A stretch of 64,000 bases of DNA, from positions 124,001 through 188,000 of the IMG/VR virus record IMGVR_UViG_3300032236_000747; one strand, given 5' to 3'. This document shows positions 1-64,000 of this stretch, in pieces (position 1 is the stretch's first letter; each line of letters opens with the position of its first letter). The translations under genes and the position numbers were made by a program. The notes under the pieces are model-generated. The model was not told where the DNA came from. It saw only the letters and a list, made by a program, of their open reading frames with translations, and did not search any database.

Positions 1-948
1 TTCAGTATGAATGCTTACACTATCCTGAGCAAATATATCTATCTTACCATTGCTGGTCATTTCAATCCAAGCAGTTCCTTGACTGTTTGTTATGTAAACA
101 AGGTCCTGAGTATTATGTAGTAATATCTGTATACCGTTTCTAGTACGCAATCTTATTAACTCATTATCTCCGTTTACATCACCGTCGTCCATGACAAATG
201 TGTTGCCACCTAATCTACTAGCAGGCAATGTTGATAGAGATTCCCCACCATAACTATCATTTCTCTTTAAGAAGTTATCTGAGTTTACATCAAAAGGACC
301 AGGTGTTGAGATTCCAAAAACAGAACTAGGGCTTTCTCTTCTAGCACTGCTTGATGTTCCACCCCTTACTCGATCATACAATAATCCTTGGCTAGCCAAC
401 TGTATAGCAAATGGATGTATAGGAGGAATGTTGCTTAGACTACCTGTTCTAGCTTTATTAACTTCTGCCACAGGCAAATAGTATGTTGAACTAGTACCAG
501 ACTGCGGGTCACTTCCGTAAAACTGTTGATCAGACTGTGTTAATGCTGTAGAAGGAAGTTCTACTGAACCGATACCAGGTATCATTTGGTTAGCAAATCT
601 ATCTGTTACGCAACCAAACCAATATCCCTGACTTATATATCCTTCGATAAAAAATACCATAACCGTGCTGCCAGGATCAGGCGGAACCATCCACATGCCG
701 TAGCTTTTTTGTGTGCTATTGAATCCTGCGTTATCCTGGTTAAACATTACATTGGTGCTACCTGCATAAGGGCTTACATGTCTAACTTTTACAAGCTGGC
801 CGTCAATGTCATCGGGATTGTCTACATATCCGCGGATAAGGGCAACTTCTAAACGCCCCTGGAATTGAGTGTCAATAGTATTCTTAACAATGGCCAAATA
901 AGGTCCAGGGTGTTTTAATCGTTTAGATGATCTCGTTAACTCTGCCAT
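1..948 (-). CDS. gp5: T4 gp5/VgrG-like baseplate central spike, N-terminal OB-fold part; truncated by the window edge
   Basis: Not in the ORF track. Manual translation from ATG at 948 is open to position 1: MAELTRSSKRLKHPGPYLAIVKNTIDTQFQGRLEV...KSYGMWMVPPDPGSTVMVFFIEG...YWFGC...ESPSSVFGISTPG...GNTFVMDDGD...IRLRTRNG. This is the gp5 OB-fold pattern; the gene abuts the stop of the hub gene. Confidence 0.85.
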   Translation of the reverse strand, partial: MAELTRSSKRLKHPGPYLAIVKNTIDTQFQGRLEVALIRGYVDNPDDIDGQLVKVRHVSPYAGSTNVMFNQDNAGFNSTQKSYGMWMVPPDPGSTVMVFFIEGYISQGYWFGCVTDRFANQMIPGIGSVELPSTALTQSDQQFYGSDPQSGTSSTYYLPVAEVNKARTGSLSNIPPIHPFAIQLASQGLLYDRVRGGTSSSARRESPSSVFGISTPGPFDVNSDNFLKRNDSYGGESLSTLPASRLGGNTFVMDDGDVNGDNELIRLRTRNGIQILLHNTQDLVYITNSQGTAWIEMTSNGKIDIFAQDSVSIHTE

Positions 949-3048
949 TTATTGTCCTTGCTGCGTTGGAGTATTTTGTATGTTTGCTGCATCACGTTTT
1001 ATTAACGCATTGATTTCATCCGATGCTGCTTTATCAACTAAAACGTCTGACGGCTCGCTGTTAATACGTAATACTTTTAGCTTCTGTGTAAAAACTCCAC
1101 TTTGAAAATGATTTATAATCTCAACTATTCTATAAAGACCGCTGAACTCTGCCGAAGTATTATCAAGAGCTAGACCTGTATCTTTACCAACATCAATAAT
1201 ACTGTTAACATTTATTTGAATGTATATATCAGCAGTTTGATGATCGGCATCGCCTGTATCTGTTATTCCTAGATTTTCTGGATCAGCATTAGAAACTATA
1301 TTGCCAATACCACCTTGTATTAGATAATATGGATCGCCCATAATATCAATATCAACATTTAACATATTAACTTCTTCTAGTAATGCTTGATGAACATTTT
1401 TAGCAGATACTGACCAAGGGTCCGAAGGAAGAGGGCCAGTGTTTTCACCAACAACTTCAACATTGGCAGACTTATACAATGTTCGCATGTGTATCGGTCT
1501 AAACTGATTGGTCTTTTTATTTGCTACAGGGTCTATATAAGACTTATCTTTATTAACATCTGATTCTGCTTCAAGTGTAGTAGCACCTTTTAGATTAGAT
1601 AAGTTTTTATTATATCCTTGATTAATAGACTGTGTTTGGAAAAATAAGTTATTATATTTTAGATTAAAAGATAAAACTTCTGTATTTTTACCTGTATAAA
1701 GGTAGTTGTATGTTCTTCTTACTCGTTTTGTAAAATCTGAATAAGCTATTTCTTTTGATTGATATTCAGGCAATCTACTTAAATGAACTTTATAAGGATA
1801 CACACTATAAACGTGATGATTAACTCCTATCCCGTTAACAGTATCATATTGGCTGTTAGGACTAGGAAAACTTTGTATAGATACATAAAAATACTCAAAC
1901 ATGTTATCTTTATCTAGGCCGCCGCCACTTGGTATTTGAGATAATCTTTCTCGTACCAAAGCACAATCTCTTAAAATAGCAGATATACAATCTGATATAT
2001 TTGCTGTTGCTGAAAACTGCACACTTGGTTTTGTAACAATAGTTGTTGGTGGTTTGAAAGAACGTCCGCCATTAACAGCAGCTTGTTTAACTACAGTGCC
2101 TGGTCTAACTAACACACCATTAGGACTTACCATTTCAGTATCCGAGGGTTTTACTGTATTACTTTCGTGATCCTTTTTAGTTGTATCATAAACAAACTTT
2201 GAAGTAAAAAAATCATTTGTATCATTACCGTTTGATCCTGCACTGACTACTACTCCAGTGTCGTCTACTTTAGGAAATCTTATTTCGTAGGTATCGTGTT
2301 TCCAATCATCTTCAGTCTTTCCGACTTTTTTAAGGTATTGATCTTTTACAGTATTATTAATCTTTGTAAAAAAATCTGTTAGTATATCCCCAACAGTGTC
2401 ACCTTCAGAGTTTATGTTAGCCGTTAATCTATTAGAATCAGCAAATGCCATTTCATTACATGGCACTGCTTTTACTTCGTAGACGGTGCCTGCTGAATCT
2501 GCTTTAACATCAATACCGGTTATTTTTATAGGAAAATATCTAGTACCATACTTTCCTATATCAACAGGAGTTTCATCATCGTCATCCGCATATCCAATGA
2601 ACTGAACTCTTAGTGCATAAGTTGCACTTTGGAATGTATCATAACCTGCGTTGTACGATGTTGCCACAAGTGCTTGAAATAAGCCGCCTACACTAAATGG
2701 TTCTGTTAATGTAAAGTTTAAATTGGTTGATTTACTAAAATTAGTTTTTTCATTAAACGCAGGTATCGTAGATATTTCTAGATTATCAAAATAGAAGTCG
2801 TATTGTCCTGCTACCATATCTGCTTGATCAGAAGAGGCTGACCCTTTTCCCGACGACTTTGCTATCATATAAGCAACATTATCTACATCTTGTTGTAGTT
2901 GATCGAGATCTATTCCGCCTGTATTAGGATCAAAACTACCCAGCGTAGAAGGTTGAACAGCAGATAATGTGAATACAGGATTATATACTCTTAAACGATT
3001 TAAAATATTACTATCTCTTGAGATAGTCTTAAAATCTATATCGGACAT
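949..3048 (-). CDS. Baseplate hub protein (gp27/Mu gp44-like), 699 aa
   Basis: C-terminal 'VDIDIMGDPYYL...SGLYRIVEIINHFQSGVFTQKL' hub pattern; lies between the gp53-like and gp5-like genes. Confidence 0.65.
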   Translation of the reverse strand: MSDIDFKTISRDSNILNRLRVYNPVFTLSAVQPSTLGSFDPNTGGIDLDQLQQDVDNVAYMIAKSSGKGSASSDQADMVAGQYDFYFDNLEISTIPAFNEKTNFSKSTNLNFTLTEPFSVGGLFQALVATSYNAGYDTFQSATYALRVQFIGYADDDDETPVDIGKYGTRYFPIKITGIDVKADSAGTVYEVKAVPCNEMAFADSNRLTANINSEGDTVGDILTDFFTKINNTVKDQYLKKVGKTEDDWKHDTYEIRFPKVDDTGVVVSAGSNGNDTNDFFTSKFVYDTTKKDHESNTVKPSDTEMVSPNGVLVRPGTVVKQAAVNGGRSFKPPTTIVTKPSVQFSATANISDCISAILRDCALVRERLSQIPSGGGLDKDNMFEYFYVSIQSFPSPNSQYDTVNGIGVNHHVYSVYPYKVHLSRLPEYQSKEIAYSDFTKRVRRTYNYLYTGKNTEVLSFNLKYNNLFFQTQSINQGYNKNLSNLKGATTLEAESDVNKDKSYIDPVANKKTNQFRPIHMRTLYKSANVEVVGENTGPLPSDPWSVSAKNVHQALLEEVNMLNVDIDIMGDPYYLIQGGIGNIVSNADPENLGITDTGDADHQTADIYIQINVNSIIDVGKDTGLALDNTSAEFSGLYRIVEIINHFQSGVFTQKLKVLRINSEPSDVLVDKAASDEINALIKRDAANIQNTPTQQGQ

Positions 3049-3049
3049 G

Positions 3050-3352
3050 TCATATTCCTAGAGAAGATTTTAGTGTGCTTAGTTGAGGTAAAAATATAAC
3101 GGTACCCGGTACCATATCAAAGATAGGATCTTTTATAACAGTTTTATTTCTTACTGCAAATACCCACCATAACTTGGAATCATTGTATAAGTCATTGGCA
3201 AGCAAGTCAGGTCTATTTTCATACTTAGGAGATATAGTAAATGGCACATCACTAACTGTACTAGGAATATCCCTTAGTGTAAGAACATCCATGTAACCGT
3301 TGGTAATAACTGTGGTGTAATAAGGACTAGATTTATTGTAAGCAGCAGTCAT
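3050..3352 (-). CDS. gp53: Baseplate wedge protein, gp53/LysM (tail X)-like
   Basis: 'YENRPDLLANDLYNDSKLWWVFAVRN...DPIFDMVPG' matches the gp53 RPD...YG...WW motif. Confidence 0.8.
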   Translation of the reverse strand: MTAAYNKSSPYYTTVITNGYMDVLTLRDIPSTVSDVPFTISPKYENRPDLLANDLYNDSKLWWVFAVRNKTVIKDPIFDMVPGTVIFLPQLSTLKSSLGI

Positions 3353-4113
3353 TATAGATATCCTTTTCCTGGTGTTTGTCCTTGGTTAGCAAGATTCCCT
3401 TTTAACAAATCATCAACACTGAACGTCATTTGCTCATACCTTGAATACACAGGAATTAGAGATAATGTAATAGTGCTTACGGTAGGAACCATATTAGATC
3501 CTTGATTAAAATAATCATACGAACCAGTTGTTCCATCAAGCATAGGACTAGTAATATAGTAATCTACATCAGGCGTTAGTTCTGTTTGAAAACTAGCAAC
3601 AGCAACTGGTACATTATCAAGTACAAATCCACCGTAGGCAGATAGTCTACAAATAGGAGGAGGACTACCTGCGTTAGTATCTGTGCCGAATGGCATTTTT
3701 GTTAAAGCATTTAACAATAACATCGTCGACAGGTATATACCTGCATCTGTGTCGTTCTGTACTGTAAACTTTGCTGATAACTTTATACTAGTTACCGCAC
3801 TATTTTTATAAGCATAAAAATTATAGTTAGAATGTATCAACGACTGCGGAGTCCAGGTAGCTGACCTTTCAAAACTTATAGAAGGTGTATAAGGAAAAAC
3901 GATACCACCGTTGTTAAACAGTTCGTTGCGAGGACCAGAAGTCAGTAAGTCCAGATTACAATAATCGTACGGAACAGTTAGTTTAGCTCGTTTATCTTCG
4001 ATTTGGGTTCCAGCCCATGATACAGCAGTGCCACCAGTGGCGCCGGATCCAAACAGTTTTGAAATAGCGTAACCAGCAGCGCCAAGTGCAACAATATTTC
4101 CAAGTTTACCCAT
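3352..4113 (-). CDS. Baseplate tail-tube initiator/cap (gp48/gp54-like)
   Basis: 'GIVFPYTPSISF...Y...PPPICRLSAYGGFVLDNVPVAVASF...VPT...ITLSLIP' tube-initiator pattern; baseplate context. Confidence 0.7.
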   Translation of the reverse strand: MGKLGNIVALGAAGYAISKLFGSGATGGTAVSWAGTQIEDKRAKLTVPYDYCNLDLLTSGPRNELFNNGGIVFPYTPSISFERSATWTPQSLIHSNYNFYAYKNSAVTSIKLSAKFTVQNDTDAGIYLSTMLLLNALTKMPFGTDTNAGSPPPICRLSAYGGFVLDNVPVAVASFQTELTPDVDYYITSPMLDGTTGSYDYFNQGSNMVPTVSTITLSLIPVYSRYEQMTFSVDDLLKGNLANQGQTPGKGYL

Positions 4114-4132
4114 AAATATATTTCCTCAGCAA

Positions 4133-4138
4133 TATTTA
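4133..4138 (-). promoter_or_regulatory. Late promoter core TAAATA for the baseplate operon
   Basis: tattta on + strand, 20 nt upstream of the 4113 start. Confidence 0.6.
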
Positions 4139-4143
4139 CCTAA

Positions 4144-4149
4144 TAAATA
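4144..4149 (+). promoter_or_regulatory. Late promoter core TAAATA upstream of the late sigma gene
   Basis: taaata in the divergent intergenic region; short AT-rich motif, so chance occurrence is possible. Confidence 0.4.
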
Positions 4150-4168
4150 AACTGCATACATAATCCGG

Positions 4169-4198
4169 TTGACATGTATAGCCGAAACAGTCTATACT
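4169..4198 (+). promoter_or_regulatory. Host sigma70-type promoter for gp55
   Basis: TTGACA (4169-4174), 18-nt spacer, TATACT (4193-4198); SD aggag before ATG 4223. Confidence 0.7.
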
Positions 4199-4222
4199 AC
4201 AAAAAAGGAGAAGTCATAATAA

Positions 4223-5131
4223 ATGACCAGTATAATATCACCCACAGGGCGTAAAGTAAAATATCTCAATAACAGAGATTTATTAGCAGAAATACACAAA
4301 AGTAAATGTAGTTTTAGCAGTTTTGTAAAGCCCGATTACAGCCAACACGACATTATTCTTACACACCTAGACAAAGTTAATATTCGCACACTAGCAGATG
4401 CTAAACGAGCTAGGGCAAAAAGACTAGGACTCGAAGCTTTTATGAAAGCAAGAGCAAGCGGAGATAAGAAAAGTAAACTAGCAGACTTTTTGCCAGATTA
4501 CAAAAAAATCCCAAAAACAGATTTGATTATTAGAATCATGACGTTCGATCATGTACCACTTGCTCCTGGACGAAAAAAGACCGTTAAGAGCACAGCAGAC
4601 GGACACGAGAAAGTAAACTTTCCTCCATTCCAGCACTGGAAGTTTGACGACACTGATGAGCTAGTTTGCGTTGGCAAGAGTCACTGGAAAGGCGGAATGA
4701 AAACTGGTAAGTTTACCAAAGATCACGGACGCATTACAGAAAACCTAGGCAAGATGTTTATCAAACTAAGTGAGCGTTACGCACAGCGTAGCAACTGGCG
4801 AGGTTATACCTATGTTGAAGAAATGCGCGGACAGGCTATTCTACAGTTATCACAGATTGGATTGCAGTTCGACGAAAGCAAATCAGAGAACCCGTTTGCC
4901 TACTACACCGCAGCAGTTACCAACAGTTTTACTAGAGTACTTAACCTAGAAAAGAAAAATCAAAACATTCGCGATGACTTGTTAGAATCTGTGGGCTTGA
5001 CTCCGAGTATGACTCGTCAAAACAGTCAAGAGTTTGCCGAAGAGATTGCACGCCAAGCCGAAATGTATAAGAGCCTTAGAAACTCTAAGAGCTCGGCACC
5101 CGCTGTCGAGGAAGATGAAGAAGAAGCTTGA
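4223..5131 (+). CDS. gp55: Late-transcription sigma factor (T4 gp55-like) with a large internal insertion
   Basis: N-terminal 'YLNNRDLLAEI' and core 'LGKMFIKLSERYAQRSNWRGYTYVEEM...FDESKSENPFAYYT...NSFTRVLNLEKKNQNIRD'; adjacent to gp47/gp46 as in T4. Confidence 0.9.
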   Translation: MTSIISPTGRKVKYLNNRDLLAEIHKSKCSFSSFVKPDYSQHDIILTHLDKVNIRTLADAKRARAKRLGLEAFMKARASGDKKSKLADFLPDYKKIPKTDLIIRIMTFDHVPLAPGRKKTVKSTADGHEKVNFPPFQHWKFDDTDELVCVGKSHWKGGMKTGKFTKDHGRITENLGKMFIKLSERYAQRSNWRGYTYVEEMRGQAILQLSQIGLQFDESKSENPFAYYTAAVTNSFTRVLNLEKKNQNIRDDLLESVGLTPSMTRQNSQEFAEEIARQAEMYKSLRNSKSSAPAVEEDEEEA

Positions 5132-5147
5132 TCTGAGCAAATGATAT

Positions 5148-5177
5148 TTGACATCAGTGTGGTTTTTAAGCTACACT
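5148..5177 (+). promoter_or_regulatory. Host sigma70-type promoter for gp47, embedded in an inverted repeat
   Basis: TTGACA (5148-5153), 18-nt spacer, TACACT (5172-5177); arms acatcagtgt 5151-5160 / acactgatgt 5173-5182. Confidence 0.6.
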
Positions 5178-5200
5178 GATGTTAGGAGAATAATAACTAG

Positions 5201-6214
5201 ATGGCTCTATTCAAAAAAGTTGCTTGTTTTACAGACATTCACTTCGGATTAAAATCAAATTCAGGAACACACAACAAAGACTGCGAAGAATTTGTAGATT
5301 GGTTTATCGAACAAGCGCAGAAGGCAGGTTGCGAAACTTGTATTTTCCTCGGCGATTGGCATCATAACAGAAACTCGATCAATCTTATAACTTTGGATAC
5401 CAGCATTAGGTGTCTAGAAAAACTAGGCGCGGCCTTTGATCAGTTCTTTTGGTTTCCTGGCAACCACGATTTGTTTTACAAAGACAAGCGTGACATTCAT
5501 TCTAGTGCGTTTGGTCGCCATATACCTGGTGTTACTGTTGTAGACAGTGTTATGACCCAGGGTGATGTTACCCTAGTTCCGTGGCTTGTCGGGGATGAGT
5601 GGAAGACAATGAAAGACGTTAAGAGCAAATATGTGTTCGGTCACTTTGAACTTCCGTTATTCTACATGAACGCTATGGTTCAAATGCCGGATCACGGCGA
5701 ACTAACTGCCGATCAGTTTAATGGCCCTGACTATGTTTTCAGCGGACACTTTCACAAAAGACAAAACAAAGGCAATATCTTTTACATAGGTAATGCCTTT
5801 CCCCATAACTTTGCTGATACTTGGGACGATGAACGAGGAATGATGGTTATGGAATGGGGCGGAGAGCCCGAGTTTATTAACTGGGACAACTGTCCTAAGT
5901 TCCGCACTGTTAAGTTAAGTGAACTTATTGATAAAAAAGATACTATCCTTAAGAGCAAAATGCATCTCAAGGTACAACTAGACATTGATATATCGTTCGA
6001 AGAAGCAAACTTTATCAAAGAATCGTTTGTAACTGAATACGACATTAGAGAAATCAGTCTTATACAAGAACGAAATAGCATAGAAAGTAACGTAGACGAC
6101 AATGCCGAAGTTAAGTTTGAAAGTGTTGATCAAATCGTTACTGAGCAACTAGTTAACATCGAAAGTGAAACTATCGATAAGTTAGTGCTGTTAGAAATAT
6201 ACAGAGCTTTATAA
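5201..6214 (+). CDS. gp47: Recombination endonuclease subunit, Mre11/SbcD-like
   Basis: Metallophosphoesterase motifs DIHFG, GDWHH, GNHD, GHFE, SGHFH. Confidence 0.93.
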   Translation: MALFKKVACFTDIHFGLKSNSGTHNKDCEEFVDWFIEQAQKAGCETCIFLGDWHHNRNSINLITLDTSIRCLEKLGAAFDQFFWFPGNHDLFYKDKRDIHSSAFGRHIPGVTVVDSVMTQGDVTLVPWLVGDEWKTMKDVKSKYVFGHFELPLFYMNAMVQMPDHGELTADQFNGPDYVFSGHFHKRQNKGNIFYIGNAFPHNFADTWDDERGMMVMEWGGEPEFINWDNCPKFRTVKLSELIDKKDTILKSKMHLKVQLDIDISFEEANFIKESFVTEYDIREISLIQERNSIESNVDDNAEVKFESVDQIVTEQLVNIESETIDKLVLLEIYRAL

Positions 6215-6217
6215 GAT

Positions 6218-6709
6218 ATGTTACTAGATTTATTTCCAACTAAGGTTATTGTGGAAACATTATCAAAAGATATATTTTTAGATCTTGCGGTAAAGTATTC
6301 CTCTAGCGACTCTAAAGATTGGAAAGATTTGCTCGCAGATGATTTAATGATAACAAATATAATGTCTACCTACTATGAAGGAAAATACATTATATGCGAC
6401 GGATGGGTTAGAAGCGGCCATAACAGTTTTAATATTCATTGCGATAACCATTACGGTAATCAATTTGTTTGTATTGTTCAACTGTTTGGAGATCAACAAT
6501 CCGGAGGCGAGCTAGTGTTATATGATCCTTCTTGGAGAAATCCTCAGTGGATGTCTGATAACAAACAAGCAGATTCGATAACACATGTGGTTCCATTTAT
6601 ACCAGGACAGGTTATCATTTTTCCATCAAACGTGTGGCATAGTGTAACAGAATATTCAGGCAATATATCTAGAATAACACTCAACTTAATGATTAGAAGA
6701 GTTGATTGA
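6218..6709 (+). CDS. 2OG-Fe(II) oxygenase superfamily protein
   Basis: HCD (HxD) ... 'GGELVLYDP' ... 'PGQVIIFPSNVWHSV' ... 'RITL' (distal His and Arg). Confidence 0.8.
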   Translation: MLLDLFPTKVIVETLSKDIFLDLAVKYSSSDSKDWKDLLADDLMITNIMSTYYEGKYIICDGWVRSGHNSFNIHCDNHYGNQFVCIVQLFGDQQSGGELVLYDPSWRNPQWMSDNKQADSITHVVPFIPGQVIIFPSNVWHSVTEYSGNISRITLNLMIRRVD

Positions 6710-6716
6710 TTAAAAT

Positions 6717-8498
6717 ATGACATTTAAACTTAAAACTATAACAGTAAAAAACTTTATGAGCGTGGGTGCTCAGACCCAAGCTGTGGCCTTTGACCGCGAA
6801 CACCTAACATTAGTCTTAGGAGAGAACGTAGATCAAGGCGGTGGCGAAGGTGGAGAACGCAATGGTACAGGTAAAACTACTATCATTAACGCACTCAGCT
6901 ATGCTCTGTATGGACATATCATACGTGCCGAGGTAAGAAAAGAGAATCTAATCAACTTGATCAACGGTAAAGGCATGTTAGTTACTGTTGAGTTTGAACA
7001 AAACGGTGTAAAATACAAGATTGAACGAGGCCGTAAGCCCAATATTTTGAAACTTTACATCAATGATCAAGAGCAAAAGAGCGAAGACAGTGACGAAAGT
7101 CAGGGCGATAGCCGAGAAACACAGAAGCATATAGAACAGTTATTGAACATGAGTCACACTATGTTCAAGCATTTAGTGGCTTTAAACACCTATACTGAGC
7201 CGTTTTTAAGCATGAAAGCGGGCGATCAACGCGAAGTTATTGAACAGTTACTAGGTATTACACTATTAAGTGAAAAAGCAGAACAACTAAAACAACTACT
7301 AAAAGAAACCAAAGATTCTATACAAGCAGAGACATTTAAAATCGACGGAATCAAAAAAGCCAACGAAAATGTACAGAAAAGCATTGAAAGTCTAGCACTC
7401 AAGAGTAGTGCTTGGAATAATAAAAAAGACGAAGATCTAATAAAGCTCAGCAGAGCAATAGCAGACCTTGAATCTATAGACATTGAAGCAGAACTAGGAA
7501 AGCACGCAGACCTTAAAGTATATGACGAACTAAGTGCTAGGATTCGTAGTTTGCAAAAAGAACAAGCAACTATAGAATCTGCTATAGGGCAAGCTGACAA
7601 AACACTTAAAAAATATCTAGAAGAGCTTGATAAACTTGCTAATAAGACATGCCATGCGTGTGAGCAAGAACTACATGACCATAAACACGAAGAAATGACT
7701 GAGTTAGCTCAGAAACATGTAGAAGAAGCTCAAATATATTGTACAAAACTGTTAAACAACTTCAATAAAATCAGAACCGAACTAGATGAAATCGGGGATA
7801 TTAACGGACGTCCTAATACGTACTACGAAACTTTAAACGAAGCATTGGGTCACAGAAACAATCTAGCTAACCTAATGAATAGCTTAGAGAATCGTGCTCT
7901 TGAAGAAAACCCATATGATGAGCAGATAGAAGAGTTAAAGAAGACAGCGTTACAACCGTTAGATTGGGAAATAGTCAACACTTTAACCAAATATCGAGAT
8001 CACCAGGACTTTTTACTCAAGCTGTTAACTAATAAAGATAGTTTTATCCGTAAAAAGATCATAGATCAGAATCTAACGTTCTTAAATAAACGCCTAGGCT
8101 ACTATGTTGACAAACTAGGACTACCACATACTGTTGCTTTCCAAAACGATTTAACTGTTATTATTACACAGTTAGGCAAAGACATAGATTTTTATAACCT
8201 TAGTAGAGGCGAAGGTAACAGAGTTATACTTGCTACTAGCTTTGCGTTTAGAGATGTATGGGAGAACTTGTACCAACCTATTAACTTATTGTTCATCGAT
8301 GAGCTGTTAGACAACGGAACCGATGCTAGCGGTGTGGAAAAGAGTCTTGCTATCCTTAAAAAGATGAGCAGAGAGCGCAATAAGAACATATTTGTTATTA
8401 GTCATAGGGACGAACTGCTAGGTCGAGTTGATAATATCTTGCGTGTTGTTAAAGAAAACGGGTTTACAAGTTATGAAAACTCAGCAGAACCGGTTTGA
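6717..8498 (+). CDS. gp46: Recombination ATPase subunit, Rad50/SbcC-like
   Basis: Walker A GERNGTGKTT, coiled coil with CHAC zinc hook, signature LSRGE, Walker B LLFIDE, H-loop VISH. Confidence 0.95.
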   Translation: MTFKLKTITVKNFMSVGAQTQAVAFDREHLTLVLGENVDQGGGEGGERNGTGKTTIINALSYALYGHIIRAEVRKENLINLINGKGMLVTVEFEQNGVKYKIERGRKPNILKLYINDQEQKSEDSDESQGDSRETQKHIEQLLNMSHTMFKHLVALNTYTEPFLSMKAGDQREVIEQLLGITLLSEKAEQLKQLLKETKDSIQAETFKIDGIKKANENVQKSIESLALKSSAWNNKKDEDLIKLSRAIADLESIDIEAELGKHADLKVYDELSARIRSLQKEQATIESAIGQADKTLKKYLEELDKLANKTCHACEQELHDHKHEEMTELAQKHVEEAQIYCTKLLNNFNKIRTELDEIGDINGRPNTYYETLNEALGHRNNLANLMNSLENRALEENPYDEQIEELKKTALQPLDWEIVNTLTKYRDHQDFLLKLLTNKDSFIRKKIIDQNLTFLNKRLGYYVDKLGLPHTVAFQNDLTVIITQLGKDIDFYNLSRGEGNRVILATSFAFRDVWENLYQPINLLFIDELLDNGTDASGVEKSLAILKKMSRERNKNIFVISHRDELLGRVDNILRVVKENGFTSYENSAEPV

Positions 8499-8525
8499 CC
8501 ATATAGAAACAAGGGCATGAGATAA

Positions 8526-8822
8526 ATGTATACGGATGACTACGAAAAATTACATCAAGCGTACATAGCAAAGATGGTAGAATACCATAATGCGTATCAT
8601 GCATACATGTACGGCGCTCGCAGCAAGCCTAAAAACTTTGCTATGCGTGTTGTATTGAAGGAACTTTTAAAGTTGAATAAGGCACTAATAGCAGAATCGA
8701 TTGCTGTTAGGAAGAAAAAGATAGAAGCGTATAGCGATACCTATCAAGGACAACGGAAAAATAGCGGAGACGCTAGTAGATTTTACAAAAATGACGTGGA
8801 CACATCAGGGGACAATAGTTGA
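8526..8822 (+). CDS. Small basic helical hypothetical protein
   Basis: 98-aa ORF, co-oriented, overlaps the start of the GIY-YIG gene. Confidence 0.65.
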   Translation: MYTDDYEKLHQAYIAKMVEYHNAYHAYMYGARSKPKNFAMRVVLKELLKLNKALIAESIAVRKKKIEAYSDTYQGQRKNSGDASRFYKNDVDTSGDNS

Positions 8823-9216
8823 AACACTACCAGAGGACTGTGTGGGCTTCGTTTATCTCATTACAAATATGCTGACGGGCAGGAAATACGTAGGCAAAAA
8901 ACTAGCGAAATTCGCGAAAACAACTTATAAAACTAAAACACTTAAAAACGGCACCAAAAAAAGGCAAAAGATTCGCAGCAAGGTAGACAGTGACTGGCAA
9001 GAGTATTACGGTTCTAGTGTAGAACTAACAGCAGATATTGCTAAGTTAGGTAAAGATAACTTTTCAAGAGAGATCCTATACTACTGTAAGAGCAAAGCAG
9101 AAACAAGTTATACTGAAGCAAGAGAACAATTCGATAGAAAAGTTTTAGAATCAACAGATTATTATAACGGACAGATATCTGTTCGTGTACATGGCTCACA
9201 CATTTTAAAGAAGTAA
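8791..9216 (+). CDS. Stand-alone GIY-YIG family nuclease (catalytic domain only)
   Basis: 'GFVYLITN...RKYVGKK...DWQEYYGSS...FSREILYYC...SYTEAREQ...YYN' gives the GIY-YIG hairpin motifs, helical Glu and terminal Asn; no C-terminal DNA-binding domain. Confidence 0.8.
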   Translation: MTWTHQGTIVETLPEDCVGFVYLITNMLTGRKYVGKKLAKFAKTTYKTKTLKNGTKKRQKIRSKVDSDWQEYYGSSVELTADIAKLGKDNFSREILYYCKSKAETSYTEAREQFDRKVLESTDYYNGQISVRVHGSHILKK

Positions 9217-9575
9217 GCAGTAACGGCTCGCATTGGCCAATTTCGAATGCCCTAGACCTGGATCTCGGATCACAGGGACGGAAGACTCTTCGCTGTACAA
9301 GAGCACTCAACTACTACCCGCCAGGATGAAGATCGTAAACGCCACGATTTAGTTGTTTGAAGATATTAATAAGAGCTGAAAAGAGGGATAAAACCCAGGT
9401 CAAAGCATAGGATTGTATCTATGTTTTTGATTGCCGTCAGAATAAGACGTAGCTAGTGGTACAGGCTGACCGCCACGGTAATGCTATAATACAATGTGAT
9501 TTGCGTACTCGGATAATGTCAAGTTTCTTAGCCCTTTCTGGGCTAAGTGTGACCATTGTATCTGGATAATATATT
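9217..9575 (+). ncRNA. Candidate large structured non-coding RNA, family unassigned
   Basis: No co-oriented ORF. Many stems: cctg-gatc/gatc-a-cagg 9257-9276; ctctt/aagag 9286-9303; caacta/tagttg 9308-9355; gatcgt/acgatt 9331-9349; aaagcatag/ctatgtttt 9402-9427; cttagccc/gggctaag 9527-9547; atacaatg/cattgtat 9489-9561. G-U wobbles favour the + strand. Confidence 0.55.
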
Positions 9576-9577
9576 AA

Positions 9578-9647
9578 GCTTCGCTTTACTATCAAAGTAA
9601 AAATTGCTTCAAGCGATAGCGTAGAAGCAAGTGAACGCAGTTCACTT
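9578..9647. repeat. Cluster of short inverted repeats with GNA/GNNA mini-hairpin loops
   Basis: GCGAAGC on - strand (9578-9584); tttact/agtaaa 9585-9601; ttgcttc/gaagcaa 9604-9630 enclosing GC-GATA-GC; aagtgaac-GCA-gttcactt 9629-9647. Confidence 0.7.
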
Positions 9648-9660
9648 TACTGTATGTGAC

Positions 9661-9666
9661 TAAATA
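9661..9666 (+). promoter_or_regulatory. Late promoter core TAAATA
   Basis: Upstream of ATG 9700. Confidence 0.6.
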
Positions 9667-9699
9667 AATCATCAATATTCCACAGTTAAGGAAAAATAT

Positions 9700-10782
9700 A
9701 TGAAGATTTCTCAGTTAGTACAGTTTAGTTTAGACGAAACAACTAAAAATCCCGCAAGAGCTGCTTCTCAGGAAACAGGGCGTAATCTTGCTAGATCTAT
9801 GGCTAGTGGAGGTTTAACTCCAGATCAACTACAAAGATCTATTCAGGGACAACAGTCTAGGCTAGTTAAAACTCCTAACACTGGAGATACTCTAGGACAA
9901 ACAACTCCTCAACAAAGACTAGCTGCACAGAGACAGACTAATGGCGTTGCTCCTGCTGCTCCTGGTACTCAAGTAGTTCCTGCTAATACTCAAGCAGCAC
10001 CCCAAGCTACAAATACTCAAGTAGCTCCTCAAGGTCCAGTTAATCTAGGTGCTGCTACTCCAGATGCTGGAGAAGAAAGACCAGGTAACGACCTTGCTAC
10101 TACTCAAGAACCTGCTGCTGCACCTGCTGAGAAGGGTAAGCTAGCCAAAGCCGGTGATTGGGTCAAAGGTAAACTATCTAATGCTTCTCTACAAGGCGCA
10201 AGTAATCTTATTCAACGTGGTGCTGCTAATGCCAAGGACAACATTCCGGGCATCGCCGGATATGCTAGTGACCTAGTGGGCAACACAGCTCAAGCAGTTG
10301 CTCCGGGTGCTAACAAAGCTATCAGCGCAGTTGGTGACGTAGGTACCAACCTAGCACAAAACGCAAGTAACGTTGCCAGTGCTGTAGGCGGCGGACTAAC
10401 TAAAACTATCGGAGCCACGCTAGGTGGATTTGGTCAAGGCTATCACACAGCACGTCAAGGCAAGAGTTTTAGAGATGCTGCTGGTGGACTACCGGGTGCT
10501 CCTAGACTAGGTGGCCAATACCAAGGTGATCCATATCAAGGTGGAGATACAGGTAACGCAGGTACCCCAACAAGTTCGGGTACAGATCGTCCAGCTAGTG
10601 GCGGTATTGGTGGAGCCATGCGTCAGGCTGCTGGTGTAGGCGGTCAAGGCGGCGGCGAGGGCACTGATGCTATTAGCGATCTAAAAAATAGACTAGGAAG
10701 AGTTGAGAAAGCCATGGGACTAGCTGAATCTAAGAAGCCCCAAGGCACTATGCTTCCTCATGTTAGAAGAAGGGCAGTTTAG
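9700..10782 (+). CDS. Low-complexity Gly/Ala/Gln-rich protein, putative internal head (ejected) protein
   Basis: N-terminus MKISQLVQFSLDE resembles T4 capsid-targeting/gp21-cleaved leaders; late promoter; largely disordered composition. Confidence 0.5.
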   Translation: MKISQLVQFSLDETTKNPARAASQETGRNLARSMASGGLTPDQLQRSIQGQQSRLVKTPNTGDTLGQTTPQQRLAAQRQTNGVAPAAPGTQVVPANTQAAPQATNTQVAPQGPVNLGAATPDAGEERPGNDLATTQEPAAAPAEKGKLAKAGDWVKGKLSNASLQGASNLIQRGAANAKDNIPGIAGYASDLVGNTAQAVAPGANKAISAVGDVGTNLAQNASNVASAVGGGLTKTIGATLGGFGQGYHTARQGKSFRDAAGGLPGAPRLGGQYQGDPYQGGDTGNAGTPTSSGTDRPASGGIGGAMRQAAGVGGQGGGEGTDAISDLKNRLGRVEKAMGLAESKKPQGTMLPHVRRRAV

Positions 10783-10981
10783 TTTCTTTAGTTGTTTCGA
10801 GATTACTGTCGATTATCTTAGAGATAATCTCTCTGTTTTCAAAGTCTAGTTGGAAGGCTTCTTCAAAGGTAAGGCTTCCCCTCATAAACCAACACATTCT
10901 AAAAAGATCTTTCTTTAAGGCTTTTGTATCTGCTTCCATTTCTTTAACTAACTCTTCGATCTCTGGGATCGTCAGACGCAA
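10763..10981 (-). CDS. gp51: Baseplate hub assembly catalyst (gp51-like); possibly made as a -1 frameshift extension of gp26
   Basis: 'LFRMCWFMRGSLTFEEAFQLDFENREIISKII...TKLPFF' gp51-like pattern; weak TTG start; frame is open upstream through the gp26 stop. Confidence 0.7.
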   Translation of the reverse strand: MRLTIPEIEELVKEMEADTKALKKDLFRMCWFMRGSLTFEEAFQLDFENREIISKIIDSNLETTKETKLPFF

Positions 10982-10986
10982 AAGCC

Positions 10987-11850
10987 TTACGCGAAAAAAT
11001 CTGAGTTATTAAAGTTAATAGGAATCTCGTAGGTAGCAGGAGCACCTTCTGCCTGTTGCTCCTCAGTTGTGTTAGCAGTCAATGGTTTTAGTTCATTATG
11101 TTTCTTTAGTTCGTCTAAGTGATTTTTAATTTTATCAAAAACATCTTTGTCACAGTTACCGATAAACTCTTTAATGTGTTTTGCGTCAGTGACTTCTACA
11201 CCAGTTGAAACTATTTTATAAATGCTTTCGCTGATTAGATCTACGGTAACTTGTGTTAAGTTACCGAAGCTACGATTAAACAATTCTAACTTTTGTTCTT
11301 CACTAAGCGAATCATCGTTGACCATGTTCAATATTTTTTGAGTTTCAAAACTTTTTAAACCAATCTGCGTCATGTGTTTATAAGTTAACGGTCTAACAAA
11401 AACAGTCAAATCTTCGGAAATCTGTATTTGCTCATCCCATCCGACTGAAGTTAACTGTTGATCTAACAAATGCCTTAGGTCTAAATCAAACTCCACTTCT
11501 TCAAGGGTTACTGGTATCTTATATTTGATAGGCATCCGATCACCGTATGTAGCAAGACGTATAGCAATAAGAATGCTATCCAAATCAAGAGTAGGGCACG
11601 CCCAGGCATTTTTAATATTTGGAATACAACTTTGTATAACATCGACCATGGCCTGTCCGTTAAGTAACGCATCTGGAGTTTTAAATATTAACTCATCCCT
11701 AGCAGTCATCGAATATACTGGAAAATCTCCAGTCTCGGTCATTTCTAAACTCTTTGGCGCCCAATATGTACCGTTGGTTGGCAACTTCATGTAGATCTTT
11801 GGTTGCCTCATAAAGTTGGCTAATGGGTTTGGTCTTGCTACTGGTTGCAT
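10987..11850 (-). CDS. gp26: Baseplate hub assembly protein (gp26-like)
   Basis: 'NPLANFMRQPKIYMKLPT...VYSMTARDELIFKTPDALLNG...DLDSILIAIRLATYG' gp26 pattern. Confidence 0.8.
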   Translation of the reverse strand: MQPVARPNPLANFMRQPKIYMKLPTNGTYWAPKSLEMTETGDFPVYSMTARDELIFKTPDALLNGQAMVDVIQSCIPNIKNAWACPTLDLDSILIAIRLATYGDRMPIKYKIPVTLEEVEFDLDLRHLLDQQLTSVGWDEQIQISEDLTVFVRPLTYKHMTQIGLKSFETQKILNMVNDDSLSEEQKLELFNRSFGNLTQVTVDLISESIYKIVSTGVEVTDAKHIKEFIGNCDKDVFDKIKNHLDELKKHNELKPLTANTTEEQQAEGAPATYEIPINFNNSDFFA

Positions 11851-11863
11851 GGAAAATCCTCAA

Positions 11864-11869
11864 TAAATA
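11864..11869 (+). promoter_or_regulatory. Late promoter core TAAATA for the tape measure/portal operon
   Basis: ataaata upstream of ATG 11924. Confidence 0.55.
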
Positions 11870-11890
11870 AAAGTGTATAACTATCGGTAA

Positions 11891-11898
11891 TATTTATA
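11891..11898 (-). promoter_or_regulatory. Late promoter TATAAATA for gp26
   Basis: tatttata on + strand is the exact T4 late consensus on the - strand. Confidence 0.65.
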
Positions 11899-11923
11899 TA
11901 CATACAAAATGGTGATTTAATCT

Positions 11924-14239
11924 ATGAATCCAGCACAAGAAGCTACACTTGCAGAACTAGTACGTATTGCTGCCACAATGGGCAAAGACATTGAGAAGAT
12001 GCGTAAATGGGCTGAAAAAGACCATTCCACTGCTAATGGAAGTGCTTCATCTGGCGGAACAACAGGAGCCACTGCTACTGCCGCAGCCGAGTTAGGCAAG
12101 TTTAGCAAGATAGCTGCTGCTGCAAACATAGCCGTAAAAGCACTAGAGGTAGGTTTTAACATGGTTTCAAGCGTGTTAGGGGGCTTATCCAGCATTGTCG
12201 GCGGCTTAGTAGGTACAGTATCTAAGACAGCAGAAAACTTAATAAAGTTTGCAATCAGTACAACTAGCGGTACAGCCAAGCTAGCCGACTTCTATGATGC
12301 TTTCCGAGACCTTCCTTCGTTGCTAGGTACGTTTGCAGGATATATTGCAGACATCACTAGATATTTTGAAAATATGTTAGGTGATTATCAGGCAATGTCT
12401 AACTCAGGAGCGAGCTTTAGTGGAAGTTTAGCAAACATGCGTGTAGCCGCTGCCGAAGCACAAATGAGTCTAACTGAATTAAAAAATTCTCTTAATCAAA
12501 ATTCTGAAATATTTTCTAGTCTAGGAGGAAACGTTGAGAACGGCATGCGCAAATTTGTTAGTATGCAAAGTGCGTTGCTTGGTCCTAACAGCACATACTC
12601 TAAAGAACTTCTCGGGCTAGGATATACCACAGAACAAGTATCACAAGGACTTCAAACATATATTAGACTGCAAGGTGACATGAACAAACAAGGCATGCAA
12701 AACACCAAACAAGTTGCTGAAGGTGTAATGAATGTTAATAAAGAACTAGACCTATATGCTAAGGCTACTGGTATCAACAGAGAAAAGTTAGAAGCTGATA
12801 TGAAGAAAGCTTCATTTGACGCTAGTTGGAAGCAGTTTACACAGGGTATGAGTCCAGAAAAAGCTGCTGAAGCTACTCTTGCTGTAAGCAAGGCTCTACA
12901 GACAGGCGGTGAAGGAGCTGCTGATTTACTTAAACAAATGTTTATGACTGGAGGGCGTGTATCCACTCCTATTACTGAAGCTAGTAAAGCATTCTTTATT
13001 CAATCTAATGGTATGGCCGAGCAATATACCAGAGGTATGTATAACTCAACAATGAACATGAAAGCTGGTAGTCAAGAGCAACTTGCTGTTCAGTTAGAAC
13101 TGAATAGGCGATTAGGAGCAGAAGGACAAAAGTTTTATAAACAGTTTGGCGACGGTGCAGCAATATTGAATATGCAGAATCATGCTTTGTTTAAGAGTAA
13201 TGAGTTAATGAACCTAGGACAGAAGACGCAAACTCAAACTGTTGCCAGTGCCAAGATCGCTGCTGCCGAAGCAAAAAGACAACAAGAAGAGCAAAAAAAT
13301 GGATCAGCATCAGCATTTGCTAATGTTCAGCAAGGATTTAAAACTTTTGGAAACGCACTAACTTCTGCGGTAGTTACATTCTTAGAACCATTTGCTACTC
13401 AGTTTGCGCAATGGGGACTTTACGTAGCAAACCTAATGAATGATCCGGAAGTAAAAGATGCCATGAATCAAGCTCGTGTTATGTTAACTGACATTATATC
13501 TTGGCTCGGTGGAGCATTTAAATCTATCTCAGCAGAATTTAAGACTGGAGGATTTACAGCGGCGTTTAACGAAGCTATTAAACAAATAGAAGAAGGACTT
13601 AATGAAGTATGGAAGGTTATAGGTCCTCCTATAATTAGAGTTTGGAACGATGATGTTGTGCCTTTTTTAAAGAAAGCGTTTTCATCATTGTTTGAACTGA
13701 TTTGGGTTGGATTTAAACAATGGCTATTCGGCGGACCATCTGTTGAGGAACTTAAAAGGCAAGGACAAGATAAGAAAGATAAAACGGTAGAATCTAAAAT
13801 GTCTGAAGCTGATTATAAAAATAAAGCAACTGATATTTTAATGGCTGAACGTCCAGGAAAAGAAGGAACTATCACTAATGCTGATATTATGCGTAAAGTT
13901 GAAGAACTTAAAGCTCAGTACAATGGAGCACCTGCTAAATCGGAAGAGGTAAATCCAAGAGAACGCAGGGCTAGTGGCACTTGGGGCATGACCGGGCAGC
14001 TAACTGAGCCCAAAACCACAGTTACTCAAGTCGAAGCAGGCGAAACGGTGCTGACTGCTGAGCAGAGGAACGCCATGCTAGCAGCCATGAACGGAGGCAG
14101 CGGAAATAGTGTAGCAGAGGCTATTAATCGCTTAAATAACTTAACAGCACAGTTGCTTCATCACACCCGCGAAGTTGCTCAACATACTAAACGCAATGTA
14201 GATGCAACTAGGGCATTAAACGGAAACTTATTGGCTTAA
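11924..14239 (+). CDS. Tail tape measure protein
   Basis: 771-aa Ala/Gln/Met-rich helical protein; C-terminal 'RRASGTWGMTGQLTEP...EAGETVLT' motif; next to gp26/gp51-like genes. Confidence 0.75.
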   Translation: MNPAQEATLAELVRIAATMGKDIEKMRKWAEKDHSTANGSASSGGTTGATATAAAELGKFSKIAAAANIAVKALEVGFNMVSSVLGGLSSIVGGLVGTVSKTAENLIKFAISTTSGTAKLADFYDAFRDLPSLLGTFAGYIADITRYFENMLGDYQAMSNSGASFSGSLANMRVAAAEAQMSLTELKNSLNQNSEIFSSLGGNVENGMRKFVSMQSALLGPNSTYSKELLGLGYTTEQVSQGLQTYIRLQGDMNKQGMQNTKQVAEGVMNVNKELDLYAKATGINREKLEADMKKASFDASWKQFTQGMSPEKAAEATLAVSKALQTGGEGAADLLKQMFMTGGRVSTPITEASKAFFIQSNGMAEQYTRGMYNSTMNMKAGSQEQLAVQLELNRRLGAEGQKFYKQFGDGAAILNMQNHALFKSNELMNLGQKTQTQTVASAKIAAAEAKRQQEEQKNGSASAFANVQQGFKTFGNALTSAVVTFLEPFATQFAQWGLYVANLMNDPEVKDAMNQARVMLTDIISWLGGAFKSISAEFKTGGFTAAFNEAIKQIEEGLNEVWKVIGPPIIRVWNDDVVPFLKKAFSSLFELIWVGFKQWLFGGPSVEELKRQGQDKKDKTVESKMSEADYKNKATDILMAERPGKEGTITNADIMRKVEELKAQYNGAPAKSEEVNPRERRASGTWGMTGQLTEPKTTVTQVEAGETVLTAEQRNAMLAAMNGGSGNSVAEAINRLNNLTAQLLHHTREVAQHTKRNVDATRALNGNLLA

Positions 14240-14243
14240 TATT

Positions 14244-15983
14244 ATGGCATGGAAACGTTACTTCACACCTGTTAACAAAACAGGTACCCTTAGTCCTATC
14301 AGTGGCAGTGGCACTGGTAGCAGCCTCGGTGCAGGTGTAGGACGCACTAACTACAGCAGTTATCTTCCTGATGTTTACACAGGACATCCTAACAGACTTG
14401 AACGTTATGGTCAATATGATACTATGGACATGGACAGCGAAGTTAATGCTGCCCTAGATATCTTAGCTGAGTTCTGCACGCAAATAAATGACGAAAATAG
14501 CACACCTTTTCAGGTTGCTTTTAAAGAGCAGGCAACTAGCACAGAAATAAAAATTATTAAAAAATATCTGCAGCAGTGGACTAAACTAAACAAGTTTGAG
14601 AAACGTATCTTTAAAATCGTACGCAACGCTTTTAAGTACGGAGACAGCTTTTTTATCAGAGATCCCGAAGATCAGAGCTGGTTTTACGTTGACCCTAGCA
14701 AGGTAGATAAGATTATTGTCAACGAGTCGGAAGGCAAGCTAGCAGAACAATATGTTGTCCGTGACATCAATGTTAACTTTGAAAACTTAACCACTACTCA
14801 GATCAATCCCACCAATCAAAATATGACTCCGGGCAATGTTGCCTACATCACAGGCGGTGCACAGCAACGTGGCATGGTCGGTGGCAGTTCTCAACAAAAT
14901 GGTAGCCGCTTTGCTACTAACATGAACCAATGGGCCATCGACGCAAAGCACGTTATTCATATCAGTCTAAGTGAAGGTTTAGACAATAATTTCCCATTCG
15001 GCAACAGTTTACTTGAAAGTATTTTTAAAGTATACAAGCAAAAAGAATTGTTAGAAGACGCGATTATTATCTATCGTGTTATGCGTGCGCCCGAGCGCAG
15101 AGTATTTTACATCGACGTAGGTAACATGCCTCCGCACTTGGCCATGGGCTTTGTAGAACGTGTTAAAAACGAAGTTAACCAACGCAGACTACCATCGGTA
15201 GCAGGCGGCAGCAGCAGTGTAGTTGACAGTAGCTATAACCCGTTAAGCATCACTGAAGACTACTACTTCCCTCAAACAGCAGAAGGGCGAGGAAGTAAGA
15301 TTGATACCCTTGCAGGCGGTACAAACCTAGGAGAAATTGATGATCTTCGCTTTTTTACTAATAAGTTGTTTAGGGCTCTACGCATCCCTAGCAGTTATCT
15401 ACCTACTGGTCCCGACGACGGTGGAAGCTCATTTAATGATGGTCGAGTTGGAACAGCCTACATTCAAGAACTTAGATTCAACAAGTACTGTGAACGCTTA
15501 CAAAGTCTAATGAACGAGGTCTTTGACCTACAGTTTAAGATGTATATGAACAAGAAAGGAATCAACATTGATCCTAACTTGTTTGACCTAAAGTTTAACC
15601 CTCCGCAGAACTTTGCGGCATATCGTCAAGCTGAAATGGACGGTGCTAGAGTTAACACATTTACCACTATGGCTGGTATTCCACACATTAGTAAACGCTT
15701 TGCCCTTAAACGCTTCTTAGGCCTGAGCCAAGAAGAGATGGCAGAGAACGAAAAGATGTGGAAAGAAGAAAACGTTGACACTAAAACTAATCTATCTGCC
15801 CAAGCAGAACTACGTAGCGCAGGCGTTACACCTAGCGGTATTAGCGGTGATATTGACGCACTTGGACAAAGTGCTGAACCTCCAGAAGGCATGGGAGAAG
15901 AAGGCATGCCAGGTGCTCCTAGCCCAGTAGATGCAGCCGGGGGCGGAGCAGCTCCGGGTGGTGCGCCAACTGGTGGAATGTAA
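14244..15983 (+). CDS. gp20: Portal vertex protein
   Basis: 'LLEDAIIIYRVMRAPERRVFYIDVGNMPPHLA...EDYYFPQTAEGRGSKIDTLAGGTNLGEIDDLRFFTNKLFRALRIPSSYL'. Confidence 0.97.
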   Translation: MAWKRYFTPVNKTGTLSPISGSGTGSSLGAGVGRTNYSSYLPDVYTGHPNRLERYGQYDTMDMDSEVNAALDILAEFCTQINDENSTPFQVAFKEQATSTEIKIIKKYLQQWTKLNKFEKRIFKIVRNAFKYGDSFFIRDPEDQSWFYVDPSKVDKIIVNESEGKLAEQYVVRDINVNFENLTTTQINPTNQNMTPGNVAYITGGAQQRGMVGGSSQQNGSRFATNMNQWAIDAKHVIHISLSEGLDNNFPFGNSLLESIFKVYKQKELLEDAIIIYRVMRAPERRVFYIDVGNMPPHLAMGFVERVKNEVNQRRLPSVAGGSSSVVDSSYNPLSITEDYYFPQTAEGRGSKIDTLAGGTNLGEIDDLRFFTNKLFRALRIPSSYLPTGPDDGGSSFNDGRVGTAYIQELRFNKYCERLQSLMNEVFDLQFKMYMNKKGINIDPNLFDLKFNPPQNFAAYRQAEMDGARVNTFTTMAGIPHISKRFALKRFLGLSQEEMAENEKMWKEENVDTKTNLSAQAELRSAGVTPSGISGDIDALGQSAEPPEGMGEEGMPGAPSPVDAAGGGAAPGGAPTGGM

Positions 15984-15989
15984 TAAATA
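15984..15989 (+). promoter_or_regulatory. Late promoter core TAAATA
   Basis: Ends 5 nt before ATG 15995. Confidence 0.55.
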
Positions 15990-15994
15990 TTGCT

Positions 15995-16258
15995 ATGCTA
16001 CTATTAGAATTCCTTTACTTTGACCAAGAACATGCTGATCCTACGGATAATGATCGCTATGACATTACCAAAGATACCAGCGTGATCAAAAGCAAGGATC
16101 TACGCAAGAGTCGCTTGACACTAGGCATGCTAAATGACCTACGCAAAGCCGGCGATGCTAGAGAAAAAGAGACTAAAGAAGACCTAAGTCTTATCAGAGT
16201 TATGTACGCAACACCTGTCGAAGAAGAAGGTGGCGGAGCAGCTCCAGCTGGATTTTAA
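15995..16258 (+). CDS. Small head-morphogenesis-region protein
   Basis: 87 aa between portal and scaffold; 'RKSRLTLGMLNDLRKAGDAREKE' basic helix. Confidence 0.7.
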   Translation: MLLLEFLYFDQEHADPTDNDRYDITKDTSVIKSKDLRKSRLTLGMLNDLRKAGDAREKETKEDLSLIRVMYATPVEEEGGGAAPAGF

Positions 16259-16342
16259 TCATAGCAGATAACTTTTCTAACTAGAAACTTAAATATTTTA
16301 GAGAAGAAAGTCAAAAAGAGGTAAAACTCTGTCAATCGAAGT

Positions 16343-16360
16343 CAAAAACGGCCGTTTTTG
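16343..16360. repeat. 18-bp perfect palindrome caaaaacggccgtttttg
   Basis: Self-complementary, in the 180-bp gap before the scaffold gene. Confidence 0.85.
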
Positions 16361-16392
16361 GCCTGTTTCACGCACCATATCTTAATACACGT

Positions 16393-16398
16393 TAAATA
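16393..16398 (+). promoter_or_regulatory. Late promoter core TAAATA for the scaffold/protease/capsid operon
   Basis: Upstream of SD aggag and ATG 16440; a second copy is at 16290-16295. Confidence 0.6.
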
Positions 16399-16439
16399 CT
16401 CCTGATAGCCTTGCCGATCTAACACAGGAGATAAACGCA

Positions 16440-17510
16440 ATGTCAAAAAAGATGCAACAGCTCTTAGACTTAATCGTTAACGAAGAAACTGAAAAAGCCA
16501 ACGAACTTTTTCATGAGATCGTTGTCGAAAGATCTAGAGAGATTTATGAAAATTTAATAGCAGAAGAAGAAAATCAAGAAATGGATGAAGACGATTCTAT
16601 GGATGAAGACGATTCCGTTGAAGAAGATACAGAAGACGACCTAGAAGAAGGTTTCGGAGATATGGATGACGGCGATGACGCAGAAGCTGATCCAGCAGAT
16701 AAGTTTGTTGGTGATGTAAGCGCAGACGACGACATGGACGGTGGCGACGAGTTTGGTGGTGATGACATGGGCGGTGAAGACGGCTCTGCTCCAGCTACTA
16801 AAGATGACGTACAAGATTTAGAAGACGCACTAGCTGAACTAAAAGCTGAGTTTGAAGCTCTAATGGGCGGAGACGGCGGCGAAGAAGACGAGTTTGGTGG
16901 TGATGACATGGACGGCGAAGACGACGGCGAAGAGAACCCATTCGGCAGCGAAGATGATGATCAAGAAGATGATGATCAAGAAGACGATGACGAAGAAGGC
17001 GAAGAAGAAGCTGACGAAAGCATGGGTCTACGTGAATATCGCGAAACAGTTGGTCACAACTACGGTGGTAGCACACAAAAAGCTCAAGGTGTTAACGTAG
17101 GCGGACACACTGGCGAAAACTACCCAGCTCCAAGAGAAGGTTCTAGCACAGTAAACACAAATGCTAAATCTACAATGCCTAACAGCAAAGCTAACGCTAA
17201 AAACATCGCGCAAGGTGGCACAGGCGTAGGCGAAATGACTGGTACAAGTACTAATGCTGACAAAGGCTCACGTGGTTTAGTTGGTGCTACTAAAGGCGAG
17301 TTCACTACAGGTGTAACAAAGAACCTAGCAAGTAGCTCTAAAGCTAAAATGAAAGACGGTGCTGCTCTAGACTCAGTTAAAAAGGGTCACGGCGCAGAGA
17401 AGAAAGGCGGAGCTCCGGGCCCAGTAGGTTCGGGTACAGGCGAAAAAGCCGGCCAAACTAGCGGTGCAGAAGGCGCTAAGAAGCCATTCTTACAACCATA
17501 TAAGAAATAA
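16440..17510 (+). CDS. Highly acidic prohead core/scaffold-like protein (positional analogue of T4 gp67/68)
   Basis: Asp/Glu-rich central region, Gly/Lys-rich C-terminus; between portal and protease. Confidence 0.65.
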   Translation: MSKKMQQLLDLIVNEETEKANELFHEIVVERSREIYENLIAEEENQEMDEDDSMDEDDSVEEDTEDDLEEGFGDMDDGDDAEADPADKFVGDVSADDDMDGGDEFGGDDMGGEDGSAPATKDDVQDLEDALAELKAEFEALMGGDGGEEDEFGGDDMDGEDDGEENPFGSEDDDQEDDDQEDDDEEGEEEADESMGLREYRETVGHNYGGSTQKAQGVNVGGHTGENYPAPREGSSTVNTNAKSTMPNSKANAKNIAQGGTGVGEMTGTSTNADKGSRGLVGATKGEFTTGVTKNLASSSKAKMKDGAALDSVKKGHGAEKKGGAPGPVGSGTGEKAGQTSGAEGAKKPFLQPYKK

Positions 17511-17514
17511 TTAG

Positions 17515-18144
17515 ATGAAACTTTCCTATCTAAGAGAGCATTTAAGTTTTGACCAAGCCCGTGTGGTAATGGAGTCTGACGATAAAGATGGTAAAAATCT
17601 TTATCTAAAAGGCATCGCTATCCAGGGCGGCATCAAAAATGCTAACCAACGTGTTTATCCAGTAAGTGAGATTACTAACGCAGTAAAAACACTTAATGAT
17701 CAAATACAAAATGGTTACAGTGTCCTTGGGGAAGTTGATCATCCGGATGACTTAAAAGTAAATTTAGACCGTGTATCACATATGATCACTGACATGTGGA
17801 TGGACGGCCCTAACGGTTACAGCAAGATGAAAATCTTGCCTACGCCAATGGGTAACTTAATTCGTACTATGCTTGAAGCTGGTGTAAAACTTGGTGTTAG
17901 TTCTAGAGGCAGCGGCAACGTTGATGATAGAACTGGTCAAGTACAAGACTTCGAGATTATCACAGTTGATATAGTTGCTCAGCCAAGCGCACCAGGAGCG
18001 TATCCTACTCCCGTATATGAACATTTGATGAACACACGCGGTGGGAACAGAGCATTCTTAGTTGCACAAGAAGTAAAAGAAGATCCAAAGGCCCAGAAAT
18101 ATCTTAAGGAATCCCTCCTTAATATTATTAAAGGTCTAAAATAA
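17515..18144 (+). CDS. gp21: Prohead core protein protease
   Basis: 'GIAIQGGIKNANQRVYP...LGEVDHP...NLDRVSHMI...LGVSSRGSG...DIVAQPSAPGAY'. Confidence 0.95.
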   Translation: MKLSYLREHLSFDQARVVMESDDKDGKNLYLKGIAIQGGIKNANQRVYPVSEITNAVKTLNDQIQNGYSVLGEVDHPDDLKVNLDRVSHMITDMWMDGPNGYSKMKILPTPMGNLIRTMLEAGVKLGVSSRGSGNVDDRTGQVQDFEIITVDIVAQPSAPGAYPTPVYEHLMNTRGGNRAFLVAQEVKEDPKAQKYLKESLLNIIKGLK

Positions 18145-18160
18145 GCCCGAGGAGAAATAG

Positions 18161-19252
18161 ATGTTGGACGCATTCAAACAGTTAGTTGAGTCAGGTGTAA
18201 TGACAGAGGAAACTCAGTCAGTTATCGAATCTGCCTTTGCTGCTAAAATTCAAGAGAATCGCGACCAAGTCACAGCTGAACTACGTGAAGAGTTTGCTGG
18301 CAAGTATGAACACGATAAAGGTGTCATGGTTGAAGCAATCGACAAGTTGTTGAGCGAGAGATTGGCCGCAGAGATGGCTGAACTTGCTGAAGATAAAAGA
18401 GCATTAGCAGAAGCTAAGGTTGCTTATCAACGCAAGATGGCAAGTGATGCCCAGATGATGGAATCATTTGTTATTAAACAGCTAACAAAAGAGTTGGGAG
18501 AGTTCCAAAGCGATCGTAGAACGGTTGCTGAAAACTTTGCCAAGCTAGAGGGTTTCATTGTACACGCCCTAGCTAAGGAAATACGAGAGTTTGCAATCGA
18601 CAAGAAAGCTGTAGTGGAAACTAAAGTTAAACTTGTTCGTGAAGCAAAAGACCGTTTTGAAGTTATTAAGAAACAATTTATACAACGTAGTGCTAAGGTA
18701 GTTGAAGCAGCAGTTACAGCTAAGTTAACATCTGAAATCAAGCAATTGAAAGAAGATATCGATTCAGCTCGTACAAACAACTTTGGACGTCGTATATTTG
18801 AAGCATTTGTTCAGGAATACAACGGTTCCTATCTAAACGAAAAATCTGAAACAAATAAATTGTTAAAGGTTATCGCGCAGAAAGATGCCGCACTTGCTGA
18901 AGCAACCAATGCGCTATCACAAAAAGAAACTATCGTTGAATCTAAAGAACGCGAACTCCGTGTTCAGAAAGATTTAATGGAGCGTAAGGCTGTGATGAGC
19001 GAGTTGTTATCACCTTTAGGTGCTGACAAGAGAGAACTCATGAAAGATTTGTTAGAATCAGTACCAACTAAGAAATTGAACGAGAGTTTTGAGAAATACC
19101 TACCAGCAGTAATGGAAGGCGAGACAAAGCGTGTAGTTAAAAAAGCTACACTAACTGAAGGTACCGCTGTAACAGGAGATCGTGGAGTAGTTACTCCCGA
19201 GGTAGGCTTAGATAACATCTTAGATATCCGCAAACTAGCGGGTCTAAAATAA
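18161..19252 (+). CDS. gp22: Prohead core scaffold protein
   Basis: Long coiled coil between protease and MCP; 'GRRIFEAF' motif; C-terminal 'IRKLAGL'. Confidence 0.85.
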   Translation: MLDAFKQLVESGVMTEETQSVIESAFAAKIQENRDQVTAELREEFAGKYEHDKGVMVEAIDKLLSERLAAEMAELAEDKRALAEAKVAYQRKMASDAQMMESFVIKQLTKELGEFQSDRRTVAENFAKLEGFIVHALAKEIREFAIDKKAVVETKVKLVREAKDRFEVIKKQFIQRSAKVVEAAVTAKLTSEIKQLKEDIDSARTNNFGRRIFEAFVQEYNGSYLNEKSETNKLLKVIAQKDAALAEATNALSQKETIVESKERELRVQKDLMERKAVMSELLSPLGADKRELMKDLLESVPTKKLNESFEKYLPAVMEGETKRVVKKATLTEGTAVTGDRGVVTPEVGLDNILDIRKLAGLK

Positions 19253-19272
19253 TATATTCAAGGAGACTATAA

Positions 19273-20454
19273 ATGTCACAATTATTAAATGAAAGATGGT
19301 CAGAGACCAAAGAAGCTCTGCTTGAAGGCCTACAAGGTAACCGCCGTGCTTCTATGCAAGTTTGCTTAGAAAACACACGTAAGTACCTAGCAGAAGCCGC
19401 TACAGCAGGCGCAACAAGTTCTGGTAACGTTGCAACACTTAACCGTGTTATCCTTCCAGTTATCCGTCGTGTAATGCCAACAGTTATTGCTAACGAAATC
19501 ATCGGTGTACAACCAATGACAGGTCCAGTAGCTCAAATCCATACTCTACGTGTTCGTTATGCTGACACTAGTGCTGGTGATGGTATCGTAGCAGGTGAAG
19601 AAGCTCTAAGCCCATTCAAGATTGCTAGTGCTTATTCTGGTAACAGCAATGACACTTCTCCAAAGGCTGCTTCAACAAGCCAACTAGAAGGTCAACCAGG
19701 TAAGCGTATGAGCATTCAAATCTTGAAGGCTCCAGTCGAAGCTAAGTCTCGTAAACTAAGCGCACGCTGGACTTTCGAGGCTGCACAAGATGCACAAGCC
19801 CAACAAGGTATTGACATCGAAGCAGAAATCATGGCTGCTCTAGCTCAAGAAATCACAGCTGAAATCGACCAAGAGATCCTAACATCTCTACGTTCTTTAG
19901 CTTCAGTTGAACAGACTTACGATCAATCGTTGGTATCTGGTACAGCTACATTCGTTGGTGATGAACACGCTGCTCTAGCGATTCTTATCAACCGTGCTGC
20001 TAACTTGATCGCTCAACGTACACGTCGTGGTGCTGCTAACTGGGCAGTTGTTTCTAACCAGGCTCTAACGATCCTACAAAGTGCAACTACTTCAGCTTTT
20101 GCTCGTACTACAGAAGGTACATTCGAAGCTCCAACAAACACCAAGTTCGTTGGTACATTGAACGGCGCAATGCGTGTTTATGTTGACGCATACAAGTCTG
20201 ACACAGACAACAACAACCAGATCCTATTGGGATACAAAGGTGCTAGCGAAGCAGATGCTGCTGCGTTCTATTGCCCATATATTCCGTTGATGTCTTCTGG
20301 TGTTGTTCTTGACCCAGCTACATTCGAACCAGTAGTTGGCTTCCTAACACGCTACGGCTATGTTGAACTAAGCAACACAGCTAGCAGCTTAGGTAATGCC
20401 GCTGACTACTTGGCTAAAGTAGCTATCAATAGCTCAACAGTTAGCTTCCAGTAA
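19273..20454 (+). CDS. gp23: Major capsid protein (T4 gp23-like)
   Basis: 'VILPVIRRVMPTVIANEIIGVQPMTGPVAQIHTLR...VEAKSRKLSARWTFEAAQD...EIDQEI...FYCPYIPL...FEPVVGFLTRYG'. Confidence 0.97.
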   Translation: MSQLLNERWSETKEALLEGLQGNRRASMQVCLENTRKYLAEAATAGATSSGNVATLNRVILPVIRRVMPTVIANEIIGVQPMTGPVAQIHTLRVRYADTSAGDGIVAGEEALSPFKIASAYSGNSNDTSPKAASTSQLEGQPGKRMSIQILKAPVEAKSRKLSARWTFEAAQDAQAQQGIDIEAEIMAALAQEITAEIDQEILTSLRSLASVEQTYDQSLVSGTATFVGDEHAALAILINRAANLIAQRTRRGAANWAVVSNQALTILQSATTSAFARTTEGTFEAPTNTKFVGTLNGAMRVYVDAYKSDTDNNNQILLGYKGASEADAAAFYCPYIPLMSSGVVLDPATFEPVVGFLTRYGYVELSNTASSLGNAADYLAKVAINSSTVSFQ

Positions 20455-20472
20455 TATCGGACTATCAGTAAC

Positions 20473-20502
20473 AAAAAGGACTCTTCGGAGTCCTTTTTCT
20501 TT
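20473..20502 (+). terminator. Rho-independent terminator with UUCG loop after the MCP gene
   Basis: aaaaaggactc-TTCG-gagtccttttt followed by more T. Confidence 0.9.
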
Positions 20503-20508
20503 GGGTGC

Positions 20509-20516
20509 TATAAATA
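20509..20516 (+). promoter_or_regulatory. Late promoter TATAAATA
   Basis: Exact T4 late consensus right after the terminator. Confidence 0.75.
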
Positions 20517-20588
20517 ACTTGTCCAAAAGGATTGTTGCGGTGCCAACCGCGCAGTGGATAGAACCCACACATTTAAAGGAGAAATAAA

Positions 20589-21131
20589 ATGGCAAAAGGA
20601 ATGAAAATAGCAAAAGGGAATTCGATTCAGATCGATTCTCAAATTGGTCCACAACTAGTAACATGGGCAAACAGCACCAACACTAATACATTTACAGCAC
20701 TTGGTGGTGTAGGTGGTAATCCTGTTGTAGCAGCGCCACGTACTATTCAAGTACACTACAAGACAGCCGCTGGCGTACAAAAGAATGATGGTTTCATTGT
20801 TAAGCAGCGCGGACGTAAACAGTTTGATGTTCAAAGTGTTTCTGGAGGAGTAACATCTCGCACACGTTGCACACTTGTAGAAGGCAGCTCATTAGCAGCA
20901 AATCAAATGTACATTACACTTGGTTATAACGGCGGTGGCGCACAATATGCTTTTAGAATCACTAACAGATATGTTTGGACAAACAGTAGTTCACCTGTTC
21001 GTTATCAATATACACTAGGTCTAAGCGCAGAAGTTGCTTATATTCAAGCAACAGCCGGCGTGGGATTCTATGACTATGAAACAACAACAGCACAATATCC
21101 AGCATTGGCAGTTGTAGAAGCACAAAATTAA
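20589..21131 (+). CDS. Hypothetical virion protein (possible head decoration)
   Basis: 180 aa; own late promoter, SD aaggag and terminator; directly after MCP. Confidence 0.6.
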   Translation: MAKGMKIAKGNSIQIDSQIGPQLVTWANSTNTNTFTALGGVGGNPVVAAPRTIQVHYKTAAGVQKNDGFIVKQRGRKQFDVQSVSGGVTSRTRCTLVEGSSLAANQMYITLGYNGGGAQYAFRITNRYVWTNSSSPVRYQYTLGLSAEVAYIQATAGVGFYDYETTTAQYPALAVVEAQN

Positions 21132-21146
21132 TTTTTAAGCATCTAT

Positions 21147-21171
21147 AAAAGGCTCTTCGGAGCCTTTTTTT
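21147..21171 (+). terminator. Rho-independent terminator with UUCG loop
   Basis: aaaaggctc-TTCG-gagcc-ttttttt. Confidence 0.9.
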
Positions 21172-21176
21172 ATAGG

Positions 21177-21182
21177 TAAATA
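21177..21182 (+). promoter_or_regulatory. Late promoter core TAAATA
   Basis: After the terminator; ends 5 nt before ATG 21188. Confidence 0.6.
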
Positions 21183-21187
21183 ATCTT

Positions 21188-21697
21188 ATGCCCACACCTT
21201 GGTTCTATCCTACAGTAATAACACAGTTCGCAGAAGATGATCGACATACCCCTTGGTTGGGAGTAGGTGATGATTTTACCACAATCGTACAAGTTAGAAC
21301 AGTTACTGATCTAACAACTATAGCCAACGATCTTCAACTTAACAATATGAAAACTAAATCATATTATTTGTTGTTACAAGGCTTTGATATATATAATGTT
21401 CCTAATCCTATAAGTGGTATAGAACTATATGTTGATGTTAGAAGGGGCGGAAGAATAACAGATGATTCAGTTATACTTTGGTATAATGGTGACAACATAA
21501 GTTCAAATAGGGCAACAGGCGAGTTAAGTGATTTAAAAATTTACGGTGCTCCGGATGACCTTTGGGATACTGTTCCTATGATCAACAATCTAATCACTAG
21601 CCCGCAGTTCGGAGTTTTATTAAGATACCAAAGCAATGTATTTTGGCCGCATAAAACAACTCCTAATCTACAACACGTACAGTTACGCTTCTGGTAA
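21188..21697 (+). CDS. Hypothetical structural protein (beta-rich)
   Basis: 169-aa ORF in the late cluster. Confidence 0.65.
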   Translation: MPTPWFYPTVITQFAEDDRHTPWLGVGDDFTTIVQVRTVTDLTTIANDLQLNNMKTKSYYLLLQGFDIYNVPNPISGIELYVDVRRGGRITDDSVILWYNGDNISSNRATGELSDLKIYGAPDDLWDTVPMINNLITSPQFGVLLRYQSNVFWPHKTTPNLQHVQLRFW

Positions 21698-21700
21698 CAA

Positions 21701-21706
21701 TAAATA
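21701..21706 (+). promoter_or_regulatory. Late promoter core TAAATA
   Basis: Upstream of ATG 21724. Confidence 0.55.
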
Positions 21707-21723
21707 CAATAAAGGAAAAATAA

Positions 21724-22734
21724 ATGGTAACCGACGTTGTCAGAGTTAATGGAAGTTATGTCATACAGGCTAACAATGGTAATATAACATTAACCAGCCC
21801 CAACACGGTTGTTAATGGCAACCTAACAGTTTACGGAACACAGACCAGCGTTGAAAGTGTTGACGTAACTGTAACTGCTACTATTGTAATTTTAAATCAA
21901 GGTGAACCAGGTCCTGGAGTTACAAGGATCACTCCGGGTTTTCCGGCCAACAGCGCAGGTCTTATGGTTTCAAGAGGACACAGCGACAGTACTAGCTACG
22001 GCGCTTTCTTACTCTATGATGATTCTGTTGTTAGTTCAGATGGAACTAACTCTATACAAGGTATATGGCGCTTTAATGGCACTACAGCAGACCCTAGTAA
22101 TGAAATAGGTAGTGCTATCCAAGTTCAATCTATTCGTACACCCAACGGTGCTACGTTAAACTTGCTAGGAGCAGAGAATCCTAATGCTAAGGTAACCGTA
22201 AAAGGTGCTAGTACAGTAACTACCTATGCTAGCCGTATCACAGATGACGATGATATTCCTAACAAAGCATATGTTGATCAGTTCTATGCTCGTGGTACGA
22301 CTATTACACAACGAGTACAGGTTGGCAATAGTTATATTCAAATATATGACAACAGCATAAACACAGCTAGTCAATATTATAATCCAACTAATCAAGTTCA
22401 AGTTGCGCTAGGTACAGCAACTAACGTTGTGTTTACACTAGCCGATGCATCGGCACAAATTCAAAATCTAACTGTCGTTGGTAGCTCAATACAAGTAAAC
22501 AACTCAGCTGTTGATACTGATATTTCTATTTCACCTTCAGGAACAGGAAACTTGGTTGTTAATAGTGCTGTGACATTATTAAACATATCTTCTGTTCCTC
22601 CTCTTAGCAATCACACTTCAATATATTCTTCAAATCCACAGGGCGGCGGTAGCGGCTTGTATTTTGTAAATAACACTTATCAAGACGAACTAGTTAGCCG
22701 TAAGAGAGCAATCGTCTACGGTATAATATTTTAA
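21724..22734 (+). CDS. Structural fibre/baseplate-associated protein
   Basis: 'VNGNLTVYGTQTSVES...VILNQGE' fibre-shaft motif; 'IPNKAYVD' coiled-coil motif; C-terminal 'ELVSRKRAIVYGIIF'. Confidence 0.6.
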   Translation: MVTDVVRVNGSYVIQANNGNITLTSPNTVVNGNLTVYGTQTSVESVDVTVTATIVILNQGEPGPGVTRITPGFPANSAGLMVSRGHSDSTSYGAFLLYDDSVVSSDGTNSIQGIWRFNGTTADPSNEIGSAIQVQSIRTPNGATLNLLGAENPNAKVTVKGASTVTTYASRITDDDDIPNKAYVDQFYARGTTITQRVQVGNSYIQIYDNSINTASQYYNPTNQVQVALGTATNVVFTLADASAQIQNLTVVGSSIQVNNSAVDTDISISPSGTGNLVVNSAVTLLNISSVPPLSNHTSIYSSNPQGGGSGLYFVNNTYQDELVSRKRAIVYGIIF

Positions 22735-22744
22735 GGTAACCAAT

Positions 22745-23053
22745 ATGGCTTTAACAAATACGCTTATATCATCTACAACAACTACAGCAATATTTTCATC
22801 AGCAGGAAGTAATGCTATTACTACTATGATATTTTGCAATACAGGCGGAGTAGATGGAACTCTAACAGTTTATGCTGTAGCTAGTGGTAATGTAATCGGC
22901 ACAAGTACTACAATACTTTCTGCTGTGCCGTTGCCTTCTACTGAAACTTTTACTCTAGATACTGAAAAACTTATTTTAGGCCAAGGCGATGTTATATATG
23001 CCCAAGCCAGTGTTGGCACTGTTGGGGTTACTGTAAGTAGTGTGGGAATATAA
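22745..23053 (+). CDS. Small beta-sandwich virion protein
   Basis: 102 aa; '...TMIFCN...TLTVY...ETFTLDTEKLILGQGDVIYAQAS'; resembles 29612..29995. Confidence 0.6.
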   Translation: MALTNTLISSTTTTAIFSSAGSNAITTMIFCNTGGVDGTLTVYAVASGNVIGTSTTILSAVPLPSTETFTLDTEKLILGQGDVIYAQASVGTVGVTVSSVGI

Positions 23054-23784
23054 TGAAATATACAAAAAGATTAGTCCTTAATCGTTTTAGGCCAACTGAT
23101 AATACCTTTGCTGTTCAGCAAGATGGTACTATTGTTACGAATACAAAGAAAGCCCTAGAAACTCCTTCTGGACTTACTTCTCAAAGACCTGCTGCTCCAG
23201 TAAATGGTGAAATACGATATAATCAAACTATATCTGATTTAGAAGCATATAACATCAGCGGCCAGGGCACAGGGTGGGAAAGAATCAAAACAAATAGACA
23301 AACTCCTGTAACAGCACAAAATCTTGGAGTTGGCAACTATCAAAATACATTGTTTGGACCTTTATCTTATAATGTTAGTACCACTGCTCCTCAAAACGTT
23401 TTAGTATTTGTTGATAACGTATATCAAATTCCTAACACTAACTATACTTTGGTTAGTGGGGCAGGAGCAACTACTTCTACAACACTAACTAGCACTGCTT
23501 CTACAGGATCAAATACATTAGTTGTAGCAACTACTACTAATATATTGCTAGGCATGATTGTTACAGCCAGTGGTGGTCTAGCAAATGGAACTACAGTTAC
23601 AAACATCACTACAGCAACCAGGACAATAACTATTAGTCCTAATACTATTGCTAGTATACCCGCAAGTAGCACCGTAACCTTTTCTGAAGGTGCTGGAACA
23701 TTTGTTAATTTTACTAGTGCTGTGCCAGCTAAGCCTGTGTTTGTGTTACTGGGGCTTGACGGCTACTCTCCTCCTAATAGTTAA
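23053..23784 (+). CDS. Structural protein with fibre-type motifs
   Basis: 'PSGLTSQRPAAPVNGEIRYN' and 'NVLVFVDNVYQIPNTNYTL' motifs typical of phage fibre/baseplate proteins. Confidence 0.6.
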   Translation: MKYTKRLVLNRFRPTDNTFAVQQDGTIVTNTKKALETPSGLTSQRPAAPVNGEIRYNQTISDLEAYNISGQGTGWERIKTNRQTPVTAQNLGVGNYQNTLFGPLSYNVSTTAPQNVLVFVDNVYQIPNTNYTLVSGAGATTSTTLTSTASTGSNTLVVATTTNILLGMIVTASGGLANGTTVTNITTATRTITISPNTIASIPASSTVTFSEGAGTFVNFTSAVPAKPVFVLLGLDGYSPPNS

Positions 23785-23800
23785 TAAATCCAAATATCGA

Positions 23801-23806
23801 TAAATA
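23801..23806 (+). promoter_or_regulatory. Late promoter core TAAATA
   Basis: About 95 nt upstream of ATG 23903. Confidence 0.6.
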
Positions 23807-23811
23807 ACTTT

Positions 23812-23907
23812 GATGCCATGCATTAGAGGCAGAACATACTGTGGTAAACCCGCAATGAAAGGTGGTTATCCGTGAAACTCGGTGGTTTAGGAGCTTGTTC
23901 GCATGGC
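23812..23907 (+). promoter_or_regulatory. Candidate structured 5' leader (cis-regulatory RNA)
   Basis: gccatgc 23815-23821 pairs with gcATGgc 23901-23907; gaaca/tgttc; taaacc/ggttta next to the SD; ggtggtt occurs twice. Confidence 0.5.
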
Positions 23908-26900
23908 TGTAGGTCGTATATCCGGTCCGTTATTACAACAGAATTTATTTCGTGATAATGTACCACTGGCCTTTTATAACACAAGCAGCCAGACCGAGAA
24001 CCCAACCTTATACTTAGATGTTACTGCCGGCTTTGTTGGCGTGCAAACATCATCTCCTGCCTACGAACTCGATGTAGCAGGTACTATAAACTCTACTAAT
24101 CTTCGAGTTATTCCAGGTACAAGTACACTTGGAAACATAACAGTAAACGGCAATACTATTGCTACAACAGTTGGGCCTATAACAGTTAAGCCAACCGGGT
24201 TAAACAATATTGTTTTAGATAGTACTGTATCTGCTACAGGCGTAACAACATTTAGCGCAGGTCTAGAATCAACTACATCGACTGGGGGCACCGTATTAGT
24301 TCAAGGCGGTCAAGGTATCACTGGCAACTTATATGTCGGCGGAACAGGTTCTTTTAATACACTAACATCCCAGTATGCGTCAATAAACGGAGATGTTAAC
24401 TCTTCTGATTTTACTAACGGAACATTGGTAGTAAAAGGTGGAGTGGGTGTTAGCCAAGACCTACGAGTAGGTGGAACTATTTACGGTAGTATTAGTACAG
24501 CAAGTATTGCTAACTTCTATTTTACTGCTACTACTATTTCTGTAGATAATACGCAAACTTCGGGGGTATACTACCCTATATTTGCTTCTACTAGCACCGG
24601 ATTCTCTTATCCTAAAACTAATACAAGATTATCTTATAACGTAACTACTGGTATTTTATTCAGCCCTCTTGCTTATATTACTACAACTACAGAAAGCACA
24701 ACTTCTACAGGCGGCGCATTAGTTGTATCAGGCGGCGCAGGAATACACAGTAACTTGTATGTTGGTGCTACAGCTTATGCTAATACTGTTACTGTTGGAA
24801 ATGTTTTAATAACACCAAACCTATCGGCTACTAATGCTACTGTAACTAAGTTAACCGCAACTAACTTTATTGTATCAGCAGTAACCGCATCTAACCTACT
24901 AGTACAAAATACAGCCACCGTTGGAAGAGATTTAAACGTTGGTGGAAATATTGTTGCTCAAGGTAATATCATTGCCAACGGTAATATTGTTTTAGGTAAT
25001 AATACAAGTACTGATACATTAACTATTGATTCAGAGATTCTCAGCGATCTTATTCCTGCTACTCCTAGCAAATATAATATAGGCTCACAAACAAACACTT
25101 GGGCTAAAAGTTATGTAGACACACTATATTCTAATATATTAGCTAGCCAGACAGGCAATGTTACCATTAATCCTGCTAGCAGTTTATTAGAAATCAATGC
25201 TAACATAAAAGTAAACGGTGACAAACCTTTTGGTACTGCGCCAGTTGTTACAAACGTTTTATATGTAACCATGGATGGAGATGATACCAATGATGGTCGT
25301 GCCCAAGACGCAAGCCGTGCTTGCCGTACTATCGGTGGCGCTTTAAAGAGTCCTTATTACGGTCCAGGCACTAGTATCAAAGTTTCTCCTGGTCATTATT
25401 TTGAAAACAATCCGTTGTTACTACAACCGTATACAAGTATTATTGGTAGTGACTTAAGAACAACTAGTATTGAACCAATCAATAAGACACAAGATTTATT
25501 CCACTTACAAAGCGGATGCTATCTAGCACAGATGCAGTTTTTAAATGGACGTAGTGGATTATTGCCAGGAACATACGCAAATGGTTACAATAGAGGTGCA
25601 TATGCCACAGCATTCCCTCCGCAGGTAAATGGCGTAGCTATTGACGTATACCATTCTCCATACATTCAGAACTGTACAAATCAAAGCGGTCCGTGGTTAT
25701 ATGATGGTACCTTGTTTGTTCCTAACCAAACTATTCAAATACCTAGCGCAGTATCAACTGGTACATGGGCAGGTAGTTCAACATCTATCACAGTAACAGT
25801 TAGCACAGGTACTATTGTCGCTGGGATGAGTATCAACGGTGGTCATCAAAACCCGGGTTATTTTAATGCTCGTACATTATTGCTAGCAAACAAAAAGTTC
25901 ATCCAAGAACAAGTTGTTGCTTATGTAAATCAACAGTATCCGTCATTTAGTTACAATCAGGCCCTATGCTTTAGAGACGTTGGTATTATTGTAGAAAACA
26001 TTTCATATGATGCTGCATTTGGTGGCAATCAAAATAGTGTAGAAGCAGGTCTTGCTTACTGGAACGGAGTAGCCAGTGTTATCGCAGGAGAAATTACACA
26101 AACTGTGGCTGCTATTAACTATATCAATAGTTTAACACAAAAGATAATAGTTAACTCAACTGTAACAAACTTATTGGGCTCAGGCAGTACATATACACAG
26201 GTTATTAATACAGCATTAACTGATGGTAGCATAGCTAGCAATAGCATTACAACTAACATCGGAACTATTGTTAACATTATTAACAATGGCCCAAGCAGCG
26301 CACCTGCAATGTATTATAGCGCAGCAGTTGATAGTAGTTTCTTGAGCGCAGAAGTATTGTTACAAGCAAATAGAACATTTATTCAGAATGATACTATTGC
26401 TTGGATTACAAATACATATCCGTCGTTTGTTTATAATCAAGCATTGTGTTTTAGAGATGTTGGATTAATCGTTGATGCTGTAAGTCAAGATATTATTTTA
26501 GGTGGAAATACAAAAACTATCGAAGCTGCCGTGAGTTATTGGAAGGGTGGTTATCCTCAGGTAGTAGGTCAAGAATCTACGACTACACAGGCTATTAATC
26601 ACGCAAGAGACATAGCACTAAAGATTATCAATAATCAAACAGTTACACCCCAAGCAGGTAATGCTAGTACACAAACTGTTAATACATTCTTTAGTGGAGG
26701 CAATGTTGCTGCTCAAGCCGTAGCAAGAAACTTTAATATTATTACCAGCGTTATAATACAAGGCCCCGCAGTTGCACCTCCTGTATTCCAGGGAGCTTCT
26801 GTATTTGCTCCTACTGGTATATCTGGAGATGATGTAAGAACACCTCCAACAGTATTAAGCGTTACACCTGTATCTGGAAATACGTATAACTTAACTATTA

Positions 26901-29608
26901 GTAGTCCAACAGTAAGTAGCGCAACAAATGCAGCTTTATACTTTGGATATACCGCAGTATTCCCTGCGCAAGACGCAGCGGTTCCTGATCAGTGGCAACA
27001 AAGACGTGTTGATCCTATAGGTGCTATGGGCGGAAGTCTTGTTGACGGTGGTGTTGTATCAAAACGCAGTCCTATTCAATCTTTTGTTTATGATGCGTTT
27101 ACACAAGTTACACAAGGTGGCAGAGGCATTCATATTATTAACAGCGGATACGCACAGTTAGTATCTGTGTTTACTATCTTCTGTTCAACTGCGGTTGAAG
27201 TCGACACCGGCGGCATCGCCTCTATTACAAACAGTAACAGCAACTTTGGTAACTACTGTTTAATAGCTAAAGGCTACGGTAATAGAGAGTTCAGCGGAAC
27301 TGTTTATAATCCAGCTAGCCCTTGGTTTATTACCAACGGTGAATACTATCCTACTGGTTATTTCCCAAACAATGGAAGCGTACTAGTGTTTGTTCCCGAC
27401 ACTGCTAATAGACCACACATAGCACAGTTAATGGAAGTTATACCTCCTCAAGGATACATTAACACACAAGGTTTCTCTGGATTCTTAGGAGCACAGATTA
27501 ACATTGGAACATTAACCACTGGTTCAATAACAATATCAGGAGTTAGTAACTCCGGTGTTTCTATAGGTCAAACAGTATATGTAAGAGACCAATATGGCAG
27601 ATCGGGAGTTGATGGTGTTCCTTATCTTGCCACAGGTACAGTAGTAACTGATGTAAGTTTCCAAACGATTACATTAAATCAAGCTATCTTACAAGGTGGC
27701 GGCGATCCTAATAATAATAATTACTTCAATGTTTATACTTGCGGCAATGCTTATTATACTGTATTAAGTAGTACACCTTACCCTAATCCAATACCTGTAG
27801 GACAGTCAATGATCCCACAAATACAAGGTAACGAAGTAGCTGCTCTAAACTTTATTAGTACATTGACTCAAAAAGTTGTTGCTAATAATACAGGAACACA
27901 TTATTCGACTCTTACACAGACTACAATAGCAGGGGTAGCAGGTGGAGGCAACGCAAATAGTTTCATAACAGGATTCTTCAATACTATTAGTAATATAGTC
28001 ATTAACGGAGTTAACTCTGCACCCCAAGTAGTCACCACTGGGACAGTGCCTAGTGGTTCAGGAAGTGCTATTACATTGATCGAATCTAATATAGAATATA
28101 TTACACAAGAAACTATCTCGTATCTTGCTTCTATTCATCCTTCTGCAAACTATAATAAAGTGAAGTGTGCTAGAGATACAGGCTTGATTGTAGAAGCACT
28201 AATACAAGATTTAATATTTGGCGGAACAAGCCAAAGTACATTCGCAGGTTTACAATATTGGAACCAAGGTGCTCTTACTGGAAATATTCCCAGCGAAATA
28301 ACAACTACTACTGCTGCTATCAACTATCTAAGTATACTAGCTCAAGAAGTTATACAAAATGAAACCGGCGGCACAAGGTATCAAAACGTAGTACAGCAAG
28401 TAATAAATCATATACCTGCTACAGCAGCAGAAGCAGCTATTCTTGCTGCTGATTTTAATGTTATAACCAATATACTAACACACGGAACAGCGGGCGTAAC
28501 TGATAATATTGTAGCTAATGGTTTAACATCTAGCACTGTAACAACAGTTCAAAGTGCTTTCTATATCTTACAATCAAACAAGGCTTATCTAGAAGCAGAA
28601 GTAATAGCGTTTATTAATAATGTATATCCCGGATTTACATATAATCAAGCAACATGCATTAGAGATGTTGGCTATATTATTGACAGCGTAAGTTTTGATT
28701 TAATATATGGAGGCAATAGACAAGCAATACAGAGCGGCGTATATTATTATTCATACAGCACAACATCGTCTGCTATAACAAACGAAATAACACAAACTGC
28801 CTCGGCTTATCAATATCTAGGTCAACTAGTTCCTTATATTATTAAAGGAATAACAACTGCCACTGTTCAGAATAATGTACATCAAGTAATACCATCCTCG
28901 ATTGCTACCGATGCCGAAGTGACGATATTACAGAATGAAATTAATACGATAACTAATATTATAACAAATGGACCTAGCGTAGCAGGACCAAAAGTTCCTA
29001 TAGGTTTAACTGCAAGTACTTCTACATCTGTATTAAATGCTGCCAATGCTCTTATAGCTAACCTTCCATTCTTAAAAGCAGAGTTAATGGCATATGTTGA
29101 TAGTTTCTTTGATCTAGGAACTTATCAAACAAAATGTGCTAGGGATGTAAGACTAATATTACAGCAACTGATTTATGATTTACAAAACGGAGGAAACTAT
29201 AACGCAGTTTATTCCGGATTAAGCTATTGGTCTAGAAACGGTACATACCATTTAGTTAATCTAGAAGAGATTGTAACAGACCCGAACTTATTCCCGGATG
29301 GGTGTGTAGTTAACTTCTATCAACGTAGTTATATTAGTGCGTCTGGTTATACATTTGAATATGTAGGAGCAGGAGTTAACTATGGATCACTACCTCAAGT
29401 GGGAGTAGCAGATCCAGTACAGGCACAGGAAGTTATTATGTTAGATGGTGGAAAGGTATTCTATACATCAACAGACCAAAACGGAGATTTTAGGATTGGA
29501 CCAGAGTTGGTTATTAGTCAAGCAACAGGTGTATTGAGCGGTAGAACATTTACTAAATCGTTGTTTGCTAACCTAACACCGTTTATATTAGCGATTGAGG
29601 CAGGATAA
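23903..29608 (+). CDS. Giant virion protein (1901 aa): fibre-like N-terminus, right-handed beta-helix (pectin-lyase-like) segment and five helical C-x-R-D repeats
   Basis: TGALVV-GG-GI shaft repeats; 'VLYVTMDGDDTNDG...ACRTIGGAL...IKVSPGHYFENNPL' beta-helix cap; repeated 'Y...C.RD.G.I......D...GG'. Confidence 0.8.
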   Translation: MAVGRISGPLLQQNLFRDNVPLAFYNTSSQTENPTLYLDVTAGFVGVQTSSPAYELDVAGTINSTNLRVIPGTSTLGNITVNGNTIATTVGPITVKPTGLNNIVLDSTVSATGVTTFSAGLESTTSTGGTVLVQGGQGITGNLYVGGTGSFNTLTSQYASINGDVNSSDFTNGTLVVKGGVGVSQDLRVGGTIYGSISTASIANFYFTATTISVDNTQTSGVYYPIFASTSTGFSYPKTNTRLSYNVTTGILFSPLAYITTTTESTTSTGGALVVSGGAGIHSNLYVGATAYANTVTVGNVLITPNLSATNATVTKLTATNFIVSAVTASNLLVQNTATVGRDLNVGGNIVAQGNIIANGNIVLGNNTSTDTLTIDSEILSDLIPATPSKYNIGSQTNTWAKSYVDTLYSNILASQTGNVTINPASSLLEINANIKVNGDKPFGTAPVVTNVLYVTMDGDDTNDGRAQDASRACRTIGGALKSPYYGPGTSIKVSPGHYFENNPLLLQPYTSIIGSDLRTTSIEPINKTQDLFHLQSGCYLAQMQFLNGRSGLLPGTYANGYNRGAYATAFPPQVNGVAIDVYHSPYIQNCTNQSGPWLYDGTLFVPNQTIQIPSAVSTGTWAGSSTSITVTVSTGTIVAGMSINGGHQNPGYFNARTLLLANKKFIQEQVVAYVNQQYPSFSYNQALCFRDVGIIVENISYDAAFGGNQNSVEAGLAYWNGVASVIAGEITQTVAAINYINSLTQKIIVNSTVTNLLGSGSTYTQVINTALTDGSIASNSITTNIGTIVNIINNGPSSAPAMYYSAAVDSSFLSAEVLLQANRTFIQNDTIAWITNTYPSFVYNQALCFRDVGLIVDAVSQDIILGGNTKTIEAAVSYWKGGYPQVVGQESTTTQAINHARDIALKIINNQTVTPQAGNASTQTVNTFFSGGNVAAQAVARNFNIITSVIIQGPAVAPPVFQGASVFAPTGISGDDVRTPPTVLSVTPVSGNTYNLTISSPTVSSATNAALYFGYTAVFPAQDAAVPDQWQQRRVDPIGAMGGSLVDGGVVSKRSPIQSFVYDAFTQVTQGGRGIHIINSGYAQLVSVFTIFCSTAVEVDTGGIASITNSNSNFGNYCLIAKGYGNREFSGTVYNPASPWFITNGEYYPTGYFPNNGSVLVFVPDTANRPHIAQLMEVIPPQGYINTQGFSGFLGAQINIGTLTTGSITISGVSNSGVSIGQTVYVRDQYGRSGVDGVPYLATGTVVTDVSFQTITLNQAILQGGGDPNNNNYFNVYTCGNAYYTVLSSTPYPNPIPVGQSMIPQIQGNEVAALNFISTLTQKVVANNTGTHYSTLTQTTIAGVAGGGNANSFITGFFNTISNIVINGVNSAPQVVTTGTVPSGSGSAITLIESNIEYITQETISYLASIHPSANYNKVKCARDTGLIVEALIQDLIFGGTSQSTFAGLQYWNQGALTGNIPSEITTTTAAINYLSILAQEVIQNETGGTRYQNVVQQVINHIPATAAEAAILAADFNVITNILTHGTAGVTDNIVANGLTSSTVTTVQSAFYILQSNKAYLEAEVIAFINNVYPGFTYNQATCIRDVGYIIDSVSFDLIYGGNRQAIQSGVYYYSYSTTSSAITNEITQTASAYQYLGQLVPYIIKGITTATVQNNVHQVIPSSIATDAEVTILQNEINTITNIITNGPSVAGPKVPIGLTASTSTSVLNAANALIANLPFLKAELMAYVDSFFDLGTYQTKCARDVRLILQQLIYDLQNGGNYNAVYSGLSYWSRNGTYHLVNLEEIVTDPNLFPDGCVVNFYQRSYISASGYTFEYVGAGVNYGSLPQVGVADPVQAQEVIMLDGGKVFYTSTDQNGDFRIGPELVISQATGVLSGRTFTKSLFANLTPFILAIEAG

Positions 29609-29611
29609 TAT

Positions 29612-29995
29612 ATGGCAACATTACCATTAAACACGTTTAAAACGAAGACAGCAATACTAGGATCAAATACAGGTACCGTAGTTTATACAGCACCGGTTGG
29701 TGTAACAGCCATTGTTCTTATGGCTAACATAGCCAACATAACAAACGCAACACAGTATGTTACTTTATCGCACTATAGAAACTTGCCAGTATTACCGGAT
29801 AGTCAAGGTAACGGTGGACAGATAGGAAACGTAGTTACAGAAGTTGTAAAAAGTTTTGGGTTACCAGCAAATGACAGTGCAAATATTATTAGTGGGAAAA
29901 TGATTGTTGAAAGTTTAGATAGTGTTCAAGCGTATACCAATAACACAGGAACATGCAAATTGATCTTAAGCATATTAGAAACAGCTAACTCGTAA
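29612..29995 (+). CDS. Small beta-sandwich virion protein
   Basis: 127 aa; 'VVYTAPVGVTAIVLMANIAN...LPANDSA...GKMIVESLDSV'. Confidence 0.65.
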   Translation: MATLPLNTFKTKTAILGSNTGTVVYTAPVGVTAIVLMANIANITNATQYVTLSHYRNLPVLPDSQGNGGQIGNVVTEVVKSFGLPANDSANIISGKMIVESLDSVQAYTNNTGTCKLILSILETANS

Positions 29996-30009
29996 GATAG
30001 AGATATATA

Positions 30010-33000
30010 ATGCCAAAAATACTTAGTGGTGCCGTTCTCCAAACAGGTAGTAGTAGTAGTTTTATTACACTATCGGAAGCTCAGCCGGCCCTACAAATTA
30101 CACCAAGTACTGCTACTGGCTTTACTCTTATAGTTAATACTTCTAGTAATGTTGAATATTCTAATATTCTAGGTGATATAACATTTGATGCAGGTAGTCT
30201 TACAAACTATACATCATATCAAGATATTGCTATCTACAATGTAGGTAACGGATATTTTCAAGTATACACTTCTACATTCCTTAATAGTCCTTCGTTAGTA
30301 ACAGACAGTACAAACTCTTTTGGAACAACACAAGGAGCATTTACTGTTGCCGGCGGCGCTGGTATTGGTAAGAACTTATGGGTAGGCGGCTATACAAATA
30401 TTTCAGCTAACATAGCCAGCACAGGTACACAAACTGGAAGTTTAATAATACAAGGCGGAGCAGGTATCAGCGGCGATATCTATCTCGGTGGAAACTTAAT
30501 ATTCACTAATGCTAAACAAGGTACATTAACTGCGGCAAAGATAACTGTAATAGGTACATTTACATCTACATCTACTACAACTGGCGCCATAACTGTAGCA
30601 GGCGGCCTAGGAGTACAAGGTAATGTATACGCAGGAAATATCTACGACAACGGTCGTAGAGTTATTAGTAGTTTAATAGCCGGTAAAGGTATCGCAGTTT
30701 CAACTAGTACAGGACCAACTGTAGTTGTAACCAACACCGGCGTAACAAGTATTAATGCCGGTACCGGTACTGTAATAAGCAGCACTAGCGGTGATGTTAC
30801 TATATGGATTAATCCTAGTGTTACTAATCAAACACTACAACAAGTTACCAATGCAGGTAACAATACTACTAACGCAATATACTTTAACAACCCTACAAAT
30901 GCCGTATCAACACTTACCGGTGGTGCCATATTTGCAGGTGGCGTTAGTATTGCTAGAGATGTATATATTGGCGGAAACATAAACGCTAAAAGTTTAAATG
31001 TTACAAATGCCATAGACAGTACTATATCAGCAAACAACGGTGTATTTAGAACACTTGTTGTAACATCAACAAACTATAGTACAACAACATTTACTAGCAA
31101 TGCTTTGTATGTTGCTGGAGGAGTAGGCGTAGGCACTGATCTAGCTGTTGCCGGCGATGCTGTTATATATGGAAACTTATTCGTTGCCGGAACATATACT
31201 AGTGTTATCTATGAAACTACAGCGATTGCTAGAAGCGTAATAGCATTATCAACGGCATCTGGCCCAGCAGTATTAACAAACGGTAGCGGTATAACTGTAG
31301 GACCTCCTTCTGGAATATACGCAAGTCTATTATTTGACGGAGTGAGTGCTTGGAAGAGCATGGCAAGTGTAGAACCGTCAGTTGATCTAGGTTATAACCT
31401 AGGCACAAGCGGACTAAGATGGGGAACTGTTTACGCAGGTAATGCTGTGTTCAGCAGTGGAGCAAACAGTATCAATCCTCAAACCGGAGCACTAGTTGTT
31501 CAAGGCGGAGTTGGTATTAGCGGAAACTCTGTAATAGGCGGTCAAACATTAATATCTAATGGTACACCGTCTAGTTCAACTGGCACAGGTGCGTTAGTTG
31601 TTCAGGGCGGAGTTGGCGTAGCAGGAAACATATATGCTGGAAATATTTACAGTAACGGAGTATTACTAACCGCAGGTGGTGGTGGTGGTGGCACAGGTTC
31701 CGGTGTAGTAACTTTATTTGCTGGAACTGATACTGCGATTAGTACAGGAACACTAGGTACAACAATATGGAATACCAGTAACCTACAATCTATAACTGAC
31801 AAAGGTAACACAACGGTTAATCCTATTGTTATTACAAACGGTAACAATAGTAATGATCAGAACTCGGGTGCGTTGATTGTATATGGCGGTGTAGGTATAG
31901 GAGAAAATATATTTGTTGGCGGAAGTTCAATACTTAACGGACAAGCTACTAGTATATTATCTACAAATACCTACATATCTGATAATATTGTAGATCTACA
32001 TTATAATGTTAATGATTGGGATCACGATGACGGTAAAGATATTGGATTTAAATTTGATCATTATGCTTCTACAGCAACATCGGGATTTTTAGGAAGAGCA
32101 GATAGCACTGGACATTTAGTTTGGTACAGTACTGGAACTGAAACACCAAGTGGAACTTTTGTTGGCTCGTTTGGTGTATTTGAAACAGGTGTTCTACAAC
32201 TAAACAATACCGGTACAAGTATATATTCACAGGGCGGAATGTCTGTTAACGGATCTGTAAAGATTTTTAACTCTGCAACTATAACAGGAACCATATACGC
32301 AGGCCCGATATATTCTCAAGGCGCACCTATACTTACATCAGCTAACCTAAGCTCTTTTGGTGTTGCTGATATTATCGCAGGCACAGGCACAAGTGTTAGT
32401 ACACAAACAGGTAATGTTACTATTTGGAACTCAGCAAATCTACAAATAGTAACAGGTAACGGAAATACAACAAATAATCCTATTATCATTACTAACACAA
32501 CACCTAGCGTTAGTACACAAACAGGTGCGTTGATTGTATCAGGCGGCGCAGCAATACAGAAATCTTTGTATGTTTCTAATAATATTACAAGCAACTCATT
32601 AACAGCTAATAGTGCTAATATTACTGATCTTTTAGTATATGGAGAAACCATAACCAAAGGACTAGCAGTTAACAGTACAGTGCCGTTCCCTATTAGTGTT
32701 AGTGGATCATATAGTACAACAGGATCAGTATTTGTAAGTAACAGCAATACAGGCACTGATGCCCACACCGGTTATATATTACAAAACGATGTTCATAGTT
32801 TTGTAGAACTAGGAATAAACAGCAGTGGTAGAACTTTTGGACATTATTCTACAGGTTCTGGATATCTATATACAAGTCCAAGCCTTCCTAGTCTTAATAT
32901 TGGTAATAATAGTGTTATAAACTTCTACACACAGGATATAACTTCTCCAAATCCTGCGGCAATGAGCATTGGAAGTACAACTACTACAATCATCAATAAC

Positions 33001-33813
33001 TTGTTTATTGAAGATAACTTTTACTCAAATCATCCTAGCGCAGGATTGATTGTACAGTCAAATGCTAACTCAAGTTATGGTAGTTTTACAATTAGAAATG
33101 CCAACATTGATGGTCAGAGTTATACATTTGATGTAGGCGGAAACAATAGAGCAGGACAAGGCGGAGCAGCTATCAACGAAGGTAGCTTGACATTACGAGA
33201 TGATGTAGCTAATGCCTATAGATTTATTGTTGCCAAAGGCACAGGAAACATTTTAATTAATAAATCTGTTGACGACGGACTACATAACTTACAAGTCAAT
33301 GGCGGCATTATTTCAAATAATTTAGTAGTTACTACAAGTGCTACTATTGCCCAGAGTTTAACTGTAGGAGTTACAACTTTTAACGGGCTAATAACTGTTA
33401 ATACTAGCAGCGTTTTTAACGGATATGCGGTTTTTAACGGTTCAGCAACATTCAACGGGCCCACTGTTTTCAGCGGAACTGTGGTTGTAGGCAGTAGTGC
33501 GCTACAAACTTCGATAACAATGGTAAATACAACGGATCCAACATCGATTGATAGTTTTGATTCTACGTTGTATAGATCTGCAAAAAGTTTGGTGCAGATA
33601 GAAGATGGGAACAGCTTTTACATGGTAGAAGTTGTACTGCTAGTTGACAATGCGGGCACTGTTTATATAAGCCAATATGGTATTATAACAACAGATTCAC
33701 CATTAGGTGATTTCTCAGCTAGCTTAGTAGGAAGATATGTGACATTGTATTTTACAGCATACGAGGCCACAAGTAAACGAATCAACGTAGTTCAAACAGC
33801 AATAGGTGTTTAA
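30010..33813 (+). CDS. Tail/virion fibre protein (1267 aa)
   Basis: Many 'TGAL(V/I)VxGGxGI' repeats; C-terminal 'IDSF...YRSAK..VQI...EV.L......Y.SQYG' domain shared with the next gene. Confidence 0.8.
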   Translation: MPKILSGAVLQTGSSSSFITLSEAQPALQITPSTATGFTLIVNTSSNVEYSNILGDITFDAGSLTNYTSYQDIAIYNVGNGYFQVYTSTFLNSPSLVTDSTNSFGTTQGAFTVAGGAGIGKNLWVGGYTNISANIASTGTQTGSLIIQGGAGISGDIYLGGNLIFTNAKQGTLTAAKITVIGTFTSTSTTTGAITVAGGLGVQGNVYAGNIYDNGRRVISSLIAGKGIAVSTSTGPTVVVTNTGVTSINAGTGTVISSTSGDVTIWINPSVTNQTLQQVTNAGNNTTNAIYFNNPTNAVSTLTGGAIFAGGVSIARDVYIGGNINAKSLNVTNAIDSTISANNGVFRTLVVTSTNYSTTTFTSNALYVAGGVGVGTDLAVAGDAVIYGNLFVAGTYTSVIYETTAIARSVIALSTASGPAVLTNGSGITVGPPSGIYASLLFDGVSAWKSMASVEPSVDLGYNLGTSGLRWGTVYAGNAVFSSGANSINPQTGALVVQGGVGISGNSVIGGQTLISNGTPSSSTGTGALVVQGGVGVAGNIYAGNIYSNGVLLTAGGGGGGTGSGVVTLFAGTDTAISTGTLGTTIWNTSNLQSITDKGNTTVNPIVITNGNNSNDQNSGALIVYGGVGIGENIFVGGSSILNGQATSILSTNTYISDNIVDLHYNVNDWDHDDGKDIGFKFDHYASTATSGFLGRADSTGHLVWYSTGTETPSGTFVGSFGVFETGVLQLNNTGTSIYSQGGMSVNGSVKIFNSATITGTIYAGPIYSQGAPILTSANLSSFGVADIIAGTGTSVSTQTGNVTIWNSANLQIVTGNGNTTNNPIIITNTTPSVSTQTGALIVSGGAAIQKSLYVSNNITSNSLTANSANITDLLVYGETITKGLAVNSTVPFPISVSGSYSTTGSVFVSNSNTGTDAHTGYILQNDVHSFVELGINSSGRTFGHYSTGSGYLYTSPSLPSLNIGNNSVINFYTQDITSPNPAAMSIGSTTTTIINNLFIEDNFYSNHPSAGLIVQSNANSSYGSFTIRNANIDGQSYTFDVGGNNRAGQGGAAINEGSLTLRDDVANAYRFIVAKGTGNILINKSVDDGLHNLQVNGGIISNNLVVTTSATIAQSLTVGVTTFNGLITVNTSSVFNGYAVFNGSATFNGPTVFSGTVVVGSSALQTSITMVNTTDPTSIDSFDSTLYRSAKSLVQIEDGNSFYMVEVVLLVDNAGTVYISQYGIITTDSPLGDFSASLVGRYVTLYFTAYEATSKRINVVQTAIGV

Positions 33814-33825
33814 GGATAAAAAATT

Positions 33826-36800
33826 ATGTCAATAACAAAAGATTTTATAGTCAAACAAGGGTTAACGGTACAAGGTACAGCAACTAGTGTTAGTACCAGC
33901 TCAGGAGCCTTGTTAGTAGGCGGCGGCATTGGAGCAGGCGGCAGCGTCTACGCTGGCGGCATTGCTAGTTTTGGTACAAGTGTTCCAGGAACTGGATCAA
34001 CATCTACCGCTGCTCAACAAACCTTGCGTGTAACAGCAGGTGGTATTGGCGTAGTCGGCGACAGCTATATTAACGGTCAGTTAGCTGTAACTAACAATAC
34101 CTACATTCTTAGTACAACTACAGCAGTTTCGACAAACAGCGGCGCACTTCAAGTTCAAGGCGGATTAGGTGTCGGCGGCGCAGCATACTTCGGCCAACCG
34201 TCATATGTTGCTGGTAGTCAAATCTTAACTATTGCTACACTAGGTTTAAATGCTGTAACCAGCATAACAGCTGGAACAGATACTTCAGTTAGTACATCAA
34301 CCGGTGCGGTAACCGTATGGAGTACTGCTACTTTTGCTTCAGTAAGCGGCAGAGCAGGCGCAGGATATGCAGCAGGTGTAACACCTAATGCTATTACTAT
34401 TCAAAACTACACACCAAGCGTAAGCACAAACAGTGGAGCATTGATTGTTGCCGGTGGTGTCGGTGTATGGAACACATTAACAGTTGGTGGAGCAGTTAAT
34501 GCCAACGGAACAATTTCAAGCGGTGCTAATTTAAGCGTTGCTACAACAGCAGGTTTCTATAGCACAACAGATGCATCATCTATTAGTGCTGGTGCTGTTA
34601 CAATGGCAGGTGGCCTAGCAGTTGCTAAAACCATTTACTCTTTAAATGAAGTTATTACTAGTGCCAATGCTAGCGTAACAACAACAGCGTCAAACGCATT
34701 GGTTTTATCGTCGGGTGGTTTAGGTGTACAAGGTACAGCATTAATCGGCGGTAATACTGTAATACAAGCAGGTACAAATAGCGTTAATACAAACAGCGGT
34801 CAAGCATTATTGGTATCAGGTGGTGTTGGTATTGGCGGCAACCTAGCAGCAGGTATTGTTAAAACTGTAGATTCTACAGCAGCCACAGTTGGTGGAGCAG
34901 GAAGTGTACAAGTAGCAGGCGGCGTTTATATTGCTAATAACATTGTTATTAACGGAACAGCAGCTAGCACAGGAACAACAACAAGTAACGCATTATATGT
35001 AGCAGGTGGCGCAGGTATTGCTGGTTCATTATATGTAGGCGGTCCAGTAACATTCTCTAGTCCAGTAACATTTAACGGTACTGCTACCTACGTTTTATCA
35101 ACAAACACTTTCTATACAGATAACATCATTGAACTACACGTTCCTCAAGGAGGCGTAAGCGGCCAATGGACATCAGACGACGGTAAAGATGTTGGTCTAC
35201 GTTTCCACTATTATAATAGAGCACTAAGCACCGACTCGAATGCTGCGTTGGTGCTAGCTGATGACAGCCAACTACTAGAATGGTATGGCACAGGTGCTGA
35301 AGCTATTAGTAGCGGAACATTTATTAATTCTAACTACGGTGGATTTAAGACTGGTTATATCCAGTTAATGACTGGTACAAACGCAACATCAACCTTAACT
35401 GGTGCGTTGCGTGTACAAGGCGGTATTGGTATTGGTGGTGGCAGTTATTTTGCAGGCTACAATGCTACTGCTAGTTCAAGCACAGTTGCTTCACAAGGTA
35501 TTGTAGTAGCAACCAACGGTGTTGGTATAACCGGCGACAGCTATTTTGCTAACAACTTAGGCGTTGGCGGCAGTCTTGGTGTAACACTAGGCGCTAGTGT
35601 TGGTACAAGATTGTTAATCAGTGGCAGCGGCGCTACAGGCAGCACAGGATCAGTAAGCCAACAAGCATTACAGATCACCGCAGGCGGCCTAGGTGTAACA
35701 GGTGATAGTTACCACGGTGGTAACTTATCTGTAACTGGTTTAACACAGGTAACAAATACAACCAACTCGACAGCGGTAGGCAACGGCGCCCTAACAGTTG
35801 CCGGTGGAGCAGGTATCGGCCAAAACTTATATGTTGGTGGTACAATATTTGGTAACCTAACCGGTGTAGCTACTACAGCAACTAACCTAACAGGCGGTAG
35901 CCCTGGTGCTATTCCTTACCAAATCACCACAGGTACTACTGGTTATATTGGTATTGGTGCTAATAACTACATTCTACAAAGTAATGGTAGTACAGCAACT
36001 TGGCAGAACCCAAATACACTAACAATCGGTACTGCGGCTCAGTCACAGTTAGTAGCAGTTACTGGTACTAACGCTGCTGTAGCATATTATCCTGCTATTG
36101 TTGCTGCTGTTAACCCGGCTGCATACTACGAACAGATTTATAGTACTGCTACAATGAGCATTGTACCTAGTACAGGTGTAACAACCTTTGCTGGTACTGT
36201 AGACGCAACCACTGGCACAATCGGTACAGTTGTGGTATCTGGTGGTGTTGCTGTTGGTAAGAGTGCTGTTATTGTTGGCACATTGACTAACTTTGGTCCT
36301 CACGTAATATTAAACAACTCGGCAGCTAGTACAACTACCAACAGTGGTGCACTACAAGTTGCTGGTGGCGCAGGCATTCAAGGTTCTGTATATGCTGGTA
36401 ATATCTATGACAATAATAACCGTGTTGTAACAAGTGTAATACCACAAGGTGGTACAGCTATCAGCGTTAGTTCAATCTCTACTAGCGGCGCACAAGTTAT
36501 ATTCACTATTAACAACACTGGTGTAACAAGTGCTGTTGGTACAACTTATCTAGGTGTAAGTGGCGCAACTGGTGCTGTAACATTTACTAACCTAGGCGTA
36601 CAAACATTAACCGCAGGTACTGATACCGCAGTAAGTTCTAACACAGGTACTATCACTGTTTGGACTACAAGTACACTACAATCTATTACTAACAGAGGTG
36701 CATCGACAAACAATGCTATCAGCATTGCTAACGGTACACAATCAGCTAGCACAGGTACTGGCGCATTAACTGTAGCTGGTGGTGTAGGTATTGGTCAAAG

Positions 36801-37596
36801 TTTATATGTTGGTGGCACATTACTAAGAACAGGTAACGTAAACAGCTCAAGCTGGGGCGTTAGCGGTGTTGCTCTAGTAAGCTCAACCGCTACATTCACT
36901 GACACTGTATTAACAGGCGCACAAGGTCTAGTATCTATTAACGCAATAGGTGTTCCGACACTTGCTGCTACTAACACACCTACATTCTCTGATGCGGCAT
37001 CGTTATATATTGCTGGTGCTCCTGCTGCTGGCACAAACGTAGCTATCACCAACCCATGGAGTTTATTGATTCCTAACGGTAACGTTAAGTTCGGTGCTAC
37101 AGCAACAAGTATTAGTACAAGTACTGGCGCTCTAGTAGTTGGTGGTGGTCTAGCAGTTGGCGGTAACCTAAGAACAGGTGACACAATCACTATCGGATCT
37201 GCCCTAACAGGTGCTCCAGTAACTGGATTTGTCAGCAACAATGCTACAATCGCTAGCTATACCAGCGCAGCATTAAGTTCTGCTAACACAAGTACTGCCC
37301 AGTTGTTAGACGTATGGAGCACAAGTTCATATCGTTCAGCACGTTACAGCGTACAGCTAGTTGATACAGGATTTACTCCAAACCGTATCCATTACACTGA
37401 GATTGTATTGATGCACGACGCAGCAGCAAACGTATACAAGAGCGAATATGGTGTTATTACCAACGTTGGTGAACTAGGAACATTTGATGCTCAAGTAACC
37501 GGTAACGGTGTACAGTTGACATTCCAGCCAACATGGCAACTATTCCAGCCTAGCGCTCTAACAGTTAAAGCATATAGAACTACAATCAGCCTGTAA
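33826..37596 (+). CDS. Tail/virion fibre protein (1256 aa)
   Basis: N-terminal 'KDFIVKQGL'; GAL-V-GG-GI repeats; 'TDNIIELH...DDGKDVGLRFHYY' module; C-terminal YRSARY domain. Confidence 0.8.
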   Translation: MSITKDFIVKQGLTVQGTATSVSTSSGALLVGGGIGAGGSVYAGGIASFGTSVPGTGSTSTAAQQTLRVTAGGIGVVGDSYINGQLAVTNNTYILSTTTAVSTNSGALQVQGGLGVGGAAYFGQPSYVAGSQILTIATLGLNAVTSITAGTDTSVSTSTGAVTVWSTATFASVSGRAGAGYAAGVTPNAITIQNYTPSVSTNSGALIVAGGVGVWNTLTVGGAVNANGTISSGANLSVATTAGFYSTTDASSISAGAVTMAGGLAVAKTIYSLNEVITSANASVTTTASNALVLSSGGLGVQGTALIGGNTVIQAGTNSVNTNSGQALLVSGGVGIGGNLAAGIVKTVDSTAATVGGAGSVQVAGGVYIANNIVINGTAASTGTTTSNALYVAGGAGIAGSLYVGGPVTFSSPVTFNGTATYVLSTNTFYTDNIIELHVPQGGVSGQWTSDDGKDVGLRFHYYNRALSTDSNAALVLADDSQLLEWYGTGAEAISSGTFINSNYGGFKTGYIQLMTGTNATSTLTGALRVQGGIGIGGGSYFAGYNATASSSTVASQGIVVATNGVGITGDSYFANNLGVGGSLGVTLGASVGTRLLISGSGATGSTGSVSQQALQITAGGLGVTGDSYHGGNLSVTGLTQVTNTTNSTAVGNGALTVAGGAGIGQNLYVGGTIFGNLTGVATTATNLTGGSPGAIPYQITTGTTGYIGIGANNYILQSNGSTATWQNPNTLTIGTAAQSQLVAVTGTNAAVAYYPAIVAAVNPAAYYEQIYSTATMSIVPSTGVTTFAGTVDATTGTIGTVVVSGGVAVGKSAVIVGTLTNFGPHVILNNSAASTTTNSGALQVAGGAGIQGSVYAGNIYDNNNRVVTSVIPQGGTAISVSSISTSGAQVIFTINNTGVTSAVGTTYLGVSGATGAVTFTNLGVQTLTAGTDTAVSSNTGTITVWTTSTLQSITNRGASTNNAISIANGTQSASTGTGALTVAGGVGIGQSLYVGGTLLRTGNVNSSSWGVSGVALVSSTATFTDTVLTGAQGLVSINAIGVPTLAATNTPTFSDAASLYIAGAPAAGTNVAITNPWSLLIPNGNVKFGATATSISTSTGALVVGGGLAVGGNLRTGDTITIGSALTGAPVTGFVSNNATIASYTSAALSSANTSTAQLLDVWSTSSYRSARYSVQLVDTGFTPNRIHYTEIVLMHDAAANVYKSEYGVITNVGELGTFDAQVTGNGVQLTFQPTWQLFQPSALTVKAYRTTISL

Positions 37597-37614
37597 TAGC
37601 CACTTGAGTTTACC

Positions 37615-37622
37615 TATAAATA
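37615..37622 (+). promoter_or_regulatory. Late promoter TATAAATA
   Basis: Exact consensus; SD aggag and GTG start at 37640. Confidence 0.7.
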
Positions 37623-37639
37623 TCTGATAGGAGATATCA

Positions 37640-40432
37640 GTGGCAGCAATTCAGCAAGATTTTATTGTTAAAAATGGTATGGTGGTCCGTAATACGGCCA
37701 CCTTTTCCGCCACTGACAATATAGTAACTACTGGCACACAAGCAGCAACGGTATTACCAACACTTAATCTAAACTTTGCTGCTTCTAGTATATTAGATCC
37801 TCGTATAAGTTTTAATAGACCCAGCGGCGCTACTTATGTAGGTAAAAATGGTTACATACAATACGCAGCCAATGATGTTCCTAGATTTGACTACGACACA
37901 GTTAATACCGGAACCATTCGGGGTTTATTAATAGAAGAGCCTCGTACAAATCTTGTAATAAATTCAAACTCTATAGGAATCGGCGGATGGAATTATCAAA
38001 CCGGTGCAAATGATTCAGCTTATATTTTTAATGCTGATATAGCACCCGACGGTACCAGAACTGCCACGCTAATCTACGCCACTACAACAACATTAACATA
38101 TCCGAACTTTTTGCAGTACCTCAACGTTAATACTGCTACAACCTATACGGGTTCTTTTTTTGTTAAACCTACTAATGGTAAAGCAACAGTTAGTTGCACA
38201 TTGTATGACGGTGCAACAAATTTAAACTGTTTGTCTATTGTTTATAACTTTTTGACAAATAGTTTTAGCACAAGTACAACTGGAAATACCACTACATTTG
38301 TAGTAATTCCAACAGTTCAACAATATCCTAATGGTTGGTACAGAATACAATCAGGCTGGTCATTTAACAGTGGCCCGACAAGGAATATTCAATATAAATT
38401 AAATCTAGATTCGTCAGGATCGCCTGCAGTTGGATCGGGATTATTGCTTTGGGGTGCGCAGATTGAAGCAGGTACATCTGTTACTAGCCTAATACCTACA
38501 AACACAGTTAGTGCAACTAGGGCAGGTGATTCAGCCAGTATGGTAGGACAAAACTTCTTAAGTTGGTTTACACAAGCTCAAGGAACTGTTTACGCAGAAT
38601 GGTATCAATATACAGGTGGCGGTGGCAACGTTTATACAACTCCGGGAGTTTGGGGAGTTACTGACACTAATCTAGGAGTATACAATGGTTATGGCATTAG
38701 ACTTGACTACGGAACAATCAATGATCAAAACATATCCTTTATATCAAGGCAAGCGTTAAACGGAAATGCTGCACTAACGTTTGGTTATGTAGGCCCAAAA
38801 CTTGGAATAACAACCGGCACATATAAATCGATAGCAGGCTGGGATGTTAATAATCAAAACGTAACTATACAAGGATATAATACCATTACACTTGGTTCTA
38901 ATCCAGCGGCTAAAGTGCTTACACAAATGAATACCTTATTAATAGGAAATCAAAATATTGGAGGTGGCCCTACGCAGATAAACGGTGCCATTCGTAGATT
39001 AATATTTTGGCCTCAACTATTATCCCCTAGCCAGTTTCAGGCTTTAACTACATCAACGGTTTTTCTTGGATCTAATCCAGTCAACTCACAAAGCCCTACA
39101 AGAAATGCCAATACCAGTGATTTTATCGTACAACAAGGTGTGCAGATTAGGGGTAACTTTGAGGTTCCTGATGTCGATAAGTTATATGCAACTACATTAA
39201 CAAGGCCGATACAACAGCCATCGTTAAATCTAAACTTCTTAAAAGGAACATTGGATCCTAGAATACAGTTTACTCGAACCAGCGGTGCTACTTACATAGG
39301 ATCTGACGGATATATCAAATATTCTCCTAATAATACTCCGCGTTTCCAATATAGTTCTACATCAACTGGAACCTGTTTAGGACTTTTAATAGAAGAACAA
39401 CGTACAAATTATTACACATCTAGCACAGATTATTTCCAATCTTTATCAGGAGGATATACCTTTTGGGACGGTAGTTTTGGATTTAGGAATATACTAACAG
39501 GTATTAACACAACTACGGTCTACGCATTATCTCTGCACCTTAAGGTTAATCAATACTATACTGGCCATACTATAATGGTTGATCTAGGAGACGGTCCTAC
39601 AACATTAAACAAGGCATTGTCTACGTTTACTACAGGAACCTGGGTTAGATTTGCAGGTACCGGCCTTTGTGTTAATACAGGACTGTTTGCTGATATAAGA
39701 CTACAAAACCTAGGACCGGGTGTGCTCGCTGCTGGAGTATTTGTTGGTCCTCCTGGTACAACAACTCCTATGACACGCAACTACGGTGTTTCTCCGGACG
39801 GTAATAGAACTTCTACTAGGATTATTGTTAATAATACACAAACTGGTGCCCTGATGACTGATATAGAACTTTGGGGATTCCAAGTAGAGCCCGGACAATA
39901 CTCCACTAGTTTCATACCCACCGGGTCTGGTTCAGTAACCAGGGCTGCTGATGCTGCGGTTATATCTGGACAAAACTTTTTAAACTGGTATAATCCTAAA
40001 CAAGGTACTATCTATACAGAAGGCGCAGTTAGTCCGGGATTTTCAGGATTTAGTCCTATATTAACCATAGAAGACGGTCCAGGTAATAATGTAGTGGGTA
40101 TGTATCAATATACAGGATTATTCGGAGCAACAATTAGATGGGGATCAGGCACACAACTAGGAGACCCGTTGGCTAGTATTTCTGGGGGTTCTGTAACAGG
40201 AACAAACTTTAAACTAGCTACTACTGTTGCTGCAGGCAACTATTATTCTATATGGAACAGCGTAGTTGGTAGCTCAACAACCGATCAACGTGTTCCTACA
40301 AGTGTTGACCGTATGCTTATAGGTGCCAGCAACAGCGGATATTTAAATTCTACGTTGAAACGTATCGTCTATTATCCAGAACAACTGTCAACATCAACTC
40401 TGCAGATTCTTACTACTGCTTCAATCTACTAA
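37640..40432 (+). CDS. Fibre-associated carbohydrate-binding-like protein with two tandem domains (930 aa)
   Basis: Two copies of 'P.LNLNF....LDPRI.F.R.SGATY.G..GYI.Y.....PRF.Y...T....GLLIEE.RTN...LWG.Q.E.G...TS.IPT...TRA.D'. Confidence 0.7.
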   Translation: MAAIQQDFIVKNGMVVRNTATFSATDNIVTTGTQAATVLPTLNLNFAASSILDPRISFNRPSGATYVGKNGYIQYAANDVPRFDYDTVNTGTIRGLLIEEPRTNLVINSNSIGIGGWNYQTGANDSAYIFNADIAPDGTRTATLIYATTTTLTYPNFLQYLNVNTATTYTGSFFVKPTNGKATVSCTLYDGATNLNCLSIVYNFLTNSFSTSTTGNTTTFVVIPTVQQYPNGWYRIQSGWSFNSGPTRNIQYKLNLDSSGSPAVGSGLLLWGAQIEAGTSVTSLIPTNTVSATRAGDSASMVGQNFLSWFTQAQGTVYAEWYQYTGGGGNVYTTPGVWGVTDTNLGVYNGYGIRLDYGTINDQNISFISRQALNGNAALTFGYVGPKLGITTGTYKSIAGWDVNNQNVTIQGYNTITLGSNPAAKVLTQMNTLLIGNQNIGGGPTQINGAIRRLIFWPQLLSPSQFQALTTSTVFLGSNPVNSQSPTRNANTSDFIVQQGVQIRGNFEVPDVDKLYATTLTRPIQQPSLNLNFLKGTLDPRIQFTRTSGATYIGSDGYIKYSPNNTPRFQYSSTSTGTCLGLLIEEQRTNYYTSSTDYFQSLSGGYTFWDGSFGFRNILTGINTTTVYALSLHLKVNQYYTGHTIMVDLGDGPTTLNKALSTFTTGTWVRFAGTGLCVNTGLFADIRLQNLGPGVLAAGVFVGPPGTTTPMTRNYGVSPDGNRTSTRIIVNNTQTGALMTDIELWGFQVEPGQYSTSFIPTGSGSVTRAADAAVISGQNFLNWYNPKQGTIYTEGAVSPGFSGFSPILTIEDGPGNNVVGMYQYTGLFGATIRWGSGTQLGDPLASISGGSVTGTNFKLATTVAAGNYYSIWNSVVGSSTTDQRVPTSVDRMLIGASNSGYLNSTLKRIVYYPEQLSTSTLQILTTASIY

Positions 40433-40437
40433 TAGCA

Positions 40438-40443
40438 TAAATA
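40438..40443 (+). promoter_or_regulatory. Late promoter core TAAATA
   Basis: Upstream of ATG 40487. Confidence 0.55.
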
Positions 40444-40486
40444 CCTTACAAACTGTAACTAGCCGTTACGTGGAAAGGGAAGCTTA

Positions 40487-41842
40487 ATGGCGATCAATAA
40501 TGACTTTATAGTCAAAAGTGGCCTCGTGGTCAAGGCTAACACGACTATACCTGCTAAGGATTCTTTGGTAACTACCAATGTTGTCCGCACGATCGCCAAC
40601 CCCACACTAGATTTTAACTTTATACGTTCTAATAATCTAGATTCTCGATTTACCTTTAGCCGGGCAAGTGCTGCGACTTATACAAATAGTCGAGGATATA
40701 TCTCTTATGCAGTTAACAATCAACCTAGATTTGACTATGATCCAGTAACTGGACAAAGCAAAGGTTTATTGATGGAAGATCAGCGTACAAATATGTACTC
40801 TTATTCTAATCAAGCAAGTTTTTGGTCAACAAATGGTCAAGGCAGCGGAACACTTACAATAAACACAGCATCGGTATTATCGCCCGATGGAGTTAGTTAC
40901 GCTGATGTTGTAATCAACACACCTAACATTAATAGTTACGCTAGGGTAGCACAGTCTGCTTATCTTACTTCTTCTACATATTATACTAGATCCGTATACG
41001 CCAAAGGGCTAGGTGGAAATAATCTTTTAATCATGGAGTCGCAGTTCAATGGCGGCCAATATACAACAAAATTTGACCTAGGCGCAGGAACAATACCGCA
41101 GATAGGAACAGGAACTGCAACTATTTCGTATGTAGGAAATGGGTGGTATAGATGCGCTGCCACTATGCTAAGTTCTAGCAGCACCACAGATACCATGCAG
41201 GTACTTTACATAGGTGGTTACGGATCAACTTCTTTAACTGTACCTATAGCACTATGGGGAGCACAACTTGAAGCAGGGCAGTTTGCTACTAGTCTAATAC
41301 CAACAGGATCTGCATCGGCTACCCGCATAGGCGATTATCTAGTAATGTCTGGGTCTATAGTATCTAATGCTATCAATCCAGTTAGCGGAACAATCTACAC
41401 AGAGTTTGATACCATATGCAATGGTAAAACAGCTACAGGTGGAAATGATTTTCCGTTTATCTACGATTTTGATAATCAAACTTATCAAAATGATGGATAT
41501 CGTTGTTTATTATCTGCAGGCTACGGTCCAGGTGTGTATACGGAAGTTGCTGCCAATGGATTAAATCCTAATAGACAAATCGCAACAACACTAGGTGATC
41601 AGTCTGTGAAAAAACTTGCCACAGCATTTCAACTAGGCGATGCTTCGGCTGTTTTAAACGGAGGAACTGTTTATTCAGTGACCCCTGTAACAACACTACC
41701 AACAGGTATAGATAGAATCAGTATCGGAACACAGAGCTATGTGGGGGGTTTTGGTAACTTCTTTACTGGGCATATGAGAAGACTAACCTATTGGCCACAA
41801 AGATTATCAAACACACAAATATCAACATTAACAGCGAGTTAA
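40487..41842 (+). CDS. Single-domain paralogue of 37640..40432 (451 aa)
   Basis: 'NDFIVKSGL' start; 'LDSRFTFSRASAATY...PRFDYDPVTGQSKGLLMEDQRTN...LWGAQLEAGQFATSLIPT'. Confidence 0.75.
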   Translation: MAINNDFIVKSGLVVKANTTIPAKDSLVTTNVVRTIANPTLDFNFIRSNNLDSRFTFSRASAATYTNSRGYISYAVNNQPRFDYDPVTGQSKGLLMEDQRTNMYSYSNQASFWSTNGQGSGTLTINTASVLSPDGVSYADVVINTPNINSYARVAQSAYLTSSTYYTRSVYAKGLGGNNLLIMESQFNGGQYTTKFDLGAGTIPQIGTGTATISYVGNGWYRCAATMLSSSSTTDTMQVLYIGGYGSTSLTVPIALWGAQLEAGQFATSLIPTGSASATRIGDYLVMSGSIVSNAINPVSGTIYTEFDTICNGKTATGGNDFPFIYDFDNQTYQNDGYRCLLSAGYGPGVYTEVAANGLNPNRQIATTLGDQSVKKLATAFQLGDASAVLNGGTVYSVTPVTTLPTGIDRISIGTQSYVGGFGNFFTGHMRRLTYWPQRLSNTQISTLTAS

Positions 41843-41844
41843 AC

Positions 41845-42150
41845 ATGCAAGATTATTATTTAAAATTTACATCAGAACAACACCTATGGAATACTTTAGA
41901 AAGAGTAGGCCTAGCTGTGTTTCGTGAAGAACAAGGAAAACATATTCCAATAAATACTAATTTAGACGTTATCGGAACTATATACAAGGCCACAGGACAA
42001 ATGCTAACAGGATTAGACGGTTTTCCATATCCAGAAATGTTGCCCGTAGATGGATATCACGCCAACCTAAGAGGAAGTTTAACAGAAGAACAAAAGGCCC
42101 AACTACCGTTAATCGCGGCACCAGCTACTCCTAGTAGAGTTTGGGCATAA
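41845..42150 (+). CDS. Small fibre-associated protein (possible assembly chaperone); start reassigned to ATG 41845
   Basis: MQDYYLKFTSEQHLW...LDVIGTIYKATG...DGYHANLR; the ORF-track start at 41791 overlaps the previous gene. Confidence 0.65.
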   Translation: MQDYYLKFTSEQHLWNTLERVGLAVFREEQGKHIPINTNLDVIGTIYKATGQMLTGLDGFPYPEMLPVDGYHANLRGSLTEEQKAQLPLIAAPATPSRVWA

Positions 42151-42160
42151 GGAATAAGAG

Positions 42161-45100
42161 ATGACATATAAGTTAGTCGGGCAAGAAGCATATCAAATAC
42201 CAACAAACGCTGATCTAGGCACGCTTGCCTATCAGAATAGTGATGCCATCAACGTTGGTTTAGTTAACGTTTCTAATACATTAACTATCAGTGGTTTAGT
42301 CGCTCCGCTAACTATTGGTTATTCTCAGGCAACCGCCGGCACATATATATTATTAAATCAAGTTCCCACTAACTTAATGGTCGGTGGTACTGTAAGTGGA
42401 AATAACATCCCTGCCGGTACAACAATTTCAAGTTTTGGTTCCGGTTTTTCTACAGCTCAACCTACCTATACTAACACAACCGCTACAACAATAGTGGCAA
42501 TGACAAGCACCTATGGTATTAGTGTTGCTATGGGAGTTGGCGGCAATGGATTAACCTATGGTACCAGTGTTTCTAGTATCAGCAATACAGGTCTGCCTCA
42601 AACCTATGCTGCTACATCTAGCACAACAGCAGCTAATACAATCTGGGTAGGTACAACAACTAACCTAGCAGTTAATCAACTAGTATATGGAACTGGCATT
42701 GCTACCGGTACCGTTGTTACTAGCATTTTAGCCAACACCTATGCTGTTATTAGTCCGCCTGCTAGCATTACATCCGGTCAAGCAGTTACCTTTGCTCCTA
42801 CAGTTACGCTAAGTGCTGCCATAGCGGCTAATACACTAACGCAGAATATTTTATTCTTCCCTGCTCTTAGTTTAAGTCAGGCTACTAGTAGCGCCCTAAC
42901 ACAAGGCTCTGTACTCAACGCATATTACAACCCAACATCTGCAGGATCTGCTGCTGTTGTTGTACAGAACGGCGGCCTAGGTGTTACAGGAAATACATAC
43001 TTTGCCAACACGGTTACAATAACTTCGTCAGCACAATCATCGTCTACTGCTACCGGTGCACTAGTAGTCAATGGGGGCATGGGCGTAAGTGGTGCACTAT
43101 ACGCTAGTAGTTTTGTTAATCCTACATTTACAGGTGTTCAATACGCTCTTAACAACAGCGGACAGTATTGGGGCGGAATAGGAAGTTTATCTTATGCTGC
43201 TGGTTCTAACTATCAGCAATGGTTTCTAGGTTGGGGACCGAGCACTGGTACTCCCGTAGGAACATCTCTGGTTTGGACCAACAGCGGCACAGTTTTTGTA
43301 ACTTCTACCAACGTATGGACAGTATCAAACTCAACAACTACTGGTGCGCTAGTAGTAGCAGGCGGTGTCGGTATTGGTCAAAACTTAAACGTTGGCGGCA
43401 ACTTAACTGTATTAGGTTCAATCAACGCTACAGTCAATGGTACTATTACATCAGCTACTAACATAGCAGGCGGCACTACTGGTGATATACTTTATCAAAT
43501 ATCAGCAGGCCGCACAGGATTTATCAACATAGCTACAACCAGCGGATGGGTACTAACATCAAACGGTACTACTGCTACATGGGCACCAGCAGCAACACCA
43601 ACAGTAGCAGCTACAGCAACCACAGCTGGCCTAGTCTATGCCGTAACTACTGGTACATTGGCTAACGTATCTAACGTAGCACTAGGATGGCAGGCTGGAC
43701 AAAGCAATACCATAGGCAACTATAATCTTGCTGTTGGTTATCAAGCACTTAAATGCAATACAACTGGGGTTAATAATACAGCTCTTGGCTCTTATGGGTT
43801 AACTGCTAATACTACTGGTTGTGGAAATACAGCCGTTGGTTCTTTTGCTTTATTTCAATCATCAAGTGGATGTAATAACGTAGCTGTAGGTGCTAATGCA
43901 TTAAGAAGCAATACTATAGGTACTGCTAATATAGCGATTGGTAACTCAGCACAATGGTGCACTTGTGGTGCCGCAGCCAGTAACATAGCCGTTGGCGATC
44001 AAGCACTCTATAATAATAGGACAGGTTGCAACAACATTGCTATTGGTTGCTGTGCTTCATACAGCAACTCATACGGCGGCTGTAACTTTGCCGCTGGTCT
44101 AGAAGCATTAAAATTTAACGTAAGTGGATGTAATAACATTGCTGTTGGTAGAGGCGCTTTATTCTTTAATACAGCATCTAATAACACTGCACTAGGTTAC
44201 AGATCGCTCTACGGTAATACTACTGGTGTTAATAACTTTGCCGCAGGCAGTTCAGCAATGGTAAACAACTCCGTTGGTGTTAATAACTTTGCTGCTGGCT
44301 ACCAAGCTATGTGCGCCAATACCGCCGGTAGTTGGAATATTGCTATAGGTCAATGTGCCTTAGTGGCTAATACCACTGGTAACTATAACGTTGCTCTAGG
44401 CTGTAACGCATTGTATGGTAATACTATTGGTAGTTGTAATATTGCTCTTGGTCCTTTTAGTCTGCGAAATAATATATCCGGCAATGACAACTTTGCTGCC
44501 GGCTGGGCCGCACTATCCTCAAACACCAGCGGAAACAATAATACAGCTATTGGACATTGTGGCCTAGCTAAAAATACCAGCGGTATTAATAACGTTGCTA
44601 TAGGTGCATATAGCCTTTATGGAAATACTATCGGTTGTAATAACTTTGCCTCAGGTAATACTGCTCTCTATAATAATATTTCAGGCAACAACAATATTGC
44701 TGTGGGCACACAAGCACTTTATTGTAATACTATCGGGTGTAACAATACCGCGTTAGGCTATGGTGCTCTTAAATGTAATATCTTTGGATATAACAACGTT
44801 GGTATTGGACAATACACACTTGCTGCCAATACTGGCGGTAACAATAGTATCGCTATCGGTCTATGTGCCCTAACTGCTAATATCACAGGTCAATCTAATA
44901 TTGCGCTAGGATGGCTAACCTTATGTAATAATACTATAGGAAACGATAACGTTGCTATTGGATGTAATACGTTGTTATGTAATATATCAGGTTGCGGTAA
45001 TATTGGTATTGGTAATGCTGCTTTACGTAGCAATATTTCGGGCATAGGTAACATCGCGTTAGGTAGTTCCTCATTACAATCAAACTGCGGCGGCAACTAC

Positions 45101-48100
45101 AACGTATCACTTGGTACTAGTGCTTTACAGGCTAACACAGCAGGTAGCTATAACGTAGCACTTGGTGTTAATGCTTTAATGTGTAATACAGTTGGCGGAT
45201 TTAACTTTGGTGCTGGTATATATGCAGGTCAATGTAATCAAAGCGGTAATGGCAACGTTGCTATTGGTTTCTGCACACTATACAACAACACAGTAAGTAA
45301 TAATATTGCCATTGGCTGTTTGTCAATGGTCAACAACAGCACTGGTTACAATAACGTAGCTATTGGTGCAGGTGCGCTTTGTGCTAACATCAGTGGCTTT
45401 CAAAACACTGCTATCGGTTATGGTGCATTAAAAACTAATACTTATGGTCAAAATAACTTTGCTGCTGGCGCTTACTCAATGTGTGCGGCTGTTACAGGTT
45501 GCGATAATATTGGTATTGGATTTGCTAGTCTTAAAGTTAACAACGGTCCAAGTAACGTAGCTCTTGGCAGTTACGCTATGTGCTGTAACGGGACTGGCCA
45601 AAACAACATTGCCATTGGTTGCTTGGCTATGTTTAAAAACACATCAGGTAGTTGTAACGTAGCGTTAGGTAATAACGTGCTGTGTAGCAACACCTACGGT
45701 AACAATAACATAGCATTCGGTGCATCCGCATTGAGAAATAACAACACTGGATCATATAACTTTGCCGCTGGAAACAGTGCTTTGTTTAACAATATCAGCG
45801 GTAACTACAACATAGCTATTGGTCAAAGTTCTCTAAACTGCAACGTCACTGGTATCAGTAACGTTGGTCTCGGACTTAATACACTTTACTATCATGTAGG
45901 TAGTATTCGAAATGTAGCTATTGGACAGTATGCTATGCAAGGTGTATCTGGTCAAAGTTTAAACTGCGATAACTTCGGTGTCGGCTACGGTGCATTAAAA
46001 AATAACTTAACTGGTTGCTCAAACGTAGCTATCGGTCTCAATACTCTACAGTCTAATCAAAATGGACACCATAACCTAGCATTTGGTTGTTCGGCAATGT
46101 ATGCTAACACAGGCGGTTGTTATAATACAGCCATAGGTCCATATGCACTTCTTTGTAATACTACTGGCTCTTTTAATATTGCTATTGGTCCAAACGCACT
46201 ATGCTGTAACACATATGGTCAAAATAACTTTGCTGCTGGCTATAACGCACTGTTAAGTAACACCACCGGTAGTAATAATATTGCTATTGGTTGCTGTGTA
46301 CTAGGATTAAACTCTAGTGGTAGTCAAAATATTGGTATTGGATTCACTTCTCTACGTAATAACACCACCGGTAGTAATAATATTGCCATGGGACGTGCTG
46401 CCCTATGTCAAAACCTTGTTGGTTCAAACAACGTTGCTCTGGGATTTTGTTCGTTAACCTATAATACATATGGTAACTGTAACGTTGCCATTGGACAAAA
46501 TACATTATATTGTAACACCGCTGGTAACTATAATATTGCACTAGGACTAAGTGCGCTTTACTGTAATACTATTGGTAACTGTAACGTAGCATTTGGTATA
46601 AACGCACTATATGCTAACACTACAGGTGTTAATAACTTTGCTGCTGGTGCTAACGCTCTTAATAATAACACAACTGGTTGTGGAAATACTGCCATAGGTT
46701 GTGCTTCGTTGTGTAAAAATACCGGAGGTATGAATAATACTTCAGTGGGTTCTGGCGCATTAGCTAGCAATACATATGGATGTAATAACGTAGGCATAGG
46801 ATTCTTTGCTCTACAAAACAACTTAACAGGTGTTAACAACGTTGGTATTGGTTGTGCAACCATGCAGTACAACACAGGATCACATAACTTTGCCGTTGGA
46901 GGTTATACTCTACGCGGAGTTACCGGTCAACTTAACTGTGGCGGATGTAACATTTCTATAGGCCTATGTTCTATGTATTTCAATACATACGGTAACAATA
47001 ACGTAGCACTAGGAGCAAGTACTTTACTATGTAATAGTAGCGGTTTTAATAACGTTGCCATTGGTCCGTTGGTAATGAACTCTAACACTGTTGGATACAG
47101 CAACGTTGCCTTAGGCAATACTACACTATATGCTAATACAGGCGGAACTTATAACGTAGCACTAGGTGCAAGAGCAATGTATGGTAATATTACCGGCGCT
47201 GGTAACATTGCCATGGGCTGTCAATCATTATATTGTTCGTTTGGTGGCAATAACAACCTCGCTCTAGGCGGCCAAACATTATACAATAACACCACAGGCA
47301 GCAATAATATTGCCTTAGGTCAAACAGCACTGTTCTGCAATACAATAGGCTGTAATAACGTTGCGATTGGTTTAAACTCACAGGGTTATAACACTATAGG
47401 TTATCATAATATATCGATAGGCCGAGATACATTATATTGCAATATTTCTGGTAACTATAACGTAGCACTAGGATACTGCGCCCTTTACCTTAATACTATC
47501 GGTTCTAATAATATAGCAATAGGTATTTGTGCGTTATATTGTAATACAAGTGGCCTTAATAACTTTGCTGCAGGATATGGAGCATTAAAAACAAACACCA
47601 CAGGGCAGAATAATATTGCTATTGGGTGTACAGCATTAGGCAATGCTAATACTTTAGGTTCAGCTAACGTGGCATTAGGTTATGCTGCATTAAGAGCAAA
47701 CTTTGTAGGTTGCGGTAACTTTGCTGCTATCACTGGTTCTTTATTAGCCAATGCCTGCGGTAGCAATAATATAGGTATTGGCTGTAACTCACTAGGAAAT
47801 AACTTAACTGGTGTTAATAATATTGCCTTAGGTTATACTGCTTTATATAATAGTACTTCAAATAACAACATAGCAATAGGTTATCAATCTGGTTGTTCTA
47901 TTACCAGCGGCGGCTATAATGTTATTATAGGTTCGTATACTGGTGTTGATATTCCGACAAATACTGGTACAGTTGTTTTATCCGACGGTAATGGCTCTAT
48001 TAAAGAGTTTTACACATCAACTGGTGCGTTGTCATTTGGTTCTACTAATAACTTTGGTTCTCCTGGACAGGTACTGGTAAGTTCTGGAGCCTCAGCTTCC

Positions 48101-49126
48101 CCTTATTGGGCATTGCCTGCATTTGCTAATACATCAACTACTGCTACTAATACTATTAACGTTGGTGTAACCGACGATCCTAGCACAGCTACTCCAGAAT
48201 ATGTAACATTTGTTAATGCCATAGGCACAAGTACAAATCTACGCACCAACAGTGGCGCATTTACATATCAACCTAATCCAGGACGATTAACTGTTCCGTC
48301 GTTATTCTTGTCTAGTACTTCGGCTAACACCAGTACTACAAGTAGTAACGCACTGTATGTAGCAGGCGGAGCATACTTAAACAGTTTATATGTTCTAAAT
48401 CAAACAACATTCGGCGGACCAGTAGTATTCAACGGTACTGCTACCTATGTATATTCTACCAATACTGTATACACAGACAACATTATCGAAATGCATGTAC
48501 CGCCGGGGGGCATTAATACTCCTTGGACCTACGACGATGGCAAGGATATCGGCCTACGCTTCCACTATTATAATAGAACAGCAAGCACTGACAGTAACGC
48601 AGCACTGGTACTAGCTGATGATAGTCAAGCATTAGAGTGGTATAGTCAAGGCGCTGAATCCAATACTGGTACATTTACCAGTGCTACCTACGGTGTATTT
48701 AGAACTGGATCTATTAAACTATTAACAGGAACCAGTAGCACCAATGTAACCACAGGCGATTTAACTGTAGCAGGTGGTGTGGGCATTGGTAAGAACTTGT
48801 ATGTTAACGGTAGTATTGTATTAAATGGGTCACCATTAACTACACAACAAGCCCTTAATCAACAAGAGTTTACTGCTAGTCAAGGACAAACAATCTTTAC
48901 AGTAACTGGCGGTTACACAGTTGGACAAATATTTGTTTTTGCCAACGGTGCCTTAATGAATAATGGAGATTACACAGCGTCAAATGGTAGTACGGTGGTG
49001 TTTAACGCAGCTAGAAACGGTGGAGATTTAATATCAGTTCGTGCTTTCTCTACATTTAGTGTAGCTGCTAGTACAATGGCAAGTAAAGCCTACGCAACTG
49101 CAATATCTGTGGCAATGGCAATGTAA
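42161..49126 (+). CDS. Giant Cys-rich fibre/adhesin with YadA-head-like 14-aa beta-roll repeats (2321 aa)
   Basis: About 1400 aa of N-x-A-(I/L)-G-x-x-A-L-x-x-N-x-x-G repeats; DDGKDIGLRFHYY module; C-terminal 'FTASQGQT.F...Y..G...VFANG.L....DYTA.NG' domain. Confidence 0.85.
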   Translation: MTYKLVGQEAYQIPTNADLGTLAYQNSDAINVGLVNVSNTLTISGLVAPLTIGYSQATAGTYILLNQVPTNLMVGGTVSGNNIPAGTTISSFGSGFSTAQPTYTNTTATTIVAMTSTYGISVAMGVGGNGLTYGTSVSSISNTGLPQTYAATSSTTAANTIWVGTTTNLAVNQLVYGTGIATGTVVTSILANTYAVISPPASITSGQAVTFAPTVTLSAAIAANTLTQNILFFPALSLSQATSSALTQGSVLNAYYNPTSAGSAAVVVQNGGLGVTGNTYFANTVTITSSAQSSSTATGALVVNGGMGVSGALYASSFVNPTFTGVQYALNNSGQYWGGIGSLSYAAGSNYQQWFLGWGPSTGTPVGTSLVWTNSGTVFVTSTNVWTVSNSTTTGALVVAGGVGIGQNLNVGGNLTVLGSINATVNGTITSATNIAGGTTGDILYQISAGRTGFINIATTSGWVLTSNGTTATWAPAATPTVAATATTAGLVYAVTTGTLANVSNVALGWQAGQSNTIGNYNLAVGYQALKCNTTGVNNTALGSYGLTANTTGCGNTAVGSFALFQSSSGCNNVAVGANALRSNTIGTANIAIGNSAQWCTCGAAASNIAVGDQALYNNRTGCNNIAIGCCASYSNSYGGCNFAAGLEALKFNVSGCNNIAVGRGALFFNTASNNTALGYRSLYGNTTGVNNFAAGSSAMVNNSVGVNNFAAGYQAMCANTAGSWNIAIGQCALVANTTGNYNVALGCNALYGNTIGSCNIALGPFSLRNNISGNDNFAAGWAALSSNTSGNNNTAIGHCGLAKNTSGINNVAIGAYSLYGNTIGCNNFASGNTALYNNISGNNNIAVGTQALYCNTIGCNNTALGYGALKCNIFGYNNVGIGQYTLAANTGGNNSIAIGLCALTANITGQSNIALGWLTLCNNTIGNDNVAIGCNTLLCNISGCGNIGIGNAALRSNISGIGNIALGSSSLQSNCGGNYNVSLGTSALQANTAGSYNVALGVNALMCNTVGGFNFGAGIYAGQCNQSGNGNVAIGFCTLYNNTVSNNIAIGCLSMVNNSTGYNNVAIGAGALCANISGFQNTAIGYGALKTNTYGQNNFAAGAYSMCAAVTGCDNIGIGFASLKVNNGPSNVALGSYAMCCNGTGQNNIAIGCLAMFKNTSGSCNVALGNNVLCSNTYGNNNIAFGASALRNNNTGSYNFAAGNSALFNNISGNYNIAIGQSSLNCNVTGISNVGLGLNTLYYHVGSIRNVAIGQYAMQGVSGQSLNCDNFGVGYGALKNNLTGCSNVAIGLNTLQSNQNGHHNLAFGCSAMYANTGGCYNTAIGPYALLCNTTGSFNIAIGPNALCCNTYGQNNFAAGYNALLSNTTGSNNIAIGCCVLGLNSSGSQNIGIGFTSLRNNTTGSNNIAMGRAALCQNLVGSNNVALGFCSLTYNTYGNCNVAIGQNTLYCNTAGNYNIALGLSALYCNTIGNCNVAFGINALYANTTGVNNFAAGANALNNNTTGCGNTAIGCASLCKNTGGMNNTSVGSGALASNTYGCNNVGIGFFALQNNLTGVNNVGIGCATMQYNTGSHNFAVGGYTLRGVTGQLNCGGCNISIGLCSMYFNTYGNNNVALGASTLLCNSSGFNNVAIGPLVMNSNTVGYSNVALGNTTLYANTGGTYNVALGARAMYGNITGAGNIAMGCQSLYCSFGGNNNLALGGQTLYNNTTGSNNIALGQTALFCNTIGCNNVAIGLNSQGYNTIGYHNISIGRDTLYCNISGNYNVALGYCALYLNTIGSNNIAIGICALYCNTSGLNNFAAGYGALKTNTTGQNNIAIGCTALGNANTLGSANVALGYAALRANFVGCGNFAAITGSLLANACGSNNIGIGCNSLGNNLTGVNNIALGYTALYNSTSNNNIAIGYQSGCSITSGGYNVIIGSYTGVDIPTNTGTVVLSDGNGSIKEFYTSTGALSFGSTNNFGSPGQVLVSSGASASPYWALPAFANTSTTATNTINVGVTDDPSTATPEYVTFVNAIGTSTNLRTNSGAFTYQPNPGRLTVPSLFLSSTSANTSTTSSNALYVAGGAYLNSLYVLNQTTFGGPVVFNGTATYVYSTNTVYTDNIIEMHVPPGGINTPWTYDDGKDIGLRFHYYNRTASTDSNAALVLADDSQALEWYSQGAESNTGTFTSATYGVFRTGSIKLLTGTSSTNVTTGDLTVAGGVGIGKNLYVNGSIVLNGSPLTTQQALNQQEFTASQGQTIFTVTGGYTVGQIFVFANGALMNNGDYTASNGSTVVFNAARNGGDLISVRAFSTFSVAASTMASKAYATAISVAMAM

Positions 49127-49129
49127 ATA
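49124..49129 (+). promoter_or_regulatory. Late promoter core TAAATA overlapping a stop codon
   Basis: atgTAAATAt; next ATG at 49149. Confidence 0.5.
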
Positions 49130-49148
49130 TAGGATAGGAACTTAGTAA

Positions 49149-51899
49149 ATGACAACACCTTCAAACCCATTATCGTTATTTTTTAATAATAATGGTCAAG
49201 CCACTATCTACAATACCACAGCTAGTGTATCAACAACAACTGGTGCCCTAGTTATCGGTGGCGGCCTGGGCATCGGAAATAACTTGTTTACTGGTGGTAA
49301 TATTTCTCTTGCGGCCACTGGAACAGCAACTACATCTACAGTTAGTTACGGTAGCCCCAGCATTAACCTAAATAGTTCAGTATGGGACCAAGCATCGACA
49401 GCAACATTCAATACTGGATTTCAAATACAAGCACAGACTCCTGCTCAAAATCAAGCCCTGTTGCTAATACAGAGTAACAACGCTACTAGAACACCAAACG
49501 GCAGTGATTATACATTTGTAAGAGTAAATGGTCAGAACTCTCAGCTACAGGTTATGAACTCCAATGACAACCTAGGCGTTCAGTTCATGGAAACTTATTA
49601 TGCTGGTTGGATGGGACTAGCAAATACGTCGCCTTCGATATCCGGTTCTGTACCGGCTAACGGATATCTTAATATGTTTGCCATGGCTAACACAGGTACA
49701 GTGGGTAGTGTTGTATATACAACTGGTATTATTGCTCCTACATTTAGAACAGTTATTGACGACGGTGCAGGTAACGTAACTGTTGGAGCAAATACGGGAA
49801 CTACTACCGGTAGATTATTAGTTAAACACACTACATCAGCAACCTCAACGACTACAGGTGCACTGCAAGTTGCCGGTGGTGCTGGCATTGGCGGCAGTTT
49901 ATGGGTTGGAACAACTGCTACTATTGGCTCAAACTCAACCAACTATTTCCAAATATACGGCGGCCAAAGCGGGTCTAGTGCTACTATTGCTACAGTCGGC
50001 AGCGACTCCAACATAGATATTAACGTGTTATCTAAAGGTCTTGGCTCTATTAACTTTGGTAACGGTGATGGATTATCATTAAAGTTGGTCGACAGCGGTG
50101 CTTATGATTCTAGTTATCTAACAATAGCAGGATCTGTTACTAGTCAAGGTCAAGGTTATATTGGACCTACTATTGCTGTTGCTGGCACAGACACTAACAT
50201 TGGTCTGAATATCTATACAGTAGGCGGCGGCATAATGAACGTAAACGCAGGCGGCCTCGGCAGTACCGCCACTGGTACTAGTATACGCATGGGCGTTAAT
50301 GGAAAAGAAGTATTGCGGGTTCAAGGCTCATATAGTATAGTTAACAAATTTAGTATGCAAGGCGGCGGCTTGGGATCATCTCCTCAGTTTATTGTTAGCA
50401 CCACAGGCGGCGTTGATCCTAACGTAGGTGTAGATCACGGAACACAAGGCACTGGTGCATTTAGATTTTATACTGGAAACGTAAACGCAGGTTTTGGTTG
50501 GCAACAACTACAAATTAGTCATAGCACAGCCACAACCGGTTATGTAAACATCACTGGTGGAACAGCCAGTTTAAGTACTACACCTACACTAAGCACAACA
50601 GGTACAGATGCTTTAATAAATCTTAATATAACAACTAGAGGTGCAGGATCAGTTGTTGTAACAAACACTACAACTGCTGTGAGTACACAGACAGGAGCAT
50701 TGATAGTTAATGGTGGCGTTGGTATTGGTGGTAATTTATGGGTGGGCGGTACTATTAACGGTACCGCTAACACAGCAAGTAATGCTACAACTTCTAGTAA
50801 CTTAGTTGTTTATAATAATACAACATCTGCCGCTATTCAATATCTAACATTTGTATCAACTAGTACAGGTAGTGCAGTACTACAAACCGCGGCAACTAGT
50901 GGTATTGTATATCAACCAAGCACAGGATTTATGGGTATAGGTACTACAAGTACTCTTATATCTCCACTACATGTATCTCTAGCATATCCTAATCCGGTAG
51001 CAGAACAACTAACTCCTAGCCCGTATATTGCTCTTACATTAGATTCACCTGATACAAATCCTAATTCTGCAGTTGGTATGGATTTTAGAAACTTCTATCC
51101 AGGCTATGGTGCTAATGGTCTTACAACATCGACTATTATATATGACTTCCAAGGCGGCGCATTGAACGCTGGCGGCATTAGTGGACCAGGTCCAACAACT
51201 GGCCCGGGATCTTGGGGTATGAATTATATATCAGGGCGCAGCGGTTTTGCTCATCACTGGTTTAGAGATAGTAGTTATAACGTACAGTTTTCTATTGTTA
51301 ATAACGGAACAGTGGCTTCTGGTTATATGTTCCAAAACTATAGTGCGCCAGCATATAGTCACTTGATACAAGGATCTGTAGGTATCGGTACTACGGTTAC
51401 AAACGCAGCATTAACAGTCTTAGGCGGCCAAACTATCACTGGTATTTTTACATCTACCAACGCTACACAATCAAACAATACTGTTACTGGTGCCTTGATA
51501 ATCGCCGGCGGTATAGGTGTTGGCGGTAACGTTAACGTTAACGGGTCGTTAAACGCGATTACTAAATCTTTCGTTATTACTCACCCAACTAAACCAAACA
51601 TGAAACTACGCTACGGTAGTTTAGAAGGTCCAGAAAACGGTGTATATGTAAGAGGTAGATTAAAAGGTTCTACTACAATACAACTTCCGGATTATTGGAC
51701 CAAGTTAGTTGACCCTGATTCTATTACAGTAACACTAACACCGATCGGCAAACACCAAAAACTTTATGTTGAAGCCATCAAAGACAACACGGTCATTGTA
51801 GAAAACGATGCCATGTTTGGCGGTAGTATCGACTGCTATTATGTGGTATTTGCTGAACGTGCTGATACTGATAAACTAGCTGTCGAGATATCTGAATGA
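49149..51899 (+). CDS. Tail fibre protein (916 aa) with a conserved C-terminal domain
   Basis: TGAL-V-GG repeats; C-terminal 'TKSFVITHPTKPNMKLRYGSLEGPENGVYVRG...LPDYWTKLV..DSITVTLTPIG', seen at the ends of many phage fibres. Confidence 0.8.
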   Translation: MTTPSNPLSLFFNNNGQATIYNTTASVSTTTGALVIGGGLGIGNNLFTGGNISLAATGTATTSTVSYGSPSINLNSSVWDQASTATFNTGFQIQAQTPAQNQALLLIQSNNATRTPNGSDYTFVRVNGQNSQLQVMNSNDNLGVQFMETYYAGWMGLANTSPSISGSVPANGYLNMFAMANTGTVGSVVYTTGIIAPTFRTVIDDGAGNVTVGANTGTTTGRLLVKHTTSATSTTTGALQVAGGAGIGGSLWVGTTATIGSNSTNYFQIYGGQSGSSATIATVGSDSNIDINVLSKGLGSINFGNGDGLSLKLVDSGAYDSSYLTIAGSVTSQGQGYIGPTIAVAGTDTNIGLNIYTVGGGIMNVNAGGLGSTATGTSIRMGVNGKEVLRVQGSYSIVNKFSMQGGGLGSSPQFIVSTTGGVDPNVGVDHGTQGTGAFRFYTGNVNAGFGWQQLQISHSTATTGYVNITGGTASLSTTPTLSTTGTDALINLNITTRGAGSVVVTNTTTAVSTQTGALIVNGGVGIGGNLWVGGTINGTANTASNATTSSNLVVYNNTTSAAIQYLTFVSTSTGSAVLQTAATSGIVYQPSTGFMGIGTTSTLISPLHVSLAYPNPVAEQLTPSPYIALTLDSPDTNPNSAVGMDFRNFYPGYGANGLTTSTIIYDFQGGALNAGGISGPGPTTGPGSWGMNYISGRSGFAHHWFRDSSYNVQFSIVNNGTVASGYMFQNYSAPAYSHLIQGSVGIGTTVTNAALTVLGGQTITGIFTSTNATQSNNTVTGALIIAGGIGVGGNVNVNGSLNAITKSFVITHPTKPNMKLRYGSLEGPENGVYVRGRLKGSTTIQLPDYWTKLVDPDSITVTLTPIGKHQKLYVEAIKDNTVIVENDAMFGGSIDCYYVVFAERADTDKLAVEISE

Positions 51900-53293
51900 C
51901 TATAAGTTATAATCCTAGTGCTGTTATTAACGGGTTATTGCTTAATGTAGATTTTGCTAACCCTAAAAGTTACTCAGCGCAAGAAAACTTATTCAACAAC
52001 AGCGAAGACCCAACCGGTTATTCTGCTGCTACTAGATTTGCTATTTTTGTTAATACAGCAACTACTCTCAGTCCGGTAGGTAATACAGGCAGTAGTTTAA
52101 TTGTAGGCATAGACGGTAGTACAAACTACGCAGCTATTAGCAGTACATATGCTAGCAGTGCCACTGGTTATTATACCATGTCATATTACATGAAGGCTGC
52201 GAGTACTAATACTATATCTATGATATTAGGAACACAGGGCTACGATACTACTCAGGCAGGCGGTCTTTATTTTAGGACAGTATTAAATCTTAATAATCGA
52301 TCATTTAGTCTTCCTCAGCTTGTAACTTCAACAACAGCAAGTACTACTACAGTTATCACTGACATAGTCTACGGTGCCACTGATGCAGGTAACGGTTGGT
52401 CTAGGTGTTATATTACTGCTAACTTCACTACTGCTACTGCATTTACGCAAGTTGTTGGCGGAATATATGTAGGCACCTACGGATCAACTGCTGCTACAAC
52501 TGGCACTGGTGTGTATTCTTGGGGATGGCAACTAGAAAATAGTGCTTATGTAAACAACTATACATCAACAAAGGGAGCATATATTCCAAAGACCCTTTCA
52601 GTTGTTGATATGATCAGCAAGAACCGTTTTCAAAACTATTATCAACCTAACTATTTGTCTACAACTCCTAGTGGATATTTACAATTTAATCGTTATCCAG
52701 CAACTACGTCTACTCAACTAGCAGGAGGAAACCTACAAATAACCAATCCACAAGGTGCTCTATCAGTTACAAACTTCTTATATTATGATCATACATGGGA
52801 AATTTGGTTTAGGCTAGATGATATAAATCCGGTATCTTATCCAGGAGACCCGACGCAAGGTACCAGTGCGCTGGCAATATACAACGGATTCCATGCAGGA
52901 TTTTATTATAGTAACAGTCAAATGTCATATCTGATTTGGTCAAGTGCTACTAATAACGTAGTGTTCGGTTCTTGGAGTGTAGGAACGGGTGCTGCTCAAA
53001 TAAATCAAGGTAACTGGTATCAAATAGCACTTACTAAATCAGGAAACACGGCAACGACCTATCTTAATGGTGCACAAGTAGGCACAGGTAACTCATTTGC
53101 TCTACAAACAACTAATGTACCTACTAATAATAATATTAATATAGGCGCTGCTTATCCAAATAATCCCGGAGCTGCTGGTTATGTGTGGTATGGAAAAAAC
53201 TCTATTTCTATAATGCGTATGTACAATAGGTCTCTAAGCGCCAGTGAAATAAATCAAAACTTCAACGCACATCGCGGGAGGTATGGAATATGA
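51896..53293 (+). CDS. LamG/concanavalin A-like lectin-fold protein
   Basis: 'NGLLLNVDFANPKSY...TWEIWF...WYQIALT...TYLNGA...RMYNRSLSASEINQNFNAHRGRYGI'. Confidence 0.8.
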   Translation: MTISYNPSAVINGLLLNVDFANPKSYSAQENLFNNSEDPTGYSAATRFAIFVNTATTLSPVGNTGSSLIVGIDGSTNYAAISSTYASSATGYYTMSYYMKAASTNTISMILGTQGYDTTQAGGLYFRTVLNLNNRSFSLPQLVTSTTASTTTVITDIVYGATDAGNGWSRCYITANFTTATAFTQVVGGIYVGTYGSTAATTGTGVYSWGWQLENSAYVNNYTSTKGAYIPKTLSVVDMISKNRFQNYYQPNYLSTTPSGYLQFNRYPATTSTQLAGGNLQITNPQGALSVTNFLYYDHTWEIWFRLDDINPVSYPGDPTQGTSALAIYNGFHAGFYYSNSQMSYLIWSSATNNVVFGSWSVGTGAAQINQGNWYQIALTKSGNTATTYLNGAQVGTGNSFALQTTNVPTNNNINIGAAYPNNPGAAGYVWYGKNSISIMRMYNRSLSASEINQNFNAHRGRYGI

Positions 53294-54078
53294 GTCTAGG
53301 ACACGGTCCCTCTATTGTTACCAACGGCATTGTAAATGTACTGGATCCATATTATTTTAATGGCAGCACAAGTACAACAGTAAGCGACAGAATCAGCGGA
53401 ACTAGCTGGACTGCTAATAACTTTACTAAGGGTACTAGCACAGTTATTACTACTTTTGCTAGTGCTGTTAACGCAGCAGGTACAGGATCTAGTATATTAA
53501 CAGTTGCACCAAATGCACAACTAGCTTCAGGTAGCATTACTATTATTGCTTGGTTTAATCTAAAAGGCCTGCCCATTGCTCCACCGGATGCTAATAACTA
53601 TTGGAGAACATTTTTATGTCCTAACAATGCTGGCTTTAGCCCTCCTGTTATGTTTATCTTAGAAACCAACGGATTAATGAGTTGTACTGCTTATTTTACT
53701 GACGGAGTGGCTCGAAGAAACGTTAATAACGTGTTTGGTTCCTACACCTATAGTACAAGTACATGGCAGATGTTTGCTTATACCTATGATCAAGGCACTG
53801 GCATAGCAACTACATATAAAAATGCTGTTGTACAAAATCAAGGACCGCAGACCACAGGTACCAACGCACAAGCAACTACTCCGGGGCTAGGATTGAGTTA
53901 TACAGGTTATGCTACTAATGGATGGCAGGTATATGGAGGAGGAATCTCAGTGTCTACAAGTTCAGGAGGAGGCGGCTGTCCAGGTGAACTAGGTAACTTT
54001 ATGACTTATAATCGTGCATTATCGGCCATTGAAATACAACAAAACTTTAACGCACATCGCGGGAGGTATGGACTATGA
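53290..54078 (+). CDS. LamG/concanavalin A-like lectin-fold protein
   Basis: 'GPSIVTNG...ITIIAWFNL...WQMFAYTYD...TYNRALSAIEIQQNFNAHRGRYGL'; ATGA stop/start overlap. Confidence 0.8.
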   Translation: MSLGHGPSIVTNGIVNVLDPYYFNGSTSTTVSDRISGTSWTANNFTKGTSTVITTFASAVNAAGTGSSILTVAPNAQLASGSITIIAWFNLKGLPIAPPDANNYWRTFLCPNNAGFSPPVMFILETNGLMSCTAYFTDGVARRNVNNVFGSYTYSTSTWQMFAYTYDQGTGIATTYKNAVVQNQGPQTTGTNAQATTPGLGLSYTGYATNGWQVYGGGISVSTSSGGGGCPGELGNFMTYNRALSAIEIQQNFNAHRGRYGL

Positions 54079-55307
54079 CCATAGTTGTTGGACCAAGTAT
54101 TGCGTCATCATTGATATTTTACATAGATGCTGCTAATCCTAAAAGTTATCAAGACGGGGAAAATCTATTTCTTTACAGTACAAACTATAATTCAGGATAT
54201 TGGAATACATCGGGTGCCACAACAACACTTATGACCGGAATTACTGCCCCTGACGGTACCAATAATGGCGTATATAAACTAATAGGTACTCCTGGAAACG
54301 CTGGTAGAAAAAGTGTTTATCAACCAGTGAATGTTACTTCAGGCACACAGTATGCATATAGCGTGTATATGAAAGCTGCTGAGTTTACATCAACTACGAT
54401 GTGGTTTGATACTACTGCTGTTAGTCCCGGAGCATATTGGGGAGCCAGTGCACTTTATGATTTAACCAACGGAATTACCAGTAACCCTGCCCACGGTACT
54501 ATAACCAATGTAGGCAATGGATGGTATAGATGCCAGGTTATTGCTACTGCTACCATAACCGGTCCTATAAATCTGCAGACTAGCCAAGGAGATGCCAACG
54601 GTGCGGGTACTCCTGCAGGCACAGGAACCAGCGGAGTATTTCTCTGGGGCCCTCAGATAGAAATAAAAAGCAGTCCGTCAACATATAGACCGACCGGTTT
54701 AACTTCTTCTACTAGAGCAATCAACGTCTTTGACCTAAGTTCAAGTCAAATAGTGGGTAAACTAAACACAAGCAGTTATGTATCAACAAATAGTGGTGTA
54801 TTTTCCTTTAACGGAACCAGCAGTTATATTTCTACATCAATAAATCCAACAACTAGTTCTCAGCTAACAGTGGAAGCCTGGGTAAATGTACAGTGGGTAA
54901 CCACCCAAACCACTGCATTTATTGTAGGAAGATCAAATTCTTATCGTATGATATACGCACCTAGTAACTTTACATGGGTGTGTGCAACTTCTAATAACGG
55001 ATGGTATACTGCAGGAACCGCAATCAGTATAAACGTACAAACCACTACTACAGGTTGGTATCAAGTAGTAGGGGTTTATAACGGTGTACAAAATCTTTTA
55101 TATTTAAACGGAAAGCTATCAGTTACAGGCACTAATATTTCTGGATTTGTATCAGGTGGTGCTAACCTACAACTAATGCAAAGTGATGCCTTAAACGTTG
55201 ATTATGGTTCGGGATACCTATCTGTGTGTAGAATATACAATCGAGGCCTAAGTGCTGACGAAATACAGCAAAACTTCAACGCTATGCGCGGCCGATATAA
55301 CTTATAA
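54075..55307 (+). CDS. LamG/concanavalin A-like lectin-fold protein
   Basis: 'LIFYIDAANPKSY...FSFNGTSSY...LTVEAWV...WYQVVGVYNG...LYLNG...RIYNRGLSADEIQQNFNAMRGRYNL'. Confidence 0.85.
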   Translation: MTIVVGPSIASSLIFYIDAANPKSYQDGENLFLYSTNYNSGYWNTSGATTTLMTGITAPDGTNNGVYKLIGTPGNAGRKSVYQPVNVTSGTQYAYSVYMKAAEFTSTTMWFDTTAVSPGAYWGASALYDLTNGITSNPAHGTITNVGNGWYRCQVIATATITGPINLQTSQGDANGAGTPAGTGTSGVFLWGPQIEIKSSPSTYRPTGLTSSTRAINVFDLSSSQIVGKLNTSSYVSTNSGVFSFNGTSSYISTSINPTTSSQLTVEAWVNVQWVTTQTTAFIVGRSNSYRMIYAPSNFTWVCATSNNGWYTAGTAISINVQTTTTGWYQVVGVYNGVQNLLYLNGKLSVTGTNISGFVSGGANLQLMQSDALNVDYGSGYLSVCRIYNRGLSADEIQQNFNAMRGRYNL

Positions 55308-55310
55308 ATA
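55303..55310 (+). promoter_or_regulatory. Late promoter TATAAATA overlapping a stop codon
   Basis: Exact consensus; next ATG at 55331. Confidence 0.65.
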
Positions 55311-55330
55311 CTAGATAACTGATACTCTAA

Positions 55331-58300
55331 ATGGCCTACACTGATCAAAATCTTGTCATAATCCCGAATATAGGTAGTAGTACCGACGTCCCTAAGATAG
55401 TTTTTACGGCGTCTAATACCACTACCACTGCTACAATCACACTGAGAGCCTATCCTATCAACAGCGGACAGCTGAGTTTTGAAGGTAGTGCTGGACAGTT
55501 ATTCAGCATCAATAATACACTAGCCGGTAATATTTTTAGTGTCAACGATATATCGGGTATACCTAGTATTACTGTATCTGATACAGGTACTGTGGCTCTT
55601 GCTCCGTATAACGGATATGTACAAATCGGAGTAACTACATCTGCTACTTCAACTTCTACAGGCGCTCTAGTGGTTACAGGTGGTCTTGGTGTCGGTGGCA
55701 GCATTTATGCGGGAAACATTTACAGTAATGGTACATTAATTACTGCCGGTGGCGGAACTACTGCTACTAACACAGCCAGCGGATCGTTAATAGGTTATAC
55801 AAATACTGCAACATTTAACATTGGTTTAGGTTATCAGTCGGGTAACTTGACCATGACTGGCGCTAATAACCTAGCTATTGGTCGGTGTGCTCTATGTAGT
55901 AATACTACTGGTATTAATAACTTCGCTGCCGGTGCGTTTGCTCTTAAATCAAACATAACAGGTGTTAACAATATAGCCATAGGATGTAACGCTTTATTCA
56001 ATAACACAGGCGGCGGCAATAACTTCGCGGCAGGTTACGGTGCTCTATGTTGTAATACTACATCTTATGGCAACACTGCTATCGGTTTTAGTGCCCTTAA
56101 ACTTAACACTTTTGGCGCAAATAACACTGCCATTGGACAACAAGCTCTTGGATTTAACACTACTGGTAACAACAACGTAGCAATTGGCCGTAGTTCTATG
56201 TTCTGCAACTCTAGCGGAACTGATAATACTGCAATCGGATACGGTTCATTATATCAAAATACCACTGGGTGCTATAACGTAGCAATCGGTTGCTGTGCCT
56301 TAACTTTTAACAGTAGTGGAATAAACAACATAGCTATTGGTGGCCAAGCTTCTTTAAACATATCAACCGGATCGTACAACGTTGCGATTGGTGACAGAGC
56401 GCTTCGCGGTACTTCATACTACGGCGTTGGTATAACTTCAGGATGCTATAACGTAGCGTTAGGCTCTCAAGCATTATACAGTATATCTACTGGTAGCTAT
56501 AACTTTGCTGTTGGATTATGTGCTTTATATAGTAACGTTACTGGATGCAATAACATTGCCTTTGGTCAATGTGCCGGACGATTTATTACTGGAGGAAGTA
56601 ATAACGTAGTTGTTGGCGGATACGGCCTAGCTAACTTTGCCAACAGCAATAGCAACATCATCTTGGCAACTGGTGCTGGGGTAGTTCAACAACTATTCAA
56701 TGCCACCGGTGCTGTAAGTTTTGGTTCAACAAGTTCATTTGGTACAGCTGGTCAGGTATTATGTAGTCAAGGACCTGGATTACCTCCTGCTTGGGCAGCA
56801 GCCAGCGGCGGCGGCTCTAGCGCAGCAGCTACTCCTACAGCACAAGGTTTAGTATTCGGATGGACTACTTCTACAGTTAATACCTGTAACGTAGCACTAG
56901 GCTATAATGCCGGTAATACGTCAATGACTGGCTCTAATAACGTAGCTATAACTGCGGGCGCCCTACAATCTAACACAACTGGTGCAAATAATATCGCAAT
57001 CGGTTATACAGCTTTACAGGTTAACACCATTGGATGTAATAACGTTGCTATTGGTTGCAATACTCAACGTACCAGTACCACTGGAGTTGGTAACGTAGCT
57101 GTTGGATTTTTAGCCTCTGGCAATCTGTGTGTTACTAGCTGTGATGTAGCCATAGGATTTGGCGCTCTTAATATATGTCAAGGATGTAGTTGCCGTAACG
57201 TAGCAATAGGACAGTGTGCTGTTAGTGGCGGACTTGGTCCATGGACTGGAACTGTTGCTACAGGTAACGTTGGTTTAGGTTACTGGGCAATGATGTGCAG
57301 TACAGGCACAGTTAGCTTGAACGTGGCCATAGGACCAAGCACTCTTTATTGTACAAATAATATTAATAGTAACGTGGCCATTGGTTCTTATGTTATGCAG
57401 TGTGTAAGCACTAGCTGTTACAACGTAGGTCTTGGTTATCAAACCATGTCTGCGTCTACTGCTAATAATGCTTTTAACTTTGCTGTAGGTTATGGTGCGT
57501 TGTTTGCATCTAACAACTCGTGTAATAACATTGCCATAGGATGCACAGCAATGTGTAAAAACCTGAGTGGTAGTTGTAATATTGCTCTTGGTCCTCAAAG
57601 TTTATTCAACAACTTAACTGGTAACCAAAACATAGCACTGGGACAGTCTTCTCTAAATAATAACCTAGGTGGTACTAACAATATTGGACTAGGAACCTGT
57701 GTACTTTATTGCAATACCGGCGGTTGTTATAATACAGCCATAGGTACAAACGCTTTATCTAGAAATACCACTGGTAACTGTAACCTTGCCATAGGTCCCG
57801 GCACACTATTTTTTAATACTTATGGTAGCTATAACATAGCATTAGGCAGTTCGAATACTTTATGTAATAATACTATTGGCTGCAGTAATATTGCTGTTGG
57901 TTATTATTCATCATATCAAAATATTAGTGGCAGTTATAACATTGCCCTTGGACAATTTAGTCTATCTAACAATACTACTGGTAACCTTAATATTGCCATA
58001 GGATGTAGCGCAGCGCAGTGTATTACTGGTTGTAGCAACGTTGCCATCGGTACATCAGCTATGTGGTTGGGCACAAATACCTGTGGTAGTATAGCGATTG
58101 GTCCAAGTTCTGGCGCTAAGTTTTCAGGCTGTTCTAACCTTGCGATAGGTAACTGTGCCGCTTATGGAACAACTACCGGTATAGATAACATTGCTATAGG
58201 TACCTGTACACTAAACTTTAACCGTAGCGGTAGTTTCAACATAGCCGTTGGAAAACAGGCACTTTATTGGAATACAGCTAGTTGTAATATTGCCATCGGC

Positions 58301-61300
58301 GTAACAGCCCTTTACGCTAATACCACTGGTGTTAATAATATAGCGTTTGGAGCAAACAGTCTTTATAATAACCAAGTTGGCTGTAACAACATAGCCGTGG
58401 GTTGTGGTGCGATGTATGGTGCTACCTCCGGCGGAGGATTTTTCAATAACGGCAATGATAACATAGCACTCGGTTGCGGTGCGCTACATTGTCTGTATTC
58501 CGGTTGCAGTAATATTGCTATCGGTTCCAACGCCCTAGGACTTAGCACAGGTACTAGTAATAACATTGCCTTGGGATGTGCTGCCCTATCTAGCAATACT
58601 ACTGGTTGCGGTAACTTTGCCGCTGGTTACCAAGCTATATATTCCAACACCACTGGTTGCGGAAATATTGCTGTTGGTTATGTTACTATGTGCTGTAACC
58701 TCATTGGTTCTGATAACGTTGCGTTAGGCTACGGTACACTAGCTAAGAATACTGGTAGTCAAAACATTGCTCTTGGATATAAAGCACTATGTGGAGCTAG
58801 TTATGGTTGTCGAAACGTAGCTATCGGCGGTTGTTCGCAATACTTTGCCACCTGCGCGGGTTATGGAAACGTAGCCGTGGGTTTCAATACGCTAGGCGGA
58901 GTGTCTGGCAGTGGTAACGTGGCTATTGGCTCTGGTGCTATGGGCACCACTCAAGGCGGCGGAGGCAGTGTTAATATTGCTATAGGTTGCAATGCGATGT
59001 CCACCTGTGTTGCGGGTACTAGCAATATTGCTATTGGAGACCATGCACTTCAAGCAGGACGTACTACTGGTTGTCATAACATTTCTATGGGTAGTTTTAG
59101 TCAATACTACGGGGGAGCCGGTTCTCATAATATTGGACTTGGGCAAACTGCACTTTACTGCAACACAGGCACTGGCTTTAATATTGCCCTCGGACAATGT
59201 GCATTAAGGTGTAGTACTACTGGAAACTTTAATATAGCCATTGGTGTATTATCAATGGTTTCAAATCTATACGGAAGATGTAATACAGCTCTGGGACATT
59301 GTACACTTTTCTGCAGCAGTGGCACTGGAAATATAGCTCTAGGTTACTATGCTGGACGTTGTATTACTACTGGTTCAAGCAACGTTATTATTGGCAGCTA
59401 CGGTGCAGCTGGCTTTGCTAACAGCAACAGTAACATCATCTTAGCCACCGGCGCTGGTGTAGTTCAACAACTATTCAACGCCACTGGTGCTGTTAGCTTT
59501 GGATCAACTAGCTCGTTTGGTACTGCTGGGCAGGTATTATGTAGTCAAGGACCTGGTTTACCACCTGCTTGGGCCGCAGCAAGTGGCGGTGGCGGATCTA
59601 GTGCAGCAGCTACACCCACAGCACAAGGTTCAGTATTTGGCTGGACTACAGCTACTACCTTTAATACAGCACTAGGTTATTGCGCAGGCAATACATCAAT
59701 GACCGGTCTATATAACATAGCTATCGGTAACTGTGCTCTGGTATCAAACACTACAGGTTGTAGCAATATTGCCATAGGCACCGGTTCGTTGGCGGCAAAC
59801 ACAATAGGGTACGGTAACATTGCTATGGGCCGTATTGCGCTCGCAGCTAATACCACCGGTGTTTGGAACGTTGCTATTGGACAATGCACGTTACGTGATA
59901 ATACCACAGGGCAGGGTAATATATCTATCGGCCAAGCATCTCTTCTACGTAATACTACTGGCATTAATAATACAGCAATAGGAACATGTAACCTTGCTCA
60001 AAATGCCGGCGGCAGTTATAATATTGCTATTGGTTATCAGGTCTTGACTTGTAATGTTAATGGATCTAATAATGTAGGCATAGGAAATTGTGTGCTTAGT
60101 GCAGCCAACTCAGGACAAAATAACACAGGTATAGGTTGTTTTGCTCTTCGTTGTAATGGCGCCGGTAGTGATAATACTGCTATAGGTGCGTTTGCCCTTT
60201 ACTGTAATACAACTGGTAATAATAACATAGCAATTGGAAATCGGGCCCTATGCCTTAATCTATACGGAAGCAATAACCTTGCTCTGGGATGTGGTTCTCT
60301 TTTTGCAAACAGTAGTGGAAATCATAATACTGCTATCGGATATAATGCGCTATGTTCAAACACCACAGGTTGTAATAACATTGCCATAGGTACTGGCACA
60401 TTGGCTTTAAACACAGTAGGCACTGACAATATTGCCATGGGATATTCAGCACTAGGTGCTAATATCACTGGTATTAATAACTTTGCTCTTGGTTGCAGAT
60501 CACTAGCTAGTCTAACTTATGGATGTAACAATACAGCTATCGGTCTATGTGCAGGAGTTAATTTAACTGGTTCATGTAATAGTATTGCTATAGGTCAAGG
60601 TGCATTATTTGGATCTGGCGGAAATAATAATATTGCTTTAGGATATGCGACATTAAACTTTACCAGGACCGGTAATAGTAATATTGCCATTGGCTGCGCC
60701 GCAATGAACAGTGCTGGAGGTAGTAATTGTAGCGTAGCTATTGGCAATAATACACTGCAAAATAACTGTGGCTCTTATAATGTTGCCATTCTTTCGTGTT
60801 CGTTGAATAGTAATACCACAGGTTGTAATAACATTGCCATAGGTACTGGCACATTGGCGTTAAACACAGTAGGCACTGATAACATTGCCATGGGATATAA
60901 TGCTCTTGGAGCTAATACTAGTGGTACTAGTAACTTTGCTGCAGGTTGTTTAGCGTTATCTAATAATACTGCCGGCAACTACAATACTGCCATTGGATTA
61001 TGTACATTAACCTGTAATTCATCTGGTAACCAAAACACTGCCATTGGCCTCTATGCGTTATTTTGTAACAGTTACGGATGTAATAACGTTGCTATTGGTG
61101 CCCAAGCACTTAGATCAAATTCTTCTGGATCAGATAACTTTGCTGTAGGATGCAGCGCTCTTACATCTAATCGAGTTGGATCTTATAACACAGCAATAGG
61201 TAAAAGTAGCCAGGTTGCTAACTGTTGCGGCAACAATAATATAAGTATCGGAGCCTGTGCATTATTTTGTAATTTAAGTGGCTCTAGTAATATTGCGCTT

Positions 61301-62749
61301 GGTCTTGCTTCTTTAAACAATAACCTTGCTAGCAATAATATAGCTATTGGAGACAATACTTTAAATAAAAATACAACTGGGGCTACTAACGTAGCACTAG
61401 GATACTGCGCTCTTTATTGCAATACTACTGGCATTTTAAATATTGCTATCGGCCAGTCAGCTGCTGCAAATGCTCCATCTGCTAGTTGTAATATAGCAAT
61501 CGGACAGTGTACATTATATTTGAATACCGGCGGTGCCAACGTTTCTATTGGCCCTTCACAAAATATGACCTTGTCTATCTGTGGATACAGTAATGTATCC
61601 ATAGGAACACAGACCATGTGCGCCCACGTTAGCGGTAGTAATAATACTGCTGTTGGCTCAATGGCCATGTTCTGTAATACAACAGGTAATAAGAATACCG
61701 CAATCGGTTATCAGGCATTAAGAAATGGTACAGGTAGTTGTAATCTTGCCCTAGGATACGGTAGTTTATATTATACCAGCGGCGGATGGAACGTCGGGGT
61801 AGGTCATTTGGTCATGGGCGGCGGCAGCGGCTCTGGTAACTTTAACATTGCTATGGGTTATCAGTCGGGATACGCATTATCTTCTGGATGTAATAACATT
61901 CTTATTGGCTACTGTGCGGGATGCGCTATCTTAGCTGGCTGCAACAACGTTGTTATTGGTGGTTACGGTCAAGTTAACCTTATTAACAGTAACAGTAATA
62001 TTGTCTTAGCCTCAGGCAATGGAGCAAATATTGGATTATTCTTTAATGCCAATAGTGCTGTAAGTTTTGGTTCATCAACTGGTTTTGGTATTGCTGGTCA
62101 ATCATTAATAAGTAACGGACCAAGCGCACCGCCAAGTTGGAGTTCTGCAGCCAGCGGTAGCTTAACCACTGGTACATTAAACATCAGTGAACAAACAGTT
62201 ATAGCAACCACAAACACATTCAGCGTTGTTGGCGGATATGTTCCCGGACAAATACAGGTATTTGCCAACGGTATTTTACTAGGTTCAACTGATTATACAG
62301 CGTCAATTAGTCCAACTGTTGTAACAAATAGATCTAGAAATCCAGGCGATGTCATGCGCTTCCAAGCATTGACAACAAACTTCTACAGCACTACAACATA
62401 TGCTTATAGTGTAAAAGAAATAACTGCTAGCTCAAATAATCAAACGGTGTACACAGTAAGTGGCGGTTACAACACAGGAACTAGCCAAATATTCTTAAAT
62501 GGTATTCAGCTACACAGCGCAGATTATACAGCAAATGATGGTTCTACCGTGGTATTAACTACTGGAACTGGTATTACCATAGGATCTATAGTGAGAGTTA
62601 TCAGTTTTAATAGCTTTAACGTATCAGGCGCACTACCACTCAGCGGCGGAACTGTTAACGGGGTAGTTAATGTACAAGGTACAATCAGACAAAATAACGT
62701 TCCTATCATAGCATTGAATGCTGCCATGAGCGTAGCACTGGGTGCGTAA
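55331..62749 (+). CDS. Giant Cys-rich fibre/adhesin with three YadA-head-like beta-roll segments (2472 aa)
   Basis: N-terminal 'LSFEGSAGQLFSI...IFSVNDISGIPSI' module; 14-aa NxA(I/L)G repeats split by 'SNIILATG...GAVSFG...FG.AGQVL.S.G...PP.W' connectors; two C-terminal '..Y..G..Q.F.NG..L...DYTA' domains. Confidence 0.85.
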   Translation: MAYTDQNLVIIPNIGSSTDVPKIVFTASNTTTTATITLRAYPINSGQLSFEGSAGQLFSINNTLAGNIFSVNDISGIPSITVSDTGTVALAPYNGYVQIGVTTSATSTSTGALVVTGGLGVGGSIYAGNIYSNGTLITAGGGTTATNTASGSLIGYTNTATFNIGLGYQSGNLTMTGANNLAIGRCALCSNTTGINNFAAGAFALKSNITGVNNIAIGCNALFNNTGGGNNFAAGYGALCCNTTSYGNTAIGFSALKLNTFGANNTAIGQQALGFNTTGNNNVAIGRSSMFCNSSGTDNTAIGYGSLYQNTTGCYNVAIGCCALTFNSSGINNIAIGGQASLNISTGSYNVAIGDRALRGTSYYGVGITSGCYNVALGSQALYSISTGSYNFAVGLCALYSNVTGCNNIAFGQCAGRFITGGSNNVVVGGYGLANFANSNSNIILATGAGVVQQLFNATGAVSFGSTSSFGTAGQVLCSQGPGLPPAWAAASGGGSSAAATPTAQGLVFGWTTSTVNTCNVALGYNAGNTSMTGSNNVAITAGALQSNTTGANNIAIGYTALQVNTIGCNNVAIGCNTQRTSTTGVGNVAVGFLASGNLCVTSCDVAIGFGALNICQGCSCRNVAIGQCAVSGGLGPWTGTVATGNVGLGYWAMMCSTGTVSLNVAIGPSTLYCTNNINSNVAIGSYVMQCVSTSCYNVGLGYQTMSASTANNAFNFAVGYGALFASNNSCNNIAIGCTAMCKNLSGSCNIALGPQSLFNNLTGNQNIALGQSSLNNNLGGTNNIGLGTCVLYCNTGGCYNTAIGTNALSRNTTGNCNLAIGPGTLFFNTYGSYNIALGSSNTLCNNTIGCSNIAVGYYSSYQNISGSYNIALGQFSLSNNTTGNLNIAIGCSAAQCITGCSNVAIGTSAMWLGTNTCGSIAIGPSSGAKFSGCSNLAIGNCAAYGTTTGIDNIAIGTCTLNFNRSGSFNIAVGKQALYWNTASCNIAIGVTALYANTTGVNNIAFGANSLYNNQVGCNNIAVGCGAMYGATSGGGFFNNGNDNIALGCGALHCLYSGCSNIAIGSNALGLSTGTSNNIALGCAALSSNTTGCGNFAAGYQAIYSNTTGCGNIAVGYVTMCCNLIGSDNVALGYGTLAKNTGSQNIALGYKALCGASYGCRNVAIGGCSQYFATCAGYGNVAVGFNTLGGVSGSGNVAIGSGAMGTTQGGGGSVNIAIGCNAMSTCVAGTSNIAIGDHALQAGRTTGCHNISMGSFSQYYGGAGSHNIGLGQTALYCNTGTGFNIALGQCALRCSTTGNFNIAIGVLSMVSNLYGRCNTALGHCTLFCSSGTGNIALGYYAGRCITTGSSNVIIGSYGAAGFANSNSNIILATGAGVVQQLFNATGAVSFGSTSSFGTAGQVLCSQGPGLPPAWAAASGGGGSSAAATPTAQGSVFGWTTATTFNTALGYCAGNTSMTGLYNIAIGNCALVSNTTGCSNIAIGTGSLAANTIGYGNIAMGRIALAANTTGVWNVAIGQCTLRDNTTGQGNISIGQASLLRNTTGINNTAIGTCNLAQNAGGSYNIAIGYQVLTCNVNGSNNVGIGNCVLSAANSGQNNTGIGCFALRCNGAGSDNTAIGAFALYCNTTGNNNIAIGNRALCLNLYGSNNLALGCGSLFANSSGNHNTAIGYNALCSNTTGCNNIAIGTGTLALNTVGTDNIAMGYSALGANITGINNFALGCRSLASLTYGCNNTAIGLCAGVNLTGSCNSIAIGQGALFGSGGNNNIALGYATLNFTRTGNSNIAIGCAAMNSAGGSNCSVAIGNNTLQNNCGSYNVAILSCSLNSNTTGCNNIAIGTGTLALNTVGTDNIAMGYNALGANTSGTSNFAAGCLALSNNTAGNYNTAIGLCTLTCNSSGNQNTAIGLYALFCNSYGCNNVAIGAQALRSNSSGSDNFAVGCSALTSNRVGSYNTAIGKSSQVANCCGNNNISIGACALFCNLSGSSNIALGLASLNNNLASNNIAIGDNTLNKNTTGATNVALGYCALYCNTTGILNIAIGQSAAANAPSASCNIAIGQCTLYLNTGGANVSIGPSQNMTLSICGYSNVSIGTQTMCAHVSGSNNTAVGSMAMFCNTTGNKNTAIGYQALRNGTGSCNLALGYGSLYYTSGGWNVGVGHLVMGGGSGSGNFNIAMGYQSGYALSSGCNNILIGYCAGCAILAGCNNVVIGGYGQVNLINSNSNIVLASGNGANIGLFFNANSAVSFGSSTGFGIAGQSLISNGPSAPPSWSSAASGSLTTGTLNISEQTVIATTNTFSVVGGYVPGQIQVFANGILLGSTDYTASISPTVVTNRSRNPGDVMRFQALTTNFYSTTTYAYSVKEITASSNNQTVYTVSGGYNTGTSQIFLNGIQLHSADYTANDGSTVVLTTGTGITIGSIVRVISFNSFNVSGALPLSGGTVNGVVNVQGTIRQNNVPIIALNAAMSVALGA
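56636..56848 (+). repeat. Connector module copy 1 (71 codons)
   Basis: Protein-identical to copy 2 apart from one extra Gly in copy 2. Confidence 0.9.
59414..59629 (+). repeat. Connector module copy 2 (72 codons)
   Basis: 27 synonymous and 0 non-synonymous differences from copy 1 by manual codon comparison. Confidence 0.9.
60362..60898 (+). repeat. 84-nt direct repeat, copies at 60362-60445 and 60815-60898
   Basis: 81/84 identical; encodes TTGCNNIAIGTGTLALNTVGTDNIAMGY. Confidence 0.9.
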
Positions 62750-62755
62750 ACAACA

Positions 62756-62761
62756 TAAATA
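62756..62761 (+). promoter_or_regulatory. Late promoter core TAAATA
   Basis: Upstream of SD ggag and ATG 62787. Confidence 0.6.
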
Positions 62762-62786
62762 GACAATATCGGAGATCTAAGAACAA

Positions 62787-64000
62787 ATGGCCAAGCAACT
62801 ACAACGGATTTATAGTTTCACCCCAGGAATAGCGGGTGCTGGAACGATTCAGATTCCCGGAAAAGTAGATTTAAATCAACTATTATTGATCACTAATGCT
62901 ACGACTAACGGATTTTTATACAACTTCGCAGATCCCACATATGCAGGAACTACAATAACCTTTACTAGGGGTAATAGCACAGCTTTTCCGCAGACTGTTC
63001 AAAACACCGATGGTTATACAACCATCACCCTAGCTGTTGATACTAGTTCAATGTTGTCTAGCCACAACATTCAGATCTTTACAGAACGTCCTGAGATTAT
63101 CACACGCCCCTGGGCCATGGGCACAGACGCCTTTGAACGTACTCGTGTTGCAGCTCCACAGTCCATGCTTGACGCTGACTTTGAATATGGACTACAACCA
63201 ACCAAATGGCAACAGATTGAAACCATGCGTGGTTATCCTAGTATCTATGAAGTTCCGGGTACTGACCAGACTATTCTTAGTATTACCACTGACGCTAGCG
63301 GCGGCGGGGGTAATGATATACAAAGTTTGATTACAATTACCACTCAGTTCCCTCATAACCTAACGGTTGGTGGTGCTGTTACTGTTAATAATTTACAATC
63401 AACTATCACAGCATATGCTAGAGCACAAGGCAACTTTATTATCAATAGTACACCTAGTCCTAACACGTTGACCTACTATGCCAAGGGCAAGGTAGGTGTT
63501 AACAACGGTGATAGATTAGACAACGTCTACACTATTGTACGTAAAGGATTGTTCTACACTGGTTCTAGTATCGGAACTAGCACGTTTGTTACTGCTGGCA
63601 GTGGAGCAAGTACCACGGGTACAATAACCGTTACATTTGCTGCTAACCACGGATTAATACCTGGCGAAACGATTATCACTATTATTAACTCAGACAACGG
63701 CAGTAATAATCATAACCTATGTCAAGGTAGTTTTTACATTACATCAACACCTACTCCTACCACACTAACATATAATGCTCGCAACGTGGGTACTATTACC
63801 GGTACTCCTATCGGCGGAATATATGCTCGTCCTGATGCGTTCTTTGTACATAGACCCCTCGATGGCGGTGTTATGTTAGGCACAGGCGGTCCAAGTCATG
63901 GCTATCATGCGATACGTATGAGTAAGAAGTACATACGTTATCAGTCTGGTAAAGCAGTTAACTATAATACTGCGGCTCTGTTTGCTCCTAACTATGACCT
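62787..64000 (+). CDS. Large virion structural protein, truncated by the window edge
   Basis: Not in the ORF track. Manual translation is open to the end: MAKQLQRIYSFTPGIAGAGTIQIPGKVDL...DAFERTRVAAPQSMLDADFEYGLQPTKW...HNLTVGGAV...NHGLIPGETI...HRPLDGGVMLGTGGP. Confidence 0.8.
   Translation, partial: MAKQLQRIYSFTPGIAGAGTIQIPGKVDLNQLLLITNATTNGFLYNFADPTYAGTTITFTRGNSTAFPQTVQNTDGYTTITLAVDTSSMLSSHNIQIFTERPEIITRPWAMGTDAFERTRVAAPQSMLDADFEYGLQPTKWQQIETMRGYPSIYEVPGTDQTILSITTDASGGGGNDIQSLITITTQFPHNLTVGGAVTVNNLQSTITAYARAQGNFIINSTPSPNTLTYYAKGKVGVNNGDRLDNVYTIVRKGLFYTGSSIGTSTFVTAGSGASTTGTITVTFAANHGLIPGETIITIINSDNGSNNHNLCQGSFYITSTPTPTTLTYNARNVGTITGTPIGGIYARPDAFFVHRPLDGGVMLGTGGPSHGYHAIRMSKKYIRYQSGKAVNYNTAALFAPNYD

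Follow-up and report, generated by a model that had tools for sequence, protein, structure and literature searches.

To our knowledge, phycobiliproteins are confined to the antennae of cyanobacteria, red algae and cryptophytes, where they serve as subunits, and to the ApcE linker. Why, then, does a predicted virion protein of 1901 aa, encoded by a 355-kb phage, contain a recurring Cys-x-Arg-Asp motif resembling a phycobiliprotein bilin site, and does that site hold a pigment? The window (the whole 64-kb stretch of this phage genome that we analysed, positions 124,001-188,000 of the 354,680-bp contig Ga0335263_1128169) has no other ORF that bears the repeated unit. The motifs read, in order, CFRDVG, CFRDVG, CARDTG, CIRDVG and CARDVR, at Cys689, Cys849, Cys1422, Cys1585 and Cys1745; these residues and their codons (Table 1) are all exactly where an earlier note on this DNA had placed them. 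Successive motifs are 160, 573, 163 and 160 aa apart, and the repeats that bear them are 28-38% identical to each other. Amino-acid composition predicts 0.0009 motifs where five are observed, and 140 of 20,000 shuffles yield even one C-x-R-D, which together rule out a chance occurrence.

The phage is uncultured, and the product is predicted to be a tail-fibre or baseplate-associated virion protein. It matches PHROG tail-fibre and virion-structural families with E-values down to 6e-77, and the gene is located in a structural module, 3' of the portal, prohead protease and major capsid genes. Unit boundaries are taken from a profile built solely from units of other proteins, with the rows of the window left out. 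This profile finds four full units (E 1e-55 to 1e-59), an N-terminal half-unit and a C-terminal half-unit, so the five repeats of the earlier note are correct as a count of Cys motifs but not as a description of the anatomy, which is four full units and two halves. Amongst homologues, the C-terminal half-unit follows the second beta-rich segment (bhC) in 75 of 115, and in 109 of 118 the C-terminal domain comes after an N-terminal half-unit; this domain closes nearly all of the 120 homologues among the matches listed. The N-terminal fibre-like region is common to only a subset (phmmer segment mapping of 120 homologues). The first array ranges across homologues from 0 to 13 units and the second from 1 to 18. 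In four homologues the first beta-rich segment (bhN) and bhC are contiguous. An AlphaFold model of this contiguous version has short strands only, with pLDDT above 90 for the first 90 ordered residues and 66 overall, and a profile search of PDB sequences with the beta-rich domain has no matches. The interrupted domain is probably beta-helix-like.

Table 1. Layout of the 1901-aa protein and of the gene downstream of it; positions are those of the 64-kb window.
Feature	Residues	Positions	Strand	Cys codon	Evidence
Gene for the predicted virion protein (tail-fibre or baseplate-associated), repeat carrier	1901 aa	23903..29608	+		ORF list, translation, PHROG, gene position
N-terminal fibre-like region (Nfib), rich in G/T/S/N/V	1-440	23903..25222	+		translation
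bhN, first half of beta-rich domain interrupted by first unit array	441-633	25223..25801	+		phmmer mapping, 120 homologues
Unit 1, phycobiliprotein-like	632-799	25796..26299	+	25967-25969 (Cys689)	E 8.6e-58; PF00502 match region 676-749
Unit 2, modelled unit	792-957	26276..26773	+	26447-26449 (Cys849)	E 5.8e-56; AlphaFold; fold matches
bhC, second half of interrupted beta-rich domain and following beta-rich region	963-1300	26789..27802	+		homologue mapping, AlphaFold
C-terminal half-unit, last two helices only, without Cys motif	1302-1372	27806..28018	+		profile positions 101-172, E 2e-9
Unit 3	1364-1531	27992..28495	+	28166-28168 (Cys1422)	E 3.5e-55
Unit 4	1527-1694	28481..28984	+	28655-28657 (Cys1585)	E 8.9e-59
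N-terminal half-unit, helices up to F'	1685-1789	28955..29269	+	29135-29137 (Cys1745)	profile positions 2-107, E 5e-31
Conserved C-terminal domain, common to phage tail-fibre families	1796-1901	29288..29605	+		phrog_17885, phrog_3442, both via their C-terminal ends
Small conserved downstream gene	127 aa	29612..29995	+		phrog_1276 (unknown function)

The profile comparison with phycobiliproteins suggested in the earlier note supports the relationship. The whole protein matches Pfam PF00502 at 22.6 bits (cut-off 22.2), while unit 1 alone reaches 16.6 bits, under the cut-off. Single units match PF00502 at E<0.01 in 11 of 146 cases, no other family recurs, and precomputed PF00502 matches are found in most of the 120 homologues among the matches listed. 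Unit profiles run against 177,635 PDB sequences retrieve almost only phycobiliprotein chains, with top matches nearly all phycocyanin alpha and an alignment centred on KCaRDvGyyl..Y.LvaGG; the E-values of both the PDB and the Pfam matches are marginal (1e-4 to 1e-2). Aligned by hhalign to 94 sequences of the phycocyanin alpha subunit CpcA, the units score Prob 91% (P 1.1e-6), and reversed or column-shuffled controls have Prob 1.4% or less. With the five K-C-A-R-D columns masked, the score falls from 45.8 to 20.0 and Prob to 1.9%, along the same co-linear alignment. This drop means that similarity outside the motif is weak, and that the case for homology rests on the motif together with the fold. 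Both HMMER and hhalign align the C-x-R-D of the unit to Cys84, Arg86 and Asp87 of CpcA, and a Tyr upstream of the unit Cys aligns with the Tyr of the CpcA GNNY segment. Megablast of the gene against phage records and an NCBIfam search have no matches, scores in an ESM Atlas feature search do not exceed 0.63, which is uninformative, and a search of AlphaFold DB clusters finds weak globin-like matches only, with no closer cellular family.

For the fold, we modelled unit 2 with AlphaFold, template-free and from an alignment of phage units only. The model (pLDDT 94.1, pTM 0.86) has helices at 22-33, 35-49, 57-77, 81-88, 102-120 and 144-164, a predicted globin-like core of helices B, E, F', F, G and H. 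In the Foldseek comparison, also suggested earlier, the best 50 PDB matches are all phycobiliproteins (TM 0.53-0.68). VIA-align against 48,161 representatives puts phycobiliproteins or ApcE in the best 8 places (Z 12.4-15.5), four of them with rmsd 2.0-2.6 A across 115-124 residues. The X-Y N-terminal hairpin of phycobiliproteins is missing: the low-rmsd alignments begin at model residue 19-20, equivalent to phycobiliprotein residue 32-33, and the model region that precedes the core is linker only, at lower confidence. The unit length of about 160 aa, taken in the earlier note as a match to phycobiliproteins, does agree, but the agreement is partly coincidental, because the unit has no X-Y helices and makes up the length with about 20 aa of linker and an extended G-H loop. 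These same differences put the Cys near unit position 60 instead of 84.

Could such a domain be a globin-like fold of separate origin, for instance a globin-coupled sensor or RsbR-type domain, in which C-x-R-D arose by chance? The result of the masked alignment speaks for this, globin-coupled sensors score Z about 12 against the range given above for phycobiliproteins, and helical-fold Z values under about 13 can reflect a mere common arrangement. We regard it as very unlikely, given that the motif is on the same helix as in CpcA and at the same distance of 17 residues from the G-G turn, that the flanking pattern Y..KC.RD.G....Y.L..GG also agrees, that the masked alignment stays co-linear, that all top structural matches are phycobiliproteins, and that the family is restricted to phages of phycobiliprotein-bearing hosts. 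Globin-coupled sensors and photocobilin globin-like domains do share the superfold (Z 11-12) and are likewise modules fused to other domains, but they bind haem via a proximal His, or biliverdin and B12, whereas the phage units have the phycobiliprotein Cys-Arg-Asp instead. A conserved His, sought in 173 columns of 1351 units, reaches a highest frequency of 10.8%, which makes a haem site unlikely and leads us to discard a haem-binding globin.

The PF00502 match, the PDB profiles, hhalign and the AlphaFold fold matches together support the tandem phycobiliprotein or globin-fold domains that had been proposed for this virion protein, and we are confident that it contains an array of domains homologous to phycobiliproteins. 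The homology, the bead layout and the insertion of the arrays are computational results. By these results the units are copies of a phage-specific family with a common origin with phycobiliproteins, its nearest sequence relative being phycocyanin alpha. Each consists of the phycobiliprotein globin-like core minus the X-Y hairpin, as a bead joined to the next by a G-P-rich linker. In the giant tail-fibre or baseplate proteins of this family the arrays are both inserted into and appended after the beta-rich domain. CpcA, the best sequence relative, has the same helical core and the same K-C-x-R-D...G-G on the central helix, but in the phage unit the B-E loop is about 11 residues shorter, Asp74 and Tyr90 are invariant and lineage-specific, and bilin binding is putative. 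CpcA is a free 162-aa cyanobacterial antenna subunit, and phycobiliproteins at large are free-standing subunits of 160-185 aa in cyanobacterial or red-algal genomes, whereas the phage unit is embedded in tandem in a far larger protein and lacks the hairpin with which phycobiliproteins build the alpha-beta monomer and the (alpha-beta)3 disc. Amongst the fold matches, the cellular precedent for a phycobiliprotein fold inside a large multidomain protein is ApcE. Its bilin-binding domain ranks third among the structural matches (4xxi_A, Z 14.2, rmsd 2.1 A, 117 residues), and full-length ApcE chains come next. ApcE differs in having one domain and no array, in keeping its allophycocyanin-core assembly surfaces, and in being cellular and not virion-borne.

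The family is found in phages only. It comprises about 1,600 protein clusters, and relatives have as many as about 39 units per protein against the five motif-bearing ones here. In tblastn searches of 50,697 phage records we obtained matches in 201 and in 353 of them; apart from one unclassified marine virus, these are all cyanophages. A different fibre protein from the window matches phages of Pelagibacter, Roseobacter and Bacillus, and thus the phage collection is not biased to cyanophages. Isolates with the unit range across Kyanoviridae and include Llyrvirus S-SKS1, and their unit-bearing proteins are annotated as gp7 baseplate wedge, tail fibre or virion structural protein. The baseplate wedge gp7 of P-HM2 contains 2 units, one of them at aa 2782-2939, and p091, the tail fibre of S-PM2, contains at least 5; C-x-R-D is present in every one. 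A degenerate motif scan of 185,579 species genomes finds only 10 stretches; each lies on a contig from a MAG or draft assembly, without any cyanobacterial label. In the literature we find no earlier description of this domain. Amongst cultured phages the domain is thus exclusive to cyanophages, whose virions may carry bilin pigment. The capsid protein of the phage of the window is 68-71% identical to those of jumbo phages of Proteobacteria, which by sequence places the phage among the RaK2/GAP32-like jumbo phages. Proteobacteria are the hosts of the cultured members of this group, and the earlier note was right to caution that the repeats do not prove a cyanobacterial host. With a capsid of this type, the supply of phycocyanobilin or phycoerythrobilin cannot be taken for granted.

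Does the cysteine, then, hold a bilin? Conservation of the Cys across homologues, the third comparison proposed earlier, is high: 614 units have C at 98%, R at 99% and D at 99%, and 1351 units from 141 diverse proteins have C at 94.8%, R at 94.7% and D at 98.0%, with the complete triad kept in 92.5-97% of homologous units. Where the Cys is present, R-D is retained in 1250 of 1281 units. In the 70 units that have lost it, R-D is retained in 27, Tyr90 is often gone too, and the structural Asp74 is retained in all 70; the residues that replace the Cys are mostly F, Y or W. The functional part of our reading, which we infer, is that Cys-x-Arg-Asp on the long central helix would be the ancestral bilin site, under strong selection along with one Tyr. 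If so, each unit would most likely carry a covalent bilin bound at its Cys, acquired in the infected cell either autocatalytically or via a host or phage lyase, and the loaded fibre would be a biliprotein on the virion exterior. The most likely use would be folding and stability of a rod-like array, as in phycobiliproteins, followed by light responsiveness of the adsorption apparatus. We judge binding of a bilin by the units to be evenly poised, and give the whole statement, a phycobiliprotein-derived array in a virion protein with bilin bound at Cys, an even chance.

The same residues could have been kept for another reason. Reuse of the fold without pigment would make the unit a phycobiliprotein-derived rigid helical bead that sets fibre length, stiffness or decoration, with Cys, Arg, Asp and Tyr serving folding, a metal ion or inter-chain cross-links. 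Purely structural spacer domains typically vary widely in tandem copy number, and the arrays do resemble the tandem spacer or decoration domains of phage fibres and capsids (Ig-like domains, for example) in their beads-on-a-string layout, variable copy number and giant virion proteins. Asp74, the most conserved residue, is not a phycobiliprotein feature, the unit has lost the X-Y helices that phycobiliproteins use in assembly, and neither lyase-like nor bilin-synthesis genes are found in the 64-kb window (nor is any tRNA or host-like gene). Conversely, Ig-like spacers are beta-sandwiches without a conserved cofactor-type site, whereas the phage unit is all-helical with a host-derived pigment-protein fold. 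A lone Cys kept at 95-98% across paralogues 25-40% identical is unusual for a spacer in oxic water, and the kept triad is exactly the set of bilin-contact residues of the ancestor. That the triad decays jointly after Cys loss while Asp74 does not, and that aromatic substitutes suggest the filling of a cavity, argue in the same direction, and a Cys count that is odd, with five in this chain, argues against simple disulfide pairing. We hold pigment-free reuse to be a serious, if somewhat doubtful, alternative to a Cys-bound bilin.

Where would a bilin come from? ApcE attaches its bilin without a lyase, at a Cys in a different position, so a domain of this kind could load independently of such enzymes. 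P-HM1 and P-HM2 encode ho1, pebS and cpeT. P-SSM2 encodes ho1 and pebS and has no unit anywhere in its genome, which also fits reuse without pigment; with this counter-example, we reject the idea that phage bilin genes exist solely to load the units. Syn1 has units and lacks cpeT.

A special case of the bilin-bound reading is that bilin-bearing units make the baseplate or fibres light-responsive, with phage-encoded lyases and bilin-synthesis genes helping to load them. Phycoerythrocyanin alpha (PecA), an alpha-type phycobiliprotein with a Cys84-bound bilin that is among our sequence matches (2c7j_A), is reversibly photochromic. The fold is thus able to work as a light switch, which makes such a role conceivable for the units. 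PecA needs an isomerising E/F-type lyase and works within an antenna rod. Some cyanophages adsorb only in light (PMC6628666), which this reading would explain. P-HM1 and P-HM2 show no dark adsorption, and adsorption of S-PM2 needs light independently of host photosynthesis; units are present in P-HM2 gp7 and the S-PM2 tail fibre, and absent from P-SSM2, which adsorbs in the dark, and from P-SSP7, which is light-independent. The role of phage bilin and lyase genes such as those of P-HM1 and P-HM2 has been called a mystery or unresolved (PMC3037559, PMC2984593), and Cluster C cyanophages have an S-type lyase despite having neither psbA nor hli (PMC10665884). Against this, the correlation involves five phages of three lineages, and P-SSM2 adsorption is light-enhanced even though that phage has bilin genes and no units. 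The absence of cpeT from Syn1 also speaks against it, T-type lyases serve the beta-153 site and not Cys84, and phycobiliproteins are mostly antennae and not switches. Light-responsive units strike us as unlikely, and we take as equally speculative the wider proposal that cyanophage virions have their own biliproteins, with host- or phage-made bilin, acting as a light sensor that gates adsorption.

What the locus adds is a derived phycobiliprotein family, in arrays of up to about 39 copies, on phage parts that contact the host and with the pigment-attachment residues kept. If a bilin is bound, the puzzle of light-only adsorption (PMC6628666) becomes directly testable in S-PM2, P-HM1 and P-HM2, and so does the purpose of phage lyase and bilin-synthesis genes (PMC3037559, PMC2984593). 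If the units were in addition light sensors, virus particles would have their first known built-in photoreceptor, and the units would account for light-dependent adsorption and for part of the carriage of bilin genes by cyanophages. If no bilin is bound, the family is nonetheless a clear example of a virion building block made from a host light-harvesting protein, and the domain could be a candidate marker for spotting cyanophage-like contigs in metagenomic data. A bilin-binding domain that is small, self-contained and possibly self-loading could also find use as a fluorescent tag.

The small gene directly downstream has no match in a Pfam search. A syntenic relative has a 128-aa gene at the equivalent position, and we would guess at a fibre-assembly factor, which the position would suit.

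The five Cys codons that the earlier note placed in a 1901-aa ORF are all found at exactly those positions in the translation. The protein has 12 Cys in all, of which residues 689, 849, 1422, 1585 and 1745 open the motifs CFRDVG, CFRDVG, CARDTG, CIRDVG and CARDVR; the number of motifs expected from its amino-acid composition is 0.0009. The repeats holding these motifs are 28-38% identical to one another. Where the note counted five repeats, the five C-x-R-D motifs stand, but the anatomy is different: a profile made exclusively from the units (helical repeats of about 160 aa) of other proteins delimits four full units and two half-units. In the remaining ORFs of the 64-kb window we find no unit.

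Features of the unit-bearing protein, its genomic surroundings and one phage relative (window nucleotide positions, or residues of the 1901-aa protein (aa), unless another sequence is named)
Feature	Position	Strand	Basis or remark
SbcD/gp47-like phosphoesterase	5201-6214		upstream of SbcC/gp46-like gene
2OG-Fe(II) oxygenase	6218-6709		directly upstream of SbcC/gp46-like gene
SbcC/gp46-like gene	6717-8498		immediately upstream of homing endonuclease
SegE-type GIY-YIG homing endonuclease	8791-9216		E 4e-33; overlaps 98-aa ORF
Major capsid protein	19273-20454		68-71% identity to RaK2/GAP32/CBB-like jumbo phages of Proteobacteria
Unit-bearing ORF, 5706 nt, 1901 aa	23903..29608	+	ORF translation
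bhN, first half of beta-rich domain	25223-25801	+	
bhC, second half of beta-rich domain	26789-27802	+	
Full units (n=4)	aa 632-799, 792-957, 1364-1531, 1527-1694	+	profile search
C-terminal half-unit without motif	aa 1302-1372; 27806-28018	+	profile search
N-terminal half-unit with Cys1745	aa 1685-1789; 28955-29269	+	profile search
Giant structural gene, 1267 aa	30010-33813		
Giant structural gene, 2321 aa	42161-49126		
Giant structural gene, 2472 aa	55331-62749		
Region with a 4579-aa gene	L142 (same contig, left of window) 18320-22100		beside gp25 and 1236-aa DUF8360 protein
S-SKS1 unit gene, 928-aa hypothetical protein	L133 (S-SKS1) 5467-8253		

The likeness to phycocyanin proposed in the earlier note holds in profile comparisons. 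The one Pfam family with a real match to the window protein is PF00502 (Phycobilisome protein; E 1.1e-4, 22.6 bits where the cut-off is 22.2), and precomputed PF00502 matches lie on most of its 120 best homologues. Among single units, 11 of 146 score PF00502 at E<0.01, and no second family recurs. Searched against 177,635 distinct PDB sequences, a profile made from the window's five units has 39 matches (E up to 10), 37 of them phycobiliproteins; the top one is the phycocyanin chain 6jpr_A (E 0.0015), with the chromophore helix at the centre of the alignment. A profile of 146 units leads to the same result. Using phycocyanin alpha (CpcA) and beta (CpcB) subunits from cpcBA loci taken from metagenomes, hhalign aligns the units with 94 CpcA sequences at Prob 91% (P 1.1e-6) and with CpcA plus CpcB at 89.7% across 97 columns, while reversed or column-shuffled controls reach Prob <=1.4%. 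When just the five K-C-A-R-D columns are masked, the hhalign score falls from 45.8 to 20.0, so the sequence signal, though real, is concentrated in the bilin-site segment.

The fold gives the same answer. The AlphaFold model of unit 2, built from an alignment of phage units alone and no templates, is all-helical (pLDDT 94.1, pTM 0.86), and phycobiliproteins make up 50/50 of its top Foldseek matches in the PDB (TM 0.53-0.68). A second scan, independent of Foldseek and covering 48,161 chain representatives, has in its first eight places phycobiliproteins or the bilin-binding domain of ApcE, the phycobilisome core-membrane linker (Z 12.4-15.5; rmsd 2.0-2.6 A across 115-124 residues for four of them). 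Globin-coupled sensors rank after these (Z ~12). As in CpcA, the Cys-bearing helix of the unit reaches a G-G turn 17 residues past the Cys. Unlike phycobiliproteins, the unit is a globin-like core that lacks the N-terminal hairpin of helices X-Y, since the alignments of low rmsd take in the phycobiliprotein from about residue 32 onwards. Homology of the phage unit to phycobiliproteins is, in our judgement, very probable, and we place the units in the superfamily as a new branch that is phage-borne, tandem and X-Y-less. Automated PF00502 matches on unit-bearing proteins are already in databases; within our partial coverage of the full-text literature we found no description of a phycobiliprotein-like domain in phage virion proteins.

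In phycobiliproteins three residues hold the bilin: Cys84 through a thioether, Asp87 through hydrogen bonds to the central pyrrole nitrogens and Arg86 by pairing with a propionate. The corresponding residues are conserved across homologues of the phage unit: Cys60 in 98%, Arg62 in 99% and Asp63 in 99% of 614 units (Asp74 100%, Tyr90 100%), and in 94.8, 94.7 and 98.0% of 1351 units from 141 diverse proteins (Asp74 99.6, Tyr90 97.8%). Arg-Asp is retained in 97.6% of Cys-bearing units vs 38.6% of Cys-less units (odds ratio 64, the units being non-independent). Cys-less units have frequently lost Tyr90 too, and none has lost Asp74; thus Cys, Arg, Asp and Tyr90 behave like parts of a single functional site, and Asp74 looks structural. 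Where the Cys is missing, Phe, Tyr or Trp mostly stands in its place, as though to fill a cavity. On the simplest reading, the phage units would have retained the ancestral bilin site. A haem site is unlikely, because a search of the unit alignment found no conserved His. Phycobiliproteins are also stabilised by covalent bilin binding (PMC2327270).

Searched exhaustively with the profile, 1.84 billion cluster representatives yield 1593 proteins with a unit (E<=1e-3), the largest of 6382 aa, with up to 39 matched stretches in one protein. The 120 closest homologues are built as bhN, 0-13 units, bhC, 1-18 units and a C-terminal domain. By the standards of this family the window protein, which has five motif-bearing units, is short. 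Four of these homologues (P0042, P0047, P0120, P0070) have bhN and bhC contiguous; the first array is an insertion within the beta-rich domain. The second array starts with a C-terminal half-unit in 75/115 homologues and closes with an N-terminal one in 109/118. The two might complete each other and turn the array into a closed loop, or else be parts of the flanking domains. A degenerate motif scan of 185,579 species genomes gives only ten stretches, each on a contig from a MAG or draft assembly; no genome labelled cyanobacterial has one, and the family therefore appears phage-borne. The 'cellular' carriers (L122-L131) are labelled Rhodobacteraceae Water_Bin34, Crocinitomicaceae, Yoonia, Poseidoniaceae, Syntrophomonadaceae and a Gammaproteobacteria assembly. 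They are most likely phage contigs put into the wrong bins, because coverage differs strongly within one bin.

Among 50,697 phage records, tblastn finds 201 that match the window units and 353 that match a P-HM2 unit, all named Synechococcus phage, Prochlorococcus phage or Cyanophage except one unclassified marine virus. The control, a different fibre protein of the window, matches phages of Pelagibacter, Roseobacter, Methylophilales, Bacillus and Staphylococcus. Fold matches in BFVD come from tail and structural proteins of cyanophages and from uncultured phages. The products that carry units in cultured phages are the gp7 baseplate wedge, tail fibres and 'virion structural proteins'. Checked directly, P-HM2 gp7 (4454 aa) has two units, one with KCARD and one with KCIRD, and the S-PM2 tail fibre p091 (3339 aa) at least five, each with C-x-R-D; DSL-LC03 has three, two with CIRD and CKRD. 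Synechococcus phage S-SKS1, a Llyrvirus that is neither in Kyanoviridae nor T4-like, has one unit in which Arg is replaced by Asp (C-A-D-D). Its gene is near psbD and purine-synthesis genes, away from any obvious tail module.

Neither P-HM1 nor P-HM2 adsorbs in darkness, and S-PM2 adsorbs in a light-dependent manner that does not require host photosynthesis; host receptors and/or tail fibres have been proposed as the cause (PMC6628666). All three phages have units (P-HM1 by tblastn, the others by direct check), and none was found in the light-independent P-SSP7 or in a whole-genome six-frame profile scan of P-SSM2, which adsorbs in the dark (best E 0.24). Virion units could on this pattern be predicted to act as a bilin-bearing light sensor behind light-dependent adsorption. 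P-HM1 and P-HM2 also encode ho1, pebS and cpeT, phage genes of a type whose role has been termed a mystery or unresolved (PMC3037559, PMC2984593). However, Prochlorococcus phage P-SSM2 (NC_006883; gp7 of 5195 aa) encodes haem oxygenase (ho1) and PebS (pebS) yet has no units, and light enhances its adsorption all the same. Syn1 has units but lacks cpeT. With these exceptions and a comparison of five phages, we therefore regard a light-sensing role as unlikely. Cluster C cyanophages encode an S-type lyase and lack psbA and hli (PMC10665884).

The window (124,001-188,000 of the 354,680-bp JGI contig Ga0335263_1128169) is a section of the genome, about 355 kb long, of an uncultured jumbo phage. 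The structural genes in it, for portal, prohead protease, capsid and baseplate, are of the T4 type. Named capsid relatives are Sinorhizobium Phosso, Vibrio 2.275.O and Cronobacter GAP32. The module in common with cyanophages suggests either that the host is a cyanobacterium or that both draw on one gene pool, and proves neither. A syntenic relative (357,895 bp) has a 3267-aa version of the unit protein; its first array counts ten full units, and its second has five unit matches together with the two half-units. In the 4579-aa gene product, which is probably this phage's gp7-like baseplate giant, no unit occurs within residues 1-1260. The 1267-aa protein has zero tblastn matches in the 50,697 phage records, and the 2321-aa protein has a fibre module common to Pelagibacter, Roseobacter, Methylophilales and Bacillus phages. 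Three consecutive genes at 51896-55307 encode proteins of 465, 262 and 410 aa, all with a Laminin_G_3 / concanavalin-like lectin domain at the end. The genes lie between giant fibre genes, and their products are probably receptor-binding tips.
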